Assembly: GCA_023150835.1 (NCBI GenBank)
Contig: JAKLKB010000016.1
Location: 1-64,000, forward strand
DNA from: Myxococcota bacterium
GTDB lineage: Bacteria > Myxococcota_C > UBA6777
Length of the DNA stretch: 64,000 nucleotides
Direction: 5' to 3'
In this document: positions 1 to 64,000 of the stretch, piece by piece
Position numbering within the stretch: position 1 is the stretch's first letter
Layout: every line of letters starts with the position of its first letter
Translations under genes and position numbers: made by a program
The notes under the pieces: model-generated
What the model saw: only the letters and a program-made list of their open reading frames with translations
The model's database searches: none
Told to the model about the DNA's origin: nothing

Positions 1-120
1 TGGGGACAAGCTCTTTTGACGTGGGGACAAGCTCTTTTGACGTGGGGACAAGCTCTTTTGACGTGGGGACAAGCTCTTTTGACGTGGGGACAAGCTCTTT
101 CGACGTGGGGACAAGTCTTC
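1..120. repeat. 21-bp tandem repeat (GTGGGGACAAGCTCTTTTGAC), about 5.5 copies, truncated by the window edge
   Basis: Directly visible; units are contiguous with no spacers. Confidence 0.95.
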
Positions 121-174
121 ATGTACGATATCGTATGATGTACACACAAAGGATCGTACACAGACGCCCTGCCA

Positions 175-335
175 TCGGGCAAGCAGCGCAGTGGGTCCCC
201 AAAACTCCCGTGTTCGCGCCGATTCAAGCGAAAGAGTCGTTGCGTGAAAAGACCTGTGATCTCATCGCCCCTCTCGGGGTCAAGGGGGCAAAGCTCCCTT
301 GTGGGGCGTGGGGTGAAACCCCACAAAACCCATCC
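175..335 (+). mobile_element. MITE-like element, family B (degenerate ends)
   Basis: Body CCGTGTTCGCG..CAAGCG..GGGGTCAAGGGG..CCCTTGTGGGGCGTGGGGTGAAACCCCACAAAA matches the copies at 4.6, 5.9, 17.0, 30.6 and 44.3 kb; ends approximate. Confidence 0.7.
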
Positions 336-343
336 AACAAGTC

Positions 344-458
344 ATACGAAATGCGCCCATAGTGTTACCGTAGCGGTGTAGGGGCAGCCCCCTGTGGCTG
401 CCCAAGAATCGGGCGTCTACGCAATATCTTACGATCACACATCGCTCGGATTTCGTGT
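344..458 (+). mobile_element. MITE-like element, family A, with internal GTAG-type REP palindrome (378-420)
   Basis: Ends ATACGAAATGCG / CGGATTTCGTGT form an imperfect inverted repeat; core GTAGGGGCAGCCCCCTGTGGCTGCCC..GGGCGTCTAC recurs in the window. Confidence 0.7.
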
Positions 459-491
459 CGGTTCTATCAAAGAGGGGGATTAGAGGGGGGA

Positions 492-1937
492 TTAATAGCG
501 GTAGTGATCAGGTTTGTAGGGGCCTTCGACGGAGACGCCGAGGTAGCCGGCTTGATCTTTGGAGAGCTTGGTGAGTTTCCCGCCGAGTTTTTCGACGTGG
601 AGGCGAGCGACTTCTTCGTCGAGGCGTTTGGGGAGGACGTACACGCCGACGGCGTAGTCTTTTTGGGCGAGTTCGATCTGTGCGAGGACTTGGTTGCTAA
701 AGGAGTTGGACATCACGAAGGAGGGATGGCCTGTTGCGCAACCAAGGTTCACAAGGCGGCCTTCTGCGAGGAGGTACACAGCGCGGCCATTGGGGAGTAC
801 ATACTGATCGACTTGGGGCTTGATGTTGATGTGCTTGATATCGTCGGCGGCTTGGAGTTCTGCGACTTGGATCTCGTTGTCAAAGTGGCCGATGTTGCAG
901 ATGATCGCTTGATCTTTCATGTGGCGGATATGTTCAAGCGAGATGATATCGCGGTTGCCTGTGGCGGTGACGTAGATATCGGCTTGGGGCAAAGCGTCTT
1001 CGACGGTGGTGATCTCGAAGCCTTCCATCAGGGCTTGCAAAGCGCAGATCGGATCGATCTCGGAGATCAGGACGCGAGCGCCGTATTGGCGCATGGAGTG
1101 AGCGCAGCCTTTGCCGACGTCGCCATAGCCGCACACCATCACGACTTTTCCAGCGAGCATCACGTCCATGGCGCGTTTAAGGCCGTCTGCAAGGGATTCA
1201 CGGCAACCATAGAGGTTGTCGAACTTGGATTTGGTCACGGAGTCATTGACGTTGAACGCGGGGAACAGCAGGTCGCCTTTTTTCATACGTTGGTAGAGGC
1301 GGTTGACGCCCGTGGTGGTTTCTTCGGATACACCGCGCACATGGGGAACGATCCCGTGCCAGCGCTTGGGTTCTTCGGGCAGAAGTTTGTACATCAAGCG
1401 CAACAAGCATTGCTCTTCGCGGTTGGTCGTGGTGATCGGCGGAAGCTCTTTGGTGGCCTCGTAGGTTTTTTCCATCTCCAAGCCCAAGTGCAGCCACAAC
1501 GTCGCGTCACCACCGTCATCCACGATCAAGGTCGGGCCTTCGTTGTTGGGGAAGCGGAAACTTTGATCCAAACACCACCAATACTCATCGAGGGTTTCGC
1601 CTTTCCAAGCGAAAACAGGGGTTCCTGCGGCTGCAATCGCCGAAGCAGCGTGGTCTTGCGTCGAAAAGATATTGCAGCTTGACCAGCGCACATCCGCTCC
1701 CAACGCTGTCAACGTCTCGATCAACACAGCCGTTTGGATCGTCATGTGCAACGAACCCGTGATGCGATGGCCTTTCAAGGGCTGTTGTGCGCCGTATTTT
1801 TCACGGATCGCCATCAGGCCCGGCATCTCTTTTTCTGCGATCTCGATCTCTTTGCGGCCCCACTCTGCCAACGAGATATCCGCAACTTTGTAATCCTTGG
1901 CGATGCCAGCTTTTTTTGCACTTGTATCCGAACGCAT
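492..1937 (-). CDS. ahcY: S-adenosyl-L-homocysteine hydrolase
   Basis: Motifs [63 protein letters not shown] and C-terminal KPDHYRY; GAGGAG RBS. Confidence 0.98.
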
Positions 1938-2127
1938 CAGTTCTCCTCAAAATAGAATAATATCGGCCCCTCAAGAACGCACTCGAAGGCGATGGATCAT
2001 GCAACCCCTCAAGCGATCCCAAGGCGCTGCAAAAAGACTGCAAATGCCTAGCGGCACCTCCCAAAAAAGTCAATACCTTCTTAACGTAGCCCCCACAAAC
2101 CCATCCAACCGCGTCCCCCCGATGGGC

Positions 2128-3324
2128 TTAGAAACCGCCGGACATCATGCGCCAGTTAAAGAGTTTTGCGTAGTTTTCGCGCAAGCGCAGGGCCATCATT
2201 TTGCAGAGAGCTTGGAGAAACAGAGGATCTTTTTCAGCGATGCCATCATGGGAATGGAGCAAGTGTTGGCGCAGAGCGAGCAAGGTAAGAGGCCCTTCGT
2301 GAGCGAAACAGTCCGCAGAGCGGACAGCGTTGTCGGCGACCAAGGCCATCTCTCCGAAGAACTGGCCTTGATGCAAGATCGCAAGGGCTTCTTCGCCGAC
2401 GCCCGGGATGCGTTTGCTGATGCGGGCTTCGCCAGAGAGGATGAAATAGAGGGTATCGCCAAAGTCGCCTTCGTAAAAGACGGCGGCTCCCGAAGGTAGG
2501 TGGACTTCTTCGCCGTGAGCAAAGAGGATCTCGATCTCGGAGTGGCTCAGGCCGATCTGCTCGAAGGCTTGGCGCTTTTCATCATCGCGCATATAGCGAG
2601 CGATCACGGGCAAGGCCCCCGAAGAGCCTGCCCCGACGCCTTCAGGGGGAGCAAACCAAGCGGGGCGAGAAGGGGCTTTGCTGCGCGGGATCTCGGTGAC
2701 AGGGGCTTTGAGAGGGTCTGATCCAAAAAACTTTTTCATTTGTTCGTTGGAGCGTTGGAGCTTGTCGGCCAAGGAGCGCCAAAAGCCGCGATAGACATGA
2801 TAAGCGAATGCCGGATGTTCCGAACAGATCTGTCGCAACGGCTCGTGTTCAATGGACCAAAGCTGCACGTCCGATTGGGCTTTGCAAGCGGATGGATCTT
2901 CTTGGCCGTCGATCATGGGCAATTCGCCGCACAGATCGCCAGCCCGAAGGGTGCCGTAGCTTTGATCACCAAAAGGGGTCGAGGCGTAACTGAGCAAGGT
3001 TCCTTGCAAGATCCCAGACAACAGACGGATCGGCGCGTGCATCTCTTGGAGGACGGTTCCGCTGGGGTGGGCTGGAAAAGAGAGGTGAAAAGAGAGTTGT
3101 TCCCATACAGGATCGGGGGCGCTCGCAAACAGGGCCAACGCACGCACCTTTCGCAGCAAATCCTGCTTCCCTTCGGTCAATGGAATCATCCAAATCCTCT
3201 CTACTGCCTCACCGCAAACCACCCAACACAACGGCTCCATCGTGTGATGGTCTTGTGATCTGCTCCACCAAGCACCGACCTTCAAAACGCCTTTGCTCTT
3301 GGCGAGTATTCTTTGTCTTCCCAC
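2128..3324 (-). CDS. Protein with two cyclic-nucleotide-binding domains; true start probably downstream (about 3190-3240)
   Basis: GDLCGELPMID and VFYEGDFGDTLYFILSGEARI..GQFFGEMAL..RSA cNMP motifs; no HTH seen. Confidence 0.8.
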   Translation of the reverse strand: MGRQRILAKSKGVLKVGAWWSRSQDHHTMEPLCWVVCGEAVERIWMIPLTEGKQDLLRKVRALALFASAPDPVWEQLSFHLSFPAHPSGTVLQEMHAPIRLLSGILQGTLLSYASTPFGDQSYGTLRAGDLCGELPMIDGQEDPSACKAQSDVQLWSIEHEPLRQICSEHPAFAYHVYRGFWRSLADKLQRSNEQMKKFFGSDPLKAPVTEIPRSKAPSRPAWFAPPEGVGAGSSGALPVIARYMRDDEKRQAFEQIGLSHSEIEILFAHGEEVHLPSGAAVFYEGDFGDTLYFILSGEARISKRIPGVGEEALAILHQGQFFGEMALVADNAVRSADCFAHEGPLTLLALRQHLLHSHDGIAEKDPLFLQALCKMMALRLRENYAKLFNWRMMSGGF

Positions 3325-3369
3325 CGCAAGTCAAGTTTCCGTCCCCCATCACAAGGTGTGGCTGTTACC

Positions 3370-4593
3370 TCAAGCGACCGCAGCCACAAGGCGAGGCAAC
3401 AGCGCGTCCACAAGGCGAAACAGGCCGCGCAGATCTTCGATATCCTCGCCGAGATGGGGTGCAGCCAGCGCCCACGACTGTTTGCCTGCAAGCATCACCA
3501 AGCGATGATACAGATCGAAGTGTTGTTCGGAAAGTGCGTATTCATGGGCCGCAAGAGGCTCCAGCTTTTCAAACGCATCCTGTAAGCTCATGGGCAAGGT
3601 TCCCCATGATTCGCGTTTTTCAGCGGACAGACTGAGGAAAGAATGTTTGGGATGATCGGCGAGAGAGCGATTTAACAAAAACCCGCCAAAGGGGATGTGG
3701 CGTTCCAACAAGACGCGCTGAAAGTACAAGGCTTCTTCCAAGGCCAATGGATCGGGGCTTGTGACCAAGAGGTGCGAAGATTCAGGCGAGGCCAGAACCC
3801 GCCGAACGGTGTCTGCGTGTTCTTGGAGCGTATCGAAGATGTGCAGCATGAGTCCGACAAACTCTTGGGTATCGGAGAGGAAGCTAAGTCCTGCGACTTG
3901 CTCAAACACGGAATTCAGGAGCTTTCGTGCGCGATTGAGGAAAAAGCCAGAGCTTTCGCTTGGCGCAAAAACCCGCAAGATCCGAGAGTCCAAGAAGCGC
4001 AAGATCTGATCAGGAGCGTTCAGAAAGTCGATGGCGTTTCGAGAGGGCGGAGTATCGAGGACGATCAAGTCGTAGGTTCGACGCGAATAAAACTGGAACA
4101 GGCTTTCTCCAGCCATGTATTCTTGCATCCCCGCCACAAGATGCCGCGTGGCCTGATAGATCCGCGTTTTGTAGATGCGTTCGGCATCTTCGGGAGAAGC
4201 GGACAGCGTGCGGATCATCTCATCAAAGATCGGAAACGGCTGAACCATCCAAAAATCCAAGGAGCCTTGGATATCTTGTTGTTCAGGCACCAATCGAGCG
4301 ATGTCCACGCGCTGAGGGGTGTCGGCGTGTGCAGGCATCCCCAAAGCATCCGCAAGGCGGCGTGCTGGATCGATCGTGACCACCAGCGTTTTGCGCCCAA
4401 GCAGCGCCCCAGCCACCCCCAACGCCGCCGAAGTCGTCGTCTTTCCGACACCACCCGCCCCACAGCACACCACAATCCGCTTGTTTTGCAGCACCCCACG
4501 CAACGCATCACGTGCGGCACCTTGGTTCAAATGTTCGCCTTGCATCTCTTCGTCTGCTTTCTGTTGTTTAGGCCGCTCGTCATCAAGTGTCAT
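3370..4593 (-). CDS. ArsA/GET3-like ATPase, partner with CGAGGVGKTT P-loop
   Basis: CCGAGGVGKTT, TIDPARRLA, YDLIVLDTPP; the longer ORF-track start runs into a repeat element. Confidence 0.88.
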   Translation of the reverse strand: MTLDDERPKQQKADEEMQGEHLNQGAARDALRGVLQNKRIVVCCGAGGVGKTTTSAALGVAGALLGRKTLVVTIDPARRLADALGMPAHADTPQRVDIARLVPEQQDIQGSLDFWMVQPFPIFDEMIRTLSASPEDAERIYKTRIYQATRHLVAGMQEYMAGESLFQFYSRRTYDLIVLDTPPSRNAIDFLNAPDQILRFLDSRILRVFAPSESSGFFLNRARKLLNSVFEQVAGLSFLSDTQEFVGLMLHIFDTLQEHADTVRRVLASPESSHLLVTSPDPLALEEALYFQRVLLERHIPFGGFLLNRSLADHPKHSFLSLSAEKRESWGTLPMSLQDAFEKLEPLAAHEYALSEQHFDLYHRLVMLAGKQSWALAAPHLGEDIEDLRGLFRLVDALLPRLVAAVA

Positions 4594-4760
4594 GCAGCGT
4601 GACACAGTTGCCCAAAAGCTCCGTGTTCTCGCCATTTCAAGCGACAGAGTTGTCTGTGTGAAAACCCTATGCTCTCTTCGCCTGATACGGGGTCCATAGA
4701 GCCGCGCTCTATGGCGGGGCGTGGGGTGGAACCCCACAAAACCTATTTCGCTGCGCGAGT
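4592..4760 (+). mobile_element. MITE-like element, family B, between the two ArsA-like genes
   Basis: Same body as 16985-17155, with degenerate TIR-like ends (GTGACACAGTTG / CTGCGCGAGT). Confidence 0.7.
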
Positions 4761-4777
4761 CGTCTGCTTTCTGTTGT

Positions 4778-5731
4778 TTAGGCCGCTTGCATCAGCCAAG
4801 GCTCGTCCAAAAAGATCTGCATCAGGGCCGCCATACAAGCTCCGGGCTGCTCGACCCATTGTTCTTCGAGCGTCAACAGCGGTACGCGCCCTTGTTCGGC
4901 GAAGCCTTGTTGCAGCCGCTCCAATGCCTCACGAGCGCGCAAGATCCGCCGCAAACTCCACTCTCCGAGTACTTCGTTTCGGTGCGTCAAGAAGAACTCA
5001 AGCAAAGACTGACGTTCGCTGTCCTCGAATGGATCTTGTGGGATGCGGTTAACGATCACACCTGCGATCGGAACGCGATCACGGCGCAGCCCATCCAGAA
5101 GCTCGAAGGTTTCGGAGACAGGGAGGGGTTCGGGCAGCGTCACTGCCACAGCCCCCGTCACTTTGGTGTCATAAAAATAGTGTTGTGCTTCTTCGATGGC
5201 TGCGCGGATCGGCCCCCCTTGAAAGATCTGCAAAAACGGCTTGGGCAACGAAGTTAGTGCCAAAGCGTGGCCTGTCGCGGGCAGATCCACCAACACAACG
5301 TCGTAATGAGCGCGGCCTGTTTTAGGATCTTTTCGGATATACGGCAACATCCGATAGATCAAGCCCAACTCCTGAAACCCGGGCGCAGCCATCAAAAACC
5401 GCGTCAAATATTTCGAATTCATCGCAGCCTGCGCCATCATCTTGAAGGGAACTTGATCGATCAAAAACTGAAAATGCCCACCACGCGGAGTTAATCGCGC
5501 ACAAGATATCTGCGGCGATATCACATACGGTTCGTCTTTGCGAAACGCATCAGGCCCCCCCAACAACCGCAACAGCGTCGACGGCGATTCGAGATCCCGC
5601 TCCAGATCCAACGCCAACACGCGCTTGCCTTGCTTTGCCGCAACACGCGCCAAAGCCGCCGTGATCGTGGTCTTCCCCACGCCTCCCTTGCCTGTCACCA
5701 TAATAACGCGGCGATCAAATAGCTTCTCCAA
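4778..5731 (-). CDS. ArsA/GET3-like ATPase
   Basis: TGKGGVGKTT, APGFQEL, YDVVLVDLPATGH, TLPEPLPVSET; TTG start after AAGGGAG. Confidence 0.88.
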   Translation of the reverse strand: MEKLFDRRVIMVTGKGGVGKTTITAALARVAAKQGKRVLALDLERDLESPSTLLRLLGGPDAFRKDEPYVISPQISCARLTPRGGHFQFLIDQVPFKMMAQAAMNSKYLTRFLMAAPGFQELGLIYRMLPYIRKDPKTGRAHYDVVLVDLPATGHALALTSLPKPFLQIFQGGPIRAAIEEAQHYFYDTKVTGAVAVTLPEPLPVSETFELLDGLRRDRVPIAGVIVNRIPQDPFEDSERQSLLEFFLTHRNEVLGEWSLRRILRAREALERLQQGFAEQGRVPLLTLEEQWVEQPGACMAALMQIFLDEPWLMQAA

Positions 5732-5854
5732 GACGACTCCCTTTGCTGCAAAACGAACATCCCAACTTCCGCACTCTTTTAGCAAATCACACCCCACCAC
5801 GCAAGCCAAAAGACGCCCACCATCGCTCCTTTCAATCCATCCTCGGAATGGTTT

Positions 5855-6015
5855 GTGGGGTTGAATTGGTTTTGTGGGGTTCCACCCCATACCCCGCAAG
5901 GGACGTTCGCCCCTTGACCCCGTGTTGGCGAAAAGAGCGTCACTTTCCAAACCAACGGCTCCGTCGCTTGAGCGGACGCGAACACGGCTTTTTTTGGCAA
6001 CAAGCCACTCTAGTA
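5855..6015 (-). mobile_element. MITE-like element, family B
   Basis: Reverse complement aligns with 17001-17131 (AAAAAAAGCCGTGTTCGCG..CAAGCGAC..CGCCAA.ACGGGGTCAAGGGGCG); ends approximate. Confidence 0.7.
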
Positions 6016-6034
6016 CAAGTCACTTCGCTCTGTC

Positions 6035-9004
6035 ATGAAAAGTCCACCGCTGTCCTCCACCGCGACGATGCCAAAAGACACCCACCATCGCTCCTTTCGA
6101 TCCATCTCTCTGTCCCGTCGCTCTTTTGGGCGAACACCACGCTGCACTCCCCCAACGATGCGCCGCCCCCTAAAGACACATCACTCCCATCCATCCGACC
6201 TTTTCATCGTCGCAACACAAAAGGCACATCCTTTGCGCTCGGCTCCACGCGAACGCCCGCCCATCGACTTTTTCATCCCCGAGGATACCGAGATGCCACC
6301 ATCGCTTTCTTCGTCTATCGACACCACAACAACCGCCCACGCCAGCGCCACAACAGCCGCCCACACCAGCGATCCGATCACCCCCAAACATCGGAGGCTA
6401 AGCGTGCGGCCTTTTTTGGTCTGGCTGCTTTTGTGGGGAGTCGGGTGTTTATGTGGAGAACACCTTTCGATCTCGCCGATCCTTTGGGGGCTTTGTACGA
6501 CGCTCTCGCTTCTTGTCTTGGTGGTGGTGTGGTGGCGCTCTCACGCTTCCACGATGCTTGTGTTGGGTTGGGTGGCGTTTGTGCTTGGGGCATTCTCTCC
6601 GATCCTCTCGATGTCCCGACAAGCCCAAACGATGGACGTGATCACTCCCGCTCTTTTGAACAGACGCCTTTTCTTCGAGGGCGTTCTTCTCCAACCGCTT
6701 CAGCCGCGCCTCGTTCCACCATATCGCTACCCGATCCCAAAACGCCATCTTCGCCATCCCAAGGGCGTTTGCAACCATGTTCCTCACGGTGTAGAGCTTC
6801 CGCCAAGCGATCCGCCCACACATCTGGGTAGCGCGCCCTTTTTGCTTCGACGATGGTCCCGCGAGAGACAAGGCCCTTGGAAGCCGATCCATGAAAAGAT
6901 CATCCTTCAAATCGTCGGTCCCAAGGCATTTTCACGCGGCCAATGGATGCGGCTTTCCTTGAAACTGCGCCAACCTAGACGTTACGCAAATCCGGGACAG
7001 TCCGATCCTTGGCGCGCTCTCGCCGCCGAAGGCATCCGTTATAGCGCTTCCACCAAACACGACACACTCGCTCCGCTCGATATCCCCCAACCCTCCGCCG
7101 TTCTTGCTGCTCTCGATCACCTCCGCCAAGATGCCCGACAATGGCTACAAACCCACGCCCGACAAGCCGAAACACGCGCACTTTTTCTTGCGCTTTTGTT
7201 GGGCGACCGCAGCGAGATCACCCCCAAGCTGCGCGATGACTTTGCGCGCACAGGAACCTCCCATCTGCTCGCCATATCGGGGCTTCACCTTGCATTGGTG
7301 GGTGGGTGCTTCTTTTGGCTGTGGTCTTGGTTGTTGTCCCGCAGTTTGTGGTGCTTGCTGTACACGCGCCCGCGTCGACTCGCTGCGCTGTTGACCTTGC
7401 CACCGACGTATCTGTACGCCTTTTTGAGCGGCCCTTCGGTCTCGACCCAACGGGCTTTGTTGATGATCAACATCGCTCTCTTTGGCGTGATCTTTTTGCG
7501 CAAAGGTGCCGGACTGATCAGCCTTTTCACCGCAGGATGTTTGATCTTGGTGTGGGATCCCAACGCACACACCACCCCTGCTTTCTTGCTGTCCTTTGGT
7601 TCGGTGTTTTGGCTAATGACCCTCAGCACAAACATCCCACATCTCGATGCCTCCGAACCACACGACGCCTCTCCCTTTGTTCGCCGCTGCCGCCAAATCG
7701 CGCATATCGCGTCCCGATGGGTTGGTCTGCCGTTGTTGTCCTCTTTTCTTGTGATGCTTGGAACCTTGCCTGTGTCGTTGGACTTTTCTCCGCACTTTCC
7801 GCTTCATGGGCCGTTGGTGAACCTGATCGCGATCCCGATGTGCGGCTTTCTTTCGGTAGCCTTGGGGTTGTTGGCGCTTTTTCTATCTTGGCTCTGTCCG
7901 CCCCTTGCGATCGCGGTGTTGTGCGTCGCCGATCTTTGTACGGCATGGTTGATCGCGTGGGTGCGCCTGATGGCCTCTTTCCAATCTGCGATCCTTTCGC
8001 TCCCACCGCTGCGTCTCGGTGAGATCTTGGCCTTGCTCTGCTTCTTGCTTGCACTTGCGACATGGCCGAAGATGCCGCGTGTCTCGCTGCTCCTTGTGGC
8101 CTTGATTCCGTTGTTTTTGTTGATCCCACCTATGCGATCGGCACTTCAGCGATCGTTCCGCCCCACCCTCCAAGTCGACTTTCTTGATGTCGGCCAAGGC
8201 GACGCGATCTTCCTCCGCTTTCCGAACCAACAAACCATGCTCGTCGACGCAGGGGGCGAAGCCTTTGCGCCTGTCGATGTCGGAGAACGTGCGATCCTCC
8301 CCTACCTACGCCACCAACGCATCCACCGCCTCGATTATGTCGTGATGTCCCACCCTCATCCCGATCACTTCGGCGGCTTTTTGACGCTATTTCAACACAT
8401 CCCCGTCGGTGAGTTTTGGCACAACCAACAACGCGGCGGGCATCCGCACTATCGCAACCTCCGCGAGATCTTGCACAAACAACGCATCCCCATGCGCAGC
8501 TTTTCTCGCCCCACCACCCGCATGATCGGAGAAGTTCGTCTCGATATCCTTCACCCTTTCCCCGGCCCTCACGAAGGTTCGACCTATTACTGGGCTCTTC
8601 ACGCCAACGACAACTCACTCGTAATGCTTCTCACCTACGGCAATACCCGACTCCTGCTCACGGGCGACATCGAAGAACGCGCCGAAGAGATCCTCACCGA
8701 ACGCTATCCCCACCTGCGCGCCGATCTGCTCAAGATCCCCCACCACGCCAGTCGCACCTCTTCCACCGCCCGTCTGCTCGACCACCTCCAACCGCGCCAT
8801 GCCTTCGCAGGCATCGGACGACAAAATCTCTTCGGCTTCCCCCATCCATCCACCCTCCAACGCTACAAACGCCGTCGTATCCGCCTCTGGCGCACCGATC
8901 TACACGGCATGATCCGCGTCCACATCCGCAAACGCTCCTTCTCGATCCACCCCACCCTTTCGCCCCCCCCACCATCCCGCCCCGACCGCGCAAAGATGCC
9001 GTAA
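6035..9004 (+). CDS. comEC: ComEC/Rec2 DNA-uptake channel with metallo-beta-lactamase domain; start uncertain, probably later
   Basis: ALLLGDR, GTSHLLAISGLH, FLDVGQGDA, SHPHPDHFGG, NDNSLV, LLTGDIE, IPHHAS, FGFPHP. Confidence 0.93.
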   Translation: MKSPPLSSTATMPKDTHHRSFRSISLSRRSFGRTPRCTPPTMRRPLKTHHSHPSDLFIVATQKAHPLRSAPRERPPIDFFIPEDTEMPPSLSSSIDTTTTAHASATTAAHTSDPITPKHRRLSVRPFLVWLLLWGVGCLCGEHLSISPILWGLCTTLSLLVLVVVWWRSHASTMLVLGWVAFVLGAFSPILSMSRQAQTMDVITPALLNRRLFFEGVLLQPLQPRLVPPYRYPIPKRHLRHPKGVCNHVPHGVELPPSDPPTHLGSAPFLLRRWSRERQGPWKPIHEKIILQIVGPKAFSRGQWMRLSLKLRQPRRYANPGQSDPWRALAAEGIRYSASTKHDTLAPLDIPQPSAVLAALDHLRQDARQWLQTHARQAETRALFLALLLGDRSEITPKLRDDFARTGTSHLLAISGLHLALVGGCFFWLWSWLLSRSLWCLLYTRPRRLAALLTLPPTYLYAFLSGPSVSTQRALLMINIALFGVIFLRKGAGLISLFTAGCLILVWDPNAHTTPAFLLSFGSVFWLMTLSTNIPHLDASEPHDASPFVRRCRQIAHIASRWVGLPLLSSFLVMLGTLPVSLDFSPHFPLHGPLVNLIAIPMCGFLSVALGLLALFLSWLCPPLAIAVLCVADLCTAWLIAWVRLMASFQSAILSLPPLRLGEILALLCFLLALATWPKMPRVSLLLVALIPLFLLIPPMRSALQRSFRPTLQVDFLDVGQGDAIFLRFPNQQTMLVDAGGEAFAPVDVGERAILPYLRHQRIHRLDYVVMSHPHPDHFGGFLTLFQHIPVGEFWHNQQRGGHPHYRNLREILHKQRIPMRSFSRPTTRMIGEVRLDILHPFPGPHEGSTYYWALHANDNSLVMLLTYGNTRLLLTGDIEERAEEILTERYPHLRADLLKIPHHASRTSSTARLLDHLQPRHAFAGIGRQNLFGFPHPSTLQRYKRRRIRLWRTDLHGMIRVHIRKRSFSIHPTLSPPPPSRPDRAKMP

Positions 9005-9006
9005 TC

Positions 9007-10713
9007 CTAACGAGGCTTTTTTCGTTGCGGGTGTAGAACAAAAAAGCGGCGACGGCGATCGACTAGAAAGATCGTATCGCCAGCAACCATCGCATCGCCG
9101 ATCCGCGCAGGAGTTTGGCCTTGAAGCTGTTGCAAAGGAAAGGTGCGCAGCAATCGAAGGCTCTTTGCCGAAAAAGCCCGAATACTGAGAGGAAACACCG
9201 CGTACACTTCTCGGCCCTGTCGATCGCTTCCAAAGGCGAGGACCTGCTTTTCGGCTTGGGCCCGATGGGTGGTCTTGCCCGAAGAGATCGCGGCACGCCA
9301 CAGCTTGCCCTGATAGCGCCCTGAAAACAAAAGATGGCGCTCGTCATGCGAAAAAATAGCCCGACTCTCGTATCGTTCGACAGCGAACCTTTGAACGACC
9401 GTACCTTTTTTCAGATCCAACAGGTACGCAAAGACCCGAGGTTGGTTAAAAAGCGTGTGATGTTCGAGCAAAACAACCCGTCGTCCATCCCTACCCCAAA
9501 CAGGAGCCGAAAGCTCGTGCGGATGTTCTAAGATCGCGAGTTCCATGACCTTTCCCGAGGGAAGATGAAAGGACATCACCGCGCTGCGCAACAACGGTCT
9601 CACCGGGAAATCGTCGCTCTCGGACAAGCACAGATTCGGCTCGTCGCGTGGTCCGCTGTCGAGGAAATACAGCGTCTGCGTTGGCAGATCGTAACGCAAG
9701 ATCTCCGCATGACAGGTAAACTGAGGAAGCGGCACAACGCGGTGCAGCCGTCGTGCTGCGACATCCCAACGCACAAGGAAAAAATCAAGCTTTCGAGTGA
9801 AGGGGTCATCGCGCCGAGTGGAAAATAGCAACATCGCGGCGTTTGTCTTGGAATCGAAAGATAACATCCGAAAACTCGCCCCTTTTCGCTCTTCCACCCA
9901 AGTGGATAACGCAGGATATCTCTCCCAAAAATCGTCGAACGATGGCGCTGGAAGCTCTCTGAGCCGTTGCTTTGTGGTGTCCCAGATCCACAACGGCGCG
10001 GGAGAACAGGGATGCCAATGAACAAAATCGACCAACAACAGATGGGGCTGGAGCAAAGGATGCGCACCGATCGAGGAATTGGCGTACGATGGACGCTGGA
10101 TCTCCGTGACCTGCCAAGGCTTGTTTCCCCACCGAACGGAGCGTGAAGACAGGATCTTGAAGGGGGCCCACCGCCGCGAAGTATTCGGACACGTGGCCCG
10201 CCACTCCTTGGCCGAGATGATAAGTTCGGCACCTTCGATCTTTTGGTGTTGGAGTCCTTTCGTCGGATGATAATAGAGATGCCCCCGCCACAAAACGCCT
10301 TGTATCGGTCGCTCTTGTTTTTGCAATATATGCAGTTGTGCTTTGATGTCTTTGATCTCCTTGGTGGATCGCTGTATGGAGATCGGTAGTTGTCGAAGTT
10401 GCTCTTGCACATGGCCTGAGCGAACTTTCCCCTGCCATCGTGCGGGATCACCTCGATAGATTCGGAGTTGCTTTTGTCCTGTGGATACAATGTACTCCGC
10501 CAACACCCGCCGTCGTTGAAGCGTGCGGATCTTCAACGCAAGCGCACGCAATTGCATGATCTCTGCTCGTACCTTCGGCGGGATCGCTGCTTGTGCAGAG
10601 GAGAAGAACACCATCCCCATCCCCATCCCCATCAGCACCATCCCCATCCCCATCCGCCGCCCGATCCACCCGCCCCGTTCCCTCAGATCACCAAACCACC
10701 ACTGCTGCTTCAT
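9007..10713 (-). CDS. Secreted hypothetical protein: N-terminal helical region plus probable beta-propeller
   Basis: Signal peptide ending AQA; repeated WD/TolB-like strands (PVWGRDGRRVV, IFSHDERHLLF, SDRQGREVY). Confidence 0.6.
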   Translation of the reverse strand: MKQQWWFGDLRERGGWIGRRMGMGMVLMGMGMGMVFFSSAQAAIPPKVRAEIMQLRALALKIRTLQRRRVLAEYIVSTGQKQLRIYRGDPARWQGKVRSGHVQEQLRQLPISIQRSTKEIKDIKAQLHILQKQERPIQGVLWRGHLYYHPTKGLQHQKIEGAELIISAKEWRATCPNTSRRWAPFKILSSRSVRWGNKPWQVTEIQRPSYANSSIGAHPLLQPHLLLVDFVHWHPCSPAPLWIWDTTKQRLRELPAPSFDDFWERYPALSTWVEERKGASFRMLSFDSKTNAAMLLFSTRRDDPFTRKLDFFLVRWDVAARRLHRVVPLPQFTCHAEILRYDLPTQTLYFLDSGPRDEPNLCLSESDDFPVRPLLRSAVMSFHLPSGKVMELAILEHPHELSAPVWGRDGRRVVLLEHHTLFNQPRVFAYLLDLKKGTVVQRFAVERYESRAIFSHDERHLLFSGRYQGKLWRAAISSGKTTHRAQAEKQVLAFGSDRQGREVYAVFPLSIRAFSAKSLRLLRTFPLQQLQGQTPARIGDAMVAGDTIFLVDRRRRFFVLHPQRKKPR

Positions 10714-10826
10714 GTTGCCTCACCCATCCGAACAGAAAGAACGCCTCACCCAACTCCCACGAAAGCATCGCTGTGCTGGGGCCGATGCGCAAAAGCAAAG
10801 AAAATGCCACCCCCTTTCGTGCGCTC

Positions 10827-10854
10827 TTGACGATGGCAAAACGGCGTGTATAGT
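10827..10854 (+). promoter_or_regulatory. Sigma70-type promoter of gap
   Basis: TTGACG-16 bp-TATAGT, about 90 bp before the ATG. Confidence 0.65.
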
Positions 10855-10941
10855 GCGCCGCATTCCGCTTAGTGCGCCCTTCGCGTGCGCACGTTCATCA
10901 CACCTGCCTCCGCAGGTCTCCACCCAACACGAGGTGATATC

Positions 10942-11955
10942 ATGGCAATCCGTATTGCTATCAACGGTTTCGGTCGCATTGGTCGTACAGTCCTCCGCCA
11001 CGTCTTGGACAAACACAACGATGTCGAAGTCGTCGCCATCAACGATATCGGCCAACCCCAAGCACTTGTTCATCTGCTCAAGTACGACTCTGTGATGGGC
11101 CGCCTCCCCCAAAACGTCCACCTCGAAGGAAACATCCTGCACATCGAAGGCAAAGGCTCCATTCAGATGATCGCAGAACGCGAACTGACCAACCTTCCGT
11201 GGAAATCGCTTAACTTGGACTTTGTCGTCGAATCTTCGGGCGTCTTCCGTAGCCGCTCCAAACTCGAAAAACACCTCGAAGCCGGCGCTCCCAAAGTCCT
11301 GCTCACCGTCCCCTCCAAAGATCCGATCGACGCCACCATCGTCCTCGGTGTCAACGATCACGACCTCAAAGCCGAACATAAGCTGATCTCCAACGCCTCC
11401 TGCACCACCAACTGCCTCGCACCGATGGCCAAAGTCCTCCACGAAAGCTTCGGCATCGAACACGCCATGATGACCACCATCCACGCCTACACCAACGACC
11501 AACGCATCCTCGATGCCCCCCACGAAGATGCTTATCGCGCCCGCGCTGCCGCCGTCAACATCATCCCCACCACCACAGGCGCTGCCCGCGCTACCGGCCA
11601 AGTCCTCCCCGCACTCCAAGGCCGTATCGATGGCGTTGCCATGCGCGTCCCCGTCCCCAACGGCTCTGTCGTCGACCTCGTCTCTGTCCTCAGCAAAGAA
11701 GTGACTGCCGCCGATATCAACGCCGCCATGAAAGCTGCCGCTCAAGGCCCCCTTAAAGGCATCCTCGAATACACCGAAGATCCCATCGTCTCCACTGATA
11801 TCCTCGGCAACCATCACTCCTCGATCTTTGCCGCTGACTCCACCATGGTCCTCGGTAAAAACGGTCGCATGGTCAAAACCGTCTCGTGGTACGACAACGA
11901 ATTCGGCTACTCCTGCCGCGTCGTTGACCTCCTCAAAAAAGCCGCCTCCCTCTAA
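10942..11955 (+). CDS. gap: Type I glyceraldehyde-3-phosphate dehydrogenase
   Basis: INGFGRIGR, NASCTTNCLAP, AMRVPVPNGS, WYDNE; GAGGTG RBS. Confidence 0.98.
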   Translation: MAIRIAINGFGRIGRTVLRHVLDKHNDVEVVAINDIGQPQALVHLLKYDSVMGRLPQNVHLEGNILHIEGKGSIQMIAERELTNLPWKSLNLDFVVESSGVFRSRSKLEKHLEAGAPKVLLTVPSKDPIDATIVLGVNDHDLKAEHKLISNASCTTNCLAPMAKVLHESFGIEHAMMTTIHAYTNDQRILDAPHEDAYRARAAAVNIIPTTTGAARATGQVLPALQGRIDGVAMRVPVPNGSVVDLVSVLSKEVTAADINAAMKAAAQGPLKGILEYTEDPIVSTDILGNHHSSIFAADSTMVLGKNGRMVKTVSWYDNEFGYSCRVVDLLKKAASL

Positions 11956-11973
11956 AAAACCACCCCCCCTCCA

Positions 11974-12112
11974 ATACGATATCCGAGCGACGTACACAGC
12001 AACGGAGAGCACGTAGACGCCCGATGATTGGGCAGCCCCCTGTGGCTGCCCCTACCTCTTTATGATCGCACGATGGGCGGATCTCGTCTAACTCAACGGG
12101 CGGATCTCGTAT
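11974..12112 (-). mobile_element. MITE-like element, family A
   Basis: Ends ATACGATATCCG / CGGATCTCGTAT; internal GTAGACGCCC..GGGCAGCCCCCTGTGGCTGCCCCTAC. Confidence 0.75.
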
Positions 12113-12129
12113 TACAGGTTCGCTGCGCT

Positions 12130-14433
12130 TTATTGAAAAAACACCCGTCGGATCGCACGATTGGCAATCTCTGTGACGTAAAGGTTCTTGTATCCGCCTT
12201 CTTGCACAAACGCGAAGTAGGCCACCCCTGCAAACAACGCAACGGACGGGAGGCCGTCCATAAACCCATGAGCGTCTTGCCCAACAAACGTTGTGACATG
12301 GAAATTGTTGGCGATATCGATCCGCCGAATCTTCGAATACTCCGCAACATACAACATCCCCCCTTCCCACAAGATCCCCAAAGGCGAAGCAATCCCCGCA
12401 TACACGCCAGAACCGTCACTCGATGAGGCCGTTCCATTGCCTGCAACGGTTGAGGTCGCTCCGCTCGACGACAAGACTTTACGGATCCGGTGGTTGCCCG
12501 TGTCGCTCACATAAAGATCCCCCTTGTCGTCCAACGTCAATGAAGACATCAAGCTAAATTGGGCACCCGCGCCGCTTGTTGTGTCGTTTTTGTATCCATA
12601 GGTGCTCCCCGCCAGCGTTGTGACGATAAGACGATCGTCGATTTTACGGATCTTGTAGTTCGCACGATCTGCGATATAAAACACGGACAGCTTAGAATCA
12701 AACACGATATCCACGGGATGGCCAAATTGAGCGGTTTGTGTTGTACCGCCTTTGTCGCCATAGGCGGTTCCTGCGAAGGTTGTGACTTGCCTTTGGGCTG
12801 ATATCTTGCGGATGCGGTGGTTGAACGTGTCCGCAACGTACAGTTCCCCGTTAGGTCCCCACGTCAAACCTTGTGGCCCCCAAAAAGTCGCAGAAGCAGC
12901 CGCACCATCCGCACTTCCACGAGCGCCTGTTCCTGCAAACACGCCCACGCTCCCCGAAGGATAGATCTGGAGGATCTGGTTCTTCGTCGGATCAACTACC
13001 AAGAACCCGCCTCCGGGGTACTTGACGATCCCTGTGGGGTACGCAAACGGCGTGTATGTTGTGTGTGCGCCTCCCGAGATGGTCTCCGTATACGGGCCGC
13101 CTACGCAAACTGAGTTACGGCACACATCACCCGACAGGCACTTGCCGAAGCATCCGGCACAATACCTCGGATCGCTGCGCGTATCTACGCAAGCGAGCGG
13201 GGTTCCACACGCTCTATGTCCAGACATAGGGCAAGAACATTGACCATTCGTACACCGCGCATCGACCGGACAAGCCTGAGCGCACTTCCCACAATGCGCG
13301 TTGTTTGCCAACGTATTCACACACGCGCTGCCGCACAACTGCGTACCGCTCGGACAAGAACAAGCCCCTATTTGGCAAGTACCGCCCGTTGCACAGGCTT
13401 TGTCACACGTTCCGCAATGCTTCGCGTCGGTTTGCAGATCCACACAGACAGTCCCACACACCGTCAAGGGAGCACCGCAAGATGCCACACATGCGCCGTT
13501 TTGACAGACCGTAGTCATTGAGCAAGCCTTCCCACAGGCTCCGCAATGCTTCGGATCTTGCTGCTTGTTCACACAGATACCGTTGCAAAGCTCCGTTCCT
13601 GTAGGGCATCCGCAAGCCCCCTTGGTACAGACTTGACCCGCAGGACAGCTCTTTGCGCACTGGCCGCAATGCTTGGGATCGGTTTGGATATCGACACACC
13701 CTGCACCACAACGCGTCTGCTGTTTTTCGCACGCGATCAAGCAAACTCCGGCCTCGCAGACGTCACCCGCCCCACACACCACCCCACAACGACCGCAGTG
13801 TTTCGCGTTGGTTTGCAAGTCCACACAAAGCGTCCCACAAAACACCTCTTGCTTTGGACAGGCGCAAAGTCCCGCCGTACAAGCAAGGCCCCCACCACAA
13901 GCGTTGTTGCATTGGCCGCAATGCGTCTGACTGGTTTGCACGTTCACACACTGACCACCGCAAAACTTCTCTCCTACGCGACAAGGATCTTCGGGTTCGG
14001 CCTCTTCGATCTCTTGCTCGCTAGGCGGCTGTTCTGCCGCAGCATCGGCTTCTTGTGCAGGTTCGGCGCTCTCTGCGTTCGGCTCTCCTGCCTCTGCGCT
14101 TGTGGATTCTTCGACAACGTTCTCAGGAGCGTTCTCGGTGGTCCCTTCTACGGTCTTCTCAACCTCCCCTTCTGTGGGGGTTTCGCGGCTTTCTTCAACT
14201 GTATCCGAGGGGATTTCAGCGCTTGTCTCGTTGACCTTTTCTAGGGTGGCGTTTTCATTTCGCCCCCACAACACGCACAAGCCGCGCTCGCAATAAGCCG
14301 AAGCATCGAGCTTTTTGCATTCTTCATCAAGCTGACACGTCCACTTTTCGCTTCCATTCGGTAGCTTGGGCGAGTCGACACACCCGATCCCCACAGCACA
14401 CAACATCAAAAAAACAGCCAAACCCCGAAACAT
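12130..14433 (-). CDS. Lipoprotein: acidic linker, Cys-rich (Stig1/myxobacterial-type) repeats, C-terminal NHL beta-propeller
   Basis: GIGC lipobox-like site; about 9 CVDxQTDxKHCGxCxxAC repeats; LYVADTFNHRIRKI NHL motifs. Confidence 0.85.
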   Translation of the reverse strand: MFRGLAVFLMLCAVGIGCVDSPKLPNGSEKWTCQLDEECKKLDASAYCERGLCVLWGRNENATLEKVNETSAEIPSDTVEESRETPTEGEVEKTVEGTTENAPENVVEESTSAEAGEPNAESAEPAQEADAAAEQPPSEQEIEEAEPEDPCRVGEKFCGGQCVNVQTSQTHCGQCNNACGGGLACTAGLCACPKQEVFCGTLCVDLQTNAKHCGRCGVVCGAGDVCEAGVCLIACEKQQTRCGAGCVDIQTDPKHCGQCAKSCPAGQVCTKGACGCPTGTELCNGICVNKQQDPKHCGACGKACSMTTVCQNGACVASCGAPLTVCGTVCVDLQTDAKHCGTCDKACATGGTCQIGACSCPSGTQLCGSACVNTLANNAHCGKCAQACPVDARCTNGQCSCPMSGHRACGTPLACVDTRSDPRYCAGCFGKCLSGDVCRNSVCVGGPYTETISGGAHTTYTPFAYPTGIVKYPGGGFLVVDPTKNQILQIYPSGSVGVFAGTGARGSADGAAASATFWGPQGLTWGPNGELYVADTFNHRIRKISAQRQVTTFAGTAYGDKGGTTQTAQFGHPVDIVFDSKLSVFYIADRANYKIRKIDDRLIVTTLAGSTYGYKNDTTSGAGAQFSLMSSLTLDDKGDLYVSDTGNHRIRKVLSSSGATSTVAGNGTASSSDGSGVYAGIASPLGILWEGGMLYVAEYSKIRRIDIANNFHVTTFVGQDAHGFMDGLPSVALFAGVAYFAFVQEGGYKNLYVTEIANRAIRRVFFQ

Positions 14434-14603
14434 CGCAAACTCCCACAACAACGGCCTTCCCAAACACACCGATCCTGAAAGGCCGATACACCGTTTCTGA
14501 AAGGCACAATACACTGATCTTGAAAGACACAATGCACCAACCGCGAAAAAGACGCCCCACACAGCACAAGGACTGTCCCTATGGCCTTCCCAGATCATCA
14601 AGA

Positions 14604-16772
14604 TCATCGCATCCAGATCCGACGCAACGCTCGATTCAGCCCATCCGCCACGTACAGCGAGCCTGAAAGCCACAAGATATCGGTGGGTTGATAGAATTGT
14701 GCGTCGAGTACGCCGCCATCTTTGTAACCCGGCGTCTTTCCGATCAGCGTGCTGACTTGGTTGGTGGCGGGGTCGAACTTGCGGATGCGATGGTTGTCGC
14801 GATCTGCGATGTACAAGGATCGTCCGTCCCATGCCAGCCCCATCGGAAAGCGAAACTTTGCGGATCCTGCGGTTCCATCGGTGAGGCCGAAACCACCCGC
14901 TGCCACCGTGAACACCTTCTTTGCGTTGAGATCGATCTTGCGGATACGATGGGATAAATAATCGCTTACGTACAGGTTTCCTTGACCGTCAAGCGCAAGT
15001 CCCAAAGGATAGTGAAACTGCGCAGTGGTCAACGAGGTGCCATCGCTCGTTCCCACTTTCCCGTTGCCCGCAAACGTCGAGACCTCGCCCAACAGCGTGA
15101 TCTGACGGATTCGGTTGTTCGCCATATCCGCAACATAAAACACCTTGGCATTCGCATCATAGACGATGCCTCGCGGAAAGTGGAACTGCGCTTTTTCTCT
15201 TGTTCCTTCTTTGTCCCCCAACGTCGACCCAGCAAACAAACCCACGCCCTTCGTCGGATCCACAAAGCGGATCTTGTGGTTCGAAGTATCCGAGATAAAC
15301 ACAACACGATTCGGCCCTTCGGCGATTCCACAAGGATCGGAAAGCTTGGCCGTGAGCGGATTGGCGCTATTTTGGTCCCCCACCACCGATCCCGCCCACG
15401 TCCCCGAAAGATTCGGTCCCGAAACCAACAGCACCTGATCTTTGTTGCGATCCCCAACCAACAAGCCTGTATGCGAAACATACCCCAGCGCGCAAGGATA
15501 GCTAAACGGCGAAGTGACGGCGGGCGCGATCGGCCCTGCCATCGTCGTCACATACGGAGTCTTGCGACAGCCCCCACCGACACAAAGCTCTCCCGCGAGA
15601 CAGGACTTTCCGCACGTTCCGCAATGACTGTTCGATTCTTTGAGATCGACGCATTCGCCTTTGCAATGTGCCAGCGCCGCGTTGGAACACACACAGGAGC
15701 CGCCCACGCAACTCGCGTTGCTCGCACAAGCATCCTCGCACTTACCGCAGTGCTTGGCGTCCGTCTTCACGTCGACACACTCTCCTTTGCACTCTTGCCG
15801 TCCACTCGCGCACGAGCACGCCCCATTTTGACAAGTCGCCCCCACCGAACAAACGCTGCCACACGCTCCACAATTCTTCGGATCGATCATCACATCCGCG
15901 CAGACGTTGGCACACGCAGTCGCTGGTTTGACACACGCAGACACACACGCACCACCTTGGCATAACGGCGCAGCATCCGCCCCACAAGACTGCCCACAGT
16001 CCCCACAATGCGAAGGATCCGTTCGGATATCGACGCAAATACCGCCACAATCTTTCTTGCTCCCCGCACATCCGCAAAATCCGTTGAGACATCCTTGATC
16101 GTTTCGACAAGCCTGACCACACTTCCCACAATGCCTCGGATCTTGCTTGGGATCCACACAAGACATCCCACAACGTATCTCCCCCGTTTTGCAAGGCGTT
16201 TGACACAGCCCGCCCGCACAGATTTGGCCCGACAAGCACGCGGCATCGCACACTCCGCAATGTTGCGCGCTCGCTTGGATATCCACACACACACCGCCAC
16301 ACAAACGCCCACCATTCGGGCAAGAACAGATCCCTCGCTGGCACACCTCAACGGCCTCACAAGCATTGTTGCACTGACCGCAATGCTTTGGGTCGGTTTG
16401 GGTATCGACGCAAGCGCCCGCGCAAAACCACTTCCCCTCCGCACAAGGATTCTCTGGCTCCGCCTCTTGGGCCTCTTGTTCGGTCAGTTCGCTTTCCACC
16501 CCAGTATCGGGTTTCTCTGGCGATTCCACTACAGCTTCTTGAGGCTCGACAGCGATCTGTTCTTCCGCACCGTAAGGCTCTGTTGTCGAAGCATCACCGC
16601 GCTTCCAAAACACACACAGCCCCTGTTCGCAATGCGCCCCAACACCGAGCTTTTCGCATTCTTTGTTTTCTTGGCAAGGCCACAAGGCGCTACCTTCGGG
16701 AAGTGTCGGAGATTGCGTACAGCCCCACCACACCACACCACAAAAAACACACCACGCAACCATTCGCCACAT
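14604..16772 (-). CDS. Paralogous Cys-rich repeat / NHL lipoprotein
   Basis: WWGC lipobox-like site, same repeats, YIADRDNHRIRK; AGGAG RBS. Confidence 0.85.
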   Translation of the reverse strand: MWRMVAWCVFCGVVWWGCTQSPTLPEGSALWPCQENKECEKLGVGAHCEQGLCVFWKRGDASTTEPYGAEEQIAVEPQEAVVESPEKPDTGVESELTEQEAQEAEPENPCAEGKWFCAGACVDTQTDPKHCGQCNNACEAVEVCQRGICSCPNGGRLCGGVCVDIQASAQHCGVCDAACLSGQICAGGLCQTPCKTGEIRCGMSCVDPKQDPRHCGKCGQACRNDQGCLNGFCGCAGSKKDCGGICVDIRTDPSHCGDCGQSCGADAAPLCQGGACVSACVKPATACANVCADVMIDPKNCGACGSVCSVGATCQNGACSCASGRQECKGECVDVKTDAKHCGKCEDACASNASCVGGSCVCSNAALAHCKGECVDLKESNSHCGTCGKSCLAGELCVGGGCRKTPYVTTMAGPIAPAVTSPFSYPCALGYVSHTGLLVGDRNKDQVLLVSGPNLSGTWAGSVVGDQNSANPLTAKLSDPCGIAEGPNRVVFISDTSNHKIRFVDPTKGVGLFAGSTLGDKEGTREKAQFHFPRGIVYDANAKVFYVADMANNRIRQITLLGEVSTFAGNGKVGTSDGTSLTTAQFHYPLGLALDGQGNLYVSDYLSHRIRKIDLNAKKVFTVAAGGFGLTDGTAGSAKFRFPMGLAWDGRSLYIADRDNHRIRKFDPATNQVSTLIGKTPGYKDGGVLDAQFYQPTDILWLSGSLYVADGLNRALRRIWMR

Positions 16773-16984
16773 CGAACGCTCCTGCTTAACCAAGCCGCCA
16801 AATCTCGGCTCCCTCTTTTGCTCTTATGGCACAAGACGCTTCTCGCGCCAAGGCTTTGCGCCTGCCTTCGCCCAACCTCCTACGCCCCACCAAAGACCCA
16901 CAGGCGCTTGCAAAAATCCCCAAGATGTGCTTTTTTCCCCTTCTTTCCTCCAACTTGACGGAGCGGACCTCGATTCTTATACGG

Positions 16985-17155
16985 ATAGGAGTGACGCAGT
17001 TGGCAAAAAAAGCCGTGTTCGCGAACGCCCAAGCGACAGGGTCGTTGGCGTGAAAAACCAGCGATCTGTTCGCCAATACGGGGTCAAGGGGCGACAGTCC
17101 CTTGTGGGGCGTGGGGTGACACCCCACAAAAACGACCCAACTGCGTAAGTCCTAT
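16985..17155 (+). mobile_element. Best-preserved family B MITE (171 bp)
   Basis: 19-bp TIR ATAGGAGTGACGCAGTTGG / CCAACTGCGTAAGTCCTAT (17/19 match); internal G/C palindromes. Confidence 0.8.
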
Positions 17156-17266
17156 ACAAAATCCGAGTGATGTGCGATCAACGGGTCACTCGGAGATGCC
17201 CGATTCTTGGGCAGCCGCAGGGGGCAGCCCCTACACCTTTACGATCACACAACCAGCGGGCCTCGA
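17154..17266 (-). mobile_element. MITE-like element, family A, abutting the family B copy
   Basis: Approximate reverse complement of 378-453; right end degenerate. Confidence 0.65.
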
Positions 17267-17271
17267 TCCCC

Positions 17272-17649
17272 ATGCAAGAAGCACATACCCCGTCCACCGC
17301 TTGGCACCTACTCGCCCACTCCAACGAGATCCCCGAAGGCATGTGCCTGCAAGTCGGATTGGCGGGGCGTTCCTTGCTCGTCTGTAAAGTCAACGGGCAG
17401 ATCTATTGCGTCGAAGATCGCTGCTCTCACCGCGATATCCCGCTGCATCGGGGCTGGCTCGAAGGCTATTTGTTTGCTTGCCCCCTTCATGGAGCCACCT
17501 TCGATATCCGCAATGGATCTCCTTGTCGACTCCCCGCAACGCGACCGATCGCCAGCTTCCCCATCCAAATCGACGAACAACAGCGCGTCTTTGTCGCATT
17601 GCCTGAGCCACCCACCAAACAACCCAAATCCCCCCAACCTCCGAGGTAA
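17272..17649 (+). CDS. Rieske-type [2Fe-2S] ferredoxin
   Basis: CSH..CPLHGATFDIRNG. Confidence 0.9.
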   Translation: MQEAHTPSTAWHLLAHSNEIPEGMCLQVGLAGRSLLVCKVNGQIYCVEDRCSHRDIPLHRGWLEGYLFACPLHGATFDIRNGSPCRLPATRPIASFPIQIDEQQRVFVALPEPPTKQPKSPQPPR

Positions 17650-17655
17650 CCGCGC

Positions 17656-18630
17656 ATGACAGTACAGATCGGCATCGTCATGGACCCCCTTCAAAGTATC
17701 AAAGTCGCCAAGGATACGACCTTTGCGATGATGCTCGCCGCACAAAGTCGTGGCTGGGATCTTTGGTACATGGAACAAGGCGATATCTGGGTCAAAGACG
17801 GCTCCCCCCACGCCCGTATGCGCCAAGTCCGAGTCCAAGACCATCCCCTCCATTGGTTCGATATCCTCTCCGACAAGATCGCCCCACTTCGCGATCTTGA
17901 CACGATCTTGATGCGCAAAGATCCCCCCTTTGATATGGAATACATCTACACCACGTATGCCCTCGAACGTGCCGAAACAGAGGGCGTTTTGGTCTTCAAC
18001 AAACCTCAAGCCCTCCGCGATGCCAACGAAAAATTCTATCTCTCTTGGTTTCCACAATGCGCCCCCGAAACGCTGATCACCCGCAGTTCCGCCCAGATCA
18101 AAGACTTTGTGCAACAACATTACCGCGCCGTCCTCAAGCCCCTCGATGGCATGGGCGGAGCCTCGATCTTTTCCCTCAAAGCTGATGATCCCAACCTCAA
18201 CGTCTGCATCGAAACCGTCACCCGCCTCGGACGGGCTTTTGCGATGGTCCAACAATACGTCCCTGAGATCACCCTCGGCGATAAGCGACTTTTGCTGATC
18301 GATGGAGAACCCGCCCCCTACGTCCTCGCACGAATCCCCCAAGGAACGGACTTTCGCGGCAATCTCGCAGTCGGCGGAAAAGGCGTCGCGCAGCCCACTT
18401 CCGAGCGCGACCGCTGGATCGCCCAACAAGTCGGCCCCACTCTTCGCGAAAAAGGCATGATCTTCGTTGGACTGGATATCATCGGCGATTATCTCACCGA
18501 GATCAACGTCACCAGCCCCACAGGTATGCGCGAGATCAACAAAGCCTACGACACCGATCTCGGCGGCCAGCTCATGGACGCCATCCAACGCAAGCTCGAC
18601 GCTCGCCCCCCATCGAATCTGCGCAAATAA
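17656..18630 (+). CDS. gshB: Glutathione synthetase
   Basis: MDP..KDTTFAMMLAAQ, MRKDPPFD, KPLDGMGG, RGNLAVGG, EINVTSPTG. Confidence 0.97.
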   Translation: MTVQIGIVMDPLQSIKVAKDTTFAMMLAAQSRGWDLWYMEQGDIWVKDGSPHARMRQVRVQDHPLHWFDILSDKIAPLRDLDTILMRKDPPFDMEYIYTTYALERAETEGVLVFNKPQALRDANEKFYLSWFPQCAPETLITRSSAQIKDFVQQHYRAVLKPLDGMGGASIFSLKADDPNLNVCIETVTRLGRAFAMVQQYVPEITLGDKRLLLIDGEPAPYVLARIPQGTDFRGNLAVGGKGVAQPTSERDRWIAQQVGPTLREKGMIFVGLDIIGDYLTEINVTSPTGMREINKAYDTDLGGQLMDAIQRKLDARPPSNLRK

Positions 18631-18688
18631 ACTTGTGTTTGTGGGGTTTCACCCCATAGGCGTTAGGTGAAGCCACAGATGGCCCCTC

Positions 18689-18810
18689 TTACGAGATCCG
18701 CAGGGCGTGTGATCGTAAAACGTAGGGGCAGCCCACTGTGGCTACCCAACCACAGGGCGTCTACAACGAATCGCACCGACCCTTCGTGTACACATTCTCG
18801 GTGCTCGCGT
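18689..18810 (+). mobile_element. MITE-like element, family A
   Basis: TACGAGATCCG left end; GTAGGGGCAGCCC..GGGCGTCTAC core; right end approximate. Confidence 0.65.
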
Positions 18811-18839
18811 CATCCACCCTCATCCGATCAAGGCGACGC

Positions 18840-19430
18840 TCACTCCCAAGGATAAAACAAGCCGAATCGTTCGAGCAGCGAGACCACCGCCATCAAGGGA
18901 AGTCCGATGATCGCCGTGTAATCCTCGCCTTCGATCGATTCAAACAAAGCGATGCCTTCGGACTCGATCTTGAAGGAACCCGCACAATCAAGGGGCTGAT
19001 CTCGCTCGACATAGCGCTTGATCTGATCTTCGCGTAGCGTCCGCATCTTCAGCGTATGCAATGAGGTGTGCGTGTGGATCTCGCCGCTTTGCGCATCCAC
19101 CAGCGACACCGCCGTCCAAAGCTGCAACGAACGCCCCGACATCGCACGCAACTGCGCACACGCCCGCTCTACCGTCACAGGTTTATGCAAGATCATCTCC
19201 CCCAACGCAGCGACCTGATCGCTTCCCAAGATCAGCGCATCGGAAAAACGCTCACACAACGCTTTGGCTTTGGCTTCGGCCAAGACCTGCGAAAGACGGC
19301 GAGGATCGGACTCTTGCGCATGAAACGGAGACTCATCGAGGCCCGAAGCATGGGCTTGATGAGGGAGTCCGATCTGGCGAAGAAGTGTGCGTCGATAAGA
19401 AGAGGTGGAGGCGAGAACGATGGGGCGCAT
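18840..19430 (-). CDS. Maf-family nucleotide pyrophosphatase, YceF (m7GTP) type
   Basis: IVLASTSSYRR, GSDQV, DCAGSFKIE, IIGLP; TAATG overlap with the upstream gene. Confidence 0.9.
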   Translation of the reverse strand: MRPIVLASTSSYRRTLLRQIGLPHQAHASGLDESPFHAQESDPRRLSQVLAEAKAKALCERFSDALILGSDQVAALGEMILHKPVTVERACAQLRAMSGRSLQLWTAVSLVDAQSGEIHTHTSLHTLKMRTLREDQIKRYVERDQPLDCAGSFKIESEGIALFESIEGEDYTAIIGLPLMAVVSLLERFGLFYPWE

Positions 19431-22063
19431 TAGCGGAGGCGGCGGCGGATGAACGGCAGGACCAACAAGAGCAACATCCAGAACGGAAGTTGTGGGGCTT
19501 GTTGGGGAGCGACGTGGCAACCAAAGGCAGGAGCTTGTGTGGGGCCTTGTTGGGGAGCGGTGGAAGTGCGTTCGTCGGTGAGGCTTTGTTGGGTGGTGGA
19601 CCACTCGACTTGGCGAGTGTTGCCTTGGGCGTCCGTCACACGGACTTGGAGGGTGGGTTGTTGGAGTTCTTTGAGGGGAAGGGTTCCACCCGTGATCTCT
19701 TGCCATTGACCGTTGATCTTGGCCTCGTAGCGGAGTTCTTCGCGAGAAGAAACAGCGTCGTTGCCAGCCACGCGCAACACACCGTCTTTTTGGGTGAGTT
19801 TCAATTGGGGCGCGATTGGGTCGAACGTGAATTCGACTTTGACGGGTTCTTCTTCAAGCGAGCGATATTCGCCCTTGAGACGGGCGCGTAGGTGCACGGT
19901 GTGTTTTCCAAGCAAGTTGAGGAAGCGGTTGCGGACAGTCAACACGCCATCGGGTGCAGTGTGGAAGCCCGACCATGCGCCATAATCCACAAAGTATTGA
20001 TATTCAAGCTCGTGGGGTCCGAGGTACTGAGGAACAAACAAGCGAACTTCTCCTGTGGGGGTCAGCTTTCCATTGATCGTCTTGGTCCAACCGGGGTTTT
20101 GGGTGTCGAGCTGTGCGGTGGTCATCGGACGCGGCAACAGCGGCACGCTGCTCGAGTACTTCATCGTCAACGCCAAGGTCAGCCAGTCTTTGCCGACGCC
20201 ATCGCGTGTGATCCCGTCGATGTTGATGGTGATCGGCACACCAAGGGCTTTGGAGATGCTGTCGGAGATATCGATCGGGAAGCTGATCTTGTTGGTTCCG
20301 AGGACTTGGGTGATCAAGGTCAGCAAGGTGGGCAAGAGGCTGTTGATATCGCTTGCATCGACAAGGTTGGCTTGTTCAATGCGGGCGTTTTGGAGGTTCA
20401 GACGATCCGTATCGAAAGCCGCTTCGAGCGAATTGTTGGGGGTTGCGATCAGCGAAAGGCCAAGATCCATATCCACAACAAGGCGGAACAACCGAACAAA
20501 TCGATCATGCAACAACACCGACAACGAGATCCCCATATCGGGGACGTACAGTTGCAACGTCGAATCGGTTTTGCCGCCGACTTGTTGGCCCGTACCGAAC
20601 TGGACTTTGGGGGCTTGGGTGGGTTGGAGCTCGAGCATGACGGGCGCATCTTGGGGGACGAGCTTGGTCAGGTTGGGCGCAAGCAACGAGAAGATCCCGG
20701 CATTCAGGGGGAAGGCTCCACCGCTCAGTTTATGAACATCCGAGGAGTTGACCCGAATGCACAACAGACCTGTCTGATAGACAGCCCACATCATGCGGTT
20801 GGTGGCGGCTTTGGAAAGCGAGGCCGCAAGGTGATATTGCCCGTTCAGTTCAGGATAAGTAGAGGGTTTGTCTTGGGGTTCGGGACGTGCAGGAACGCAT
20901 TTGTTGTTGGGGCTGGCTTCAAAGCCCGTATCCATCGCGAGATTCAAACCGCCTTTGACCACGCTCAGCAACGTTCCGGGGCGCATCAACAAACCAAGCG
21001 GCGTGGCACGATCCAGACCGGGGATACCAAAACCGCCAACAATCGGCGCAAGTGGAACTTGCATCTCTGCCTTGAGTTCTGCAAGCAGATCGTAGTTGGC
21101 CAGTTGTTTGCCGATCTCTGCCTCAAGAAGGTTTGTCAGCGGCCCCATCAACAATGATTGCAAAATTGAACTATTGATCAGTCCCTCCACCAAGTTCAGG
21201 ATCGTGTTGCAGATGCTTGAACCCAAATCGATCGTCACGTCTTGATTGATCACGGGGATAGTGAACAGCCCGATCTTCAGTCCCGTACAAGTCGTTTTGA
21301 ATTGGATAGTTGGTTTATCCAACTGCAAGCTGTTCGGTACATACTCCATCCCAACCTTTCCTGTGGTTGTGTTGGTGACAAATTGAAACGCAAGTGTACC
21401 CTTGATCTTGCCTACGGAGATGCTTGTGTTGGTCAGACTCAAACGGCCGTTGCCACAAGCGTCTCCGCCAAAAGTGTTTCGCAACGCCCCACACACGGAA
21501 ATCGTAGAAGAAGAGGTACGAAGCTGAGCGTTCGGGATATCGAAGCTGATCTCTACCTTGTCAGGCTCGGTTAGCTTTACTCCTAACGTGTTTGTGCCGA
21601 TGCTTCCACAAAAATTGAGTCCCGCTAATTTCATGTAATACCAAAAGTCCGGACTTTTATTGCCTGGTGGCAGCGGCCCTTTACATTCAGGATGCCCTCC
21701 AAAACCCGGAACCCCGCTGTAGGTCGTCGAACAATTCGAATTGACGGGTTCGGCCTTCTTCCCACTTGGATCTGTGCTAAAGATTTGATCTCCCAAGGAG
21801 ATTCCTTTTGAGCAGTCGAGGCTCTGCCCTGCTTTTTTGAGCGCCGCTTCGAGGATCGGCTTGAGGTTTTGTGCGATAAAGTCAAAACCTTGCTGTGTAA
21901 TCCGTGTACGAATGCCGTTGGCAAGAGGCGTTCCCTTGAATTTGTAGTTGGGATCTCCCCCACACGTCGAGGCACATCCTCCGCACCCCAAGCCACTTCC
22001 CGAACAACTCGCGAGAAGCATGGCCAGCCCAAAAAAGGCTACCCGAAAATCCATGCGCTTCAT
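19430..22063 (-). CDS. Large lipoprotein with BPI/LBP(TULIP)-like region and MYXO-CTERM-like C-terminal sorting signal
   Basis: LASC lipobox followed by a Gly/Cys patch; GIRTRITQQGFDFIAQ; tail GC-linker-hydrophobic-RRRLR; GGAGG RBS. Confidence 0.65.
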   Translation of the reverse strand: MKRMDFRVAFFGLAMLLASCSGSGLGCGGCASTCGGDPNYKFKGTPLANGIRTRITQQGFDFIAQNLKPILEAALKKAGQSLDCSKGISLGDQIFSTDPSGKKAEPVNSNCSTTYSGVPGFGGHPECKGPLPPGNKSPDFWYYMKLAGLNFCGSIGTNTLGVKLTEPDKVEISFDIPNAQLRTSSSTISVCGALRNTFGGDACGNGRLSLTNTSISVGKIKGTLAFQFVTNTTTGKVGMEYVPNSLQLDKPTIQFKTTCTGLKIGLFTIPVINQDVTIDLGSSICNTILNLVEGLINSSILQSLLMGPLTNLLEAEIGKQLANYDLLAELKAEMQVPLAPIVGGFGIPGLDRATPLGLLMRPGTLLSVVKGGLNLAMDTGFEASPNNKCVPARPEPQDKPSTYPELNGQYHLAASLSKAATNRMMWAVYQTGLLCIRVNSSDVHKLSGGAFPLNAGIFSLLAPNLTKLVPQDAPVMLELQPTQAPKVQFGTGQQVGGKTDSTLQLYVPDMGISLSVLLHDRFVRLFRLVVDMDLGLSLIATPNNSLEAAFDTDRLNLQNARIEQANLVDASDINSLLPTLLTLITQVLGTNKISFPIDISDSISKALGVPITINIDGITRDGVGKDWLTLALTMKYSSSVPLLPRPMTTAQLDTQNPGWTKTINGKLTPTGEVRLFVPQYLGPHELEYQYFVDYGAWSGFHTAPDGVLTVRNRFLNLLGKHTVHLRARLKGEYRSLEEEPVKVEFTFDPIAPQLKLTQKDGVLRVAGNDAVSSREELRYEAKINGQWQEITGGTLPLKELQQPTLQVRVTDAQGNTRQVEWSTTQQSLTDERTSTAPQQGPTQAPAFGCHVAPQQAPQLPFWMLLLLVLPFIRRRLR

Positions 22064-22205
22064 AAAAACCTCCTTGCCACAAAAATGCCGTTCAAACATA
22101 AGGGAGAGCGATGGGTGTACCCCTCGACAGATACTTTTGCGCGGGGTAGACCTTACACACGACAGATCAGTCCCCCACAGTAGTCGAGAAAGAAATCACC
22201 TGTCA

Positions 22206-22880
22206 ATGCTATCCCTGCGAATCCTCTCCCAAAAGCCCTTCCTTACGCCCCTTGCTCTCTGCTTGTTCGGGCTTGTAATCCTTGCCTTTTGTTTCGCTAG
22301 CTGCGCCACCTCCTCCACCCAACAAAAAAAAACCACCGCGATCCCTTTTCAACTTCACGAAGAACCCCAATGCACCCGCTTTTACGACCAACGCACAGGC
22401 TTGCGCTTTTGTACCCCACCGCAAACCACGCTGCGCTTTCTGGCTCTGGATCCCGATCCTTTTGGAACGCGCTTTGAGGTGATCTTGCAAAGTCCCGCAT
22501 CACTCGTCGAGATCCAGCTCCGCAAAGATCCCTTGCTCGCCGAAAGCACCCCCGAAGAAGCCCTTGATGCCCCTTGGCTCTTGCGCTACGGCATCGCTTA
22601 TGCCGAACGGCGCGGAGTCCACACCAAAGATATCCAATCACAGACCCTTCATCCCAAGCGTGCCGCCTTTTTTCAAGCCGATGCTGCGGTCTGGTTGGCG
22701 TTCCCACTCCGCGATCCCCACTTCGCCCGCGAAGAAGTCCTCGTCCTCGCACAACGTCCCCTCATCCGCTATCTGATCAGCTTGCGTATCAGCACAAAAG
22801 CCCAATCGCCCGAGAACTTCGACGACCTCCACCACACCCTCCAAACCTTCCTCCAAGCCCTCCGACTCAAACCCTCCTAA
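22206..22880 (+). CDS. Hypothetical lipoprotein
   Basis: Hydrophobic stretch then FASC lipobox-like site. Confidence 0.6.
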   Translation: MLSLRILSQKPFLTPLALCLFGLVILAFCFASCATSSTQQKKTTAIPFQLHEEPQCTRFYDQRTGLRFCTPPQTTLRFLALDPDPFGTRFEVILQSPASLVEIQLRKDPLLAESTPEEALDAPWLLRYGIAYAERRGVHTKDIQSQTLHPKRAAFFQADAAVWLAFPLRDPHFAREEVLVLAQRPLIRYLISLRISTKAQSPENFDDLHHTLQTFLQALRLKPS

Positions 22881-22882
22881 TC

Positions 22883-23004
22883 AGAAGAAATCCGCTCGTT
22901 GCGTACCCAGAAAGCGTAGGGGCTGCCCCCGTGGCTGCCCAAGGACAGGGCGTCTACAGCGGATCGCACCTACCCTCCGATCACACGTCTCTTGGATATC
23001 GTAT
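22883..23004 (+). mobile_element. MITE-like element, family A
   Basis: GAAATCCG / GGATATCGTAT ends with GTAG REP core. Confidence 0.7.
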
Positions 23005-23019
23005 CACGCTTTGGAACGC

Positions 23020-24645
23020 TCAATCTGTTCGAGGTTTTGGGGCGCGTTTTGTTGTCGGGCGTGTGGTCGAAGATCCATCAAATAATTTTTTGAGCGTCGG
23101 ATCTTTTTGTAGAGCCTTGAACAGCTCCAAGAAGCTAAAACCAAGGGCTTCAACAGCCCCCGACAGATACAAGTACACAAAGACTTGATCGGTGCTTGCC
23201 CACTCATAGGCTTGCGCACTTGAAACGCGGCTACGTTGGACATAACCGAACCCATACGCCACATTCAAACCGAGGTTGACAGATCCCCGACCCACCTTCA
23301 AACCGACGCTCGTCGTCATTCCGATCGCGTTGAGGTACGGCACACACGCCCGAAGATTACACCCCGCTGTATCGGGTTCGATCGAGACAGTTGGATTGCT
23401 TAGTCCCAACACCACGCGACTTGCAGCAGTCAGGTTGGTGTACACCCCAAAACGCCAAGGGATCGTCGGTGTGAGGTAGACTTCAGCCCCCACATTCACA
23501 TTCATCACAAAGTTGCGCCGCACTCGGTTCGGATACGCAAACAACTCGACATCTTGCGCCGTCATCTGGGCAGGATCGAGGATATCGAATTCTTGTGGAA
23601 GATAAAACGAAAGATCCACCGCAAACAACAGCCGCTCGTTCGGACGCCACGAAGATCCGATCCGAAACTCCCACGGCAAGGGAGGCTGCGCACCAATGTT
23701 TTCTTTCTCAATCAACCGCGTCTCCGTTGTCGTCGGAGCGTTCGGCACAACCGAAAAGCGATGCCGCTGCAAACGAAACGTCCCCAAACCAAACAAGCGA
23801 AACGATGACAAACTCGCCATCCACCCCAAACGCCATTGTGGGCTGATCTCCCACAACAACCCCAAACGCACTTGCAAACTCCCTGAGACCGAAAGCAGCG
23901 TACTGTTCAGACTGTATGCCTCATTTTGGCGACACACTCCTTGTTGGCAAATCCCCTCCGTTCCGCCTTGTGACACGATCCAATGATAAAGCTGATGCGC
24001 ATAATACGCCGATATGCCGAGCGATACGGTGCCAAATCGCCTCGATAGCGTCGGCCCTGCCAACAACACTTGTTGCTGACGCTGTAAAACATACATCACC
24101 TGCCCCGCATTTCCCGCATCCAAGCCCTCTTCCAGATGCTCCCTTAACTGCCAAGGCACCAAGATCGATAACCCCGCCCCCCACACAGGACGGCCTGATT
24201 CATCCTTCGGGCCAAACAACGTCGCGATCCCCACAGATGCCGGAATGCTCGTCAAACTCAAGTGTTGCAGATCCGTTGTCGCTTCGCTGTTCACCAGCTT
24301 CAAACCCTTGTGACGTATCCGATACTCTAATCCATAGATCGGCAAACTCACTTCCAACTGCAATTGACGCAGTTGCGACAAACCCGCCGGATTGTAAAAA
24401 CCCGCCGTCGGATCATCTGCGATCGCTGTAAACGCCCCTCCCATCCCCAACGCACGCTGCCCCACGATCAGATCCTGATACTGCAACAACTGCCCTTCTG
24501 CTCGCGCACCCCACCCCCACCACACACACCACACGCACAAAAAAAACAACCGCCGACCGACCAATTCGCACTCCCATCGACCGATGATACCACGCTTCTC
24601 CCAAACGCCCCGCAACAACGACTCCTTGGGCATACCGCACCGCAC
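23020..24645 (-). CDS. FadL/OmpP1-like outer-membrane beta-barrel; start uncertain
   Basis: GQRALGMGGAFTAIADDPTAGFYNPAGL hatch motif followed by amphipathic strands. Confidence 0.8.
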   Translation of the reverse strand: MRCGMPKESLLRGVWEKRGIIGRWECELVGRRLFFLCVWCVWWGWGARAEGQLLQYQDLIVGQRALGMGGAFTAIADDPTAGFYNPAGLSQLRQLQLEVSLPIYGLEYRIRHKGLKLVNSEATTDLQHLSLTSIPASVGIATLFGPKDESGRPVWGAGLSILVPWQLREHLEEGLDAGNAGQVMYVLQRQQQVLLAGPTLSRRFGTVSLGISAYYAHQLYHWIVSQGGTEGICQQGVCRQNEAYSLNSTLLSVSGSLQVRLGLLWEISPQWRLGWMASLSSFRLFGLGTFRLQRHRFSVVPNAPTTTETRLIEKENIGAQPPLPWEFRIGSSWRPNERLLFAVDLSFYLPQEFDILDPAQMTAQDVELFAYPNRVRRNFVMNVNVGAEVYLTPTIPWRFGVYTNLTAASRVVLGLSNPTVSIEPDTAGCNLRACVPYLNAIGMTTSVGLKVGRGSVNLGLNVAYGFGYVQRSRVSSAQAYEWASTDQVFVYLYLSGAVEALGFSFLELFKALQKDPTLKKLFDGSSTTRPTTKRAPKPRTD

Positions 24646-24926
24646 ACACCTTCTTTTTTAACTCACTCTCTCACGATGCGCCACCCCCGCTATCGCACAA
24701 CTCGACACGCACCCCACCCCACCGCACGACTTGACAGCTCGCCCACTCTCGCGCTAACAAAAACAACGGTGCGCGAACCACGCACATACCCTGTTCGTCG
24801 TTCCCCACACGTTCGTTCTTTCGCTCTCTTGCTCTTGCCATCCATCACTCTCCACCCAAAGGGAAGATCTCACTCCGATATCCCTCCCCACACCCAACCA
24901 CGATGGTTCGATGGAGGCTTCATCTC

Positions 24927-25484
24927 ATGAACACATGGCTACACCAATTCCTCGGTATCCCCGCTGAACAAGGCCCGTCCCTTGAGATCCAATTCCGCCT
25001 ACACGATACGATCCTCTACCAAACTTCTCTTGAATACGGACAATCCTTCTCCATCGGTCGCTCTGCCCAAAACGACTTCGCCCTCGAAACCCCCCTTCTC
25101 CCAATGGATCACTTCACGCTTGTTCAATTCCACGCCAAAGGTGCCCTGATCCAATTCACTTCCACCATGCGAGGCTTTCTTCAACGCGGCAAAACATGGC
25201 AGTGCCTCGATGAACTCAAACACACCCACAAGATCCACCCCACACCCCAAGGCTACCGCTTACAACTCCCCCTCGGAGCCGCGCTTTTCCTCCATCTCGA
25301 CCAACTTCAAATCTGCGCCCGTTGGTCCCATCAACCCCGACATTGGGACTCTTCCGCTCCCTTCCAACGCCGATGGAACCTCAACCGCTCCGAAGATATC
25401 CCCCTCGGCTTCGCACGCATCCTCCCCTCCTCTCCCCCGCCCACTTCGCCCTCACCACACACCCACTTCCACCACCCTCTTTAA
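24927..25484 (+). CDS. Hypothetical protein with FHA-like beta-domain
   Basis: FSIGRSAQNDFAL motif; GGAGG RBS. Confidence 0.55.
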   Translation: MNTWLHQFLGIPAEQGPSLEIQFRLHDTILYQTSLEYGQSFSIGRSAQNDFALETPLLPMDHFTLVQFHAKGALIQFTSTMRGFLQRGKTWQCLDELKHTHKIHPTPQGYRLQLPLGAALFLHLDQLQICARWSHQPRHWDSSAPFQRRWNLNRSEDIPLGFARILPSSPPPTSPSPHTHFHHPL

Positions 25485-26179
25485 GCAGAGGCTTCGCGTT
25501 CGCGCTTCTGTTGGGCGTAATGCTCTCGCCTTCTTTGGCGGCGAGAGATGTACGTATTCTTGGGCTTTTGTGAACCCAAACGCTTTTTCAGATACAAGCG
25601 CTCGACCTCCCAATACTCCATATCGCTGCTGTCAATAAACCAATCTTCGTAGCCATGTTTATGATAAAAGCGCCGTGTCTTCGCATAATGCTCACTTTTG
25701 GAGCTTTCTGCTTCTGTCCACACGATCACTTCGGCAGTAGGATCGAGCGATACCAACTCTTTTTCGAGGCGTTCGAGCAGTGCGGTCCCGATCCCCGCAC
25801 CGTGATGATCAGGATCGACCGCCAACCAGATCAACTCAACACGGCTTGCTGCCGGGATCGAACCGGGCGTGTAGTATTGAATAAATCCCACGCCCACACC
25901 ATCCATCTCTGCGACAAATCCGGGACATTCGTCGAGATCTTCGTCGATCTCTTCGAGCGCTTCTTCGTCGAACCATTCCGGCAGACGATGGGCGATCGCC
26001 GACATCGCTTTGCGATCTGCTTTGGGCCGTAACGCCCGAACACGCAGCCCACTTTTCGAGGAGGTCTCTTTCGAGAGGGCCTCTTTCGAGAGGGCCTCTT
26101 TCGAGGAGGTCTCTTTCGAGAGGGCCTCTTTCGAGGAGGTCTTGGAGGAGTGCGGGGTGGTTGGTTTTTTCTTCGGCAC
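25481..26179 (-). CDS. GNAT-family acetyltransferase with repetitive N-terminus
   Basis: LPEWF, LAVDPDHHGAGIGTALL, YAKTRRFYHKHGY; SKEAL/SKETS 15-bp repeats. Confidence 0.88.
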   Translation of the reverse strand: MPKKKPTTPHSSKTSSKEALSKETSSKEALSKEALSKETSSKSGLRVRALRPKADRKAMSAIAHRLPEWFDEEALEEIDEDLDECPGFVAEMDGVGVGFIQYYTPGSIPAASRVELIWLAVDPDHHGAGIGTALLERLEKELVSLDPTAEVIVWTEAESSKSEHYAKTRRFYHKHGYEDWFIDSSDMEYWEVERLYLKKRLGSQKPKNTYISRRQRRREHYAQQKREREASA

Positions 26180-26284
26180 GGTCTTTTCCCTCGTAGGATG
26201 GAGATATCGGGTTTACGCGCTGGATAAAGAGATGATGGTACGCATCCTTTCCACAAGGTCAAGCGCACAAAAAACACACCAATA

Positions 26285-26453
26285 ATACGAAATCCGCCCG
26301 TTGTGTTATCGTAAAAATGTTTGGGCAGCCCCCCGTGTCTGCCCGACCACAGGGCGGTTCGCGAACACTTGGACCAACTCAATCGATTCGTTTCGCTGAC
26401 AACACGACTCTTGCCCCTACATGATGCGATCACACTTCTCTCGGATATCGTAT
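26285..26453 (+). mobile_element. MITE-like element, family A (long form)
   Basis: ATACGAAATCCG / CGGATATCGTAT near-perfect TIR; REP-like core. Confidence 0.75.
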
Positions 26454-26580
26454 TGTTTCTTGCGCCTTCTTGGAGTCTTGTTGACGCCTCTTCACAAGGC
26501 GACGCAAGATGGTTAACCTAGGCCGCGTTTCGTCAAGAAGCCGAGGTTGTTTTCGGCCTCACCTTAGGGAGTTTTGCATC

Positions 26581-27369
26581 GTGAATCTCGAACAGTTCTT
26601 CCAATTGCTGCGACCGACACAACAAAACGCCCGCGAACAAGAGCACAAACTACGCGATGCCATCGAATCTTGGGAACAACGCGCATTCTCCATCAACGCT
26701 GCCATCGGTCTTTTACGCGCTGCCCTCCATCTCCAACAACAGCACGAAGACCTTTTGCTCCAACAACGAGCAGCACTCTCTTCGGCCTGTGACGATCACC
26801 CGTCCACTGCCCTTGCTGCGGCATTGATCGAACAATCCCGCCACCACCAACACTTGCACACCTACACCCTTCGAGCAGTCTATCGGCAACTCCTCGAACA
26901 AAAAAAACAACTCCTCCAACAAGGCCAAGAACACTTCCTCCCCGTGATCCAGTCCCTCCCCAACGACCGAAAAGAGCGCATACTCCGACTCTTCCAACAA
27001 AGCCAACACGATATCCAACAAGTCGCGGTCTCCCGCCAAGAAGTCGCTGCGCTGCGCGAACTCGAAGAACAACTCCAACGCCCTCTCTCCCATCCCACCA
27101 CCGCTGAATCAACCACACCATCAAGTCCTCCCACACCATCAAGTCCTCCCACACCATCAAGTCCTCCCACACCACCGATTCCTCCCACACCACCGATTCC
27201 TCCCACACCACCGATTCCTCCCACAGCAGCTACGTCCCCACACGAGGCGCTTTCGTTTATAGCCCTTGAGCAACATATTCAGGGCCTTTTGCAGACACTG
27301 TCCACACCCCACACAACGATCGAACACTCCCTCCCGATTGTGGAGAGGAGCGAAGGAGCGACCGGTTGA
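26581..27369 (+). CDS. Coiled-coil hypothetical protein with Pro/Thr 18-bp repeats
   Basis: GTG after AGGGAG; Gln/Leu-rich helices; TPSSPP/TPPIPP repeats; overlaps the next gene. Confidence 0.65.
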   Translation: MNLEQFFQLLRPTQQNAREQEHKLRDAIESWEQRAFSINAAIGLLRAALHLQQQHEDLLLQQRAALSSACDDHPSTALAAALIEQSRHHQHLHTYTLRAVYRQLLEQKKQLLQQGQEHFLPVIQSLPNDRKERILRLFQQSQHDIQQVAVSRQEVAALRELEEQLQRPLSHPTTAESTTPSSPPTPSSPPTPSSPPTPPIPPTPPIPPTPPIPPTAATSPHEALSFIALEQHIQGLLQTLSTPHTTIEHSLPIVERSEGATG

Positions 27370-29921
27370 ACGACACACTCGAAAACGGGCTACGCGTGAT
27401 CTTGGCCCCCACACAAGCCGCACCTGTTGTCGCCATCCAAGCATGGATCGGCGTTGGAAGCGCCGATGAAACCGAAGAAGAAGCAGGACTCGCCCACTTT
27501 CACGAACACATGCTGTTCAAAGGCACGGCCCGCCGAAAAGTCGGGCAGATCGCCCAAGATGTCGAAAGTGCTGGCGGCGATATCAACGCATGGACTTCGT
27601 TCGACGAAACGGTGTACCATATCACCCTACCTGCGGCCTTTTACAAAGAAGGACTCGATATCTTGGCGGACGTTCTTCAACACTCTTCTTTCGATGCCGA
27701 GGAGATGAAGAAAGAGTCCGAAGTGATCTTGGAAGAGATCAAACGCAGCCAAGACATGCCCACCCAACAGCTCGGCCAAAAATTGTTCTCTCTGTCTTTC
27801 TTGGAACACACTTACAGACGCCCGATTATCGGGTATGAGTCGACGGTCAAAGGCTTTGGCCGCGAAGAGATGTTGCGCTTCTATCGCAAGTGGTACGTCC
27901 CCAACAACATCGTCCTCGTGATCGCAGGGGACTTCGAAGTGGACGAAGCCAAGGCCCTTGTGAAGTCGTTGTTTGGCGAGATGCAAGGCCAAGCCAATCC
28001 ACGCCAACGCCCCAACGAGCCGCCCCAAACAGAGACCCGCTTTGCTCTGATGCAAGAAGACACCCAAGAAAGCTACATCCAACTTGGCTTTCATGGCCCT
28101 GCCCTCCGTGACACCGACCTTTACGCGATGGAGATGCTTGCAGTCATCCTCGGACAAGGCGAAAGCAGCCGACTCGATCGTGAACTCTTGCGCAAACAAG
28201 AACTTGTCAACAGCGCATGGTCTTACGCATACAGCCCCAAAGATATCGGCCTCTTTCTTACAGGGGCCTCACTTCCACCCGGCAAAGAGCGCGAAGCAAC
28301 CGCCTCTTTGATCGAACAGATCGTGCGCCTACAGCATACGCCACCAACGCAAGCCGAAGTCGAAAAAGCCCGTACCGTCGTCGAAAGCAGCGCGATCTAT
28401 CAGCGTGAAACGGTCCAAGGCATCGCCCGCACGCTCGGCTTTTATCAGTTGCTTGCAGGCGATCTTGCTTTTGAAGAAAACTTTTATCGCGGCATCGCCC
28501 GCGTTCAACCCAAGGATATCCAGCAAGTCGCCGCCCGCTACCTCAAGCCCGAACGCACCACCGCTGTGGTGATGATCCCCAAAGAACAACAGCCTCCCGC
28601 CCTTTCTGCCGAAGATATCCGCGCCTTCTTTGCCGAAAGCAACCAAAAATACGCCGTCATCCATCGCCCTGCCGCCCACCAACCCACCCTCCACACCCTC
28701 GCAAACGGTATCCGTGTGGTCCTCAAAACCAACCGCCACGCTCCTTTGGTGTCCTTGCGCGCTGCGATGCTTGGCGGCTTACGCTTTGAGTCCGAACAAG
28801 ACAACGGGATCACTCAACTCACCGCCCGCCTTCTCTCCAAAGGCACCAGCAGCATCGATGCCGAACAACTCGCCGAGATCACCGATGCGATGGCGGGTTC
28901 CGTCGGCGGCTTTTCCGGGCGAAACTCCATCGGCTTACGCGGAACGTTTTTACGCAAAAACTTCGATCGCGGCCTCGACCTCTTCACCGATTGTTTGCTC
29001 GATCCGATCTTCCCTGACGAAGAAGTCGAACGCGAACGCCGCCTTACCCTCGAAGATATCCGCGCCTCCGAAGATCAACTCGCTTACAAAGCCTTCCAAC
29101 TCTTTCATCGTACACTTTATGACGCACACCCTTATCGCCTCCCTGCCACCGGCTCTATCGAAAGCGTCACCGCTCTCCAACGCGAACAGATCGTCCAATA
29201 CTACGGGCAGATCCGCACTCCCCAAAACCTCGTGCTATCCGTAGTCGGCGATATCGACAACGACGAAACCCTCCAACTTCTCGAAGATCGCCTCGCTCAC
29301 CTCGAATCCCGCGAGTTCATCCAACCCCAACTCCCCGTCGAACAAGGCCCCCAAGATATCCGAACTGCCGAAGAATACAAAGAGCGTATGCAAGCTCACC
29401 TTGTCCTCGGCTTTTTTGGCATCACCCTCTTTGATCCCGACCGCTACCCCATCGATGTCATGAATGCCATCCTCGCAGGGCAAGGTGGACGACTCTTTCT
29501 CGAACTGCGCGACAAACTCTCCCTCGCCTACTCCGTCTCTTCTTTTTCCTCTGAACTCCTCGAACCCGGATACTTCGCCGTCTACATCGGCACCAGCGCC
29601 AACAAACTCGAACAAGCCCGCGAAGGCATCCTCCGCGAACTTCAACGCATCTGCGATGAACCCGTCACTCCCGAAGAATTGGAACGCACCAAACGCCATC
29701 TCATCGGCTCCCACGCGATCTCTCTTCAAAAGAACGGCGCACAAGCCAACAGCTTCGCTCTCAACGAGCTTTACGGACTCGGTTTTGACAACCACAGCCG
29801 CTATCCCGAGATCATCCGCGCCGTCACCCAAGACGATATCCAGCGTGTCGCTCGACGGCTCTTGCGCCTCGATCGCTACGTCCTCTCCATCGTCCGTCCA
29901 CCCAAAGAACAGGACGCCTGA
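27366..29921 (+). CDS. M16 (pitrilysin/PqqL-like) zinc peptidase, fused two-module form
   Basis: GLAHFHEHMLFKGT (HxxEH), INAWTSFDETVY, second inactive module, RLFLELRDKLSLAY. Confidence 0.93.
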   Translation: MNDTLENGLRVILAPTQAAPVVAIQAWIGVGSADETEEEAGLAHFHEHMLFKGTARRKVGQIAQDVESAGGDINAWTSFDETVYHITLPAAFYKEGLDILADVLQHSSFDAEEMKKESEVILEEIKRSQDMPTQQLGQKLFSLSFLEHTYRRPIIGYESTVKGFGREEMLRFYRKWYVPNNIVLVIAGDFEVDEAKALVKSLFGEMQGQANPRQRPNEPPQTETRFALMQEDTQESYIQLGFHGPALRDTDLYAMEMLAVILGQGESSRLDRELLRKQELVNSAWSYAYSPKDIGLFLTGASLPPGKEREATASLIEQIVRLQHTPPTQAEVEKARTVVESSAIYQRETVQGIARTLGFYQLLAGDLAFEENFYRGIARVQPKDIQQVAARYLKPERTTAVVMIPKEQQPPALSAEDIRAFFAESNQKYAVIHRPAAHQPTLHTLANGIRVVLKTNRHAPLVSLRAAMLGGLRFESEQDNGITQLTARLLSKGTSSIDAEQLAEITDAMAGSVGGFSGRNSIGLRGTFLRKNFDRGLDLFTDCLLDPIFPDEEVERERRLTLEDIRASEDQLAYKAFQLFHRTLYDAHPYRLPATGSIESVTALQREQIVQYYGQIRTPQNLVLSVVGDIDNDETLQLLEDRLAHLESREFIQPQLPVEQGPQDIRTAEEYKERMQAHLVLGFFGITLFDPDRYPIDVMNAILAGQGGRLFLELRDKLSLAYSVSSFSSELLEPGYFAVYIGTSANKLEQAREGILRELQRICDEPVTPEELERTKRHLIGSHAISLQKNGAQANSFALNELYGLGFDNHSRYPEIIRAVTQDDIQRVARRLLRLDRYVLSIVRPPKEQDA

Positions 29922-29924
29922 ACC

Positions 29925-30578
29925 ATGTTGGAAGCCTTCTTGATCCAAACCCTCTGGATATGGGTCTTGCTCGCTGTCTTTGGACTGCCTTTCCTCGCCG
30001 TCCGCTTCTCCCAATGGCAAGCCACGCAGCGCTTTGTCCAAGCCCGTCAAGTCGAGCTTTCCAACCCCATCGATGCTTCCGCACGTTACCAACTCGCCAG
30101 TCTTTTCCTCAAACAACGCCGCTTCGCCAAAGCCCTCCCTCTCCTCGAAGAAGCCTACAAGATCCAACAGCAACGCCCTTCCCCTAACCCTCGCCTCCTC
30201 GACGACCTCGCCCGCGTCTACCTCCGACAACAACGCATCGACGATGCTCTCCCCCTCCTCAAAACCTCCCTACAACTCGACCCCCAAGGCAACCAAGGCG
30301 AAACCTTCCTTTTGCTCGGAAAAGCCTTCGCACAAAAAGCCGATCTCGAACGCGCCCGTGAATGCTTCCTCCACACCCAACAAGCCAACACGTCTCTCGC
30401 TGAACCCGTCTTCCGACTCGCTTGTCTCGATGCCGCACAAAACAAACACCCCGAAGCCCAACAGCGCCTTCGCCTCTTCCTCAAAGAAGCCGCACACCTT
30501 CCGCCCTTTCTTCGCCGACGAAACCGCTTCTGGGTCATCGCCATGCGCCTCTTCCCCTTCTCTTCCTTTTTGGCTTAA
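29925..30578 (+). CDS. Membrane-anchored TPR protein
   Basis: N-terminal TM segment, TPR-like helices. Confidence 0.75.
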   Translation: MLEAFLIQTLWIWVLLAVFGLPFLAVRFSQWQATQRFVQARQVELSNPIDASARYQLASLFLKQRRFAKALPLLEEAYKIQQQRPSPNPRLLDDLARVYLRQQRIDDALPLLKTSLQLDPQGNQGETFLLLGKAFAQKADLERARECFLHTQQANTSLAEPVFRLACLDAAQNKHPEAQQRLRLFLKEAAHLPPFLRRRNRFWVIAMRLFPFSSFLA

Positions 30579-30597
30579 ACTTCTCTTCGCTTTTTTC

Positions 30598-30785
30598 TTG
30601 TAGGAGAGGAGGGCGCAGTCGGGCTTGTTTTGTGGGGCTGGAACCCCACGCCCCGCAAGGGATCTCGGCTCCCTTGACCCCGTGTAGACGAAGAGAGCAC
30701 AAGTGTTTCAACACAACCACTCTGTCGCTTGAAGTATCGCGAACACGGGGATTTTCGTCCACAACGCAACTCTTCTCTCCTACAA
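30598..30785 (-). mobile_element. Family B element body with a different TIR (TTGTAGGAGAG / CTCTCCTACAA)
   Basis: Body aligns to other B copies; 11-bp perfect terminal inverted repeat. Confidence 0.7.
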
Positions 30786-30799
30786 AAAGGACAGCCGCC

Positions 30800-31375
30800 T
30801 TGCCACACGACCTCCAAACCAAATACCGCGCATGGCTCGCCAAGATCGCAGAACTTGGCGCTCGCCAAGAGGCTCTCTACGGCGCGCAGATCCGATGCCG
30901 AAAAGGTTGTTTCTCTTGTTGTCGCCCCCCTGACACCCTTTTCCAAATCGAGGCCCCCTCTCTCCAACAAGCGGTCCGCGACTTGGCCCCACCCGCCAAA
31001 CAACGCCTTCAATCGAGGCTTTCCGCTTACAAAGCGGGAGAGCAAGAGCTTTGCCCCCTCCTCGAAGACGGCGGATGTACCGTCTACGAAGCACGCCCTG
31101 TCATCTGCCGTACACACGGCTACGGCGTGATGCTCCAAGACGAACAAGGAGCCTTCCTTTCGTGGTGTCATCTCAACTTCGATCAGGTCGAACCCAGCGC
31201 AGAAGTCGCCTTCAACGTCGAACACCTCAACACCGTTCTTTCTGTCATGACCCGCATGGGATGGCCCCATGCTGAGCCTCGCCCCGCCCTTGTCGAGATC
31301 CTCGAACAGGCCCTTGATACCTCTCCCCCCTCCACGATATCCCCCGCAACACCGCCCAAAGGACACATCCCATGA
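30800..31375 (+). CDS. YkgJ-family cysteine-cluster protein
   Basis: CRKGCFSCC..CPLL..CTVYEARPVICRTHG. Confidence 0.85.
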   Translation: MPHDLQTKYRAWLAKIAELGARQEALYGAQIRCRKGCFSCCRPPDTLFQIEAPSLQQAVRDLAPPAKQRLQSRLSAYKAGEQELCPLLEDGGCTVYEARPVICRTHGYGVMLQDEQGAFLSWCHLNFDQVEPSAEVAFNVEHLNTVLSVMTRMGWPHAEPRPALVEILEQALDTSPPSTISPATPPKGHIP

Positions 31376-33381
31376 TCCGCCTCCAAGGGATCGCGGTTTG
31401 TGGCGGCAAAGCTCACGGATACGCCCTACTCTGGCCGACAGCCGTCGCCCCTCACAACGCGGCCTTACAACCACACACACACCCTCACAACGCCACACCA
31501 CCCGACGCGCTCGCCCCTCGATACCTTCCACGCTCGTTCAACGAAAACGCCGTTCCATCCGCACAAAACGCATACAACCAGCCGATTGCTGCAAGCCAAA
31601 TCGAACAACAGCGCCAGCGATTCGACCAAGCCCGCGCACACGTCGCCGCCCAACTCCTACACACCCAAGAGCGGCTCACTGCCTCCTTGGGACCGCAAGA
31701 AGCGGCGATCTTCGATGCCCAAGCCGCCTTTCTCGAAGATGACAGCTTTTTGTCGATCTTCCACGATGCCCTTACCTACGGGCTTTGCGCAGAGGACGCC
31801 TTGCAGCACGCTCTGCACCACAACGAAGCGCTGTTTTTGTCGATGGCCTCGCCTACCTTGCGAGATCGCGTGGTTGATCTGCGCGATGTCTGGCGGCGTG
31901 TGATGTCACAGCTACGCGCAGACTCGCCTTCTACCCGCTCGGATCAGCCCGACACGGCTCCGCTTTCGCTCCTGCACTCGCCTCCACGAGCGTTGCTTTT
32001 CCAAAGCCCCGTGATCCTCGTCGGGCGCGAGATCTACCCTTCGATCTTGGCCGATATCACGAGCGGATGTATCCAAGGCATCCTCACCGAAGAAGGCGGC
32101 CCCACCAGCCACACAGCCATCCTCGCCCAAGCCTTGCAGATCCCCTACATCACAGGTATCAAGGGCCTCTGCGCGGCTGTTCGTTCGGATATCCCTCTCG
32201 CGCTCGACGGAAAAACAGGAGAGGTCTGGATCGAACCCGATGCCACGACTTTTTCCACCGCCCTCCCAAGCCCACCCATCCCCACGCAAGACGCCACAAC
32301 GAAAGACCACGGCAAGACCCTCCCAAACCCAACCACCCCATCCATCGAGATATCCTCCCCATCCATCGAGATATCCGCGAGCATATCCTCCACACGATCG
32401 CAGCCCGCTCTTTCCCATCCCACCACCGCTTGCGGCCAAAAAGTGATCTTGCGCGCCAATCTCAGCCTACTGTCCGAGCTTTCCGAATACAAACAGCGAT
32501 CCGCCCAAGGCATCGGCTTGTTTCGCACAGAGTTTCTCTTTCTCCGTGAGACTTCTTGGCCCAGCGAAGATGCTCAGTTCGCCTTGTACCGCCAGATCGT
32601 CGAAAAGATCGCCCCCGAAGAAGTGACCTTCCGCTGCGTTGATATCGGCGCAGACAAACCGTTGGGTTGTTTCCCGATCCCCCCGGAAAACAATCCACAG
32701 CTTGGATGGCGGGGAGTGCGGATATTGCTTGATCATCGCGCACTTTTTATCGAGCAGCTTCAAGCCTTTTTGCGTGCCTCTGTCCACGGGCGTTTGCGCG
32801 TGATGATCCCGATGATCTCGACCTACGAGGAGATCCAGATCGTGCGCCAATGCTTCCAAGAAGCCCAAGACAACTTGCGAAAACGTGGCCTCTCCTTCGA
32901 TCCAACTGTCCCGCTGGGGATCATGGTCGAAACCCCTGCTGCGGCCCTTGCGTTGCCTCATCTTATGCCTTGCGTGGACTTCCTTTCTGTCGGAACCAAC
33001 GACCTGCTCCAATTCGTCATGGCTGTCGATCGCAACCACACGCAGCTACACCATCTCTTTCAACCCTTGCATCCGGGCTTTTTGCGCCTTCTTTCACGGA
33101 TCGCAAACTCCGCCTCCCAAGCCAAATGCCCTCTCTCGATCTGCGGCGAGATCGCTGCAAATCCCCTGTTTCTACCGATCTGGCTTGGCTTAGGCTTCCG
33201 CGAATTCAGCGTGACCCCACACGCCATCCCTCCACTCCAACACCGCCTCCAATCTCTCCACCTCCAAGAAGCCCAACACACCGCCCAAATCGCCCTCTCC
33301 CTCCCTTCGAGCGAACAGATCCACACCCTTCTCGAAACCCCACACAATGCCCTCAACACACCTCCCCCCTCTCACCTGTGA
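31372..33381 (+). CDS. ptsI: PEP-protein phosphotransferase (PTS enzyme I), with low-complexity insertions
   Basis: GGPTSHTAILA, GIGLFRTEFLF, ENNPQLGWRG, DFLSVGTNDL, SICGE; no GAF domain. Confidence 0.9.
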   Translation: MIRLQGIAVCGGKAHGYALLWPTAVAPHNAALQPHTHPHNATPPDALAPRYLPRSFNENAVPSAQNAYNQPIAASQIEQQRQRFDQARAHVAAQLLHTQERLTASLGPQEAAIFDAQAAFLEDDSFLSIFHDALTYGLCAEDALQHALHHNEALFLSMASPTLRDRVVDLRDVWRRVMSQLRADSPSTRSDQPDTAPLSLLHSPPRALLFQSPVILVGREIYPSILADITSGCIQGILTEEGGPTSHTAILAQALQIPYITGIKGLCAAVRSDIPLALDGKTGEVWIEPDATTFSTALPSPPIPTQDATTKDHGKTLPNPTTPSIEISSPSIEISASISSTRSQPALSHPTTACGQKVILRANLSLLSELSEYKQRSAQGIGLFRTEFLFLRETSWPSEDAQFALYRQIVEKIAPEEVTFRCVDIGADKPLGCFPIPPENNPQLGWRGVRILLDHRALFIEQLQAFLRASVHGRLRVMIPMISTYEEIQIVRQCFQEAQDNLRKRGLSFDPTVPLGIMVETPAAALALPHLMPCVDFLSVGTNDLLQFVMAVDRNHTQLHHLFQPLHPGFLRLLSRIANSASQAKCPLSICGEIAANPLFLPIWLGLGFREFSVTPHAIPPLQHRLQSLHLQEAQHTAQIALSLPSSEQIHTLLETPHNALNTPPPSHL

Positions 33382-33397
33382 CGCAACACCCCTCAAC

Positions 33398-33446
33398 ACG
33401 GGGTCAAGGAGCGACAGTCTATGGCGGGGCGTGGGGCCGCGCCCCA
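33398..33446 (+). repeat. Partial family B palindrome
   Basis: ACGGGGTCAAGG..GCGGGGCGTGGGG..CCCCA. Confidence 0.6.
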
Positions 33447-33541
33447 GATCAAACAGCCCCCACCAGATCAGATCCGCAAGCCTCCACACGCATCACAACG
33501 CGCACACGATATCGTGTTTGATCAAGTGAGCGAGAAAAAAG

Positions 33542-34240
33542 ATGCAAACAAACCTCTTTTCCATCCACGACAATCAGGCTCTTTCTCCAACCGTTCGCCG
33601 CCTGCGACTACAGCCCCACAATGGCTTTTTCTATCGTGCGGGACAATATATCGAGATCGGCTTTCCTGATGCCCACAACACCGCGCCTCGCGACTTTTTT
33701 CCTTTCTCCTTGGCCTCTGCCCCCGAAGATCCGTACCTTGAACTCTGCATCCGTACACCACAAGGCCATCCTCTCACCAGCCGCCTCGAACAAGCCCATG
33801 ATGGCGATCCTCTCTGGCTCAAAGGCCCTTCTGGGCGCTTTTTCTATGCGTCCCCTCCAAAACGTCCGATCTTTTTGATCGCCACAGGTACAGGGATCGC
33901 TCCCTTGCGCTCGATCTATCGCTCTCAAGAACGCATCCACGCCGAACCTTCCGAAGTGATCTTGCTCTTTGGCGTGCGAAACCCATCAGAGATCTTGTAT
34001 TCCGCCGAATGGAAGGACGCCTTGGGCGATCGATTTGTCCCGATCCTCTCTCAACCAGACGGCTCGTGGGCAGGCGAAAAAGGCCGAATATCCAGCTTTT
34101 TGGAGCGATCAATCCATCACTTTGCATGGCACGACTATGATTACTATCTCTGCGGTCAACCCGAGCTGTTAACCTCGACCAAACACTTTCTCTCCGCCCA
34201 AAACGTCCCCCAAGACCACATCCACCATGAACGCTGGTAA
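33542..34240 (+). CDS. FNR-like FAD/NAD(P)H oxidoreductase (Fre-like)
   Basis: YRAGQY, FSLASAP, GPSGRF, IATGTGIAP, YYLCG. Confidence 0.88.
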   Translation: MQTNLFSIHDNQALSPTVRRLRLQPHNGFFYRAGQYIEIGFPDAHNTAPRDFFPFSLASAPEDPYLELCIRTPQGHPLTSRLEQAHDGDPLWLKGPSGRFFYASPPKRPIFLIATGTGIAPLRSIYRSQERIHAEPSEVILLFGVRNPSEILYSAEWKDALGDRFVPILSQPDGSWAGEKGRISSFLERSIHHFAWHDYDYYLCGQPELLTSTKHFLSAQNVPQDHIHHERW

Positions 34241-34436
34241 AAAGCCGAAAGGTGCAGGGATATCAGGCTTCGCATCAGCCTCGGCACAGACACGAATTGA
34301 GGTTTTGTTCGCTGCTTCATACCAAATCACGGCTCCGCTCGCTTGGATTCCCTGCCGCTCTCCCCTCGCCTCTACGAAGTAGGGCGAGGGGTGTCGCGAA
34401 GCGACGGGGTGAGGGTGAATTCTCTCGGATATCGTC

Positions 34437-36113
34437 TTATTGCGCTGCTGCTTGGGGGCTTTGCAACACGGTGCGAACAGAAAGGCCATCTTGCTCAAAG
34501 ACGACGCCCCATTCGAGCACCTCGACGTTTTTCGTGGTGGGGCGACTTGTTGCGGACGCACTTGCTTTTGTACTGCCACCCGAACGAACCCCTCCTGCTT
34601 CAAACAAGCGTCGAAGAAAGGCAAATGCTTTTTCGCTGCTTTTTGCATCAGACCGCGAACCCATCGGATCGAACCATCGGCGTAAAACCGAGGCTGTCAT
34701 CAACGGGATCACTGAAAAGTCGATCCGCAGCCTTCGATCGCGTTCAGATATCCGCATCGCGATCGGATCGAAGAAAGACCGTCGTTTGGACTCGTACTGT
34801 CCTCGCCATGCCTCATAAGCCTTCTTCTCCGCAGGTGTAATCCGCATGATCTCAAGTTCCCGCAAAGGCGTCATAAAGCGCAAACTTCCGTAATACTCCG
34901 AAAAGATCCGATCGCCTTCCAGCCACAAGCCGCCTCCATCGGGGATCTTCGGCACGATATCCAATCGTCGAGCCGTGTGTTTTCCTTGCAAGAGCATCGT
35001 TCGACGAAGGGCCGTCTGTTGGCGGATCTGCTCTCTTACCTGCGCTCGTCTCCATTGCAACACGCGGAGGTGTGGGCTTCCCAACAACCGCAACGCTTCG
35101 TCTCCCATCAACAAAAACACCCGCTCTTCCGAATCATACAGATAACGCATCCGAAAGAATCGGTACTGATCCAACGCAGCAAGCGATTCTTTCGGCTCGT
35201 AGCGTGCGTGGGCCACACGACGCAAAGCGGCCACCGAGTTGCTCAACGCCACCACATCCCCCATCACCATCACAAAAGACGATATCTCCCGATGCGCCGA
35301 AGCAACGCCCGCATACATCAGATCCTCGATCTCCCCTTGAACCTTCGTCACCACACGGCCCGTTGCAAAACATCGCAAAGCCTCGCGAAATCCCTTGGGA
35401 TCGCTTGTTTGAAACAGCAAGGTGATATCCGTCCCTTCGACGAAATCCACATCTCCCCCTGTCATCGCAACACCTCGGATCTTTTTGGAGGCTACAGACT
35501 TCGAGAACTCAACCACATCAAAACAAAGCTGGCGCTGGTATCGCCGCAACACACGAGAAACGATGTCTTGCCTTTCTGCCGACGTCTGCTTGCTTACGGC
35601 TCCCTTCGCCAAACGCCCTTCTTTCGAGGGCCTCTCCAAGCCTTGCGCAAAACGCCCATTTTCGGACAATATCGCCATCCCTTGCACAAAACGCCCATTT
35701 TCGGACAACATCGCCATCCCTTGCGCAAAGTGCCCAAACGACGGAAAGAACACAGCATATTGATCCTGCGGCAACAGCTTCGCCAGCTCGTCCACCGCGA
35801 TCTTTTTGCCAAAGATCGGCAGCGTAAAATTGTACGGCAAAAGATGAATCCCTCGGATATCTTGGATCGAGACTTCTGCTTTTTGTGGCGAACCAGCACC
35901 AGCATACGCAAGCATCGGCAACAAACAACACGCCCCCATCCACACCAAAACCACACAAGCCATCCACAGACGCAGCAAAAACAATCGATGTTCGGGGCAT
36001 ATCGCATCCTCCCATGCCCGAGCCGTCGGCCTACTCGCCTCCAAAACAACCTGCTCTCTTCTCACCAACATCCCGTTCCTCTCGATAAAAACAGCCAAAT
36101 AGATCCCATACAT
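34437..36113 (-). CDS. Hypothetical exported protein with 39-bp internal repeat
   Basis: Hydrophobic signal-like stretch; long ORF with protein-like composition. Confidence 0.6.
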   Translation of the reverse strand: MYGIYLAVFIERNGMLVRREQVVLEASRPTARAWEDAICPEHRLFLLRLWMACVVLVWMGACCLLPMLAYAGAGSPQKAEVSIQDIRGIHLLPYNFTLPIFGKKIAVDELAKLLPQDQYAVFFPSFGHFAQGMAMLSENGRFVQGMAILSENGRFAQGLERPSKEGRLAKGAVSKQTSAERQDIVSRVLRRYQRQLCFDVVEFSKSVASKKIRGVAMTGGDVDFVEGTDITLLFQTSDPKGFREALRCFATGRVVTKVQGEIEDLMYAGVASAHREISSFVMVMGDVVALSNSVAALRRVAHARYEPKESLAALDQYRFFRMRYLYDSEERVFLLMGDEALRLLGSPHLRVLQWRRAQVREQIRQQTALRRTMLLQGKHTARRLDIVPKIPDGGGLWLEGDRIFSEYYGSLRFMTPLRELEIMRITPAEKKAYEAWRGQYESKRRSFFDPIAMRISERDRRLRIDFSVIPLMTASVLRRWFDPMGSRSDAKSSEKAFAFLRRLFEAGGVRSGGSTKASASATSRPTTKNVEVLEWGVVFEQDGLSVRTVLQSPQAAAQ

Positions 36114-36600
36114 CTTCGCTTTCTCCGCAGCCTACGAGCCAAACCATCGACACCGTGCGCAAACCACCCCTCGCATCAAGCGGCTCACCGCTCCAAGCGG
36201 CTCACCGCTCCAAGCCACCGATTCAAACCGATACAGCGGACAAGATCAACCCACACCCCAAGAAGCCCCGCGATCGACGAAACGCCACACAAAACAAACA
36301 AATCCAACGACCCACCCGCTTCTGCCGCGATCTCGTCCAAAGAACGTCTCTCACCCGACACGAGACGCTCTCCTGCCCCTTGCGCTTGCTTGTGCCTTGC
36401 CACACAATGCCCCCTGTTTCTCAAGCAAAAAAACGCGCAACCTCAAACAAGCGTGCAGCGAAAATACAGACAACACTTCTTGCCACCGAAAGGCCACCAC
36501 ACGGCCCATAACACATTGAAACAACGGTGAAGAATCAAGAATTTGAACAGGCGCGGTGAGCGGTTCACCCACGCCGACCAAGGATTACAAGGAGCCACAC

Positions 36601-38628
36601 ATGTCATCCATCCGCCGATCAAATAACGACCAACAAGCCCAACAGGCCCGTCAGGCCCAACAAGCCCAACAAACCAAACAAGCGGCCCAAACCCAACAAA
36701 CCAAGCAAACCACCCCCGCCCAAAACACCTCCCCCCGCGATTCTTTTACCACCAAAAACGAGTCCAAAGGCAACATCCTCACAGGACGCACCACCACCAC
36801 CGAACGTTCCCACGAACTGAACGGTAGCAAGTACACCAGCGCCAACACCCAAACCACCGGCATCACCGGCAAATCGACCACGATGTCCAAAGGCGTCGAA
36901 CGCGCTGATGGCTCCTCCCAAAGCCGCGAAGTCAAAACCGATTACGGGATGCTTGGCAACAAAACGGGCGTCTCCACCACCAGCACCAAAAGCACCAGCG
37001 ATCTCACCGAAACCAACAAACTTTCCACCACCTACGCTCGCGACGGCAAAGTGACGTCCCAAAGCGCCAGCCAAAAACTCGAAGAAAACTACAAACTCGA
37101 CGACCTCAAACTGTCCACCTCCATCGAGTCCAAAACCTCCACTTCCGAAGCCAAAAATGGCGGTATCTTCGGCGAAAACAAACGCACCACCTCCAGCGAA
37201 ACCAACACGTCCAGCATCGAAGACAAAAACACCGCTCACTCCACTTCCGAAACCACCTCCAAAGAACAAGCCTTTGCTCGTGACGGCAAGATCACGATGT
37301 CCAAAGACACGCACACCCTCTCCGAAACCAACAAAAAAGATGGCAAAAGCACCACCTTTGAAACTTCTTCCGAAACCACCAAAACTCAAAGCCCCCGTGA
37401 CCGCGAGCTAACCTTCCAATCCACCACCGACAAAAGCACCACCGAACACAAAAATGGCTGGAAAACGGAATCCTCCACCACCAAAGAATCCGGCCAAAAG
37501 TTCACCACCACCGCCCAAAACGGCGAATCCAACACCAAGTTTGAAGACGGCAAACTCACCACCAAAGGCGGCTTTGAGTACAAAAACACCCACAGCAGCA
37601 CCAAAACCACCGTCTCCGCTGAACGCGAACTCTACAAAGGCAACGAAGACCTTCACAAACAACGCCAAGCCACCAACAAAAACATCTCCAACGCCCAATC
37701 CATCGCCAAAGAAGTCTTCGGCTCCAAAGAACTCAGCCCCAAGATCGACACCGACACCCACAAACGCTCCGAAACCATCAGCGCCGCTGGCTACGAACGC
37801 ACTGAAACCCACTCCGCCAATGCCTCGGTCTGGGAAAACCAAAAAGACTGGGTCAAAAGCGGCGATCTCGCCAAAGACGGCTACGAAGCGAAGCTCTCCA
37901 CCGATGTCAAAGTCCTCAACGCAAGCGGTTCTGCCACCACCAACGTCAAACTCGGCGGCCTCAACAACGAAGTCTCCGGCAAACTCAGCGGCCAACTCGC
38001 TGTCCTTGATGCCAACGTCTCTGGAAACTATACCAAATCCCTCGCCAAGATCGGCGATGCCGAGATCACCGCTGGCGTCGAAGGCAAAGGCCGCGCATTC
38101 GTCGGTGCTGACGGCTCCTTGGAAGGAAAAGTGACGGCATCGATCTATCCGCCCGAAGCTGCCGTCACTTTGAAAGGCGAAGCCTTTGCAGGGGCCAAAC
38201 TCGAAGGCGAAGTCAAAGGCCACGCGGGTCCGTTCTCTGTCACCGCTTCGGGTTCCTTGAATGCTGGCGCTGGCGTCGAAGGCGGTTTGGATGTCGGTCT
38301 CTCCGATGGAAAACTTCGCTTCCAAGCCAACTTGGGCGCAACCTTGGGCATCGGCGCGAGCGGCAATGTCGCTGTCGAAGTCGATGTCGCACAGATCGCC
38401 AAGATCGGCGTCGAAGGCGCAAAAGTCGTCGGCAAAGAGATCCACAAAGCCGCTGTCAACACCTTCGACGCAACAGGTGACGGCAAACTCGGACTCGATG
38501 ATGCCCGTGCCATCGGCAGCGCCGCCGTCAACACCGTCGGCCAAGGACTCAGCGATGCACGCGATGCCATCGGCTCGGGCTTGAGCAGCATGGGCAATAG
38601 CATCAGCAACGCCTTCTCTGGCTGGTGA
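36601..38628 (+). CDS. Thr/Ser/Lys-rich protein with Gly/Ala beta-strand C-terminal half; no Sec signal
   Basis: AAGGAG RBS; strongly C-ending codons like gap; Gln-rich N-terminus. Confidence 0.85.
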   Translation: MSSIRRSNNDQQAQQARQAQQAQQTKQAAQTQQTKQTTPAQNTSPRDSFTTKNESKGNILTGRTTTTERSHELNGSKYTSANTQTTGITGKSTTMSKGVERADGSSQSREVKTDYGMLGNKTGVSTTSTKSTSDLTETNKLSTTYARDGKVTSQSASQKLEENYKLDDLKLSTSIESKTSTSEAKNGGIFGENKRTTSSETNTSSIEDKNTAHSTSETTSKEQAFARDGKITMSKDTHTLSETNKKDGKSTTFETSSETTKTQSPRDRELTFQSTTDKSTTEHKNGWKTESSTTKESGQKFTTTAQNGESNTKFEDGKLTTKGGFEYKNTHSSTKTTVSAERELYKGNEDLHKQRQATNKNISNAQSIAKEVFGSKELSPKIDTDTHKRSETISAAGYERTETHSANASVWENQKDWVKSGDLAKDGYEAKLSTDVKVLNASGSATTNVKLGGLNNEVSGKLSGQLAVLDANVSGNYTKSLAKIGDAEITAGVEGKGRAFVGADGSLEGKVTASIYPPEAAVTLKGEAFAGAKLEGEVKGHAGPFSVTASGSLNAGAGVEGGLDVGLSDGKLRFQANLGATLGIGASGNVAVEVDVAQIAKIGVEGAKVVGKEIHKAAVNTFDATGDGKLGLDDARAIGSAAVNTVGQGLSDARDAIGSGLSSMGNSISNAFSGW

Positions 38629-38938
38629 TCCACCGCTTCCTACCCCAAACCACCCTGCTCTCTTCTGTCCTATCACCCGCCCGCACAACCCTCCTTGCTT
38701 CGCCGAAACTTTCTTCGCGCCTCCCCCTCTTCCACAACCTCTTTCTTTCTTCCACCATCCTATGCTACAACACGCAGCATTGACCGCTCTTTCTCGTCCA
38801 CACCAACCCAGTCCAGAGGCCACACACAAACCACCGCATTCCACCCGACGGATGGGCGTATCCATCACCCAACACCAATCTCTCCCGCACACTGAGGCGT
38901 TGGGCGCGAATGCCGATCACCACACACAGGAGCATCGG

Positions 38939-40324
38939 ATGTCCAATCCTTCTACTCTCAAGCAACAAGCCTACGAAAGACTCCAAGCACGCGACGCCGA
39001 AGGCGCACGCGCTCTCTTCCTCCAAGCCGCCGCCGAAGAGGGCATCCACCTCGATCTGCTCGTTCGCCGCGCCAATCAACACCTCCACGACGACCAAGTC
39101 CCCGAAGCTGCCCAACTCTACCTCCAGATCCTCGACGCCAACCCCACCGACAAAGACGCTCTCTTGGGCCTTGCGCGCATCTCCATGTTTGTCGGAAAGT
39201 TCGATGAAGCCGAATCCTACGCCACAGGCGCTCTCCGCGTCGCTCCCGACGAAGGCTTGGTCTACACCTTGTTTGGTCTCCTCCACGAATCCCGCAACCA
39301 ACTCGACCAAGCCGAACAACAGATGGCCAAAGGAGCCGATCTCAGCCCTCACGACTTCCTCCCCGTCTTCAATTATGGCCGTCTACTCGCTCTTTTGGAA
39401 CACTATGATCAAGCCATCCCCCTCCTGTTGCGCGCCACCGAGATCGACCCCCAACACTACGCTGCCTTCTACACTCTCGGCACCGCGCTCACCCTCAACG
39501 GCATGCACAAAGAGGCCGTCGCTGCCTTCAACCAAGCCATGAAGATCGCACCCAAAAACCTCGATGTCTACGCCACGCTCGCCGATGTCCTGCTCCGAAA
39601 CAAAGACCCCGAGATGGCTCTCCATATCCTCAACGCCGGCATGAACGAGTGTGGCGAACACCCTTCCCTCCTCGAAAAAGCCGCTGTCCTCTGCGTCGGC
39701 ACCAACAAGATCGCCAACGCCGTCCAATACTTCGAAAAGATCACACAACAACTCCCCACCTACGCCCAAGCTTGGCTCAACCTCGCCAACCTCTACATCC
39801 TCACACAAAATCTCGAAAAGTCCGAAACCGCCGCCAAACAAGTCCTCTCCTTCGACCCCAACAACTGGCAAGCCCACTACCACCTCGGCAACCTCTACGA
39901 AGTCCTCAACCTCCTCGACCGCGCCGAAGCCTCCCTCCGAAAAGCCTCCGACCTCGCACCCAACGATACCCGTCCTTGGAGCAACTTGGGCCTCGTCCTT
40001 CTTCGACAAGACGACACCTTCAAAACCAAAGAAGCCATCCACATCCTCGAAAAAGCCGTCGAGATCGCACCACCCAACGAATTCCGACCCGCCTACAACC
40101 TCGCCCTCGCCCTCGTCAAAGACAACCGCACCGCCCGTGCCCGCGAACTCCTCAAAGAACTCGAAACCAAAGTCCCCCAAGACAACGAGGCTTGGGATGA
40201 ACTCCAACACCTCCAACACACCCTCTTCTCCGATGCCGATGCCGTCAAAATGAATCTCGCCATCTCCTCGATGATGTGGGACGCTCGACGCAAAGCCAAA
40301 AAAGACGACGACTCCCAAGAATAA
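38939..40324 (+). CDS. All-TPR protein
   Basis: Tandem TPR motifs along the whole length; AGGAG RBS. Confidence 0.9.
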   Translation: MSNPSTLKQQAYERLQARDAEGARALFLQAAAEEGIHLDLLVRRANQHLHDDQVPEAAQLYLQILDANPTDKDALLGLARISMFVGKFDEAESYATGALRVAPDEGLVYTLFGLLHESRNQLDQAEQQMAKGADLSPHDFLPVFNYGRLLALLEHYDQAIPLLLRATEIDPQHYAAFYTLGTALTLNGMHKEAVAAFNQAMKIAPKNLDVYATLADVLLRNKDPEMALHILNAGMNECGEHPSLLEKAAVLCVGTNKIANAVQYFEKITQQLPTYAQAWLNLANLYILTQNLEKSETAAKQVLSFDPNNWQAHYHLGNLYEVLNLLDRAEASLRKASDLAPNDTRPWSNLGLVLLRQDDTFKTKEAIHILEKAVEIAPPNEFRPAYNLALALVKDNRTARARELLKELETKVPQDNEAWDELQHLQHTLFSDADAVKMNLAISSMMWDARRKAKKDDDSQE

Positions 40325-40397
40325 CCCCCCTTTCTGCATACAGCACATTCTCCTTCCTTCATTCCTTCATCTCATACAACGAAAGGCAAGATGACCG

Positions 40398-41924
40398 ATG
40401 ACGACTTGGTCGAATGGCTATCGAACCGATGTCACTTATACACACGGTGTGTATCGAGAGATGACCCCGTTGCTTTTGGATTATGCTTCTTTGTGCCGAG
40501 GATACTTGCCCTTGCGCGAAGAAGAAAGCTTTACTTTCTGCGAGCTTGGATGCGGACATGGCGTCACGACCAGCCTTTTGGCCGCCGCCAATCCTCAAAG
40601 CGCCTTTTACGCCAACGACTTCAACCCCAACCATATCGCCACCGCACGCCATACCACCCAAGTAGCGGGACTTTCCAATATCGACTTTTACGATGATAGC
40701 TTTCAAGATTTTCTCCATGCTGATCTTCCGACTTTTGATTATATCGTTTTGCATGGAGTCTATTCTTGGGTCGCCGAACGCGAACGCAAAGCCATCCAAG
40801 CCTTTATCGAAAAGAAGCTACGCCCCGGTGGATTGGTCTATATCAGCTACAACACGCTCCCGGGCTGGGCCGCCCTTATGCCGATGCGCCAACTGATGGT
40901 CCAATACGCACAACGCTCCACCGCCGCCACTTGGCCGCAAAAGGTCCAAGACGCCTACCACCAGATCAAAGACCTCGCCAACCGCGATGTCCGCTTCTTT
41001 GAAGCCAACCCCGCAGCACGCCAATGGATCACCGATATCGAAGGCTCCGACCTCAACTACCTCCCCCACGAATACCTCAACGCCGCTTGGGAACCCATGT
41101 ACTTCAGCCAGATCGCCCGCGAACTCGCCGAGGCCAAAGTCAGCTACCTCGGACCCGCCTCCCAACTCGATCAGCTCGACTTTCTGAACCTCAACAACAG
41201 CACCATCGACGAACTCGCTTCCCTCCAAGATATCCCTTTCCGCGAAGATATCCGTGACTTCTACGTCAACCGCCGTTTTCGCAAGGATATCTTTGCGCGG
41301 GGCCTCTTTCCTCTCCCTGACGCCGAACAGATCGAATACCTTTCCTCGATGCGCTTTGTCCTCGCTGTCGCCCGTGAAACCGTCTCTTTGGAGCATCGCT
41401 TTACTGTCGGAACCCTGACGCTGTTGGCCCATGTCTACGAACCCATCGTCGATCTTCTTGCCCAAGGCCCCACATACCTCAGCGAGATCGTCGCCTTCAT
41501 GCACGAAAAAGGCGTCGAATCCAGCAAAGTCCACCAAGCACTGCGCTTGTTGACGGGCCTTGGCTACACCATGCCCCTTGTCTCCGAAGCCACCGTCGAT
41601 GCTCGCAAACAAAGCACCGACCGCTTTAATTCCTTTGTCATCTACCGCTCTCGCTTTTATAGCCAGATCAACTACCTCGCTTCTCCTCTGACGGGTGGCC
41701 CTGTGCATCTTAGCCGCATCTCACAGCTTTTCTTACTCGCCGAACGCGAACAACGCGAACCCATCGACCTGATCTGGGGCCTGCTTTCTTCCCAAGGCCA
41801 AACCATGATCAAAGACGGCGTAAGCCTCGAAACTCCCGAAGAAAATATCGCTTGGCTCCAAGAACTTCACGCCGAATTCCACCGCATGACCTTGCCTGCT
41901 CTGCATCGCCTTGGCATCGAATAG
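40398..41924 (+). CDS. Class I SAM methyltransferase with regulatory domain (rickettsial PKMT-like)
   Basis: CELGCGHG, FDYIVLHGVYSWV, GLVYISYNTLPGW, YLPHEYLN, RRFRKDIF. Confidence 0.85.
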   Translation: MTTWSNGYRTDVTYTHGVYREMTPLLLDYASLCRGYLPLREEESFTFCELGCGHGVTTSLLAAANPQSAFYANDFNPNHIATARHTTQVAGLSNIDFYDDSFQDFLHADLPTFDYIVLHGVYSWVAERERKAIQAFIEKKLRPGGLVYISYNTLPGWAALMPMRQLMVQYAQRSTAATWPQKVQDAYHQIKDLANRDVRFFEANPAARQWITDIEGSDLNYLPHEYLNAAWEPMYFSQIARELAEAKVSYLGPASQLDQLDFLNLNNSTIDELASLQDIPFREDIRDFYVNRRFRKDIFARGLFPLPDAEQIEYLSSMRFVLAVARETVSLEHRFTVGTLTLLAHVYEPIVDLLAQGPTYLSEIVAFMHEKGVESSKVHQALRLLTGLGYTMPLVSEATVDARKQSTDRFNSFVIYRSRFYSQINYLASPLTGGPVHLSRISQLFLLAEREQREPIDLIWGLLSSQGQTMIKDGVSLETPEENIAWLQELHAEFHRMTLPALHRLGIE

Positions 41925-42001
41925 ACACCAACACGGGGCCAAGTGGGCCGTGACAAGGAAGCGGGCCGCTACCACGCCCCACAAAATAAGCCAACTGCAT
42001 C

Positions 42002-42094
42002 ATACGATCTCCGCCTGTTTCGCACACGAAAAACGTAGAAACCCCCTGTGGCTGCCCGACCACAGGGCGTCTACAGCTTCTCTCGAATATCGTA
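42002..42094 (+). mobile_element. MITE-like element, family A (short form)
   Basis: ATACGATCTCCG / CGAATATCGTA ends; CCCCCTGTGGCTGCCC..GGGCGTCTAC core. Confidence 0.65.
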
Positions 42095-42125
42095 GAAGCC
42101 CCGTCCTAAAAAGAAAGAAAGCAAA

Positions 42126-42893
42126 ATGTCCGAATCCATCGAATCTTTACGCAAACGCGCAGCCGAAGCACTCCAAGTACGCGACCTTGAGACGGCCCGT
42201 CAACTCTACGAAGAAGCTGCCGCTGAACAAGGCTTTGATATCCAAGCCACCTTACGACAAGGTCTGATGCTTTTGGAAGGAAAGTCTTTTCAAGAAGCCG
42301 TCGCGCTTTTGCTGCGTGTCGTCGAAGCCTGCCCGCTCGAAGTGGATGCTTTGCTTGGTCTGACACGCGTCTCGCTTTTTCTCGGTCGCCTCCAAGACGC
42401 CGAAAACTACCTCGTCGGAGCCAAACATCTCGCCCCTGAACACGGGGTGGTGTACGCCCTACAAGGTCTTTTGCACGAGATCAAAGGTCAACTTGCCGAA
42501 GCCTTGGCTTGCGCAGAACAAGCCGCCGCCCTTCAACCCAACGACTTCCTTGTCTCCTTCAATTATGGCCGACTCTTGGGCCAAGATCGCCGTTACGAAC
42601 AGGCTGCCGAACAACTCTTACAAGCCATTAAACAAAAGCCTGATAGCTACGAAGCCCATTACGCGCTGGGCATTACCTACGTCCAACGCGGCCTTTTGAC
42701 ATCCGCCATCGCGATCTTTGAGACCGCCCTCAAACTCGCCCCCACCGATCCTGACGCTTACGCCACTCTCGCCGATGTCCTTGTCCGCGCCAATGATCCC
42801 GCCCAAGCCCGCGAAGTCCTTGACGAAGGCATCCGCTTTTGCGGCCCTCATCCCGGACTCCTCCAAAAACGCGACACCCTCCCAACCGCATAA
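42126..42893 (+). CDS. TPR protein paralogous to the N-terminal half of 38939-40324
   Basis: Shared DALLGL.R.S.F.G, DFL..FNYGRLL, YATLADVL.R and CG.HP.LL.K. Confidence 0.9.
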   Translation: MSESIESLRKRAAEALQVRDLETARQLYEEAAAEQGFDIQATLRQGLMLLEGKSFQEAVALLLRVVEACPLEVDALLGLTRVSLFLGRLQDAENYLVGAKHLAPEHGVVYALQGLLHEIKGQLAEALACAEQAAALQPNDFLVSFNYGRLLGQDRRYEQAAEQLLQAIKQKPDSYEAHYALGITYVQRGLLTSAIAIFETALKLAPTDPDAYATLADVLVRANDPAQAREVLDEGIRFCGPHPGLLQKRDTLPTA

Positions 42894-42924
42894 ATCTTTT
42901 CGCCGTCCCAGTCCATCCTTGCGA

Positions 42925-44523
42925 TCAAAGATCGGTACATCCCGACAAGCATGAGACAGCTTGCGTTTGTGCAGCAGTAAAAGGCTTGTCTTTCAGCGGA
43001 ATCCTCGGTTGCTGTAGCAGGAGAACGACCACAGTCGTTCCCCCCAACAACACCAGAAGCCCACCGGCACCAAATAAGATATCTGCCGCGATCACTTTAT
43101 GATAACCATCCATCCACGGGCGGCTGATCTGCACAGCCGTCACCTCTGCGGCACTCACTTTCCCTTGGCTCTCTGCAAAGTCCTTCGATCCCAACGCACC
43201 CAGACCGATCCCTGTCCCGATCGCAAGAACCCCCACCCCCGCAACCACCCAACCCGCAACCAGCAGCGGAGAGATCGGTTTCGGCAGTGGTTTCGGGCGG
43301 CTTCGCGGCTTGGAGGCAAGCTGCAATGCCGCCAACATCGTGCGTGCGCTTTGCTGACGCGCAGCTGTTTTTGTGCTCTTGTGGGCGAGGTATCTTTGCA
43401 ACAGCACGATCGCCTGTTTTTGGGAAGGCGGTTTCTTTTCTTGCGCAAACACCCGCCCTCGCCAGTACAACAGCTCTCCTTGGATCTCCAAGACTTCTTT
43501 TCCCATCCCCTTCACTTCTTCTTCTGCTTCTCGAAAAAAAGAAAGAGCTTGCTCCCCTGCCCCTTCTCTTACCGCCTCGATTCCTCTTTGCATAAACAAG
43601 GTTGCGCTCTCGATCCGAACGACCTGTTCTTCTTCTTCGGCTTTTTTTTGCCAAAAGATCCGAAGTTCCTGTTTTTTGATTTTTTGCAGCAATTTTTTCG
43701 CATTTTGATAAAGCAACAGCTTTTCCGAAGATCCGCCCGCAGTTTTGGCCTCCAATCGAAAAGAACGTGCTTCAAAAAGATGATACAACGAGCTTTTGGA
43801 GACATCCTGATTTTTCCAGCCCAACACTAATTTATAACGCGGCAACCATCGCGTCATCTCCAAAAGCCGTTCTTTTTCAAAGGCTAAACCCAACATCCGC
43901 AACACTTGCTCATGCGCAAGATGTTCCAATCGCGGAACCGAGGCTTTGACGGTCTTTTCTAGCGACTCAACTCGACCCACACTCGACTTCACATAACTTT
44001 CCCACAACTGCTTTGCTTGCGTCCAGTGTTCCCAACCTCCGATCGAATAATGGCAAAATCCTAAATAAAATCGTAAACCATTACGAAACGGTTCCCACTT
44101 TTCTTCTCGCGGCAACAAGATCCGAGCGCTTTGAAACAATTCCAGCGCCGCGTCGTATCTCTTTTCCGAATACGCTTGCATCCCTTTTGAATAGGCTTCG
44201 ATCGCTGGATGAGATTGCGCAAACGCACGCCCTGAATCCGATCCCACCCCAAACAAAAAAACGACAAAGCAACAGAAACGAAGCAGCCCACCAAAAAAGC
44301 CGCGCCCGCGCCCATCCAAGCGACACCGTTGTCTGTGTGGAAAACGCTGCTCTCTTCGCTGGTATGGGCCCAAAAGGGCGGCGCTCCCTTGCGGGGCGTG
44401 GAGCAGAGTCCCACAAAAACGGTCCAACCACGCCATCGCAAAACAACGCCGCGCTCGTTGTAACGTCCCCAAAAAGCAACTGCTTGTTTTTCTGTGCTTT
44501 ACTTGGTCGTTTTTCTGATTCAT
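42925..44523 (-). CDS. TPR-like exported protein with C-terminal Gly-rich TM hairpin; start uncertain
   Basis: AYSKGMQAYSEKRYDAALELFQSA; GWVVAGVGVLAIGTGIGLG..ADILFGAGG tail; lies directly downstream of the kinase. Confidence 0.7.
   Translation of the reverse strand: MNQKNDQVKHRKTSSCFLGTLQRARRCFAMAWLDRFCGTLLHAPQGSAALLGPYQRREQRFPHRQRCRLDGRGRGFFGGLLRFCCFVVFLFGVGSDSGRAFAQSHPAIEAYSKGMQAYSEKRYDAALELFQSARILLPREEKWEPFRNGLRFYLGFCHYSIGGWEHWTQAKQLWESYVKSSVGRVESLEKTVKASVPRLEHLAHEQVLRMLGLAFEKERLLEMTRWLPRYKLVLGWKNQDVSKSSLYHLFEARSFRLEAKTAGGSSEKLLLYQNAKKLLQKIKKQELRIFWQKKAEEEEQVVRIESATLFMQRGIEAVREGAGEQALSFFREAEEEVKGMGKEVLEIQGELLYWRGRVFAQEKKPPSQKQAIVLLQRYLAHKSTKTAARQQSARTMLAALQLASKPRSRPKPLPKPISPLLVAGWVVAGVGVLAIGTGIGLGALGSKDFAESQGKVSAAEVTAVQISRPWMDGYHKVIAADILFGAGGLLVLLGGTTVVVLLLQQPRIPLKDKPFTAAQTQAVSCLSGCTDL
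44290..44420 (+). mobile_element. Degenerate family B element inside the 5' part of ORF 42925-44523
   Basis: CAAGCGACA..TTGTCTGTGTG.AAAAC..GCTCTCTTCGC..CCCTTGCGGGGCGTGG..CCCACAAAA aligns with 4620-4741. Confidence 0.65.
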
Positions 44524-44544
44524 GATCCGCCTATCAACAACATC

Positions 44545-46797
44545 TTATTCCTCAACAAACTGACACACCAACGGAGCCTCTTCTGGCGTCATAATCAGCG
44601 GAGCCACCAGATGCACTTCTTGTTCACGCACCGCCTTCCACACAAACGAGCAATGGCGCGTTCCTTTCCGAAAACGAAAGGAATAGTTTTTTCCCCAGCT
44701 TCCCCAAAAGATCGGTTTGCCTTTCAACCTGCGCTTTCCGTTGCGTCCTGTATAAAGCGCAAATCCTCTTTCGTTGGCTTTCCATTTGAGCGGCACTTGC
44801 GACAGTTTGCGCATCTCTTGTTGCAGCGTCGCTCGTTCTTTTGCGCTCCATGTTCTCGCCTTTTGTAAAACGCCGAACCATCGACCCGCCTCTCGGCAAT
44901 CGGCGCTTCCTGCGGGCAAGGCCAGCTTCTCGCAACCTGCTTTCTCTTTTGCACTTTGTGCCAAAAGACGCACCACTTCCACAAAAAGAGGGGTGTTTTC
45001 TTTGAACTTCTCTTTGATGGAGTGCAACAATTCGTATGCTTCTTTCCACTTTTTTTGTTTGATTTCTTGCTTTGCTCGCATAAGCAAGCCCGCCGAAGAA
45101 GGCGGCTCCACGGGCCGAACCGCTGCACGCATCGCGGATGGCCGAGCCTCCGCTACACGTACAAGCGCTGGCTGTTCTTCGCGCCGCTTTGCAGGCCGAA
45201 TGTCTTGCCCGACAGGCTTTTTTCGCTCCAAGGCGTGATGTATCGCCCCTGTTTGTGGGGGTTTCTTGCTTGTTGCGTGGGATCGCTCAGACGGAGGCGT
45301 GGGGCGCACCGCCTCCATCCGCGAAAAACCACCCCACATCCAAAACAGCACTCCGCCTATCGCCACAGCGCCCAATCCGCCCAAGATCACGGTACTTCGG
45401 CGCGCCGAAGTCGGGACTTCCGCCAGAAAAGAATCATGCGGCGCGACCTTGGGTGGGCCAAACGGAAGCGAAGACGATGCCTGTGTGGGCGTATCTGTCG
45501 CCACAGGTCGCTCTTTTGTTTGCTCCCAAAGCGAGTGACTTTCTCGATCAAAAGAAGCGGGTTTTTCTTCGGAAACAACCAAGATCCCCCCGCTTCTGCC
45601 CGATGAATCTTCTGTTTGAGACGATCCCCGTTCCAACGTGGCTTGGGCCTGAACGGCTTTACGCTCCGAGGCCTGTCCTGTTCGCAGCGGCAATGTCGAA
45701 CCGATCCAATCCTCGGCATCTCCCCCTTCTTCGGATCGGCTCGCTTCCCTCCCCTGTTGCACAGGCGCTTCCCTCCCCCGTTCCACAGGCAAAAAGACCA
45801 CTTTGTGACTCGCGGATCTGGACGCTGGCTCAGAGAGCGAGCTTTTGTGGCTTGCGGATCTGGACGCTGGATCGGACAGTGAGCTTGTGAGTGCATCGCG
45901 AAACGCCATCGCCGAGGGAAAGCGATCGTCAACATCTTTCGACAAAGCGCACGCCACCACCGATTCGAGCGCTTCTGAAAAAAAGGCTTCTGGACATAAG
46001 TCTCGAAGCATCGGTGCTTTTTCCGCACGATGCTTTTCTAAGATCTCTTGCGCACTGTTTCCATCAAACGGTAGATTCCCTGTCAAAGCCCAAGCCAACA
46101 TCACACCCGCCGCATAGATATCCGTCGCAGGCCCGATCTGCTGAAGATCGCCGCGCACTTGTTCTGGAGCCATAAAGAAGGGCGTCCCCATCATGATCCC
46201 CGAACGTGTCAATTGCTGCGTCGCTTCCGCCTTCGCGATCCCAAAGTCCAAGATCTTCACCATCTCCATCCCATGATGGTGGATCAACATGACGTTTTGA
46301 GGCTTTAGATCCCGATGCACGATGTTTTTTCGGTGGACGTATTGCAGGCCATCCAATAACTGCGCAAAGACCTTTTGCACTTTTTCTGACGGCAAACGCT
46401 TCTTGCTTTCCGCCTCCACGATCTGCTGTAGCGTCCGACCATCCAGCCATTCCATCACCAGATAATGCCCCAATCGCTCGATCCATCCGTACTCGAATGT
46501 CCTCACCACATGCGGATGCTGCATCTCTGTCTGTAGCTTGGCTTCGCGCTCAAAACGCGCCACGATCGTCGCTTGGTTGGTCAGTTCTTCACGCAACACC
46601 TTGATCGCAACAGGGATCTGCGTTTCATGGATACACCCTTGGTACACCGTACCGAATCCCCCCGAACTCAGCGGACGCACCAACCGATACGTTCCACCAA
46701 GTGTCTGGAGATACATACTACAGTTGCGGCAAAACAAACTGCCATTCAAGTTCGCTGTCTGGCAGTTTGGACATGCGAAAAGCTCATGGTTGCTCAT
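44545..46797 (-). CDS. Membrane Ser/Thr protein kinase with N-terminal zinc ribbon
   Basis: CPNC..CRNC; GGFGTVY, VAIK, HRDLKPQN, DFG, MAPEQ; one TM segment and an extracytoplasmic domain. Confidence 0.95.
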   Translation of the reverse strand: MSNHELFACPNCQTANLNGSLFCRNCSMYLQTLGGTYRLVRPLSSGGFGTVYQGCIHETQIPVAIKVLREELTNQATIVARFEREAKLQTEMQHPHVVRTFEYGWIERLGHYLVMEWLDGRTLQQIVEAESKKRLPSEKVQKVFAQLLDGLQYVHRKNIVHRDLKPQNVMLIHHHGMEMVKILDFGIAKAEATQQLTRSGIMMGTPFFMAPEQVRGDLQQIGPATDIYAAGVMLAWALTGNLPFDGNSAQEILEKHRAEKAPMLRDLCPEAFFSEALESVVACALSKDVDDRFPSAMAFRDALTSSLSDPASRSASHKSSLSEPASRSASHKVVFLPVERGREAPVQQGREASRSEEGGDAEDWIGSTLPLRTGQASERKAVQAQATLERGSSQTEDSSGRSGGILVVSEEKPASFDRESHSLWEQTKERPVATDTPTQASSSLPFGPPKVAPHDSFLAEVPTSARRSTVILGGLGAVAIGGVLFWMWGGFSRMEAVRPTPPSERSHATSKKPPQTGAIHHALERKKPVGQDIRPAKRREEQPALVRVAEARPSAMRAAVRPVEPPSSAGLLMRAKQEIKQKKWKEAYELLHSIKEKFKENTPLFVEVVRLLAQSAKEKAGCEKLALPAGSADCREAGRWFGVLQKARTWSAKERATLQQEMRKLSQVPLKWKANERGFALYTGRNGKRRLKGKPIFWGSWGKNYSFRFRKGTRHCSFVWKAVREQEVHLVAPLIMTPEEAPLVCQFVEE

Positions 46798-47097
46798 GCA
46801 AAAGACGCCCTTTGTCCAAAAAGTACCGTGTGCGCGCTCTGCCTCCTGTGCGCCTTCGTTCTTGATCGTGTATGTGATCTTGCGTCGACTCCCCTCTCCT
46901 GCGCGAGTCGACACCTCCACAACACAAACACCCAACAAACGGACTTCCTCCTTGGAAGACTGTGTTTGTCTTTAGCACGCTCTGGTTTGTCTTGCCAAGT
47001 TGCTTGCTCTCTCCTTCTTGCAAAAAGTCCCTGCTCTCACCTGTTCTCCTCAGACAAAAAGCTCCATCGAAGCCCTCTGTTCTTCCGAGAAAAAAAG

Positions 47098-47126
47098 TTG
47101 CACACCTTGCGGTGCGCGTATATCTT
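47098..47126 (+). promoter_or_regulatory. Candidate sigma70-type promoter
   Basis: TTGCAC-17 bp-TATCTT, 37 bp before the ATG at 47164. Confidence 0.4.
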
Positions 47127-47163
47127 CGTGCGTCGTACTTCTTGACTTGGAGCTTTTTGTTCA

Positions 47164-49500
47164 ATGAAATCTGTGTGGCGGGTCTGTTGGCTGCTCTTGT
47201 GTTGGAACTTCTTGACGTGCGCCCCACCGCCACCTCCCGATCTGGATCTTTATCCCTGCGAACAAGACTCCGATTGCCAACTCCCCAACGGGCGGATACT
47301 TCAATGTTGCCAAGATCAAAGCCTTCGCCGATGTTGCGTCCCCAACCAAGACTATTGCTGTCGCTCGGATGGAAAGCCCCAGATCTGCCCGATATCTCCG
47401 CCTTATCCACCTCAAACACCTTGTCAAGACGGAAAGCTCTCTTTCGATGGCACCCGATGGAACCCTTGCCTTGGCGCTGTCTCTGAACAAAAAGAGCGCT
47501 GCAACGGCCTCGATGACGATTGCGACGGCCAGATCGACGAAGATTGGCCCCTCAAAGGCACCCGCTGTTTTGTCGGGCCTCCTCTCTCCAATTGCGAAGT
47601 CGGCGGGTCTTGGATCTGCGATCCTTCCGACCCAAACGAGCTGATCTGTTCTGCGCGGCAACCACTCACTTCTTCTGCAAGCATCGAGATCTGCGACAAC
47701 AAAGACAACGATTGTGACGGAAGCGCTGAACAAAAAGCCTGCTATCCGCCTTCTTCAGGGCAATGCCCTTTCCCCGTCGACGCCAAACAAGAATGTTGCC
47801 GCTTCTTCGTTCGTAGCAGCGAGGAATGTGTGGGTTGCGTCCTTGCCCAAAACCAAACACCTTCTGATCGCTCTTCCGCTTATCTCTGTCACGGCCTTTG
47901 TCAGGCAGGCATACAACGTTGTTCCTCCGATCAAACCTTTGGCGAGTGCAACCAACCCATCCTCCCAAAGCCCGAAGAATGCGACAACAAAGACAACGAC
48001 TGTGACGGCCTTGTCGACGAAGGTTGCCCATGCGATCAGATCGGCGCTTTCCGACCCTGTTATCAAGGACGCCCGGGAACCCTCGGATGGTCGGGAGATC
48101 CACGCGATCCTCTTCGCCTTGCCTTGCTCTATACCTTTGGAACACTCGGACGTATCGGCGCAACCTGCCGATTTGGCATACAAAAGTGCATCGCAGACGC
48201 CAGCGGTCGACGCCGTTGGGATCACCAATGCGTCCAACAGATCACCAACGAAACCAAAGACTGCACCTCTCCCCAAACACCCGACAACAACTGCGATGGA
48301 CATGTGGACCCGCAAACCCCCTCTTGCCCTTGCACTGAGGGCACACAACGCCTCTGCTACACCGGCCCTATTGGAACTGAGTACAAAGGCATCTGTACAA
48401 CAGGCACACAATCCTGCAAAGACGGTCGATGGACTTCTTGCGAGGGACAAAAAACCCCTTCGCTGCTTGAGATCTGCGGCAATCTCCAAGACGACAATTG
48501 CAACGGGCTGATCGATGAGTTCTGTCCCTGCCAGCCAGAACAAACACCACTCTCTTGCTACACGGGACCCCCACAAACGCTCGACCCTTCCACCCAAAAA
48601 CCGCGTGGAAACTGCAAAGCAGGGAAACAATCTTGTTTTAAAACCCCCGATGGTCGGAGTTATTGGGAAGCCAAGTGCGAAGGCCAGATCACGCCCACCC
48701 CAGAGTCTTGCAACGCCCAAGACGACGACTGCGACGGCCAAGTCGACAACATACACGTGCTCGACAACGACACCTTTCGCTCTGTACCGCTCCAACGCAG
48801 ATGCTCTTACATCGAACCCGATCCAGCCAAAAAGACCGAAGGCATCGGCCTTTGCAAAGCAGATTATCAGCAGTGCCGCGACGGCGCATGGACTCCTTGC
48901 CAAGGCGGCCAATCCCCCCGCCCCGATATCTTCGGACGCGCCTGCTCATCCGCCAGCACCAAAGAACCCGACACCAATTGCGACGGACTCAGCGAACCCT
49001 GTTGCCCGAACAATTGTAGTGCCGGAGACGAGTGTGCGCCTTGTGGCGTCTCCCGCTGCGAACGGAACTCTTGTAGCACCAAGTGCCCTGACAACTGCGC
49101 CTCCGACAACGACTGCCTCAAAACTGTTTGCGCGGACAAGATCTTTTGCATCAACAGCCGCTGCAACAGCCGACCCTACGCTTGTTCCGACACTCCTTGC
49201 TCTTCCAACAACGACTGCTACTGCCGCCCCAAATACAACCTCTGCCTCTTGGGGCGATGTGTTCACCCAGATATCTGCCCAACCACTTGCAGCCGCGACG
49301 AAGATTGCAACCAACACCCCGCCTGCCTAAGCCAACAACGCAACGAATGTGTCCAAGGTATTTGTGCCTCTCGTGAGCGTGGCTTTCCTGCTTGCCCAGC
49401 CCAATGCACCGATCACGAAGCCTGTCAAGTCCCCGCTTGTGGAGAACGCCTCGCTTGCCTCCAAGGCTCCTGCCAAAAAATCCCCCCACTCCCCCCCTAA
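47164..49500 (+). CDS. Cys-rich lipoprotein with E.C.xxDxDCDGxxDE (MopE-related putative metal-binding) repeats
   Basis: FLTC lipobox-like site; CNGLDDDCDGQIDE, CDNKDNDCDGLVDE; C-terminal CxxDxDC repeats. Confidence 0.85.
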   Translation: MKSVWRVCWLLLCWNFLTCAPPPPPDLDLYPCEQDSDCQLPNGRILQCCQDQSLRRCCVPNQDYCCRSDGKPQICPISPPYPPQTPCQDGKLSFDGTRWNPCLGAVSEQKERCNGLDDDCDGQIDEDWPLKGTRCFVGPPLSNCEVGGSWICDPSDPNELICSARQPLTSSASIEICDNKDNDCDGSAEQKACYPPSSGQCPFPVDAKQECCRFFVRSSEECVGCVLAQNQTPSDRSSAYLCHGLCQAGIQRCSSDQTFGECNQPILPKPEECDNKDNDCDGLVDEGCPCDQIGAFRPCYQGRPGTLGWSGDPRDPLRLALLYTFGTLGRIGATCRFGIQKCIADASGRRRWDHQCVQQITNETKDCTSPQTPDNNCDGHVDPQTPSCPCTEGTQRLCYTGPIGTEYKGICTTGTQSCKDGRWTSCEGQKTPSLLEICGNLQDDNCNGLIDEFCPCQPEQTPLSCYTGPPQTLDPSTQKPRGNCKAGKQSCFKTPDGRSYWEAKCEGQITPTPESCNAQDDDCDGQVDNIHVLDNDTFRSVPLQRRCSYIEPDPAKKTEGIGLCKADYQQCRDGAWTPCQGGQSPRPDIFGRACSSASTKEPDTNCDGLSEPCCPNNCSAGDECAPCGVSRCERNSCSTKCPDNCASDNDCLKTVCADKIFCINSRCNSRPYACSDTPCSSNNDCYCRPKYNLCLLGRCVHPDICPTTCSRDEDCNQHPACLSQQRNECVQGICASRERGFPACPAQCTDHEACQVPACGERLACLQGSCQKIPPLPP

Positions 49501-49544
49501 GACAACACTCGCATCTACTCACAAAAGCACGCCTTCCTGCCGAG

Positions 49545-51266
49545 CTATTCGCACTTTTTCGCGCCTGCTGCGGGATTGTACGCCTGCCCGGGTGGGCAGC
49601 GACATGTGCTGATCTCGTCTTGCTTGTACCATGCGTACCGAAAATATTGCACTGTGTTGTCTGTAAATCGCACAAACCCCGTAAACTCGTACTCTTTGGG
49701 CCGTATATTGACTTTTTTTACATAGCACTTGCTGTTTTCGCAACGCGCACCGCTTGTCAAACAATCTTCGACTTTCGTGCAACTTGTTGCGCCACCTGTC
49801 ATAGGCTCGTAGCATTCTCCGTTTGAGCAGATCCCACCCACAACCCCCTGACTTACACAATCCGCGTGGCTCACACACAATCGCGCTTGATAGCTGCTGT
49901 TCCATGTCTGTGTGTGGGTTCGCTCCTCGTTCTTCAACAATACGCTCTGTGAGTACTTCATCCAAGAACAAGTCGTCTCGATCGGAAGATCCCGACTATA
50001 CCGCCTTGCCGACAACTCATCGTAACACGAGCCTTTCAAACAGCGATCGCTCTCTTTGTCTTGACACTCCTTGTCTTGCGTACAAGCCGAACCCTCCAAA
50101 TCCAACCGCTTCTCGTGGCATTTGTTGTCTTGGCACACATAGCGACAAGACGCTGGATCTTTTGCATCTTTGCAATTGCCCGTAGGATCGCAGTCTTCGT
50201 CTTTCACGCACGAGGTCTCTGCGATCAGCTTACCCGCCAACCGAAACAAGATACACCTCGCAGGTGCTTTGCCTTCTTCATGCACACGAAACGGATAATA
50301 CACGCACTCTGGCTCAAACTGGCCTCGCTGCGCCTGACAGTTCTTGTAAGCCTCCTGATTCACCGCCTTAAAGTAGCAGTATTTTTGACCGTTGACTTCC
50401 AAACATTTTTTCGTTGCATCCGCATCATCCACCGCGATCCCTCGGCAATCGCTGTCTTGTGTGCAAGACGACGCCTGTCCCGCTCCGTCCTTGTAGCGGA
50501 TCACGCAGAACCCGCCCTCACACTTATCGCCCCCAACACCCGCACAATCCGCATCTTGACGGCACAGGATATCGTACTCACGATGTTGCTTTTTTAACGT
50601 ATCGCAGTAAGCCGCTTCGCATTCAAAATTCGCCGAACATACGACGTTTGAGAAAGTCACCAGATCAAGCTGCGTCAGCGGTGTTTTCGGCGGATAATCG
50701 TTCTTGATCACCAAACGATACCGCTTCTCAAGCTCCAACCTATCCCCCGAACCGTTCGCATCGCCACCGTGTAATTTCTTAACAAACTTTCCGTCCTGAT
50801 CGAGTTCTTCGACCAAAAACTCTTTGCATGTGTTGTTTCCAACGCGAAAGATCTTCGGCGCTTTTCCTGCCCCTTGCCCACAAGTCACTTCCAAAAGCCC
50901 ACACCCAAGGCTTTTGCTGGTGCATACACCGTTCACGATCTTTTCTGCGCTCACCACCTTAAACGTCTCGATCCCGCACTTCAGTTCGGCCTGTTCTCCA
51001 TTGATCGACAACGCGCAATTGTCTCCATCTTTTCCTGTATCTCCTTTGTCGCCTTGTTTGCCGGTCTCCCCATCGATCCCATTTTTCCCGTTGGTTCCGT
51101 CCTTTCCCGGACGCAGCACATAACTCTCTTCTCCACACTTCAACGTCGCTGTACCATCTCCATTCTTTTGTAACGTGCACGTTGGGCCGCAACCTTGCAC
51201 AAAGACCATCCCCCACGCGCACAACACAAGACCTGCGCACCTCAAACACCATCGCATCGACTTCAT
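49545..51266 (-). CDS. Collagen-like/Cys-rich lipoprotein, subfamily L copy 3
   Basis: VQGC; Gly-X-Y run GKDGTNGKNGIDG..; CxxDxxC inserts; GGAGG RBS. Confidence 0.82.
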   Translation of the reverse strand: MKSMRWCLRCAGLVLCAWGMVFVQGCGPTCTLQKNGDGTATLKCGEESYVLRPGKDGTNGKNGIDGETGKQGDKGDTGKDGDNCALSINGEQAELKCGIETFKVVSAEKIVNGVCTSKSLGCGLLEVTCGQGAGKAPKIFRVGNNTCKEFLVEELDQDGKFVKKLHGGDANGSGDRLELEKRYRLVIKNDYPPKTPLTQLDLVTFSNVVCSANFECEAAYCDTLKKQHREYDILCRQDADCAGVGGDKCEGGFCVIRYKDGAGQASSCTQDSDCRGIAVDDADATKKCLEVNGQKYCYFKAVNQEAYKNCQAQRGQFEPECVYYPFRVHEEGKAPARCILFRLAGKLIAETSCVKDEDCDPTGNCKDAKDPASCRYVCQDNKCHEKRLDLEGSACTQDKECQDKESDRCLKGSCYDELSARRYSRDLPIETTCSWMKYSQSVLLKNEERTHTQTWNSSYQARLCVSHADCVSQGVVGGICSNGECYEPMTGGATSCTKVEDCLTSGARCENSKCYVKKVNIRPKEYEFTGFVRFTDNTVQYFRYAWYKQDEISTCRCPPGQAYNPAAGAKKCE

Positions 51267-51349
51267 CCGCAACCTCCTTCGATTGACCGTTTCTTCAAAT
51301 ATCCCTACACACCGAAACCTACACGGATATCTCGCTGCCGCGTGTCTTC

Positions 51350-52720
51350 TCAGCGGCATTGATTATTTTCTGGATCAAACACCGTCCCTTCGGGGCAATA
51401 GCAACGTTGAATCACTTCATCCGCCGAAGCATACAGATCAAAACGAAAAAATTGTCTCGAACCATCGACGAAATCCACATACCCCGAAAGCTCATAGCGC
51501 GGATCTGCGCCGCTTCGCTTATCGAGACTTTCCCAGATCGCACGATTGCGCTCGGGTTCGTTCGGATAAAACAGCGTTTGTGTCGTCCTCACCCAGCCGC
51601 AAAATGAATTCCCGGGAAACATCCGCTCATAAATAATTTCTGTTGAGGCTGTTTCTTTTTTGCGAAATCTTCCTGAAAAACGAAACACCACACAACGCCC
51701 TCGTGGCTGTTCTTCTCCTTTGACCAGTTCATGCCGTGGGAACGGATAAAACGCACATTCATGCTCAAATTGTGCACGCGTTAATTCGCAGTAACGGCGC
51801 TTTTCCACGCTGACCTGCCGCCGATAACACACCCCACTTGCCCGCTCGCAAAAAAATCGCTCCGCCGCTTTCCCTTCCTCCAAACAATCGCTGTCTTGAC
51901 GACACACCAAACCACCCTTCTCTCGCCGCTCATAGCACAATTTGTTGCTTTGCAAACAAATTGTCTCTTGTCCTGCACAGGGCTGTTGGGCGCACGAGAT
52001 ATCGTACGTTCCTTTCTCTTCTAATTCTTGGCAATACTGCGCGTTGCATTCTTTGTCTTTGTTGCAATTCACATTCGAATAAGTCTTCAATTCGACTGGA
52101 TTTGCTTCGTAGCTCGCTCCGATCTTCTGCCCGATACGCAAACGGTAATACCGCTCAAGAACAAGCTGCTCTCCGGTGCGTGTCGCTGTCCCGCTTCTCA
52201 ACACGTTCAAGACTTTCCCATCGCTTGACGGGGTGCTGACTTCCGCTATCTCAAAAAAATGGCAGACCCCACCGCCTACCACAAAACTTTGCTCTGCTCC
52301 ATCATGCAAGCACCGCACGATCACTTGTTCGCAACCTCCCCCAAGATCCTTGCTTTCAAAACGGCACGTCTTTTCTGCTGATAACACTTCTCCGTTTAAT
52401 ACGATAAAACTTTGTCTTTCTTTCTGATCAAAACCTTTGCATCGTAGCACACCTGTTCGTGGATCTTGCGCTGCTGCAGTAAACGTGCAATTCGCCGCTC
52501 CTTGCGCTCCTTGGACTCCTTGCGTTCCTTTCTCACCAACCAAACCATCCTTGCCTTCTGTGCCGTTCGCACCCGACTTCCATGTATAGTCGGTTCCCTG
52601 ACAAGTGATCTGTTCCACCCCGTCTCCTCTCTTTTCCCAACGACAAGGAGCCCCACCACAGCTTTGCAATCCGATCCAAAAAACGCCCACAACACCAAAG
52701 CTCCACCACCTGACACGCAT
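51350..52720 (-). CDS. Collagen-like/Cys-rich lipoprotein, subfamily L copy 2
   Basis: LQSC; Gly-X-Y run; shared C.FYPF, FRFSG, QTLFY; GGAGG RBS. Confidence 0.82.
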   Translation of the reverse strand: MRVRWWSFGVVGVFWIGLQSCGGAPCRWEKRGDGVEQITCQGTDYTWKSGANGTEGKDGLVGEKGTQGVQGAQGAANCTFTAAAQDPRTGVLRCKGFDQKERQSFIVLNGEVLSAEKTCRFESKDLGGGCEQVIVRCLHDGAEQSFVVGGGVCHFFEIAEVSTPSSDGKVLNVLRSGTATRTGEQLVLERYYRLRIGQKIGASYEANPVELKTYSNVNCNKDKECNAQYCQELEEKGTYDISCAQQPCAGQETICLQSNKLCYERREKGGLVCRQDSDCLEEGKAAERFFCERASGVCYRRQVSVEKRRYCELTRAQFEHECAFYPFPRHELVKGEEQPRGRCVVFRFSGRFRKKETASTEIIYERMFPGNSFCGWVRTTQTLFYPNEPERNRAIWESLDKRSGADPRYELSGYVDFVDGSRQFFRFDLYASADEVIQRCYCPEGTVFDPENNQCR

Positions 52721-52748
52721 CTTTGCCTCCCGTCTCGAACCGTCTGTT

Positions 52749-54185
52749 CTATTCGCATTGCCCTGTTGTTGGATTGAATGTTTGCTTTTCAGGAGGACAA
52801 GAGCAGCTTTGCCAAAAAGCCTCTGCATTTGCATAAAATTCATGAAAAAAGTATTTTCGTGTACCATCCACAAACTCTGCAAACCCAGAGAAAAAATGCG
52901 AAGAATCGCTCCGTTCCCCCCGATCCACCGTTTCCCAGATCGATTTGTTTCGCTCAGTTTGACCGAGATAAAACAAAGTTTGGATGACTTTCACCCAATT
53001 ACACGGCGTCCCTCCAGGAGTCGCACGCGAATAAACGACCTCGCCCCCAGAAGAAGGCACTCGCCTCAAACCGCCCGAAAACCGAAACAACAAACACTTT
53101 CCCGTACCTTCTCCTGCACGATCCTCCGCAAAAGGATAGAACACACACAAACCTTCGACCAATTGTCCGCGCGCCAAACGACAATAGTCGTATTCTTTCT
53201 GCTTGATCTTCCGCCGATAACAATCCCCACGCAGCGCATCACAGAACACACGTCCCAATGCCAGCGCCTCTTTTTCCGTTGTCTCTCCCACGCAGTCTGC
53301 ATCCGTAGTACAACCAAAACCCGTAACTTTTTCATAACAAAGACCCACTTGTTTTCCTTTTTCATCCACAAATTCTCGGCAAAAGTCTGTATTCTCACCA
53401 CAGTCTGCTTGCACTGAAACCATCCGACAGCTTTGATCATAGGCTCCAATCAAGACGCGGGGAGGAGACGTAAATCGATCTCGGAAAGCCCCTTGTGTTC
53501 GCAAGACGTCACAATAGCTTGGATTACATTCGGATGCAGAATGGCAACGATAACGCGAAAAAGAGTACAGCCCGGGCGTTTGGGTGGCTTGTATATTTTT
53601 TGAGCGCAACGTGAATTGGTATCGCTCATGGATATCCAGCCCAGTTCCGGGGCGATTGGGCGCCCCGTTGCGCAAGATCTCGCCCGTTGCTTTACCGTCT
53701 TTATCGAGCTTTTCGATCGAAAAAGTATTACAAGAATTCACACCGATTTGAAATCGACTTTGTTCGCTACCTTCACCGCAGATCACCTCAAAGGCCCCGC
53801 AGTCCGCATCCAACACCTCAAATCGACAAGCTCCTGCCGCCTGAAAGCCATCCCCGTTCAAAACAACCCACTCTTTGCTGTACTCTTTTTCTCCTGCCCC
53901 TTTGCATCGCAACATGCCTGTTCGTGGATCTGTCTGAGAGCGCAAAAACACACAGTTGGCCTCACCCGATGGCCCCGCTTCACCTTTCCCACCATGAGTT
54001 CCCTGCGCCCCGTCCGGCCCCACTTTTCCTTCCGCACCGTCTCGAACGGTGTAGCTTACCCCACCGCAGACCCACGTCACCTGACCATTTGTACTCGACC
54101 AATTGCAGCGCTCGCCTTGGCATCCTTCAAACACCCAAAACAGCAGAAAAAAACACCACCCCAACCTCCTCCACACAACCATCAC
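52749..54185 (-). CDS. Collagen-like/Cys-rich lipoprotein, subfamily L copy 1
   Basis: FEGC; Gly-X-Y run; DPRTG.LRCKG shared with copy 2. Confidence 0.82.
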   Translation of the reverse strand: MMVVWRRLGWCFFLLFWVFEGCQGERCNWSSTNGQVTWVCGGVSYTVRDGAEGKVGPDGAQGTHGGKGEAGPSGEANCVFLRSQTDPRTGMLRCKGAGEKEYSKEWVVLNGDGFQAAGACRFEVLDADCGAFEVICGEGSEQSRFQIGVNSCNTFSIEKLDKDGKATGEILRNGAPNRPGTGLDIHERYQFTLRSKNIQATQTPGLYSFSRYRCHSASECNPSYCDVLRTQGAFRDRFTSPPRVLIGAYDQSCRMVSVQADCGENTDFCREFVDEKGKQVGLCYEKVTGFGCTTDADCVGETTEKEALALGRVFCDALRGDCYRRKIKQKEYDYCRLARGQLVEGLCVFYPFAEDRAGEGTGKCLLFRFSGGLRRVPSSGGEVVYSRATPGGTPCNWVKVIQTLFYLGQTERNKSIWETVDRGERSDSSHFFSGFAEFVDGTRKYFFHEFYANAEAFWQSCSCPPEKQTFNPTTGQCE

Positions 54186-54321
54186 ACCGCTCCCTTCGCC
54201 TTGTGACCGCTATTTCGCGAAACTCAAACGTGCCCACCACACCTGACACAAACACGACGACGCTATTTCGGCCCTTTCCAAAAACTATGCCTATCACTAT
54301 TTTCCTTATCCCAACACACAC

Positions 54322-54429
54322 CTCTTTGCAAACCCCACCAAACCATACCGCTTTTGACATTCACAGCCCTGCACAGGCGGGCGATGAGGCGTCACAACTC
54401 TTTGCAAGCCCCACCAAACCATACCGCTT
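54322..54429. repeat. 32-bp direct repeat pair (54322-54353 and 54398-54429, one mismatch)
   Basis: CTCTTTGCAA(A/G)CCCCACCAAACCATACCGCTT. Confidence 0.85.
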
Positions 54430-54647
54430 GGCCTTCGCCCTCTCTGCCGCTTGCTCCCCACAAAAGCGCTTTCTGCCTCGCGCCCACTCACCGCGAGATC
54501 AGCCCAGTACACGATCAAGCACGAAATCGTACGCGATCGTGCACTCGCCGCCCTCCCAGTCTTTTCAGCGTTGGCTCGTTAAAACCCCCCACATCCGCGA
54601 CATACCTAACGGCGCTGCCGCCTTTGGAAAACGTCTGCTCCTTTGCC

Positions 54648-54765
54648 ATAGGAGTGACGCAGTGGAAAAGGGAAAGCGTGAAGAATCAAACCATTGTAGG
54701 GGCGGTTCGCGAACCGCCCGCGCCCGAACGTTGGCCTTTTTCGTATCGAACTGCGTCAGTCCTAT
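54648..54765 (+). mobile_element. 118-bp MITE with ATAGGA-type TIR and GTAG REP
   Basis: ATAGGAGTGACGCAGT / ACTGCGTCAGTCCTAT; internal GTAGGGGCGGTTCGCGAACCGCCC. Confidence 0.8.
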
Positions 54766-54822
54766 GCCACAGAGGTTCCAACCAACTGCATCACGCCTCT
54801 TCGAGATCTCTATCAACACAAC

Positions 54823-54837
54823 AGGCACACGCTTTGC
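54823..54837 (+). promoter_or_regulatory. Candidate sigma54 -24/-12 promoter for the rightward triplet
   Basis: AGGCACACGCTTTGC = GG-N10-GC with GGCAC and TTGC. Confidence 0.55.
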
Positions 54838-55081
54838 TGAGGCCACACCCCACCCTGTTTTGGGTAAGTACCACTTGTTGCCAAAAACCCCGTGATCGCG
54901 CCACCCCAAGCGGTGGCGCTGCTGGTTTTTTCAAAACAACGCTCGCTCAGCCAAAACAGGGCCAAGAGGTTCGGGTCCTCTCGCAGTACCCCACCCCACA
55001 ACACAAACCAGCAGCGTCCATCTGCGCGGAAAACAAAGCGACCGCAGCCACGATGTCTTGCCGCCATCATAGGAGTTCTCG

Positions 55082-56380
55082 ATGAAAAAACTTCCTTTCC
55101 ACGTATTCTATACGGCAAGTGTTCTGAAATTTTCGTTCTTTTTTTTCGCTTTTTCTTTACTTTTTTCGTCTGTGGCTTGCTCTCCTCCGTGCACGATCAC
55201 CCCACGCACTGACGGAAGCGCAGAACTTCGATGCGGCGGTCAAACCTATGATATCAAAAACGGAAAAGACGGAGCCAGCGGAAAAGACGGAGCCAGCGGA
55301 AAAGACGGAGCCAGCGGAAAAGACGGAGCCAGCGGAAAAGACGGAGCCAGTTGCTCATTCAAAAAGGAAGCGGATGGAACAGGCACCGTGACCTGCGGAA
55401 GCGAACCCCCCGTCAAAGTCGCATTGCCCGAAAATACTCTCTTGAATGGCATCCCCTACCATGTATTCCAAAACATGCAAGACGGCTTCACGGTAGTGAA
55501 ATTGACCGAAAATGGCGTATACGACGGCGTTTTAGATCCCGAGAAAGATGTCTTTGATCTCACCAAAACTTTCGTCGTGATGTTTTCGATCAAATCCACG
55601 ACCTTCCAACCACGCTACAACAGAATTCTCGAAACCCCTTCGACATTGGTCTGTTCAAGCGACACGGATTGCCCGGCTGGAGGCTCTTGTCGAATCAAGC
55701 AAGTTTGCAAAGAAGACGGAGAATGCCTGCAAAGCACCGCCAAATGCGAGATCCCTCAAGGTGAAACACAAGGGTTTTGCAGCACCAATTGTAAAAAAGA
55801 CGAAGACTGCCTCGCAAAAGGAGCAACCTGTACCCAAGGAAATTGCACAAAGGCTTTCTGTACTGTATGCACCGATGACGTGGATTGCCCTGTGAATACG
55901 CGATGTAAAAATTCTCGCTGCGAATCCTCCGAAACCGTCAACAACATCGGCATCTACAGCCTCGCGAACGCCGTTCCCTGCGAAGGAACCAGCCCAGACG
56001 CGAAGAATCTTAGTTGCACCACAAAAGGCTCCTCTTTTTGCGATCTTGAAGAGAACAAATGCGTACATTTTCGACTGGCTCGCGAACGTTTAGACGAATT
56101 TGTCGTGCAGTGGTCAATGATCCAGATCATACCACAAAGAACTGTTTTTCTTCGCCTTCTCAGCTTCTGCGATGCCTCGATCGAATTTATCTTGGGGCGA
56201 AAACTCGATCCCGTTTTTTATCAAAAATTTATCTGGGGCAACCTCGGAACACCGGGTGTAGACAAGTTCCAATTTATCGGAACATTGAGTTTGCCGGGTT
56301 ATGGAAATAAATCACGATACACATGGCAAGCGCATTTCAAAACCGATGGATATCAAGAAAAATGCGGACTCGCTCCCTAA
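55082..56380 (+). CDS. Collagen-like/Cys-rich lipoprotein, subfamily R copy 1
   Basis: VACSPPC; (GKDGAS)x5 from a perfect 18-bp repeat; AGGAG RBS. Confidence 0.85.
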   Translation: MKKLPFHVFYTASVLKFSFFFFAFSLLFSSVACSPPCTITPRTDGSAELRCGGQTYDIKNGKDGASGKDGASGKDGASGKDGASGKDGASCSFKKEADGTGTVTCGSEPPVKVALPENTLLNGIPYHVFQNMQDGFTVVKLTENGVYDGVLDPEKDVFDLTKTFVVMFSIKSTTFQPRYNRILETPSTLVCSSDTDCPAGGSCRIKQVCKEDGECLQSTAKCEIPQGETQGFCSTNCKKDEDCLAKGATCTQGNCTKAFCTVCTDDVDCPVNTRCKNSRCESSETVNNIGIYSLANAVPCEGTSPDAKNLSCTTKGSSFCDLEENKCVHFRLARERLDEFVVQWSMIQIIPQRTVFLRLLSFCDASIEFILGRKLDPVFYQKFIWGNLGTPGVDKFQFIGTLSLPGYGNKSRYTWQAHFKTDGYQEKCGLAP

Positions 56381-56410
56381 TCAAAGCCACGACGCTGTAA
56401 TAAATAAGGT

Positions 56411-57601
56411 ATGCTCTCGATGCAAAAAAACACACGACGCTCTATTTTTACGCCTTCTTTTTTTCTCAAGATCAGCTTTTTGCTGCTTGTTCTGGGCGGC
56501 GCATCGTCTTGTGGTGCGCCATGCTCACTCAAAGAAAACGCCGATGGCAGCGCGTTGTTGACATGTGGCGATCAGTCCTACACCATCCGCAGCGGCAAAG
56601 ACGGCGCACAAGGCCGCTCTTGTGAAATGAAAGACAACCTTGACGGCAGCGCAACCATCGCCTGTGGAGATCAGCTTTATCTGATACGCAAAGGCCAAGA
56701 CGGTCTCAACGGAAAAGACGGCCAAAGTTGCAATCTGCGCGACAACGGAAACGATAGCGTGACCATCCTGTGCGGCACGCAAGAATATACCCTACCCCGA
56801 ACGACCGATACCATCAAAGGAATCCCCTACACTGTCTTTCAACAGCTTTCGGATGGTATTACGGTGATTCGCTTAAAAAAAGACGGCAGTTTTTCACATG
56901 TCCACGATGCAGCGAAGGACGTATTGGATCTCACAGAACCGTTCGTTTTGTTGTTCTCATTAAAAGTGCCTTGGGAAACAGTCTTTTATCCCAAAGTCGA
57001 GATCAAAGCAACCTGCACCACAAGCCAAGATTGTCTTGCTGTAGGGGCAGAGTGCCGCAATGGCCGTTGTTCATCTTGTAGTGCGAATAGCGATTGTCCA
57101 AATGATTCTTATTGTGCAAATGCAGAGTGTCGCAGTAACTTACCAGAAAATAATCCTAATTTCTTTATCTTAAGCCACCTGTCTTGCGATGGAGCCACAC
57201 ACGAAGAACGAAATGCGAATTGCAAAACCAAACAAATGGAGTTTTGCGATGAAGAAACCCGTCGTTGTGCGCATACAGATATGATGAGAAAAAGAGATGG
57301 ATTTAATCGACATCGTGTTGAACTTTTTTATACGCTACCTTATCGGCAAAATCTTTATTACGTGCAAGACTCCTGTAACTTTAGCAAGTTGTTGGCCGAG
57401 CGCAACATCGCTCAACCCATTATCGCCTCTTACTGGACTAATTTTGGAGACAAGGCGGGAAATGTGGAGATCGTCGCTCAATTTGGCAAAATCGAAAAAA
57501 TGGAGAAAGAGGGCCGCCCCTATGGCGCACAGATCCGCTATGTTTGGAAAAGTAAATTCAGCATCGCCAACTACGCTCAGAAATGCCTGACGTTGCCCTA
57601 A
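56411..57601 (+). CDS. Collagen-like/Cys-rich lipoprotein, subfamily R copy 2
   Basis: ASSCGAPC; three C..DGSA...CG hairpin units joined by short Gly-X-Y. Confidence 0.85.
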   Translation: MLSMQKNTRRSIFTPSFFLKISFLLLVLGGASSCGAPCSLKENADGSALLTCGDQSYTIRSGKDGAQGRSCEMKDNLDGSATIACGDQLYLIRKGQDGLNGKDGQSCNLRDNGNDSVTILCGTQEYTLPRTTDTIKGIPYTVFQQLSDGITVIRLKKDGSFSHVHDAAKDVLDLTEPFVLLFSLKVPWETVFYPKVEIKATCTTSQDCLAVGAECRNGRCSSCSANSDCPNDSYCANAECRSNLPENNPNFFILSHLSCDGATHEERNANCKTKQMEFCDEETRRCAHTDMMRKRDGFNRHRVELFYTLPYRQNLYYVQDSCNFSKLLAERNIAQPIIASYWTNFGDKAGNVEIVAQFGKIEKMEKEGRPYGAQIRYVWKSKFSIANYAQKCLTLP

Positions 57602-57700
57602 ATGGGCCTACGGGCCTACGCATCTTCTAGCGACTGGATTGGCCCACTCCACGGACACAAACACACGCAACACCTCTCCCAAATGGCAAGGAGTCTTTCC

Positions 57701-59011
57701 ATGTCGTGTAAAGAAAAAACCTTTTTAGTACGGTACTTACGAGCATTTTTTTTGACTTTCGCACTCGCTCTCTTGTTCGGAGCTCCCGCATGTTCGCCAC
57801 CTTGTACGCTGACGCCAAACGGCGACAAAACAACAACGCTTCGCTGCGGTGATCAAACCCACACCATCGCAAACGGAAAAGATGGAACGAACGGCCAAAA
57901 CGGTCAAAGCTGTGCGCTGAGCAACAACCCAGACGGAACCGCAACTCTGCGGTGTGACGACGGGAAAGAATACAAGATCAGCAGCGGAAAAGACGGAACA
58001 GACGGCAAAAGCTGCTCCTTAAAAGATCAACCCGACGGAACCGCACTGCTCACCTGCGGCACAGAATCTTTCACAGTACATCGCGGACAAGAAAAAGATC
58101 TTTTTGGCGTACCACAAAAGATCTTCGAGTCTTTGCCCGAAGGACTCCATCTTTTCTTGTTTAAAGAGGATGGTAGCTTTCAAAAAGTCTTTGACAAAAG
58201 CAAAGACACGCTCGATCTTTCAAAGCCGCACCTTGTTGTCGTTATCCTAGAAAAATCATGGAATCCATACTATACGCTACCCAAAGCAAGCTCGACTCGG
58301 ACTTGTATCCAAGATACTGAATGTCCTGCATCAGGAGTATGCCGTATCAAAAAGATTTGTAAATCAGATAACGATTGCCAACTATTTCGTAGCTTATGCA
58401 AGATCAATCCCGGTGAGCAAGAAGGCTTTTGCGAAAAAAATTGCCTATTCAACGAAGATTGCGAAGCCAACGGTGCCGTTTGTAGCACAGGTGTTTGCGA
58501 CAAAGGTGTCTGCTCAAGCTGTGCAAACAACAATGACTGCCCAACAGGTACATCGTGCCGAAACTCGATCTGCGAAGGCGAGATCAACACCAACCTCATC
58601 GCCTACAATACGAGCAACGTAGCGTGCGCAGGAACCACAGAAAAAGCCAAAAACGAATTTTGTAAAAACAACAGCCTTGAATTATGTGACACAACCTTGA
58701 ACCGTTGCGCCCACACGCGGTTGGCCCGCATTGAACTCGCAGAATTTTCCCACCAATGGGCGTCTTTCTTGGTGCTCCCCCATCGTCGCGTGCTTTGGAG
58801 GGTCTATGACGCATGTGTTCTTTCTCGGTACTTCTACTCACGAAAAGTTCCGAGGGATACCCTTGAACGCCTTTTTTGGAGAGCTTTCGGGGACAACCAA
58901 GGAAACGTCGAGTATGTCGTGAGGATCCCTGTGCTGGAAACGCAAACCAACGTGCGCTACGAACTCAAAGCGAAGATGACGCTCGGAGACTACTCGCAAC
59001 GGTGTTTTTGA
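57701..59011 (+). CDS. Collagen-like/Cys-rich lipoprotein, subfamily R copy 3
   Basis: PACSPPC; AAGGAG RBS; shared DG.F..V.D..KD.LDL motif. Confidence 0.85.
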   Translation: MSCKEKTFLVRYLRAFFLTFALALLFGAPACSPPCTLTPNGDKTTTLRCGDQTHTIANGKDGTNGQNGQSCALSNNPDGTATLRCDDGKEYKISSGKDGTDGKSCSLKDQPDGTALLTCGTESFTVHRGQEKDLFGVPQKIFESLPEGLHLFLFKEDGSFQKVFDKSKDTLDLSKPHLVVVILEKSWNPYYTLPKASSTRTCIQDTECPASGVCRIKKICKSDNDCQLFRSLCKINPGEQEGFCEKNCLFNEDCEANGAVCSTGVCDKGVCSSCANNNDCPTGTSCRNSICEGEINTNLIAYNTSNVACAGTTEKAKNEFCKNNSLELCDTTLNRCAHTRLARIELAEFSHQWASFLVLPHRRVLWRVYDACVLSRYFYSRKVPRDTLERLFWRAFGDNQGNVEYVVRIPVLETQTNVRYELKAKMTLGDYSQRCF

Positions 59012-59024
59012 GAGCGTGCAAACG

Positions 59025-60422
59025 CTAAGGCGCGGTCGAGCAGCGCGAGCGTACGCACGTGGTCAATCCTTTGGAATAACAGTCATTTCTTTTGCACTCG
59101 GTATCGCTGAAACAAGAGGAAGGACAAAGACAAGTATCGTCAGGGATCCCGTCGCAATCTTCGTCGACGCCGTTTCCAGTCTGCCCAGCCCCGCATTGTT
59201 CGGGCTTTGGCGTAATCTCGCCTAAACAATTGCTCCATTTTCCATCGATACACTCGCGATATCCAGAAGAACAAGGCGGATTTTTCGGATGAACGGAAGA
59301 GCACTCTACCCGAAGGACGCCTCCTGATGGCCGATTGTCCACTCTTCCATCGCAGTCGTCATCGAACCCGTTGCACTCTTCTTCTTTTGGCTTATCGAAC
59401 TCGCATACGACCCGACCATCGATACATTTGGGGACTCCTGTCGCGCAAGCACCGAGCTTTTGCGTATCCTTGCAGACTCCCGTTGGATATTCAGGAAAAT
59501 ACCACGGAGGCTCGTCGGTTTGACCGTCGTCGTTGTTGTCTTTGCCATCGCACAACTCCAGGCGACAAAAAGCCCCGTTATCGATTTTCCCGTCGCAGTC
59601 ATCATCGATCTTGTTTCCGCAGATCTCTTCTTTCGGAGTGATCGCTCCACGACACGGCTCCCATCGACCATTTTCGCAGTATTGCCCACCCACAGCACAA
59701 GGCCCCTTGCATTCGTAATCTGCGCCGCCTCGCAGCACGCATCCTGCGGTGTCTGCGGGGTAGCAAGGGCGGAACAGCAGACTTAGATACTCTTTCCCAT
59801 ACGGATCTTTTTTCTTGACTCGGTCGATCAATCCGTCACAATCGTCGTCTTCGTTGTTGCACTCTTCGGGCTTTGGAAGGATCTGCTCACGGCAGGCCGT
59901 CCACTTTCCATCCTGACAGTTGCGGATGCCGCCTTTGCATCGCGCCCCGTCACGCAGCGTTCCTTCGGGTCCGTCGTAGCAACTTTGCGGCGTATCGGGG
60001 TCGAGTCCTTCGTCGATCTGGCCGTCGCAATTGTCGTCGTGACCGTTGCAATCTTCCTCCACAGCTTTGCAGACATATCTCCCGCCTTCGCAACGTTGAA
60101 CACCACAGGACTTGTCGTACTTAGGCGTGGAAGAGCAAAGGATCTCGCCTTCTTTTTTTTGGGGGATCAGCCCTTCATCGATCTGGCCGTTGCAGTTGTT
60201 GTCCAGACCGTCGCAGATCTCCTCACCGATCGGTACTTTTGTAGACTGGCAGATCCCAAGCGTGCTTGGATCGCTGTCGCGCTTACAGCAAAACAAGCCA
60301 GAGCCAAAAGCCCCCAAACACTCTTCGCTGTGTTGGCACTTTCGCCCTTGCAAGCGCAACTCCTCCACCGCTGGGGATATCGTGCAACTCCACAGCAAAA
60401 AAACAAACCAGCCACAAGCCAT
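59025..60422 (-). CDS. Cys-rich lipoprotein with DxDCDG (MopE-related) repeats, paralogous to 47164-49500; start may be slightly upstream
   Basis: LWSC; EICDGLDNNCNGQIDE, PKPEECNNEDDDCDGLID, CYDGPEGTL. Confidence 0.85.
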   Translation of the reverse strand: MACGWFVFLLWSCTISPAVEELRLQGRKCQHSEECLGAFGSGLFCCKRDSDPSTLGICQSTKVPIGEEICDGLDNNCNGQIDEGLIPQKKEGEILCSSTPKYDKSCGVQRCEGGRYVCKAVEEDCNGHDDNCDGQIDEGLDPDTPQSCYDGPEGTLRDGARCKGGIRNCQDGKWTACREQILPKPEECNNEDDDCDGLIDRVKKKDPYGKEYLSLLFRPCYPADTAGCVLRGGADYECKGPCAVGGQYCENGRWEPCRGAITPKEEICGNKIDDDCDGKIDNGAFCRLELCDGKDNNDDGQTDEPPWYFPEYPTGVCKDTQKLGACATGVPKCIDGRVVCEFDKPKEEECNGFDDDCDGRVDNRPSGGVLRVECSSVHPKNPPCSSGYRECIDGKWSNCLGEITPKPEQCGAGQTGNGVDEDCDGIPDDTCLCPSSCFSDTECKRNDCYSKGLTTCVRSRCSTAP

Positions 60423-60630
60423 CTTGAAGTACAGGCTGCGTCGCCTCTTTGCTTTCACCCAAGCACCATCCTTCCCACGCTCCGAGAGATCCCATACAGA
60501 CCACTCTCCCAAAGACTCACGACACGATCCGTTTCACACAGGCCCCTATCTTAGCCTGCTTTGTTTGGAAAACAACCTCTTTCTTCTGCAACAAAACGAT
60601 GACAACCTTTTTCACCCACAAGCCCAAGGA

Positions 60631-60818
60631 GCGCAGATCACTTTCTTGCCCACAAACAAGCACACGCGGCGCAGATCACTTTCTTGCCCACAAACAAGCA
60701 CACGCGGCGCAGATCACCTTTTTCATGCACAAGCAAGCACACGCGGCGCAGATCACCTTTTTCATGCACAAACAGGCAAAAGTCGCGCAGATCACTCTTT
60801 TTGTGTACGAGCAAGCAC
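60631..60818. repeat. Five 38-39-bp tandem repeats, each beginning GCGCAGATCAC
   Basis: Units start at 60631, 60669, 60707, 60746 and 60785. Confidence 0.9.
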
Positions 60819-60935
60819 GGATCGCGTTCTCGTTCATGCACAACGCGAGCACGATCCTTTTTTTTTTTCGTGAGAAACATCACACGATCAAAAATAAACA
60901 TAGATTTATCAAGTGGATATAGTTTTATTTTTTCG

Positions 60936-60950
60936 AGGCACAAAGATTGC
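60936..60950 (+). promoter_or_regulatory. Sigma54 -24/-12 promoter
   Basis: AGGCACAAAGATTGC, 81 bp before the ATG at 61032, preceded by an AT-rich tract. Confidence 0.7.
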
Positions 60951-61031
60951 CCTAGTGCGAAAGCGTCGGCAGCAAAAAAGATTGCAAAAAGAAAAAGCTG
61001 ACAAAAAAGCAAACCAACAAAGGAGACGATC

Positions 61032-61313
61032 ATGAAAGCACAATCCACGGCCATCCTGACAAGCGCAACCACTTTGATTGTCGGCGCTGCTTTTGCAGCC
61101 TGTGTTGCCCTCAGCGTCTCCAAGCCCCAAGCAACACAACGCATCAAAAGCGCCCCCGCTACGGCACAAACCGTCACCTTCACAGAACAAGAAGTTCCTC
61201 ATGTGATGGGTTATCCTCAACGTCGGATCCAAACCGTTTCTTTCGAAGAAAAAGAAGTTCCGATGGTCTTGATCGAGCGCCCATCGAAGCCTGCGACCCT
61301 CGCACGAAAATAA
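61032..61313 (+). CDS. Small exported protein with two internal repeats
   Basis: AAGGAG RBS; hydrophobic N-terminus; QTVTFTEQEVPHV / QTVSFEEKEVPMV. Confidence 0.75.
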   Translation: MKAQSTAILTSATTLIVGAAFAACVALSVSKPQATQRIKSAPATAQTVTFTEQEVPHVMGYPQRRIQTVSFEEKEVPMVLIERPSKPATLARK

Positions 61314-61401
61314 AACATCTTTTTTCTCTCAACAAAAATTCCCACTAAAAAAGGTTCTGAAAAACGCCTTAAAAAAGGCAACACACGAAAGGAAAAAAGC
61401 C

Positions 61402-62118
61402 ATGAAAAAGCAACATGCACTGATGACCGTGACGATGGGATTGAGCTGCTGGTTTCTTGCTGCTTGCGGGGTGGGTCCCGCCCCCGATGCGCCCCAGACC
61501 TCTGCCGCCCAATACGTCCAAGGTCTCGGCCTCGTACTCAAAAAAGATGCCCCCTTCGCGAAACTCCGCGACCAACTGACGCTCACTGCCCAACTCATGC
61601 TGACGCCGATGCAACGAGGCCCCTTTCAAATGAACCCTCAAAATGGCCTCGCTCCCGAGCAAACCGTGCCTGAATCCTTGGAGGTTCCGCTCCGCTTGAA
61701 CCAAGAATACACCGCACCGATGCGAAACGATATCCAGATCCCCGGAACCGCAGCCTTGCGACGCTGCGAGCCCAAACGCGAAGGTATCGTGACTTCCCGC
61801 GATCCACAAGACTGGAGCTGCGGAGAGCCGATGGAGAAAAATCCCGCTGATCCCGCATCACTCCAGATCTTTTGGGAACTCCAAGACAACCATGCCAAAA
61901 AGCTGGCCCGATTGTTCCTCTTCGCAAACCAACGCAACATCGAGCTCCTCGGCATCGGCGAAAATCCAAGCATCGCAGACCACGCTTCCAACGAAGAATT
62001 CACGGTGCTCTATCTCAAACCCTCTGAAGCTGGAACTTACACCCAAACCTTCTTCCTCAAGCATGAACAAACACTTTTCCGCCTCGATATCCACTACAAT
62101 ATCTATAACCTCCGATAA
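61402..62118 (+). CDS. Hypothetical lipoprotein
   Basis: LAAC lipobox; AAGGA RBS. Confidence 0.75.
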   Translation: MKKQHALMTVTMGLSCWFLAACGVGPAPDAPQTSAAQYVQGLGLVLKKDAPFAKLRDQLTLTAQLMLTPMQRGPFQMNPQNGLAPEQTVPESLEVPLRLNQEYTAPMRNDIQIPGTAALRRCEPKREGIVTSRDPQDWSCGEPMEKNPADPASLQIFWELQDNHAKKLARLFLFANQRNIELLGIGENPSIADHASNEEFTVLYLKPSEAGTYTQTFFLKHEQTLFRLDIHYNIYNLR

Positions 62119-62152
62119 TCCCCTTCGTTTTCCTCCCCCGATCTTCCCCTGC

Positions 62153-63595
62153 TCAACTTTTTTTGTTTAAACCATACTTGCGCATTCGATTATAAGCCCA
62201 CCCTTTTGTAATCCCGAGAGCTTCCGCAGCGTGCGGGACATCCCACCGATACAGTTCCAAAGCATCCAACAACAAGCGCTGTTCGACTTCTTCGAGAGTT
62301 TCTTTGAGGGGGCGGACTTGCCCGTTTAGTAGCGGCGAGAGCGAAACCACTCGGTTGCCATCCGAAGCTTGCAAAAAAGAATGTCCCTCTTTCAATGAAG
62401 GGGCATGACTCTCAGCGCGGCTGTCTTCTTCGATCGGAAACAGATTAAAATCTTCGGGTTCGAGGACGGGGCCGTCCGCCATCGCAGCGGTCCCTTCAAG
62501 AGCGTTTTTCAGCTGGCGGACGTTTCCGGGCCAGATGTAGGACGAAAACATCTCCAACGTCGCCTGAGAAAGCAACAACGGTCGCCCGTCTGAAAAGAGC
62601 GGTAACCATTGCTCACACAACAAAGGGATATCTTCTCGACGCTCACGCAGCGGAGGAACGTCAAGGTGGACTACCGAGATGCGATAAAACAGATCGGATC
62701 GAAAGTGATTCTTTTTGACCTCCTCTCGCAGATCGCGGTTGGTAGCGGCGATCAGACGAAAATCAACAGCGCATTGTGACCCTCCGATGGGTCGAATCTT
62801 TTTTTCGGACAAAACAGAAAGCAATTTTTTTTGTGCATCTGGACTCAGTTCTCCAAGTTCGTCAAGAAAAAGAGTGCCTCCATCTGCTTGTTCAAAGAAG
62901 CCCTTGTGGGCTTTGTTTGCACCCGTAAAAGCATCTTTTACATAACCGAACATCTCGGATTCAAAGAGGTTCTCCGGGATCGCGCCGCAGTTCACTTCGA
63001 CAAAAGGCCCCTCGGCTCGCTTGCTTTGAAGGTGGAGAGCCTTTGCGACGCTGGTCTTTCCAACGCCCGTTTCGCCTGTCAACAAGACGGCCACTTCACG
63101 ATCGCCCAAGCGCTCAATCAAAGAAAAGATCTTTCGCATCGCAGGGCTTTGACCGAGAAGAGAGCCACTTTTGTCTTGGAAATGGATCTGGATATCGCGC
63201 TTGCGTTGTTGGGAGCGCAACTCCAACACAGTATCCCCGATCTTTAATCGAACCCCGGGAACAAGATAGCCTTCTAATATCTGGACTTCGTTGACAAAGA
63301 TGCCGTTGCGGCTTTGCAGATCGCGGATATGCAAACCTTTTTCTGTAATGCGTAGCTGACAATGCGTCGAGCTGACCATCTTATCTTCTTTCAAACAGAG
63401 TTCGCACCAATCTCCTCGCCCGGCGTGGATGATCTCATGCTCCAATTGGAGGATCTCTCCTTTATTCGGGCCGTGGACAACGGCCAAAGACAGCGCATCG
63501 ACCGAGAGTTTGGAAAAACGTGATCGATGCGCTCCTTCGTCGATCATCGTCGTGTTCGCGTCCTTGGTTCGGCGGATCTGCATTTTTTCGTCCAT
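62153..63595 (-). CDS. FHA-domain sigma54-dependent enhancer-binding protein
   Basis: FHA (GR..VSSTH..DLQSRNG), GETGVGK, ESEMFG..AFTGA, LFLDE, WPGNVRQL, Fis-type HTH. Confidence 0.93.
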   Translation of the reverse strand: MDEKMQIRRTKDANTTMIDEGAHRSRFSKLSVDALSLAVVHGPNKGEILQLEHEIIHAGRGDWCELCLKEDKMVSSTHCQLRITEKGLHIRDLQSRNGIFVNEVQILEGYLVPGVRLKIGDTVLELRSQQRKRDIQIHFQDKSGSLLGQSPAMRKIFSLIERLGDREVAVLLTGETGVGKTSVAKALHLQSKRAEGPFVEVNCGAIPENLFESEMFGYVKDAFTGANKAHKGFFEQADGGTLFLDELGELSPDAQKKLLSVLSEKKIRPIGGSQCAVDFRLIAATNRDLREEVKKNHFRSDLFYRISVVHLDVPPLRERREDIPLLCEQWLPLFSDGRPLLLSQATLEMFSSYIWPGNVRQLKNALEGTAAMADGPVLEPEDFNLFPIEEDSRAESHAPSLKEGHSFLQASDGNRVVSLSPLLNGQVRPLKETLEEVEQRLLLDALELYRWDVPHAAEALGITKGWAYNRMRKYGLNKKS

Positions 63596-63928
63596 ACGTA
63601 CTTCCCTCTTTGCCCTCTATGACACGAAACTTCCTAAAGCAAGATGCCCTTTGCACAGCATCGGACGTTGCGATACAGCGATCGACAACCAACACACCGT
63701 GTATACAACAAGCGATTCGCCTTCTCAAGGCACCATTCGGACTTATGCGGTTGAACGATTTTGTGGGGCGGGGTACCACACCCCGCCTCCTTACCTTGGC
63801 TGTGCCCTGAACCATCGAGCAAACGACGATCGAACAAGGCTCGCAAAAAACAACGAGACGAATAGAGATTTGCTCGATCGGAACCATTTGCAGATGCGGT
63901 GTCTGATACAAGAACCTGTGAACTCTTG

Positions 63929-64000
63929 ATAGGACTTACGCAGTTGAAAAGGGAAACCCTGAGATATCAGAACGTTGTAGGGGCGATTCGCGAACCGCCC
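63929..64000 (+). mobile_element. MITE related to 54648-54765, truncated by the window end
   Basis: ATAGGACTTACGCAGTTGAAAAGGGAAA..TTGTAGGGGCGATTCGCGAACCGCCC. Confidence 0.75.

Follow-up and report, generated by a model that had tools for sequence, protein, structure and literature searches.

A PKMT-family methyltransferase gene beside a conserved gene pair encoding a cysteine-free protein and its TPR partner in one genus of Myxococcota

Introduction

Substrates of PKMT-type methyltransferases have been shown experimentally in two classes only, the rickettsial outer-membrane proteins and AtaA, according to the available part of PMC11784438. In that account, the known substrates OmpB and AtaA are long, β-rich, lysine-rich and fibrous, with more than 130 methylated lysines in AtaA. 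KmtA is specific for this one giant fibrous protein, a trimeric autotransporter, and both characterised branches of the architecture are protein-lysine methyltransferases (PMC11784438, available part). How enzymes of this type choose their targets is unexplained there, and they have no consensus site.

Here we describe a locus in the genome of an uncultured activated-sludge lineage, which is not Myxococcus and whose relatives are labelled Myxococcota. The window, the whole stretch of DNA that was analysed, is 64,000 nucleotides long, and an initial annotation had singled out four of its genes as a candidate module.

Locus organization

The four co-oriented genes are real: all four open reading frames lie on the + strand where they had first been placed (Table 1). 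Gene A starts at the ATG at 36601, with the sequence AAGGAG 7 nt upstream, and is covered by RNA-library contigs from four wastewater or bioreactor studies. The TPR1 frame is open from 38762 (520 aa); its start is assigned to 38939 (461 aa) on the basis of the ribosome-binding site AGGAG preceding that position and of the N termini of 26 homologues. In the spacer between A and TPR1, a short block, TGCTACAACACG, is kept in all three genomes of the genus when these are aligned, and may be a regulatory site. The gap between the methyltransferase (MT) gene and TPR2 is 201 nt in the window; in a relative with 97% identity it shrinks to 11 nt, the difference being a 186-nt insertion that carries a dispersed repeat with 54 matches in the organism's own genome. 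That genome abounds in repeats and mobile elements, one of which lies inside the locus.

Table 1. Features of the locus, in coordinates of the window
Feature	Position	Strand	Description
Gene A	36601..38628	+	675 aa, Cys-free, signal-less; candidate methylation substrate
Conserved block TGCTACAACACG	38763..38775	+	A–TPR1 spacer; alignment of three genomes; putative regulatory site
TPR1	38939..40324	+	461-aa cytoplasmic all-TPR protein; conserved partner of the A family
Methyltransferase (MT)	40398..41924	+	508 aa, PKMT-family, SAM-dependent; class I fold and PF10119
Insertion with dispersed repeat	41927..42112	.	GC-rich hairpin core; missing in 97%-identical relative
TPR2	42126..42893	+	255 aa; shortened, fast-evolving copy, duplicated within the lineage, of the first half of the A-partner TPR; proposed adaptor

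The A–TPR1 pair

TPR1 consists of TPRs throughout (Pfam scan), as the initial annotation had it. A full-length homologue of this protein (36–95% identity) is encoded less than 2 kb from an A homologue in 27 of 33 related loci, which ties these TPR proteins specifically to A. The hosts include Archangium, Cystobacter and Vitiosangium, and the partners are 434–461 aa in length. Relative to A, the TPR gene is downstream on the same strand in 23 of the pairs and divergent in four. No other neighbour is common to six related A–TPR loci. On this comparative evidence, A and TPR1 are a two-gene module conserved in myxobacteria. By sequence, TPR1, MT and TPR2 are all cytoplasmic; a fusion of a TPR protein with the enzyme was looked for and not found.

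Protein A and its family

The product of gene A is rich in threonine (13.0%), serine (11.9%) and lysine (9.3%), in keeping with its original description. It has 63 lysines, 21 arginines and no cysteine, and cysteine is missing from all 31 aligned members of the family. The claimed lack of a Sec signal is borne out as well: the first 60 residues peak at a Kyte–Doolittle value of −0.82 over 12 residues and hence contain neither a hydrophobic stretch nor a Sec-type signal. Protein A has no hydrophobic transmembrane segment in a sequence check and no Pfam or NCBIfam match.

The predicted structure opens with a polar helix followed by a very polar antiparallel β-meander of about 18 strands (residues 48–343), rich in T, K, S and E, with hydrophobic residues at 32 of 218 positions in the predicted strands. 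Residues 455–595 are predicted to form a Gly/Ala-rich long-hairpin domain of five long strands, and the C terminus a helical aromatic tail, the last residues of which are SGW. An EF-hand-like loop, DATGDGKLGLDD, is located at residues 623–634, its fit to the pattern having been judged by eye. EF-hand families score above cut-off in 16 of 40 family representatives scanned, A itself being without such a match, and EF-hand matches of the C-terminal domain profile against the PDB are sub-threshold (E 0.12 or worse). Across the family, the N terminus is conserved, with M-[ST]-[RK]-[IV] ahead of a stretch rich in Ser/Asn, and the C-terminal tails consist of repeated amphipathic helical units ending in W-x-G-W or W-L-P-W. 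The absence of cysteine and of a signal, together with these conserved termini, makes export of A plausible. As regards type I secretion of an RTX-like substrate, A has no Pfam match to the GGxGxD repeat (HemolysinCabind), and no ABC transporter and membrane-fusion protein neighbours are found in the window or in six related loci.

The family shows a bimodal use of lysine, with 0–3 lysines in some members versus 9–14% in others. A paralogue in the same genome, lacking an adjacent MT, has 3 lysines versus 27 arginines in 543 aa, and one Archangium member has 0 lysines versus 95 arginines. TPR partners adjoining such lysine-purged proteins keep normal lysine use, the partner of the 543-aa paralogue having 24 lysines and 19 arginines. 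MT adjoins the lysine-rich paralogue of its genome, not the near-lysine-free one. Lysine-rich members (up to 14%) mostly lack a neighbouring methyltransferase, so that a high lysine content alone does not call for one. The picture is that of an unnamed and fairly large family (682 clusters at 50% identity are matched by the C-terminal domain), the aligned members of which are free of cysteine, with an invariable TPR partner and all-or-none lysine use.

The methyltransferase

MT does contain the motifs reported for it, with HGVYSWV starting at residue 119, YISYNTLPGW at 148 and HEYL at 224, and what had been called PKMT-like proves to be a true member of the PKMT family. A profile of 26 homologues aligns over positions 11–492 with residues 41–540 of PKMT1 (E 1.7e-46), so that homology is full-length and includes the middle and C-terminal domains. 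With MT alone, phmmer gives E values of 7.2e-29 to PKMT2 (5DOO) and 5.7e-25 to PKMT1 (5DNK), this single-sequence similarity covering the N-terminal ~300 residues, to about residue 320. The class I domain is matched by Methyltransf_12/31/25/11 at residues 45–153, with ELGCGHG at 49 as the GxGxG loop, and the dimerisation domain PF10119 (MethyTransf_Reg) lies at residues 220–301 (E 1.6e-24; 86.9 bits, cut-off 25.5).

Two residues of MT, D74 and H119, do not vary among the 26 homologues. They correspond in the alignment to the Asp and His through which PKMT1/2 contact AdoMet, Asp102/His146 of PKMT1 and Asp74/His118 of PKMT2 forming hydrogen bonds to it (PMC11784438, available part). The residue aligned with PKMT1 Leu103 is Phe75, likewise invariant in the 26 homologues. 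Leu103 affects the Km for OmpB, and KmtA, too, lacks conservation at this position (same source, available part); it thus marks the Rickettsia type and does not exclude family membership.

Outside the genus, the nearest relatives (40–44% identical) are found in Geminocystis, Cyanobacterium, Synechocystis (sll1526) and Niveispirillum; being cyanobacterial and alphaproteobacterial, they point to an outside origin of MT. For sll1526, the closest of the relatives with a name, no substrate is known according to the available part of PMC6560206. As cyanobacterial homologues are placed only in cluster A in the available part of PMC11784438, and the nearest named relatives of MT are cyanobacterial, MT probably belongs to that cluster too.

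TPR2 and the genus-restricted genes

TPR2 duplicates the first half of TPR1, as had been noticed (45% identity over 242 gap-free residues, E 5e-64). In the tree it sits on a long stem (0.89) inside a clade (95/91) of the lineage's own A-partner TPR proteins, a placement by which it arose by duplication inside the window's lineage. It is intact in all three genomes of the genus (72–97% identity) and not decaying.

The two other genomes of the genus carry MT and TPR2 in unchanged order (97% and 76% identity); neither gene was found in three sister-genus genomes (86–94% completeness). The A–TPR pair is enzyme-free in 31 of 33 loci, and PF10119 was not found in five other pair-carrying genomes. 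Conserved synteny therefore stands for the A–TPR1 pair and fails for MT and TPR2, confined as they are to the window's genus; the proposal that all four genes form one conserved module has to be given up. Acquisition of MT being a single event in one genus, the gene order weighs as one observation.

Candidate functions

The explanation that we favour, with somewhat less than even confidence, is that the acquired MT multiply methylates A, with TPR2 as an adaptor. A is a likely target because a PKMT-type enzyme was gained beside the A–TPR pair in one genus; of the original substrate assignment, the lysine-rich neighbour survives as a reasonable candidate and the conserved four-gene setting does not. 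A would be an abundant structural protein, Cys-free, signal-less, β-sheet-rich and probably Ca2+-binding, and TPR1 its dedicated cytoplasmic partner, which probably holds or escorts it. A horizontally acquired PKMT-family enzyme would have been inserted directly behind the pair in the window's genus alone, TPR2 arriving with it as a copy, half as long, of the TPR partner native to the lineage. TPR2 would keep the A-binding surface of TPR1 and present A to MT, which could then mono- or multi-methylate many of its 63 lysines, in the manner of PKMT1/2 with OmpB and of KmtA with AtaA. In all other lineages examined the pair does without the enzyme, so that methylation is no intrinsic part of what it does. 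A point against A as the target is that the PKMT substrates known so far are exported to the outer membrane through Sec and A is signal-less.

A bolder and distinctly unlikely extension of A methylation is that free lysine would be costly to A-family proteins in an exposed fibre or coat, being open to lysine-directed proteases, cross-linking or the ubiquitin systems of protist grazers. Some lineages would then purge lysine entirely, as in the Archangium member and the 543-aa paralogue, and the window's genus, having captured a PKMT and a duplicated TPR adaptor, would keep a lysine-rich paralogue and methylate it. If true, this would be the first operon-encoded PKMT–adaptor–substrate system and a free-living counterpart of rickettsial lysine shielding.

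The alternative that survives best, although we hold it to be unlikely, is that MT methylates lysines of proteins other than A, for example outer-membrane proteins at large as in Rickettsia, and is next to the A–TPR pair by chance, TPR2 being a mere truncated duplicate. The enzyme-free state of the pair in 31 of 33 loci and in five whole genomes fits this, as do the outside origin of MT, the repeats and mobile elements of the genome with one in the locus, and the methylation of several outer-membrane proteins by rickettsial PKMTs (PMC11784438, available part). However, the order A–TPR1–MT–TPR2 persists in the genus at 76% protein identity, the relative has only 11 nt between MT and TPR2, TPR2 is intact across three genomes, and MT lies beside the lysine-rich paralogue and not the lysine-free one.

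We assign a low probability to a further possibility, that A is cytoplasmic and lies on membrane or lipid surfaces in a Ca2+-responsive manner, the TPR protein regulating its assembly and methylation tuning that assembly in one genus. The Gly/Ala-rich amphipathic sheet and the C-terminal amphipathic helix with its aromatic tail would bind membranes, and the lack of a signal peptide and transmembrane segment, the repeated amphipathic helices of the family tails and the cytoplasmic nature of TPR1, MT and TPR2 are consistent with this. Apolipoprotein-type matches, weak and sub-cut-off, occur in 2 of the 40 representatives, and one has a Snf7/ESCRT-III domain. Against it, the predicted structure of A matches no known membrane-binding fold, and the absence of cysteine (31/31) and protein-specific removal of lysine better fit exposed or exported proteins.

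Class II chaperones of T3SSs are proteins of about 150 aa with three TPRs, encoded in the T3SS cluster beside the translocators. The TPR proteins had initially been read in this way, A being a type III substrate (translocator, effector or filament), which we now find very doubtful. The dedicated TPR partner, the Cys-free, signal-less family and its shared M-[ST]-[RK]-[IV] and Ser/Asn-rich N terminus would suit such a substrate, and SctV homologues occur in the organism's own genome and in all five other pair-carrying genomes. However, the former are on other contigs (C131 and C25, not C136) and the latter megabases away from the pair or on other contigs, and presence in all six genomes searched makes co-occurrence non-discriminating. 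A search for T3SS genes found none among 30 window proteins scanned or 83 ORFs of six related loci. Besides being longer than such chaperones (461 and 255 aa), TPR1 and TPR2 score only 59.1 and 45.8 bits against LcrH/SycD (TIGR02552, cut-off 104.8) and 44.2 and 26.6 bits against SctY (cut-off 70), and the 60 best matches of the TPR profile to solved structures include no T3SS chaperone.

Methylation of something other than protein (a small molecule, a sugar or a nucleic acid), to which weak, sub-threshold NCBIfam matches to BioC and UbiG type enzymes and homologues named 'O-methyltransferase' or 'trans-aconitate methyltransferase' might point, is highly improbable in view of the full-length homology to PKMT1, non-catalytic domains included, and of the protein-lysine activity of both characterised branches (PMC11784438, available part).

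Comparison with known systems

With Rickettsia PKMT1/PKMT2 (5DNK, 5DOO), MT shares the class I SAM fold, PF10119 and the conserved Asp and His, and the candidate substrate A is long, β-rich and lysine-rich like OmpB. Pairwise, the similarity of MT to these enzymes is limited to the N-terminal ~300 residues; MT carries Phe instead of Leu after the catalytic Asp and is encoded in an operon with its candidate substrate and TPR proteins. Unlike OmpB, A neither carries a signal peptide nor belongs to the autotransporters. The window's organism is a free-living sludge bacterium, so that shielding from host ubiquitin is no obvious purpose here. KmtA of Acinetobacter sp. Tol 5 likewise belongs to the PKMT family and comes from an environmental bacterium of activated sludge (PMC11784438, available part). 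However, AtaA is exported by Sec and the type V route, and neither a kmtA gene adjoining ataA nor a TPR partner is described in the available part of that paper.

T3SS translocators and their chaperones LcrH/SycD and IpgC offer a similar arrangement, a cytoplasmic TPR gene beside a Cys-free, signal-less, amphipathic and possibly membrane-active protein, whereas the TPR partner here is three times longer, scores below cut-off and is unlinked to T3SS genes, and A is without a hydrophobic transmembrane segment. Among natural proteins of solved structure, the TPR-partner profile best matches the TPR domains of O-GlcNAc transferase (E 4.7e-57), consensus designed TPRs scoring higher. This transferase serves as a working analogy for the recruitment of protein substrates to a modifying enzyme by a TPR array, although the likeness is that of TPRs in general and the TPR protein and enzyme of the locus are separate polypeptides. 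The predicted meander of A superposes on the single-layer sheet of Borrelia OspA (Z 10.3, r.m.s.d. 3.5 Å, 160 residues), with about 18 strands in A and no sequence relationship. Z is higher (up to 16.9, MtrB) for the curved sheets of large outer-membrane barrels, the hydrophobic pattern of which is, however, missing from A.

The locus brings together the enzyme, a candidate for its dedicated substrate and, as candidate adaptor, a descendant of the partner of that substrate, which makes substrate recognition testable with three recombinant proteins.

Gene organization of the locus

The locus contains four genes, all on the forward strand, as the initial annotation described: A, encoding a T/S/K-rich protein; TPR1, its TPR partner; MT, a methyltransferase resembling the PKMT enzymes; and TPR2, a half-length copy of TPR1. 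A is composed of 13.0% threonine, 11.9% serine and 9.3% lysine, with no cysteine, and a hydrophobic N-terminal or transmembrane segment is absent from all four proteins. TPR2 aligns with TPR1 across 242 residues without gaps (45% identity, E = 5e-64), confirming that it duplicates the first half of TPR1. A tree of the TPR N-terminal halves agrees: TPR2 sits on a long stem within the clade of this lineage's own TPR partners (support 95/91), a position that marks it as a local, fast-evolving duplicate.

Features of the locus and its flanks (window coordinates)
Feature	Position	Strand	Length	Remarks
Flanking ORF	34437-36113	-	558 aa	no Pfam or NCBIfam match
A	ATG 36601	+	675 aa	AAGGAG upstream of start
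TPR1	start 38939	+	461 aa	start set by ribosome-binding site and N termini of 26 homologues; frame open from 38762
MT	40398-41924	+	508 aa	
Insertion	41927-42112		186 nt	between MT and TPR2; missing from the 97%-identical relative
TPR2	42126-42893	+	255 aa	
Flanking ORF	42925-44523	-	532 aa	no Pfam or NCBIfam match

The gap between MT and TPR2 is 11 nt in the closest relative (a genome of the same genus with 97% identical proteins), and the window carries the insertion at that point. Its core, about 36 nt in length, is a GC-rich hairpin with 54 occurrences across the genome, some of them in tandem. In the spacer between A and TPR1, TGCTACAACACG (38763-38775) is kept throughout the genus (three genomes), the remaining spacer having diverged. 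A consensus scan for promoters and terminators gave nothing beyond the shuffled expectation.

RNA libraries from four studies yield contigs that cover gene A (95-100% identity), and contigs of run X1 also cover TPR1, MT and TPR2 entirely. Three of the four runs have no contig over MT, and none of the four has one spanning both A and TPR1; contigs break between about 38796 and about 38886 in three (X1, X13 and X16). Because these data are contigs from libraries possibly holding DNA, in which depth cannot rank genes, they show presence only, neither operon structure nor an expression ratio.

The flanking 532-aa ORF is conserved in the 97% relative, where it adjoins a Ser/Thr kinase. Elsewhere in the window (12130-16793 (-), 47164-49500 (+) and 59025-60512 (-)) are a neighbouring pair of large proteins that carry Stig1-like Cys-rich and NHL repeats, and two proteins with MopE-type metal-binding motifs, near which lie many ORFs of 400-900 aa without a Pfam match.

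The methyltransferase

MT scores 86.9 bits on PF10119, for which the cut-off is 25.5, and also contains class I methyltransferase domains (Pfam). Among solved structures it is closest to PKMT2 (E = 7.2e-29) and PKMT1 (E = 5.7e-25), the Rickettsia enzymes that methylate lysines of OmpB. A profile built from MT and 25 homologues aligns with PKMT1 residues 41-540 (E = 1.7e-46), and the homology therefore reaches through the middle and C-terminal domains. D74 and H119 of MT, invariant across 26 sequences, correspond in the alignment to the Asp and His forming hydrogen bonds to AdoMet according to Inoue et al. (PMC11784438). The likeness to PKMT enzymes first noticed from short motifs is thus borne out by profile comparison, and MT is likely a protein-lysine methyltransferase.

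Beyond the genus, the closest relatives of MT (40-44% identity, full length) are cyanobacterial (Geminocystis, Cyanobacterium and Synechocystis sll1526) or alphaproteobacterial. PMC6560206 gives sll1526 as uncharacterised, and the enzyme characterised in PMC7801250 is CpcM, not sll1526. Since cyanobacteria are placed solely in the KmtA cluster in PMC11784438, MT probably belongs to the type of KmtA, the PKMT-family enzyme of Acinetobacter sp. Tol 5 acting on AtaA. No longer or fused enzyme form (890-2540 aa) was found at E <= 1e-10, which speaks weakly against TPR-PKMT fusions.

Conservation of the A-TPR1 pair

Full-length A was found in no genus but the window's; paralogues of its C-terminal ~230 residues occur in each of the five remaining family genomes but not in any of 35 genomes drawn from across the domain. 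A scan using one genome per species located this C-terminal domain at 33 loci, distributed over Archangium, Cystobacter fuscus, Vitiosangium and further Myxococcota assemblies. At 27 of these, two of them from the window's genus, a TPR1 homologue of full length (434-461 aa) sits no more than 2 kb away, downstream on the same strand in 23 cases and divergent in 4. Five loci have no nearby homologue, and the remaining one shows only weak similarity to TPR at a distance of 9.6 kb. By contrast, MT is found in 2 of the 33 loci, both of the window's genus. Searches of three sister-genus genomes (86-94% complete) yielded no MT, and five other whole genomes carrying the pair yielded no PF10119. Neighbours were counted by tblastn; at these 33 loci, long antisense ORFs in the high-GC DNA confounded a crude clustering by ORF.

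The order A-TPR1-MT-TPR2 is common to both other genomes of the genus (97% and 76% identity), and neighbours besides the TPR protein vary among loci. No synteny beyond the pair is shared between the window and either the sister-genus locus or the paralogue locus of its own genome, which leaves MT and TPR2 without definable insertion borders. Judged by these loci, the conserved core is A with TPR1, not all four genes, and the single module initially proposed does not hold together.

Several further features accompany family loci. At 9 of 36 clustered loci (the 33 scan loci plus L005, L009 and L010; for example, L037 12081-13565 (-)), a cell-wall hydrolase gene encoding four PG_binding_1 domains plus one CHAP domain is found just 3' of the pair, or of a lone A homologue, in convergent orientation. 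At L046, L048 and L050, half of the six loci that lack a TPR partner, the A homologue is followed within 0.5 kb by the start of a Ser/Thr kinase ORF of ~780 aa (region about 1-3 kb downstream of that homologue; kinase domain at ~12.4-13.4 kb). The kinase may be an alternative partner of the A subfamily at these three loci; Ser/Thr kinases are very common in the genomes carrying them. A phylum-level search of the genome set for the window's lineage returned six genomes in only three genera. The public titles of its relatives read Myxococcota or Myxococcales, and the lineage seems to be treated as a very small, deep group in its own right.

Predicted structure and possible export of A

The AlphaFold2 model of A, computed from 31 family sequences, has a mean pLDDT of 64, with values of 85-96 at residues 60-260. 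It comprises, from N to C terminus, a short helix, ~18 antiparallel strands (48-343), a second helix, five strands each 24-30 residues long (455-595) and helices to the end. The whole model matches outer-membrane barrels (Z 11-17; top MtrB, Z 16.9, rmsd 4.6 Å, 260 residues) and OspA (Z 10.3, rmsd 3.5 Å, 160 residues), a likeness that rests solely on the topology of the predicted beta-meander. Because the meander is very polar (V/I/L/M/F/W/Y at 32 of 218 strand residues), the high barrel scores reflect topology only, and a membrane barrel is rejected.

Folded alone, the C-terminal domain reaches a pLDDT of 70-80 in its core and has no convincing solved counterpart (best VIA score Z 8.0, rmsd 12.8 Å; none in Foldseek at E <= 0.001). 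The top Foldseek rows are weak matches to pore-state proteins (MAC, pleurotolysin and gasdermin; probability <=0.14), and serve as a lead only. For this domain the ESM Atlas gave nothing but unnamed clusters (<=0.87) and no usable match for the beta-meander, and the A sequence has no significant match in the PDB. A complex prediction of TPR1 with A 346-675 (score 0.00, mark 0.32) is neutral on binding.

In the family alignment, the N terminus follows the pattern M-[ST]-[RK]-[IV], the motifs PP.A, AGPF, SAGA, DGKL and VEVDV.QI are invariant, one or more D..GDGKL..D loops are present, and the tail ends in W-F-G-W, W-L-P-W or S-G-W. With the C-domain profile, 682 cluster representatives reach E <= 0.001, and 78 of them reach E <= 1e-30. 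Pfam assigned EF-hands to 16 of 40 family representatives, sub-threshold apolipoprotein-type matches to 2, Snf7 to 1 and no match to 21. In one distant member, P0283 (936 aa), a Snf7/ESCRT-III-type domain (277-353) is joined to the A-family C-domain (640-803).

Cysteine is absent from all 31 aligned family members. Given this absence, the lack of a signal peptide and the conserved termini, export of A by a one-step route is plausible; these features do not name the route. The type III secretion system (T3SS) suggested initially found no support: there are no secretion genes in the window or in six related loci, and SctV homologues, present on other contigs of the window's genome and in all five other genomes tested, are always distant from the pair. 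The TPR proteins fall below T3SS-chaperone cut-offs, and their best natural solved matches are the TPR arrays of OGT, SPINDLY, CDC27 and PEX5.

Lysine use and the probable substrate of MT

Lys and Arg number 63 and 21 in the MT-linked A, against 68 and 25 in its orthologue from the genus. In the second A-TPR pair of the window's genome (contig C57; L009 634-2262, L057), the A member is 543 aa long and contains 3 Lys and 27 Arg, beside a TPR partner with 24 Lys and 19 Arg. An Archangium gephyra homologue (L039 8891-10786, 632 aa) has 0 Lys and 95 Arg, and its adjoining TPR protein 34 and 17; the counts for a further homologue are 15 Lys and 71 Arg, and for its TPR neighbour 43 and 13. Among 115 family representatives of at least 400 aa, 5 contain <1% Lys and 25 at least 10%; A homologues of sister genera without MT contain 4.1-5.4%. 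The occurrence of lysine-poor A homologues beside TPR partners of normal lysine content indicates protein-specific selection on lysine in the A family.

Within the window's genome, MT adjoins the lysine-rich paralogue of A, an arrangement that is consistent with A as substrate and is based on one acquisition event. What stands of the original interpretation is a PKMT-like enzyme with A as its probable substrate; the unity of the module, with MT restricted to the genus, and the T3SS link do not. That A is the main substrate, with TPR2 as adaptor, is a more tentative proposal, slightly less likely than not.

Comparison with known systems

No description of the combination A-TPR1-MT-TPR2 or of the A family was found in the literature searched on PKMT1/PKMT2/OmpB, sll1526, KmtA/AtaA and myxococcal lysine methylation. 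The published PKMT substrates are rickettsial outer-membrane proteins (PMC8232902) and AtaA (PMC11784438). MT differs from PKMT1 in having Phe at the position of Leu103, a position at which KmtA likewise departs from PKMT1, according to PMC11784438.
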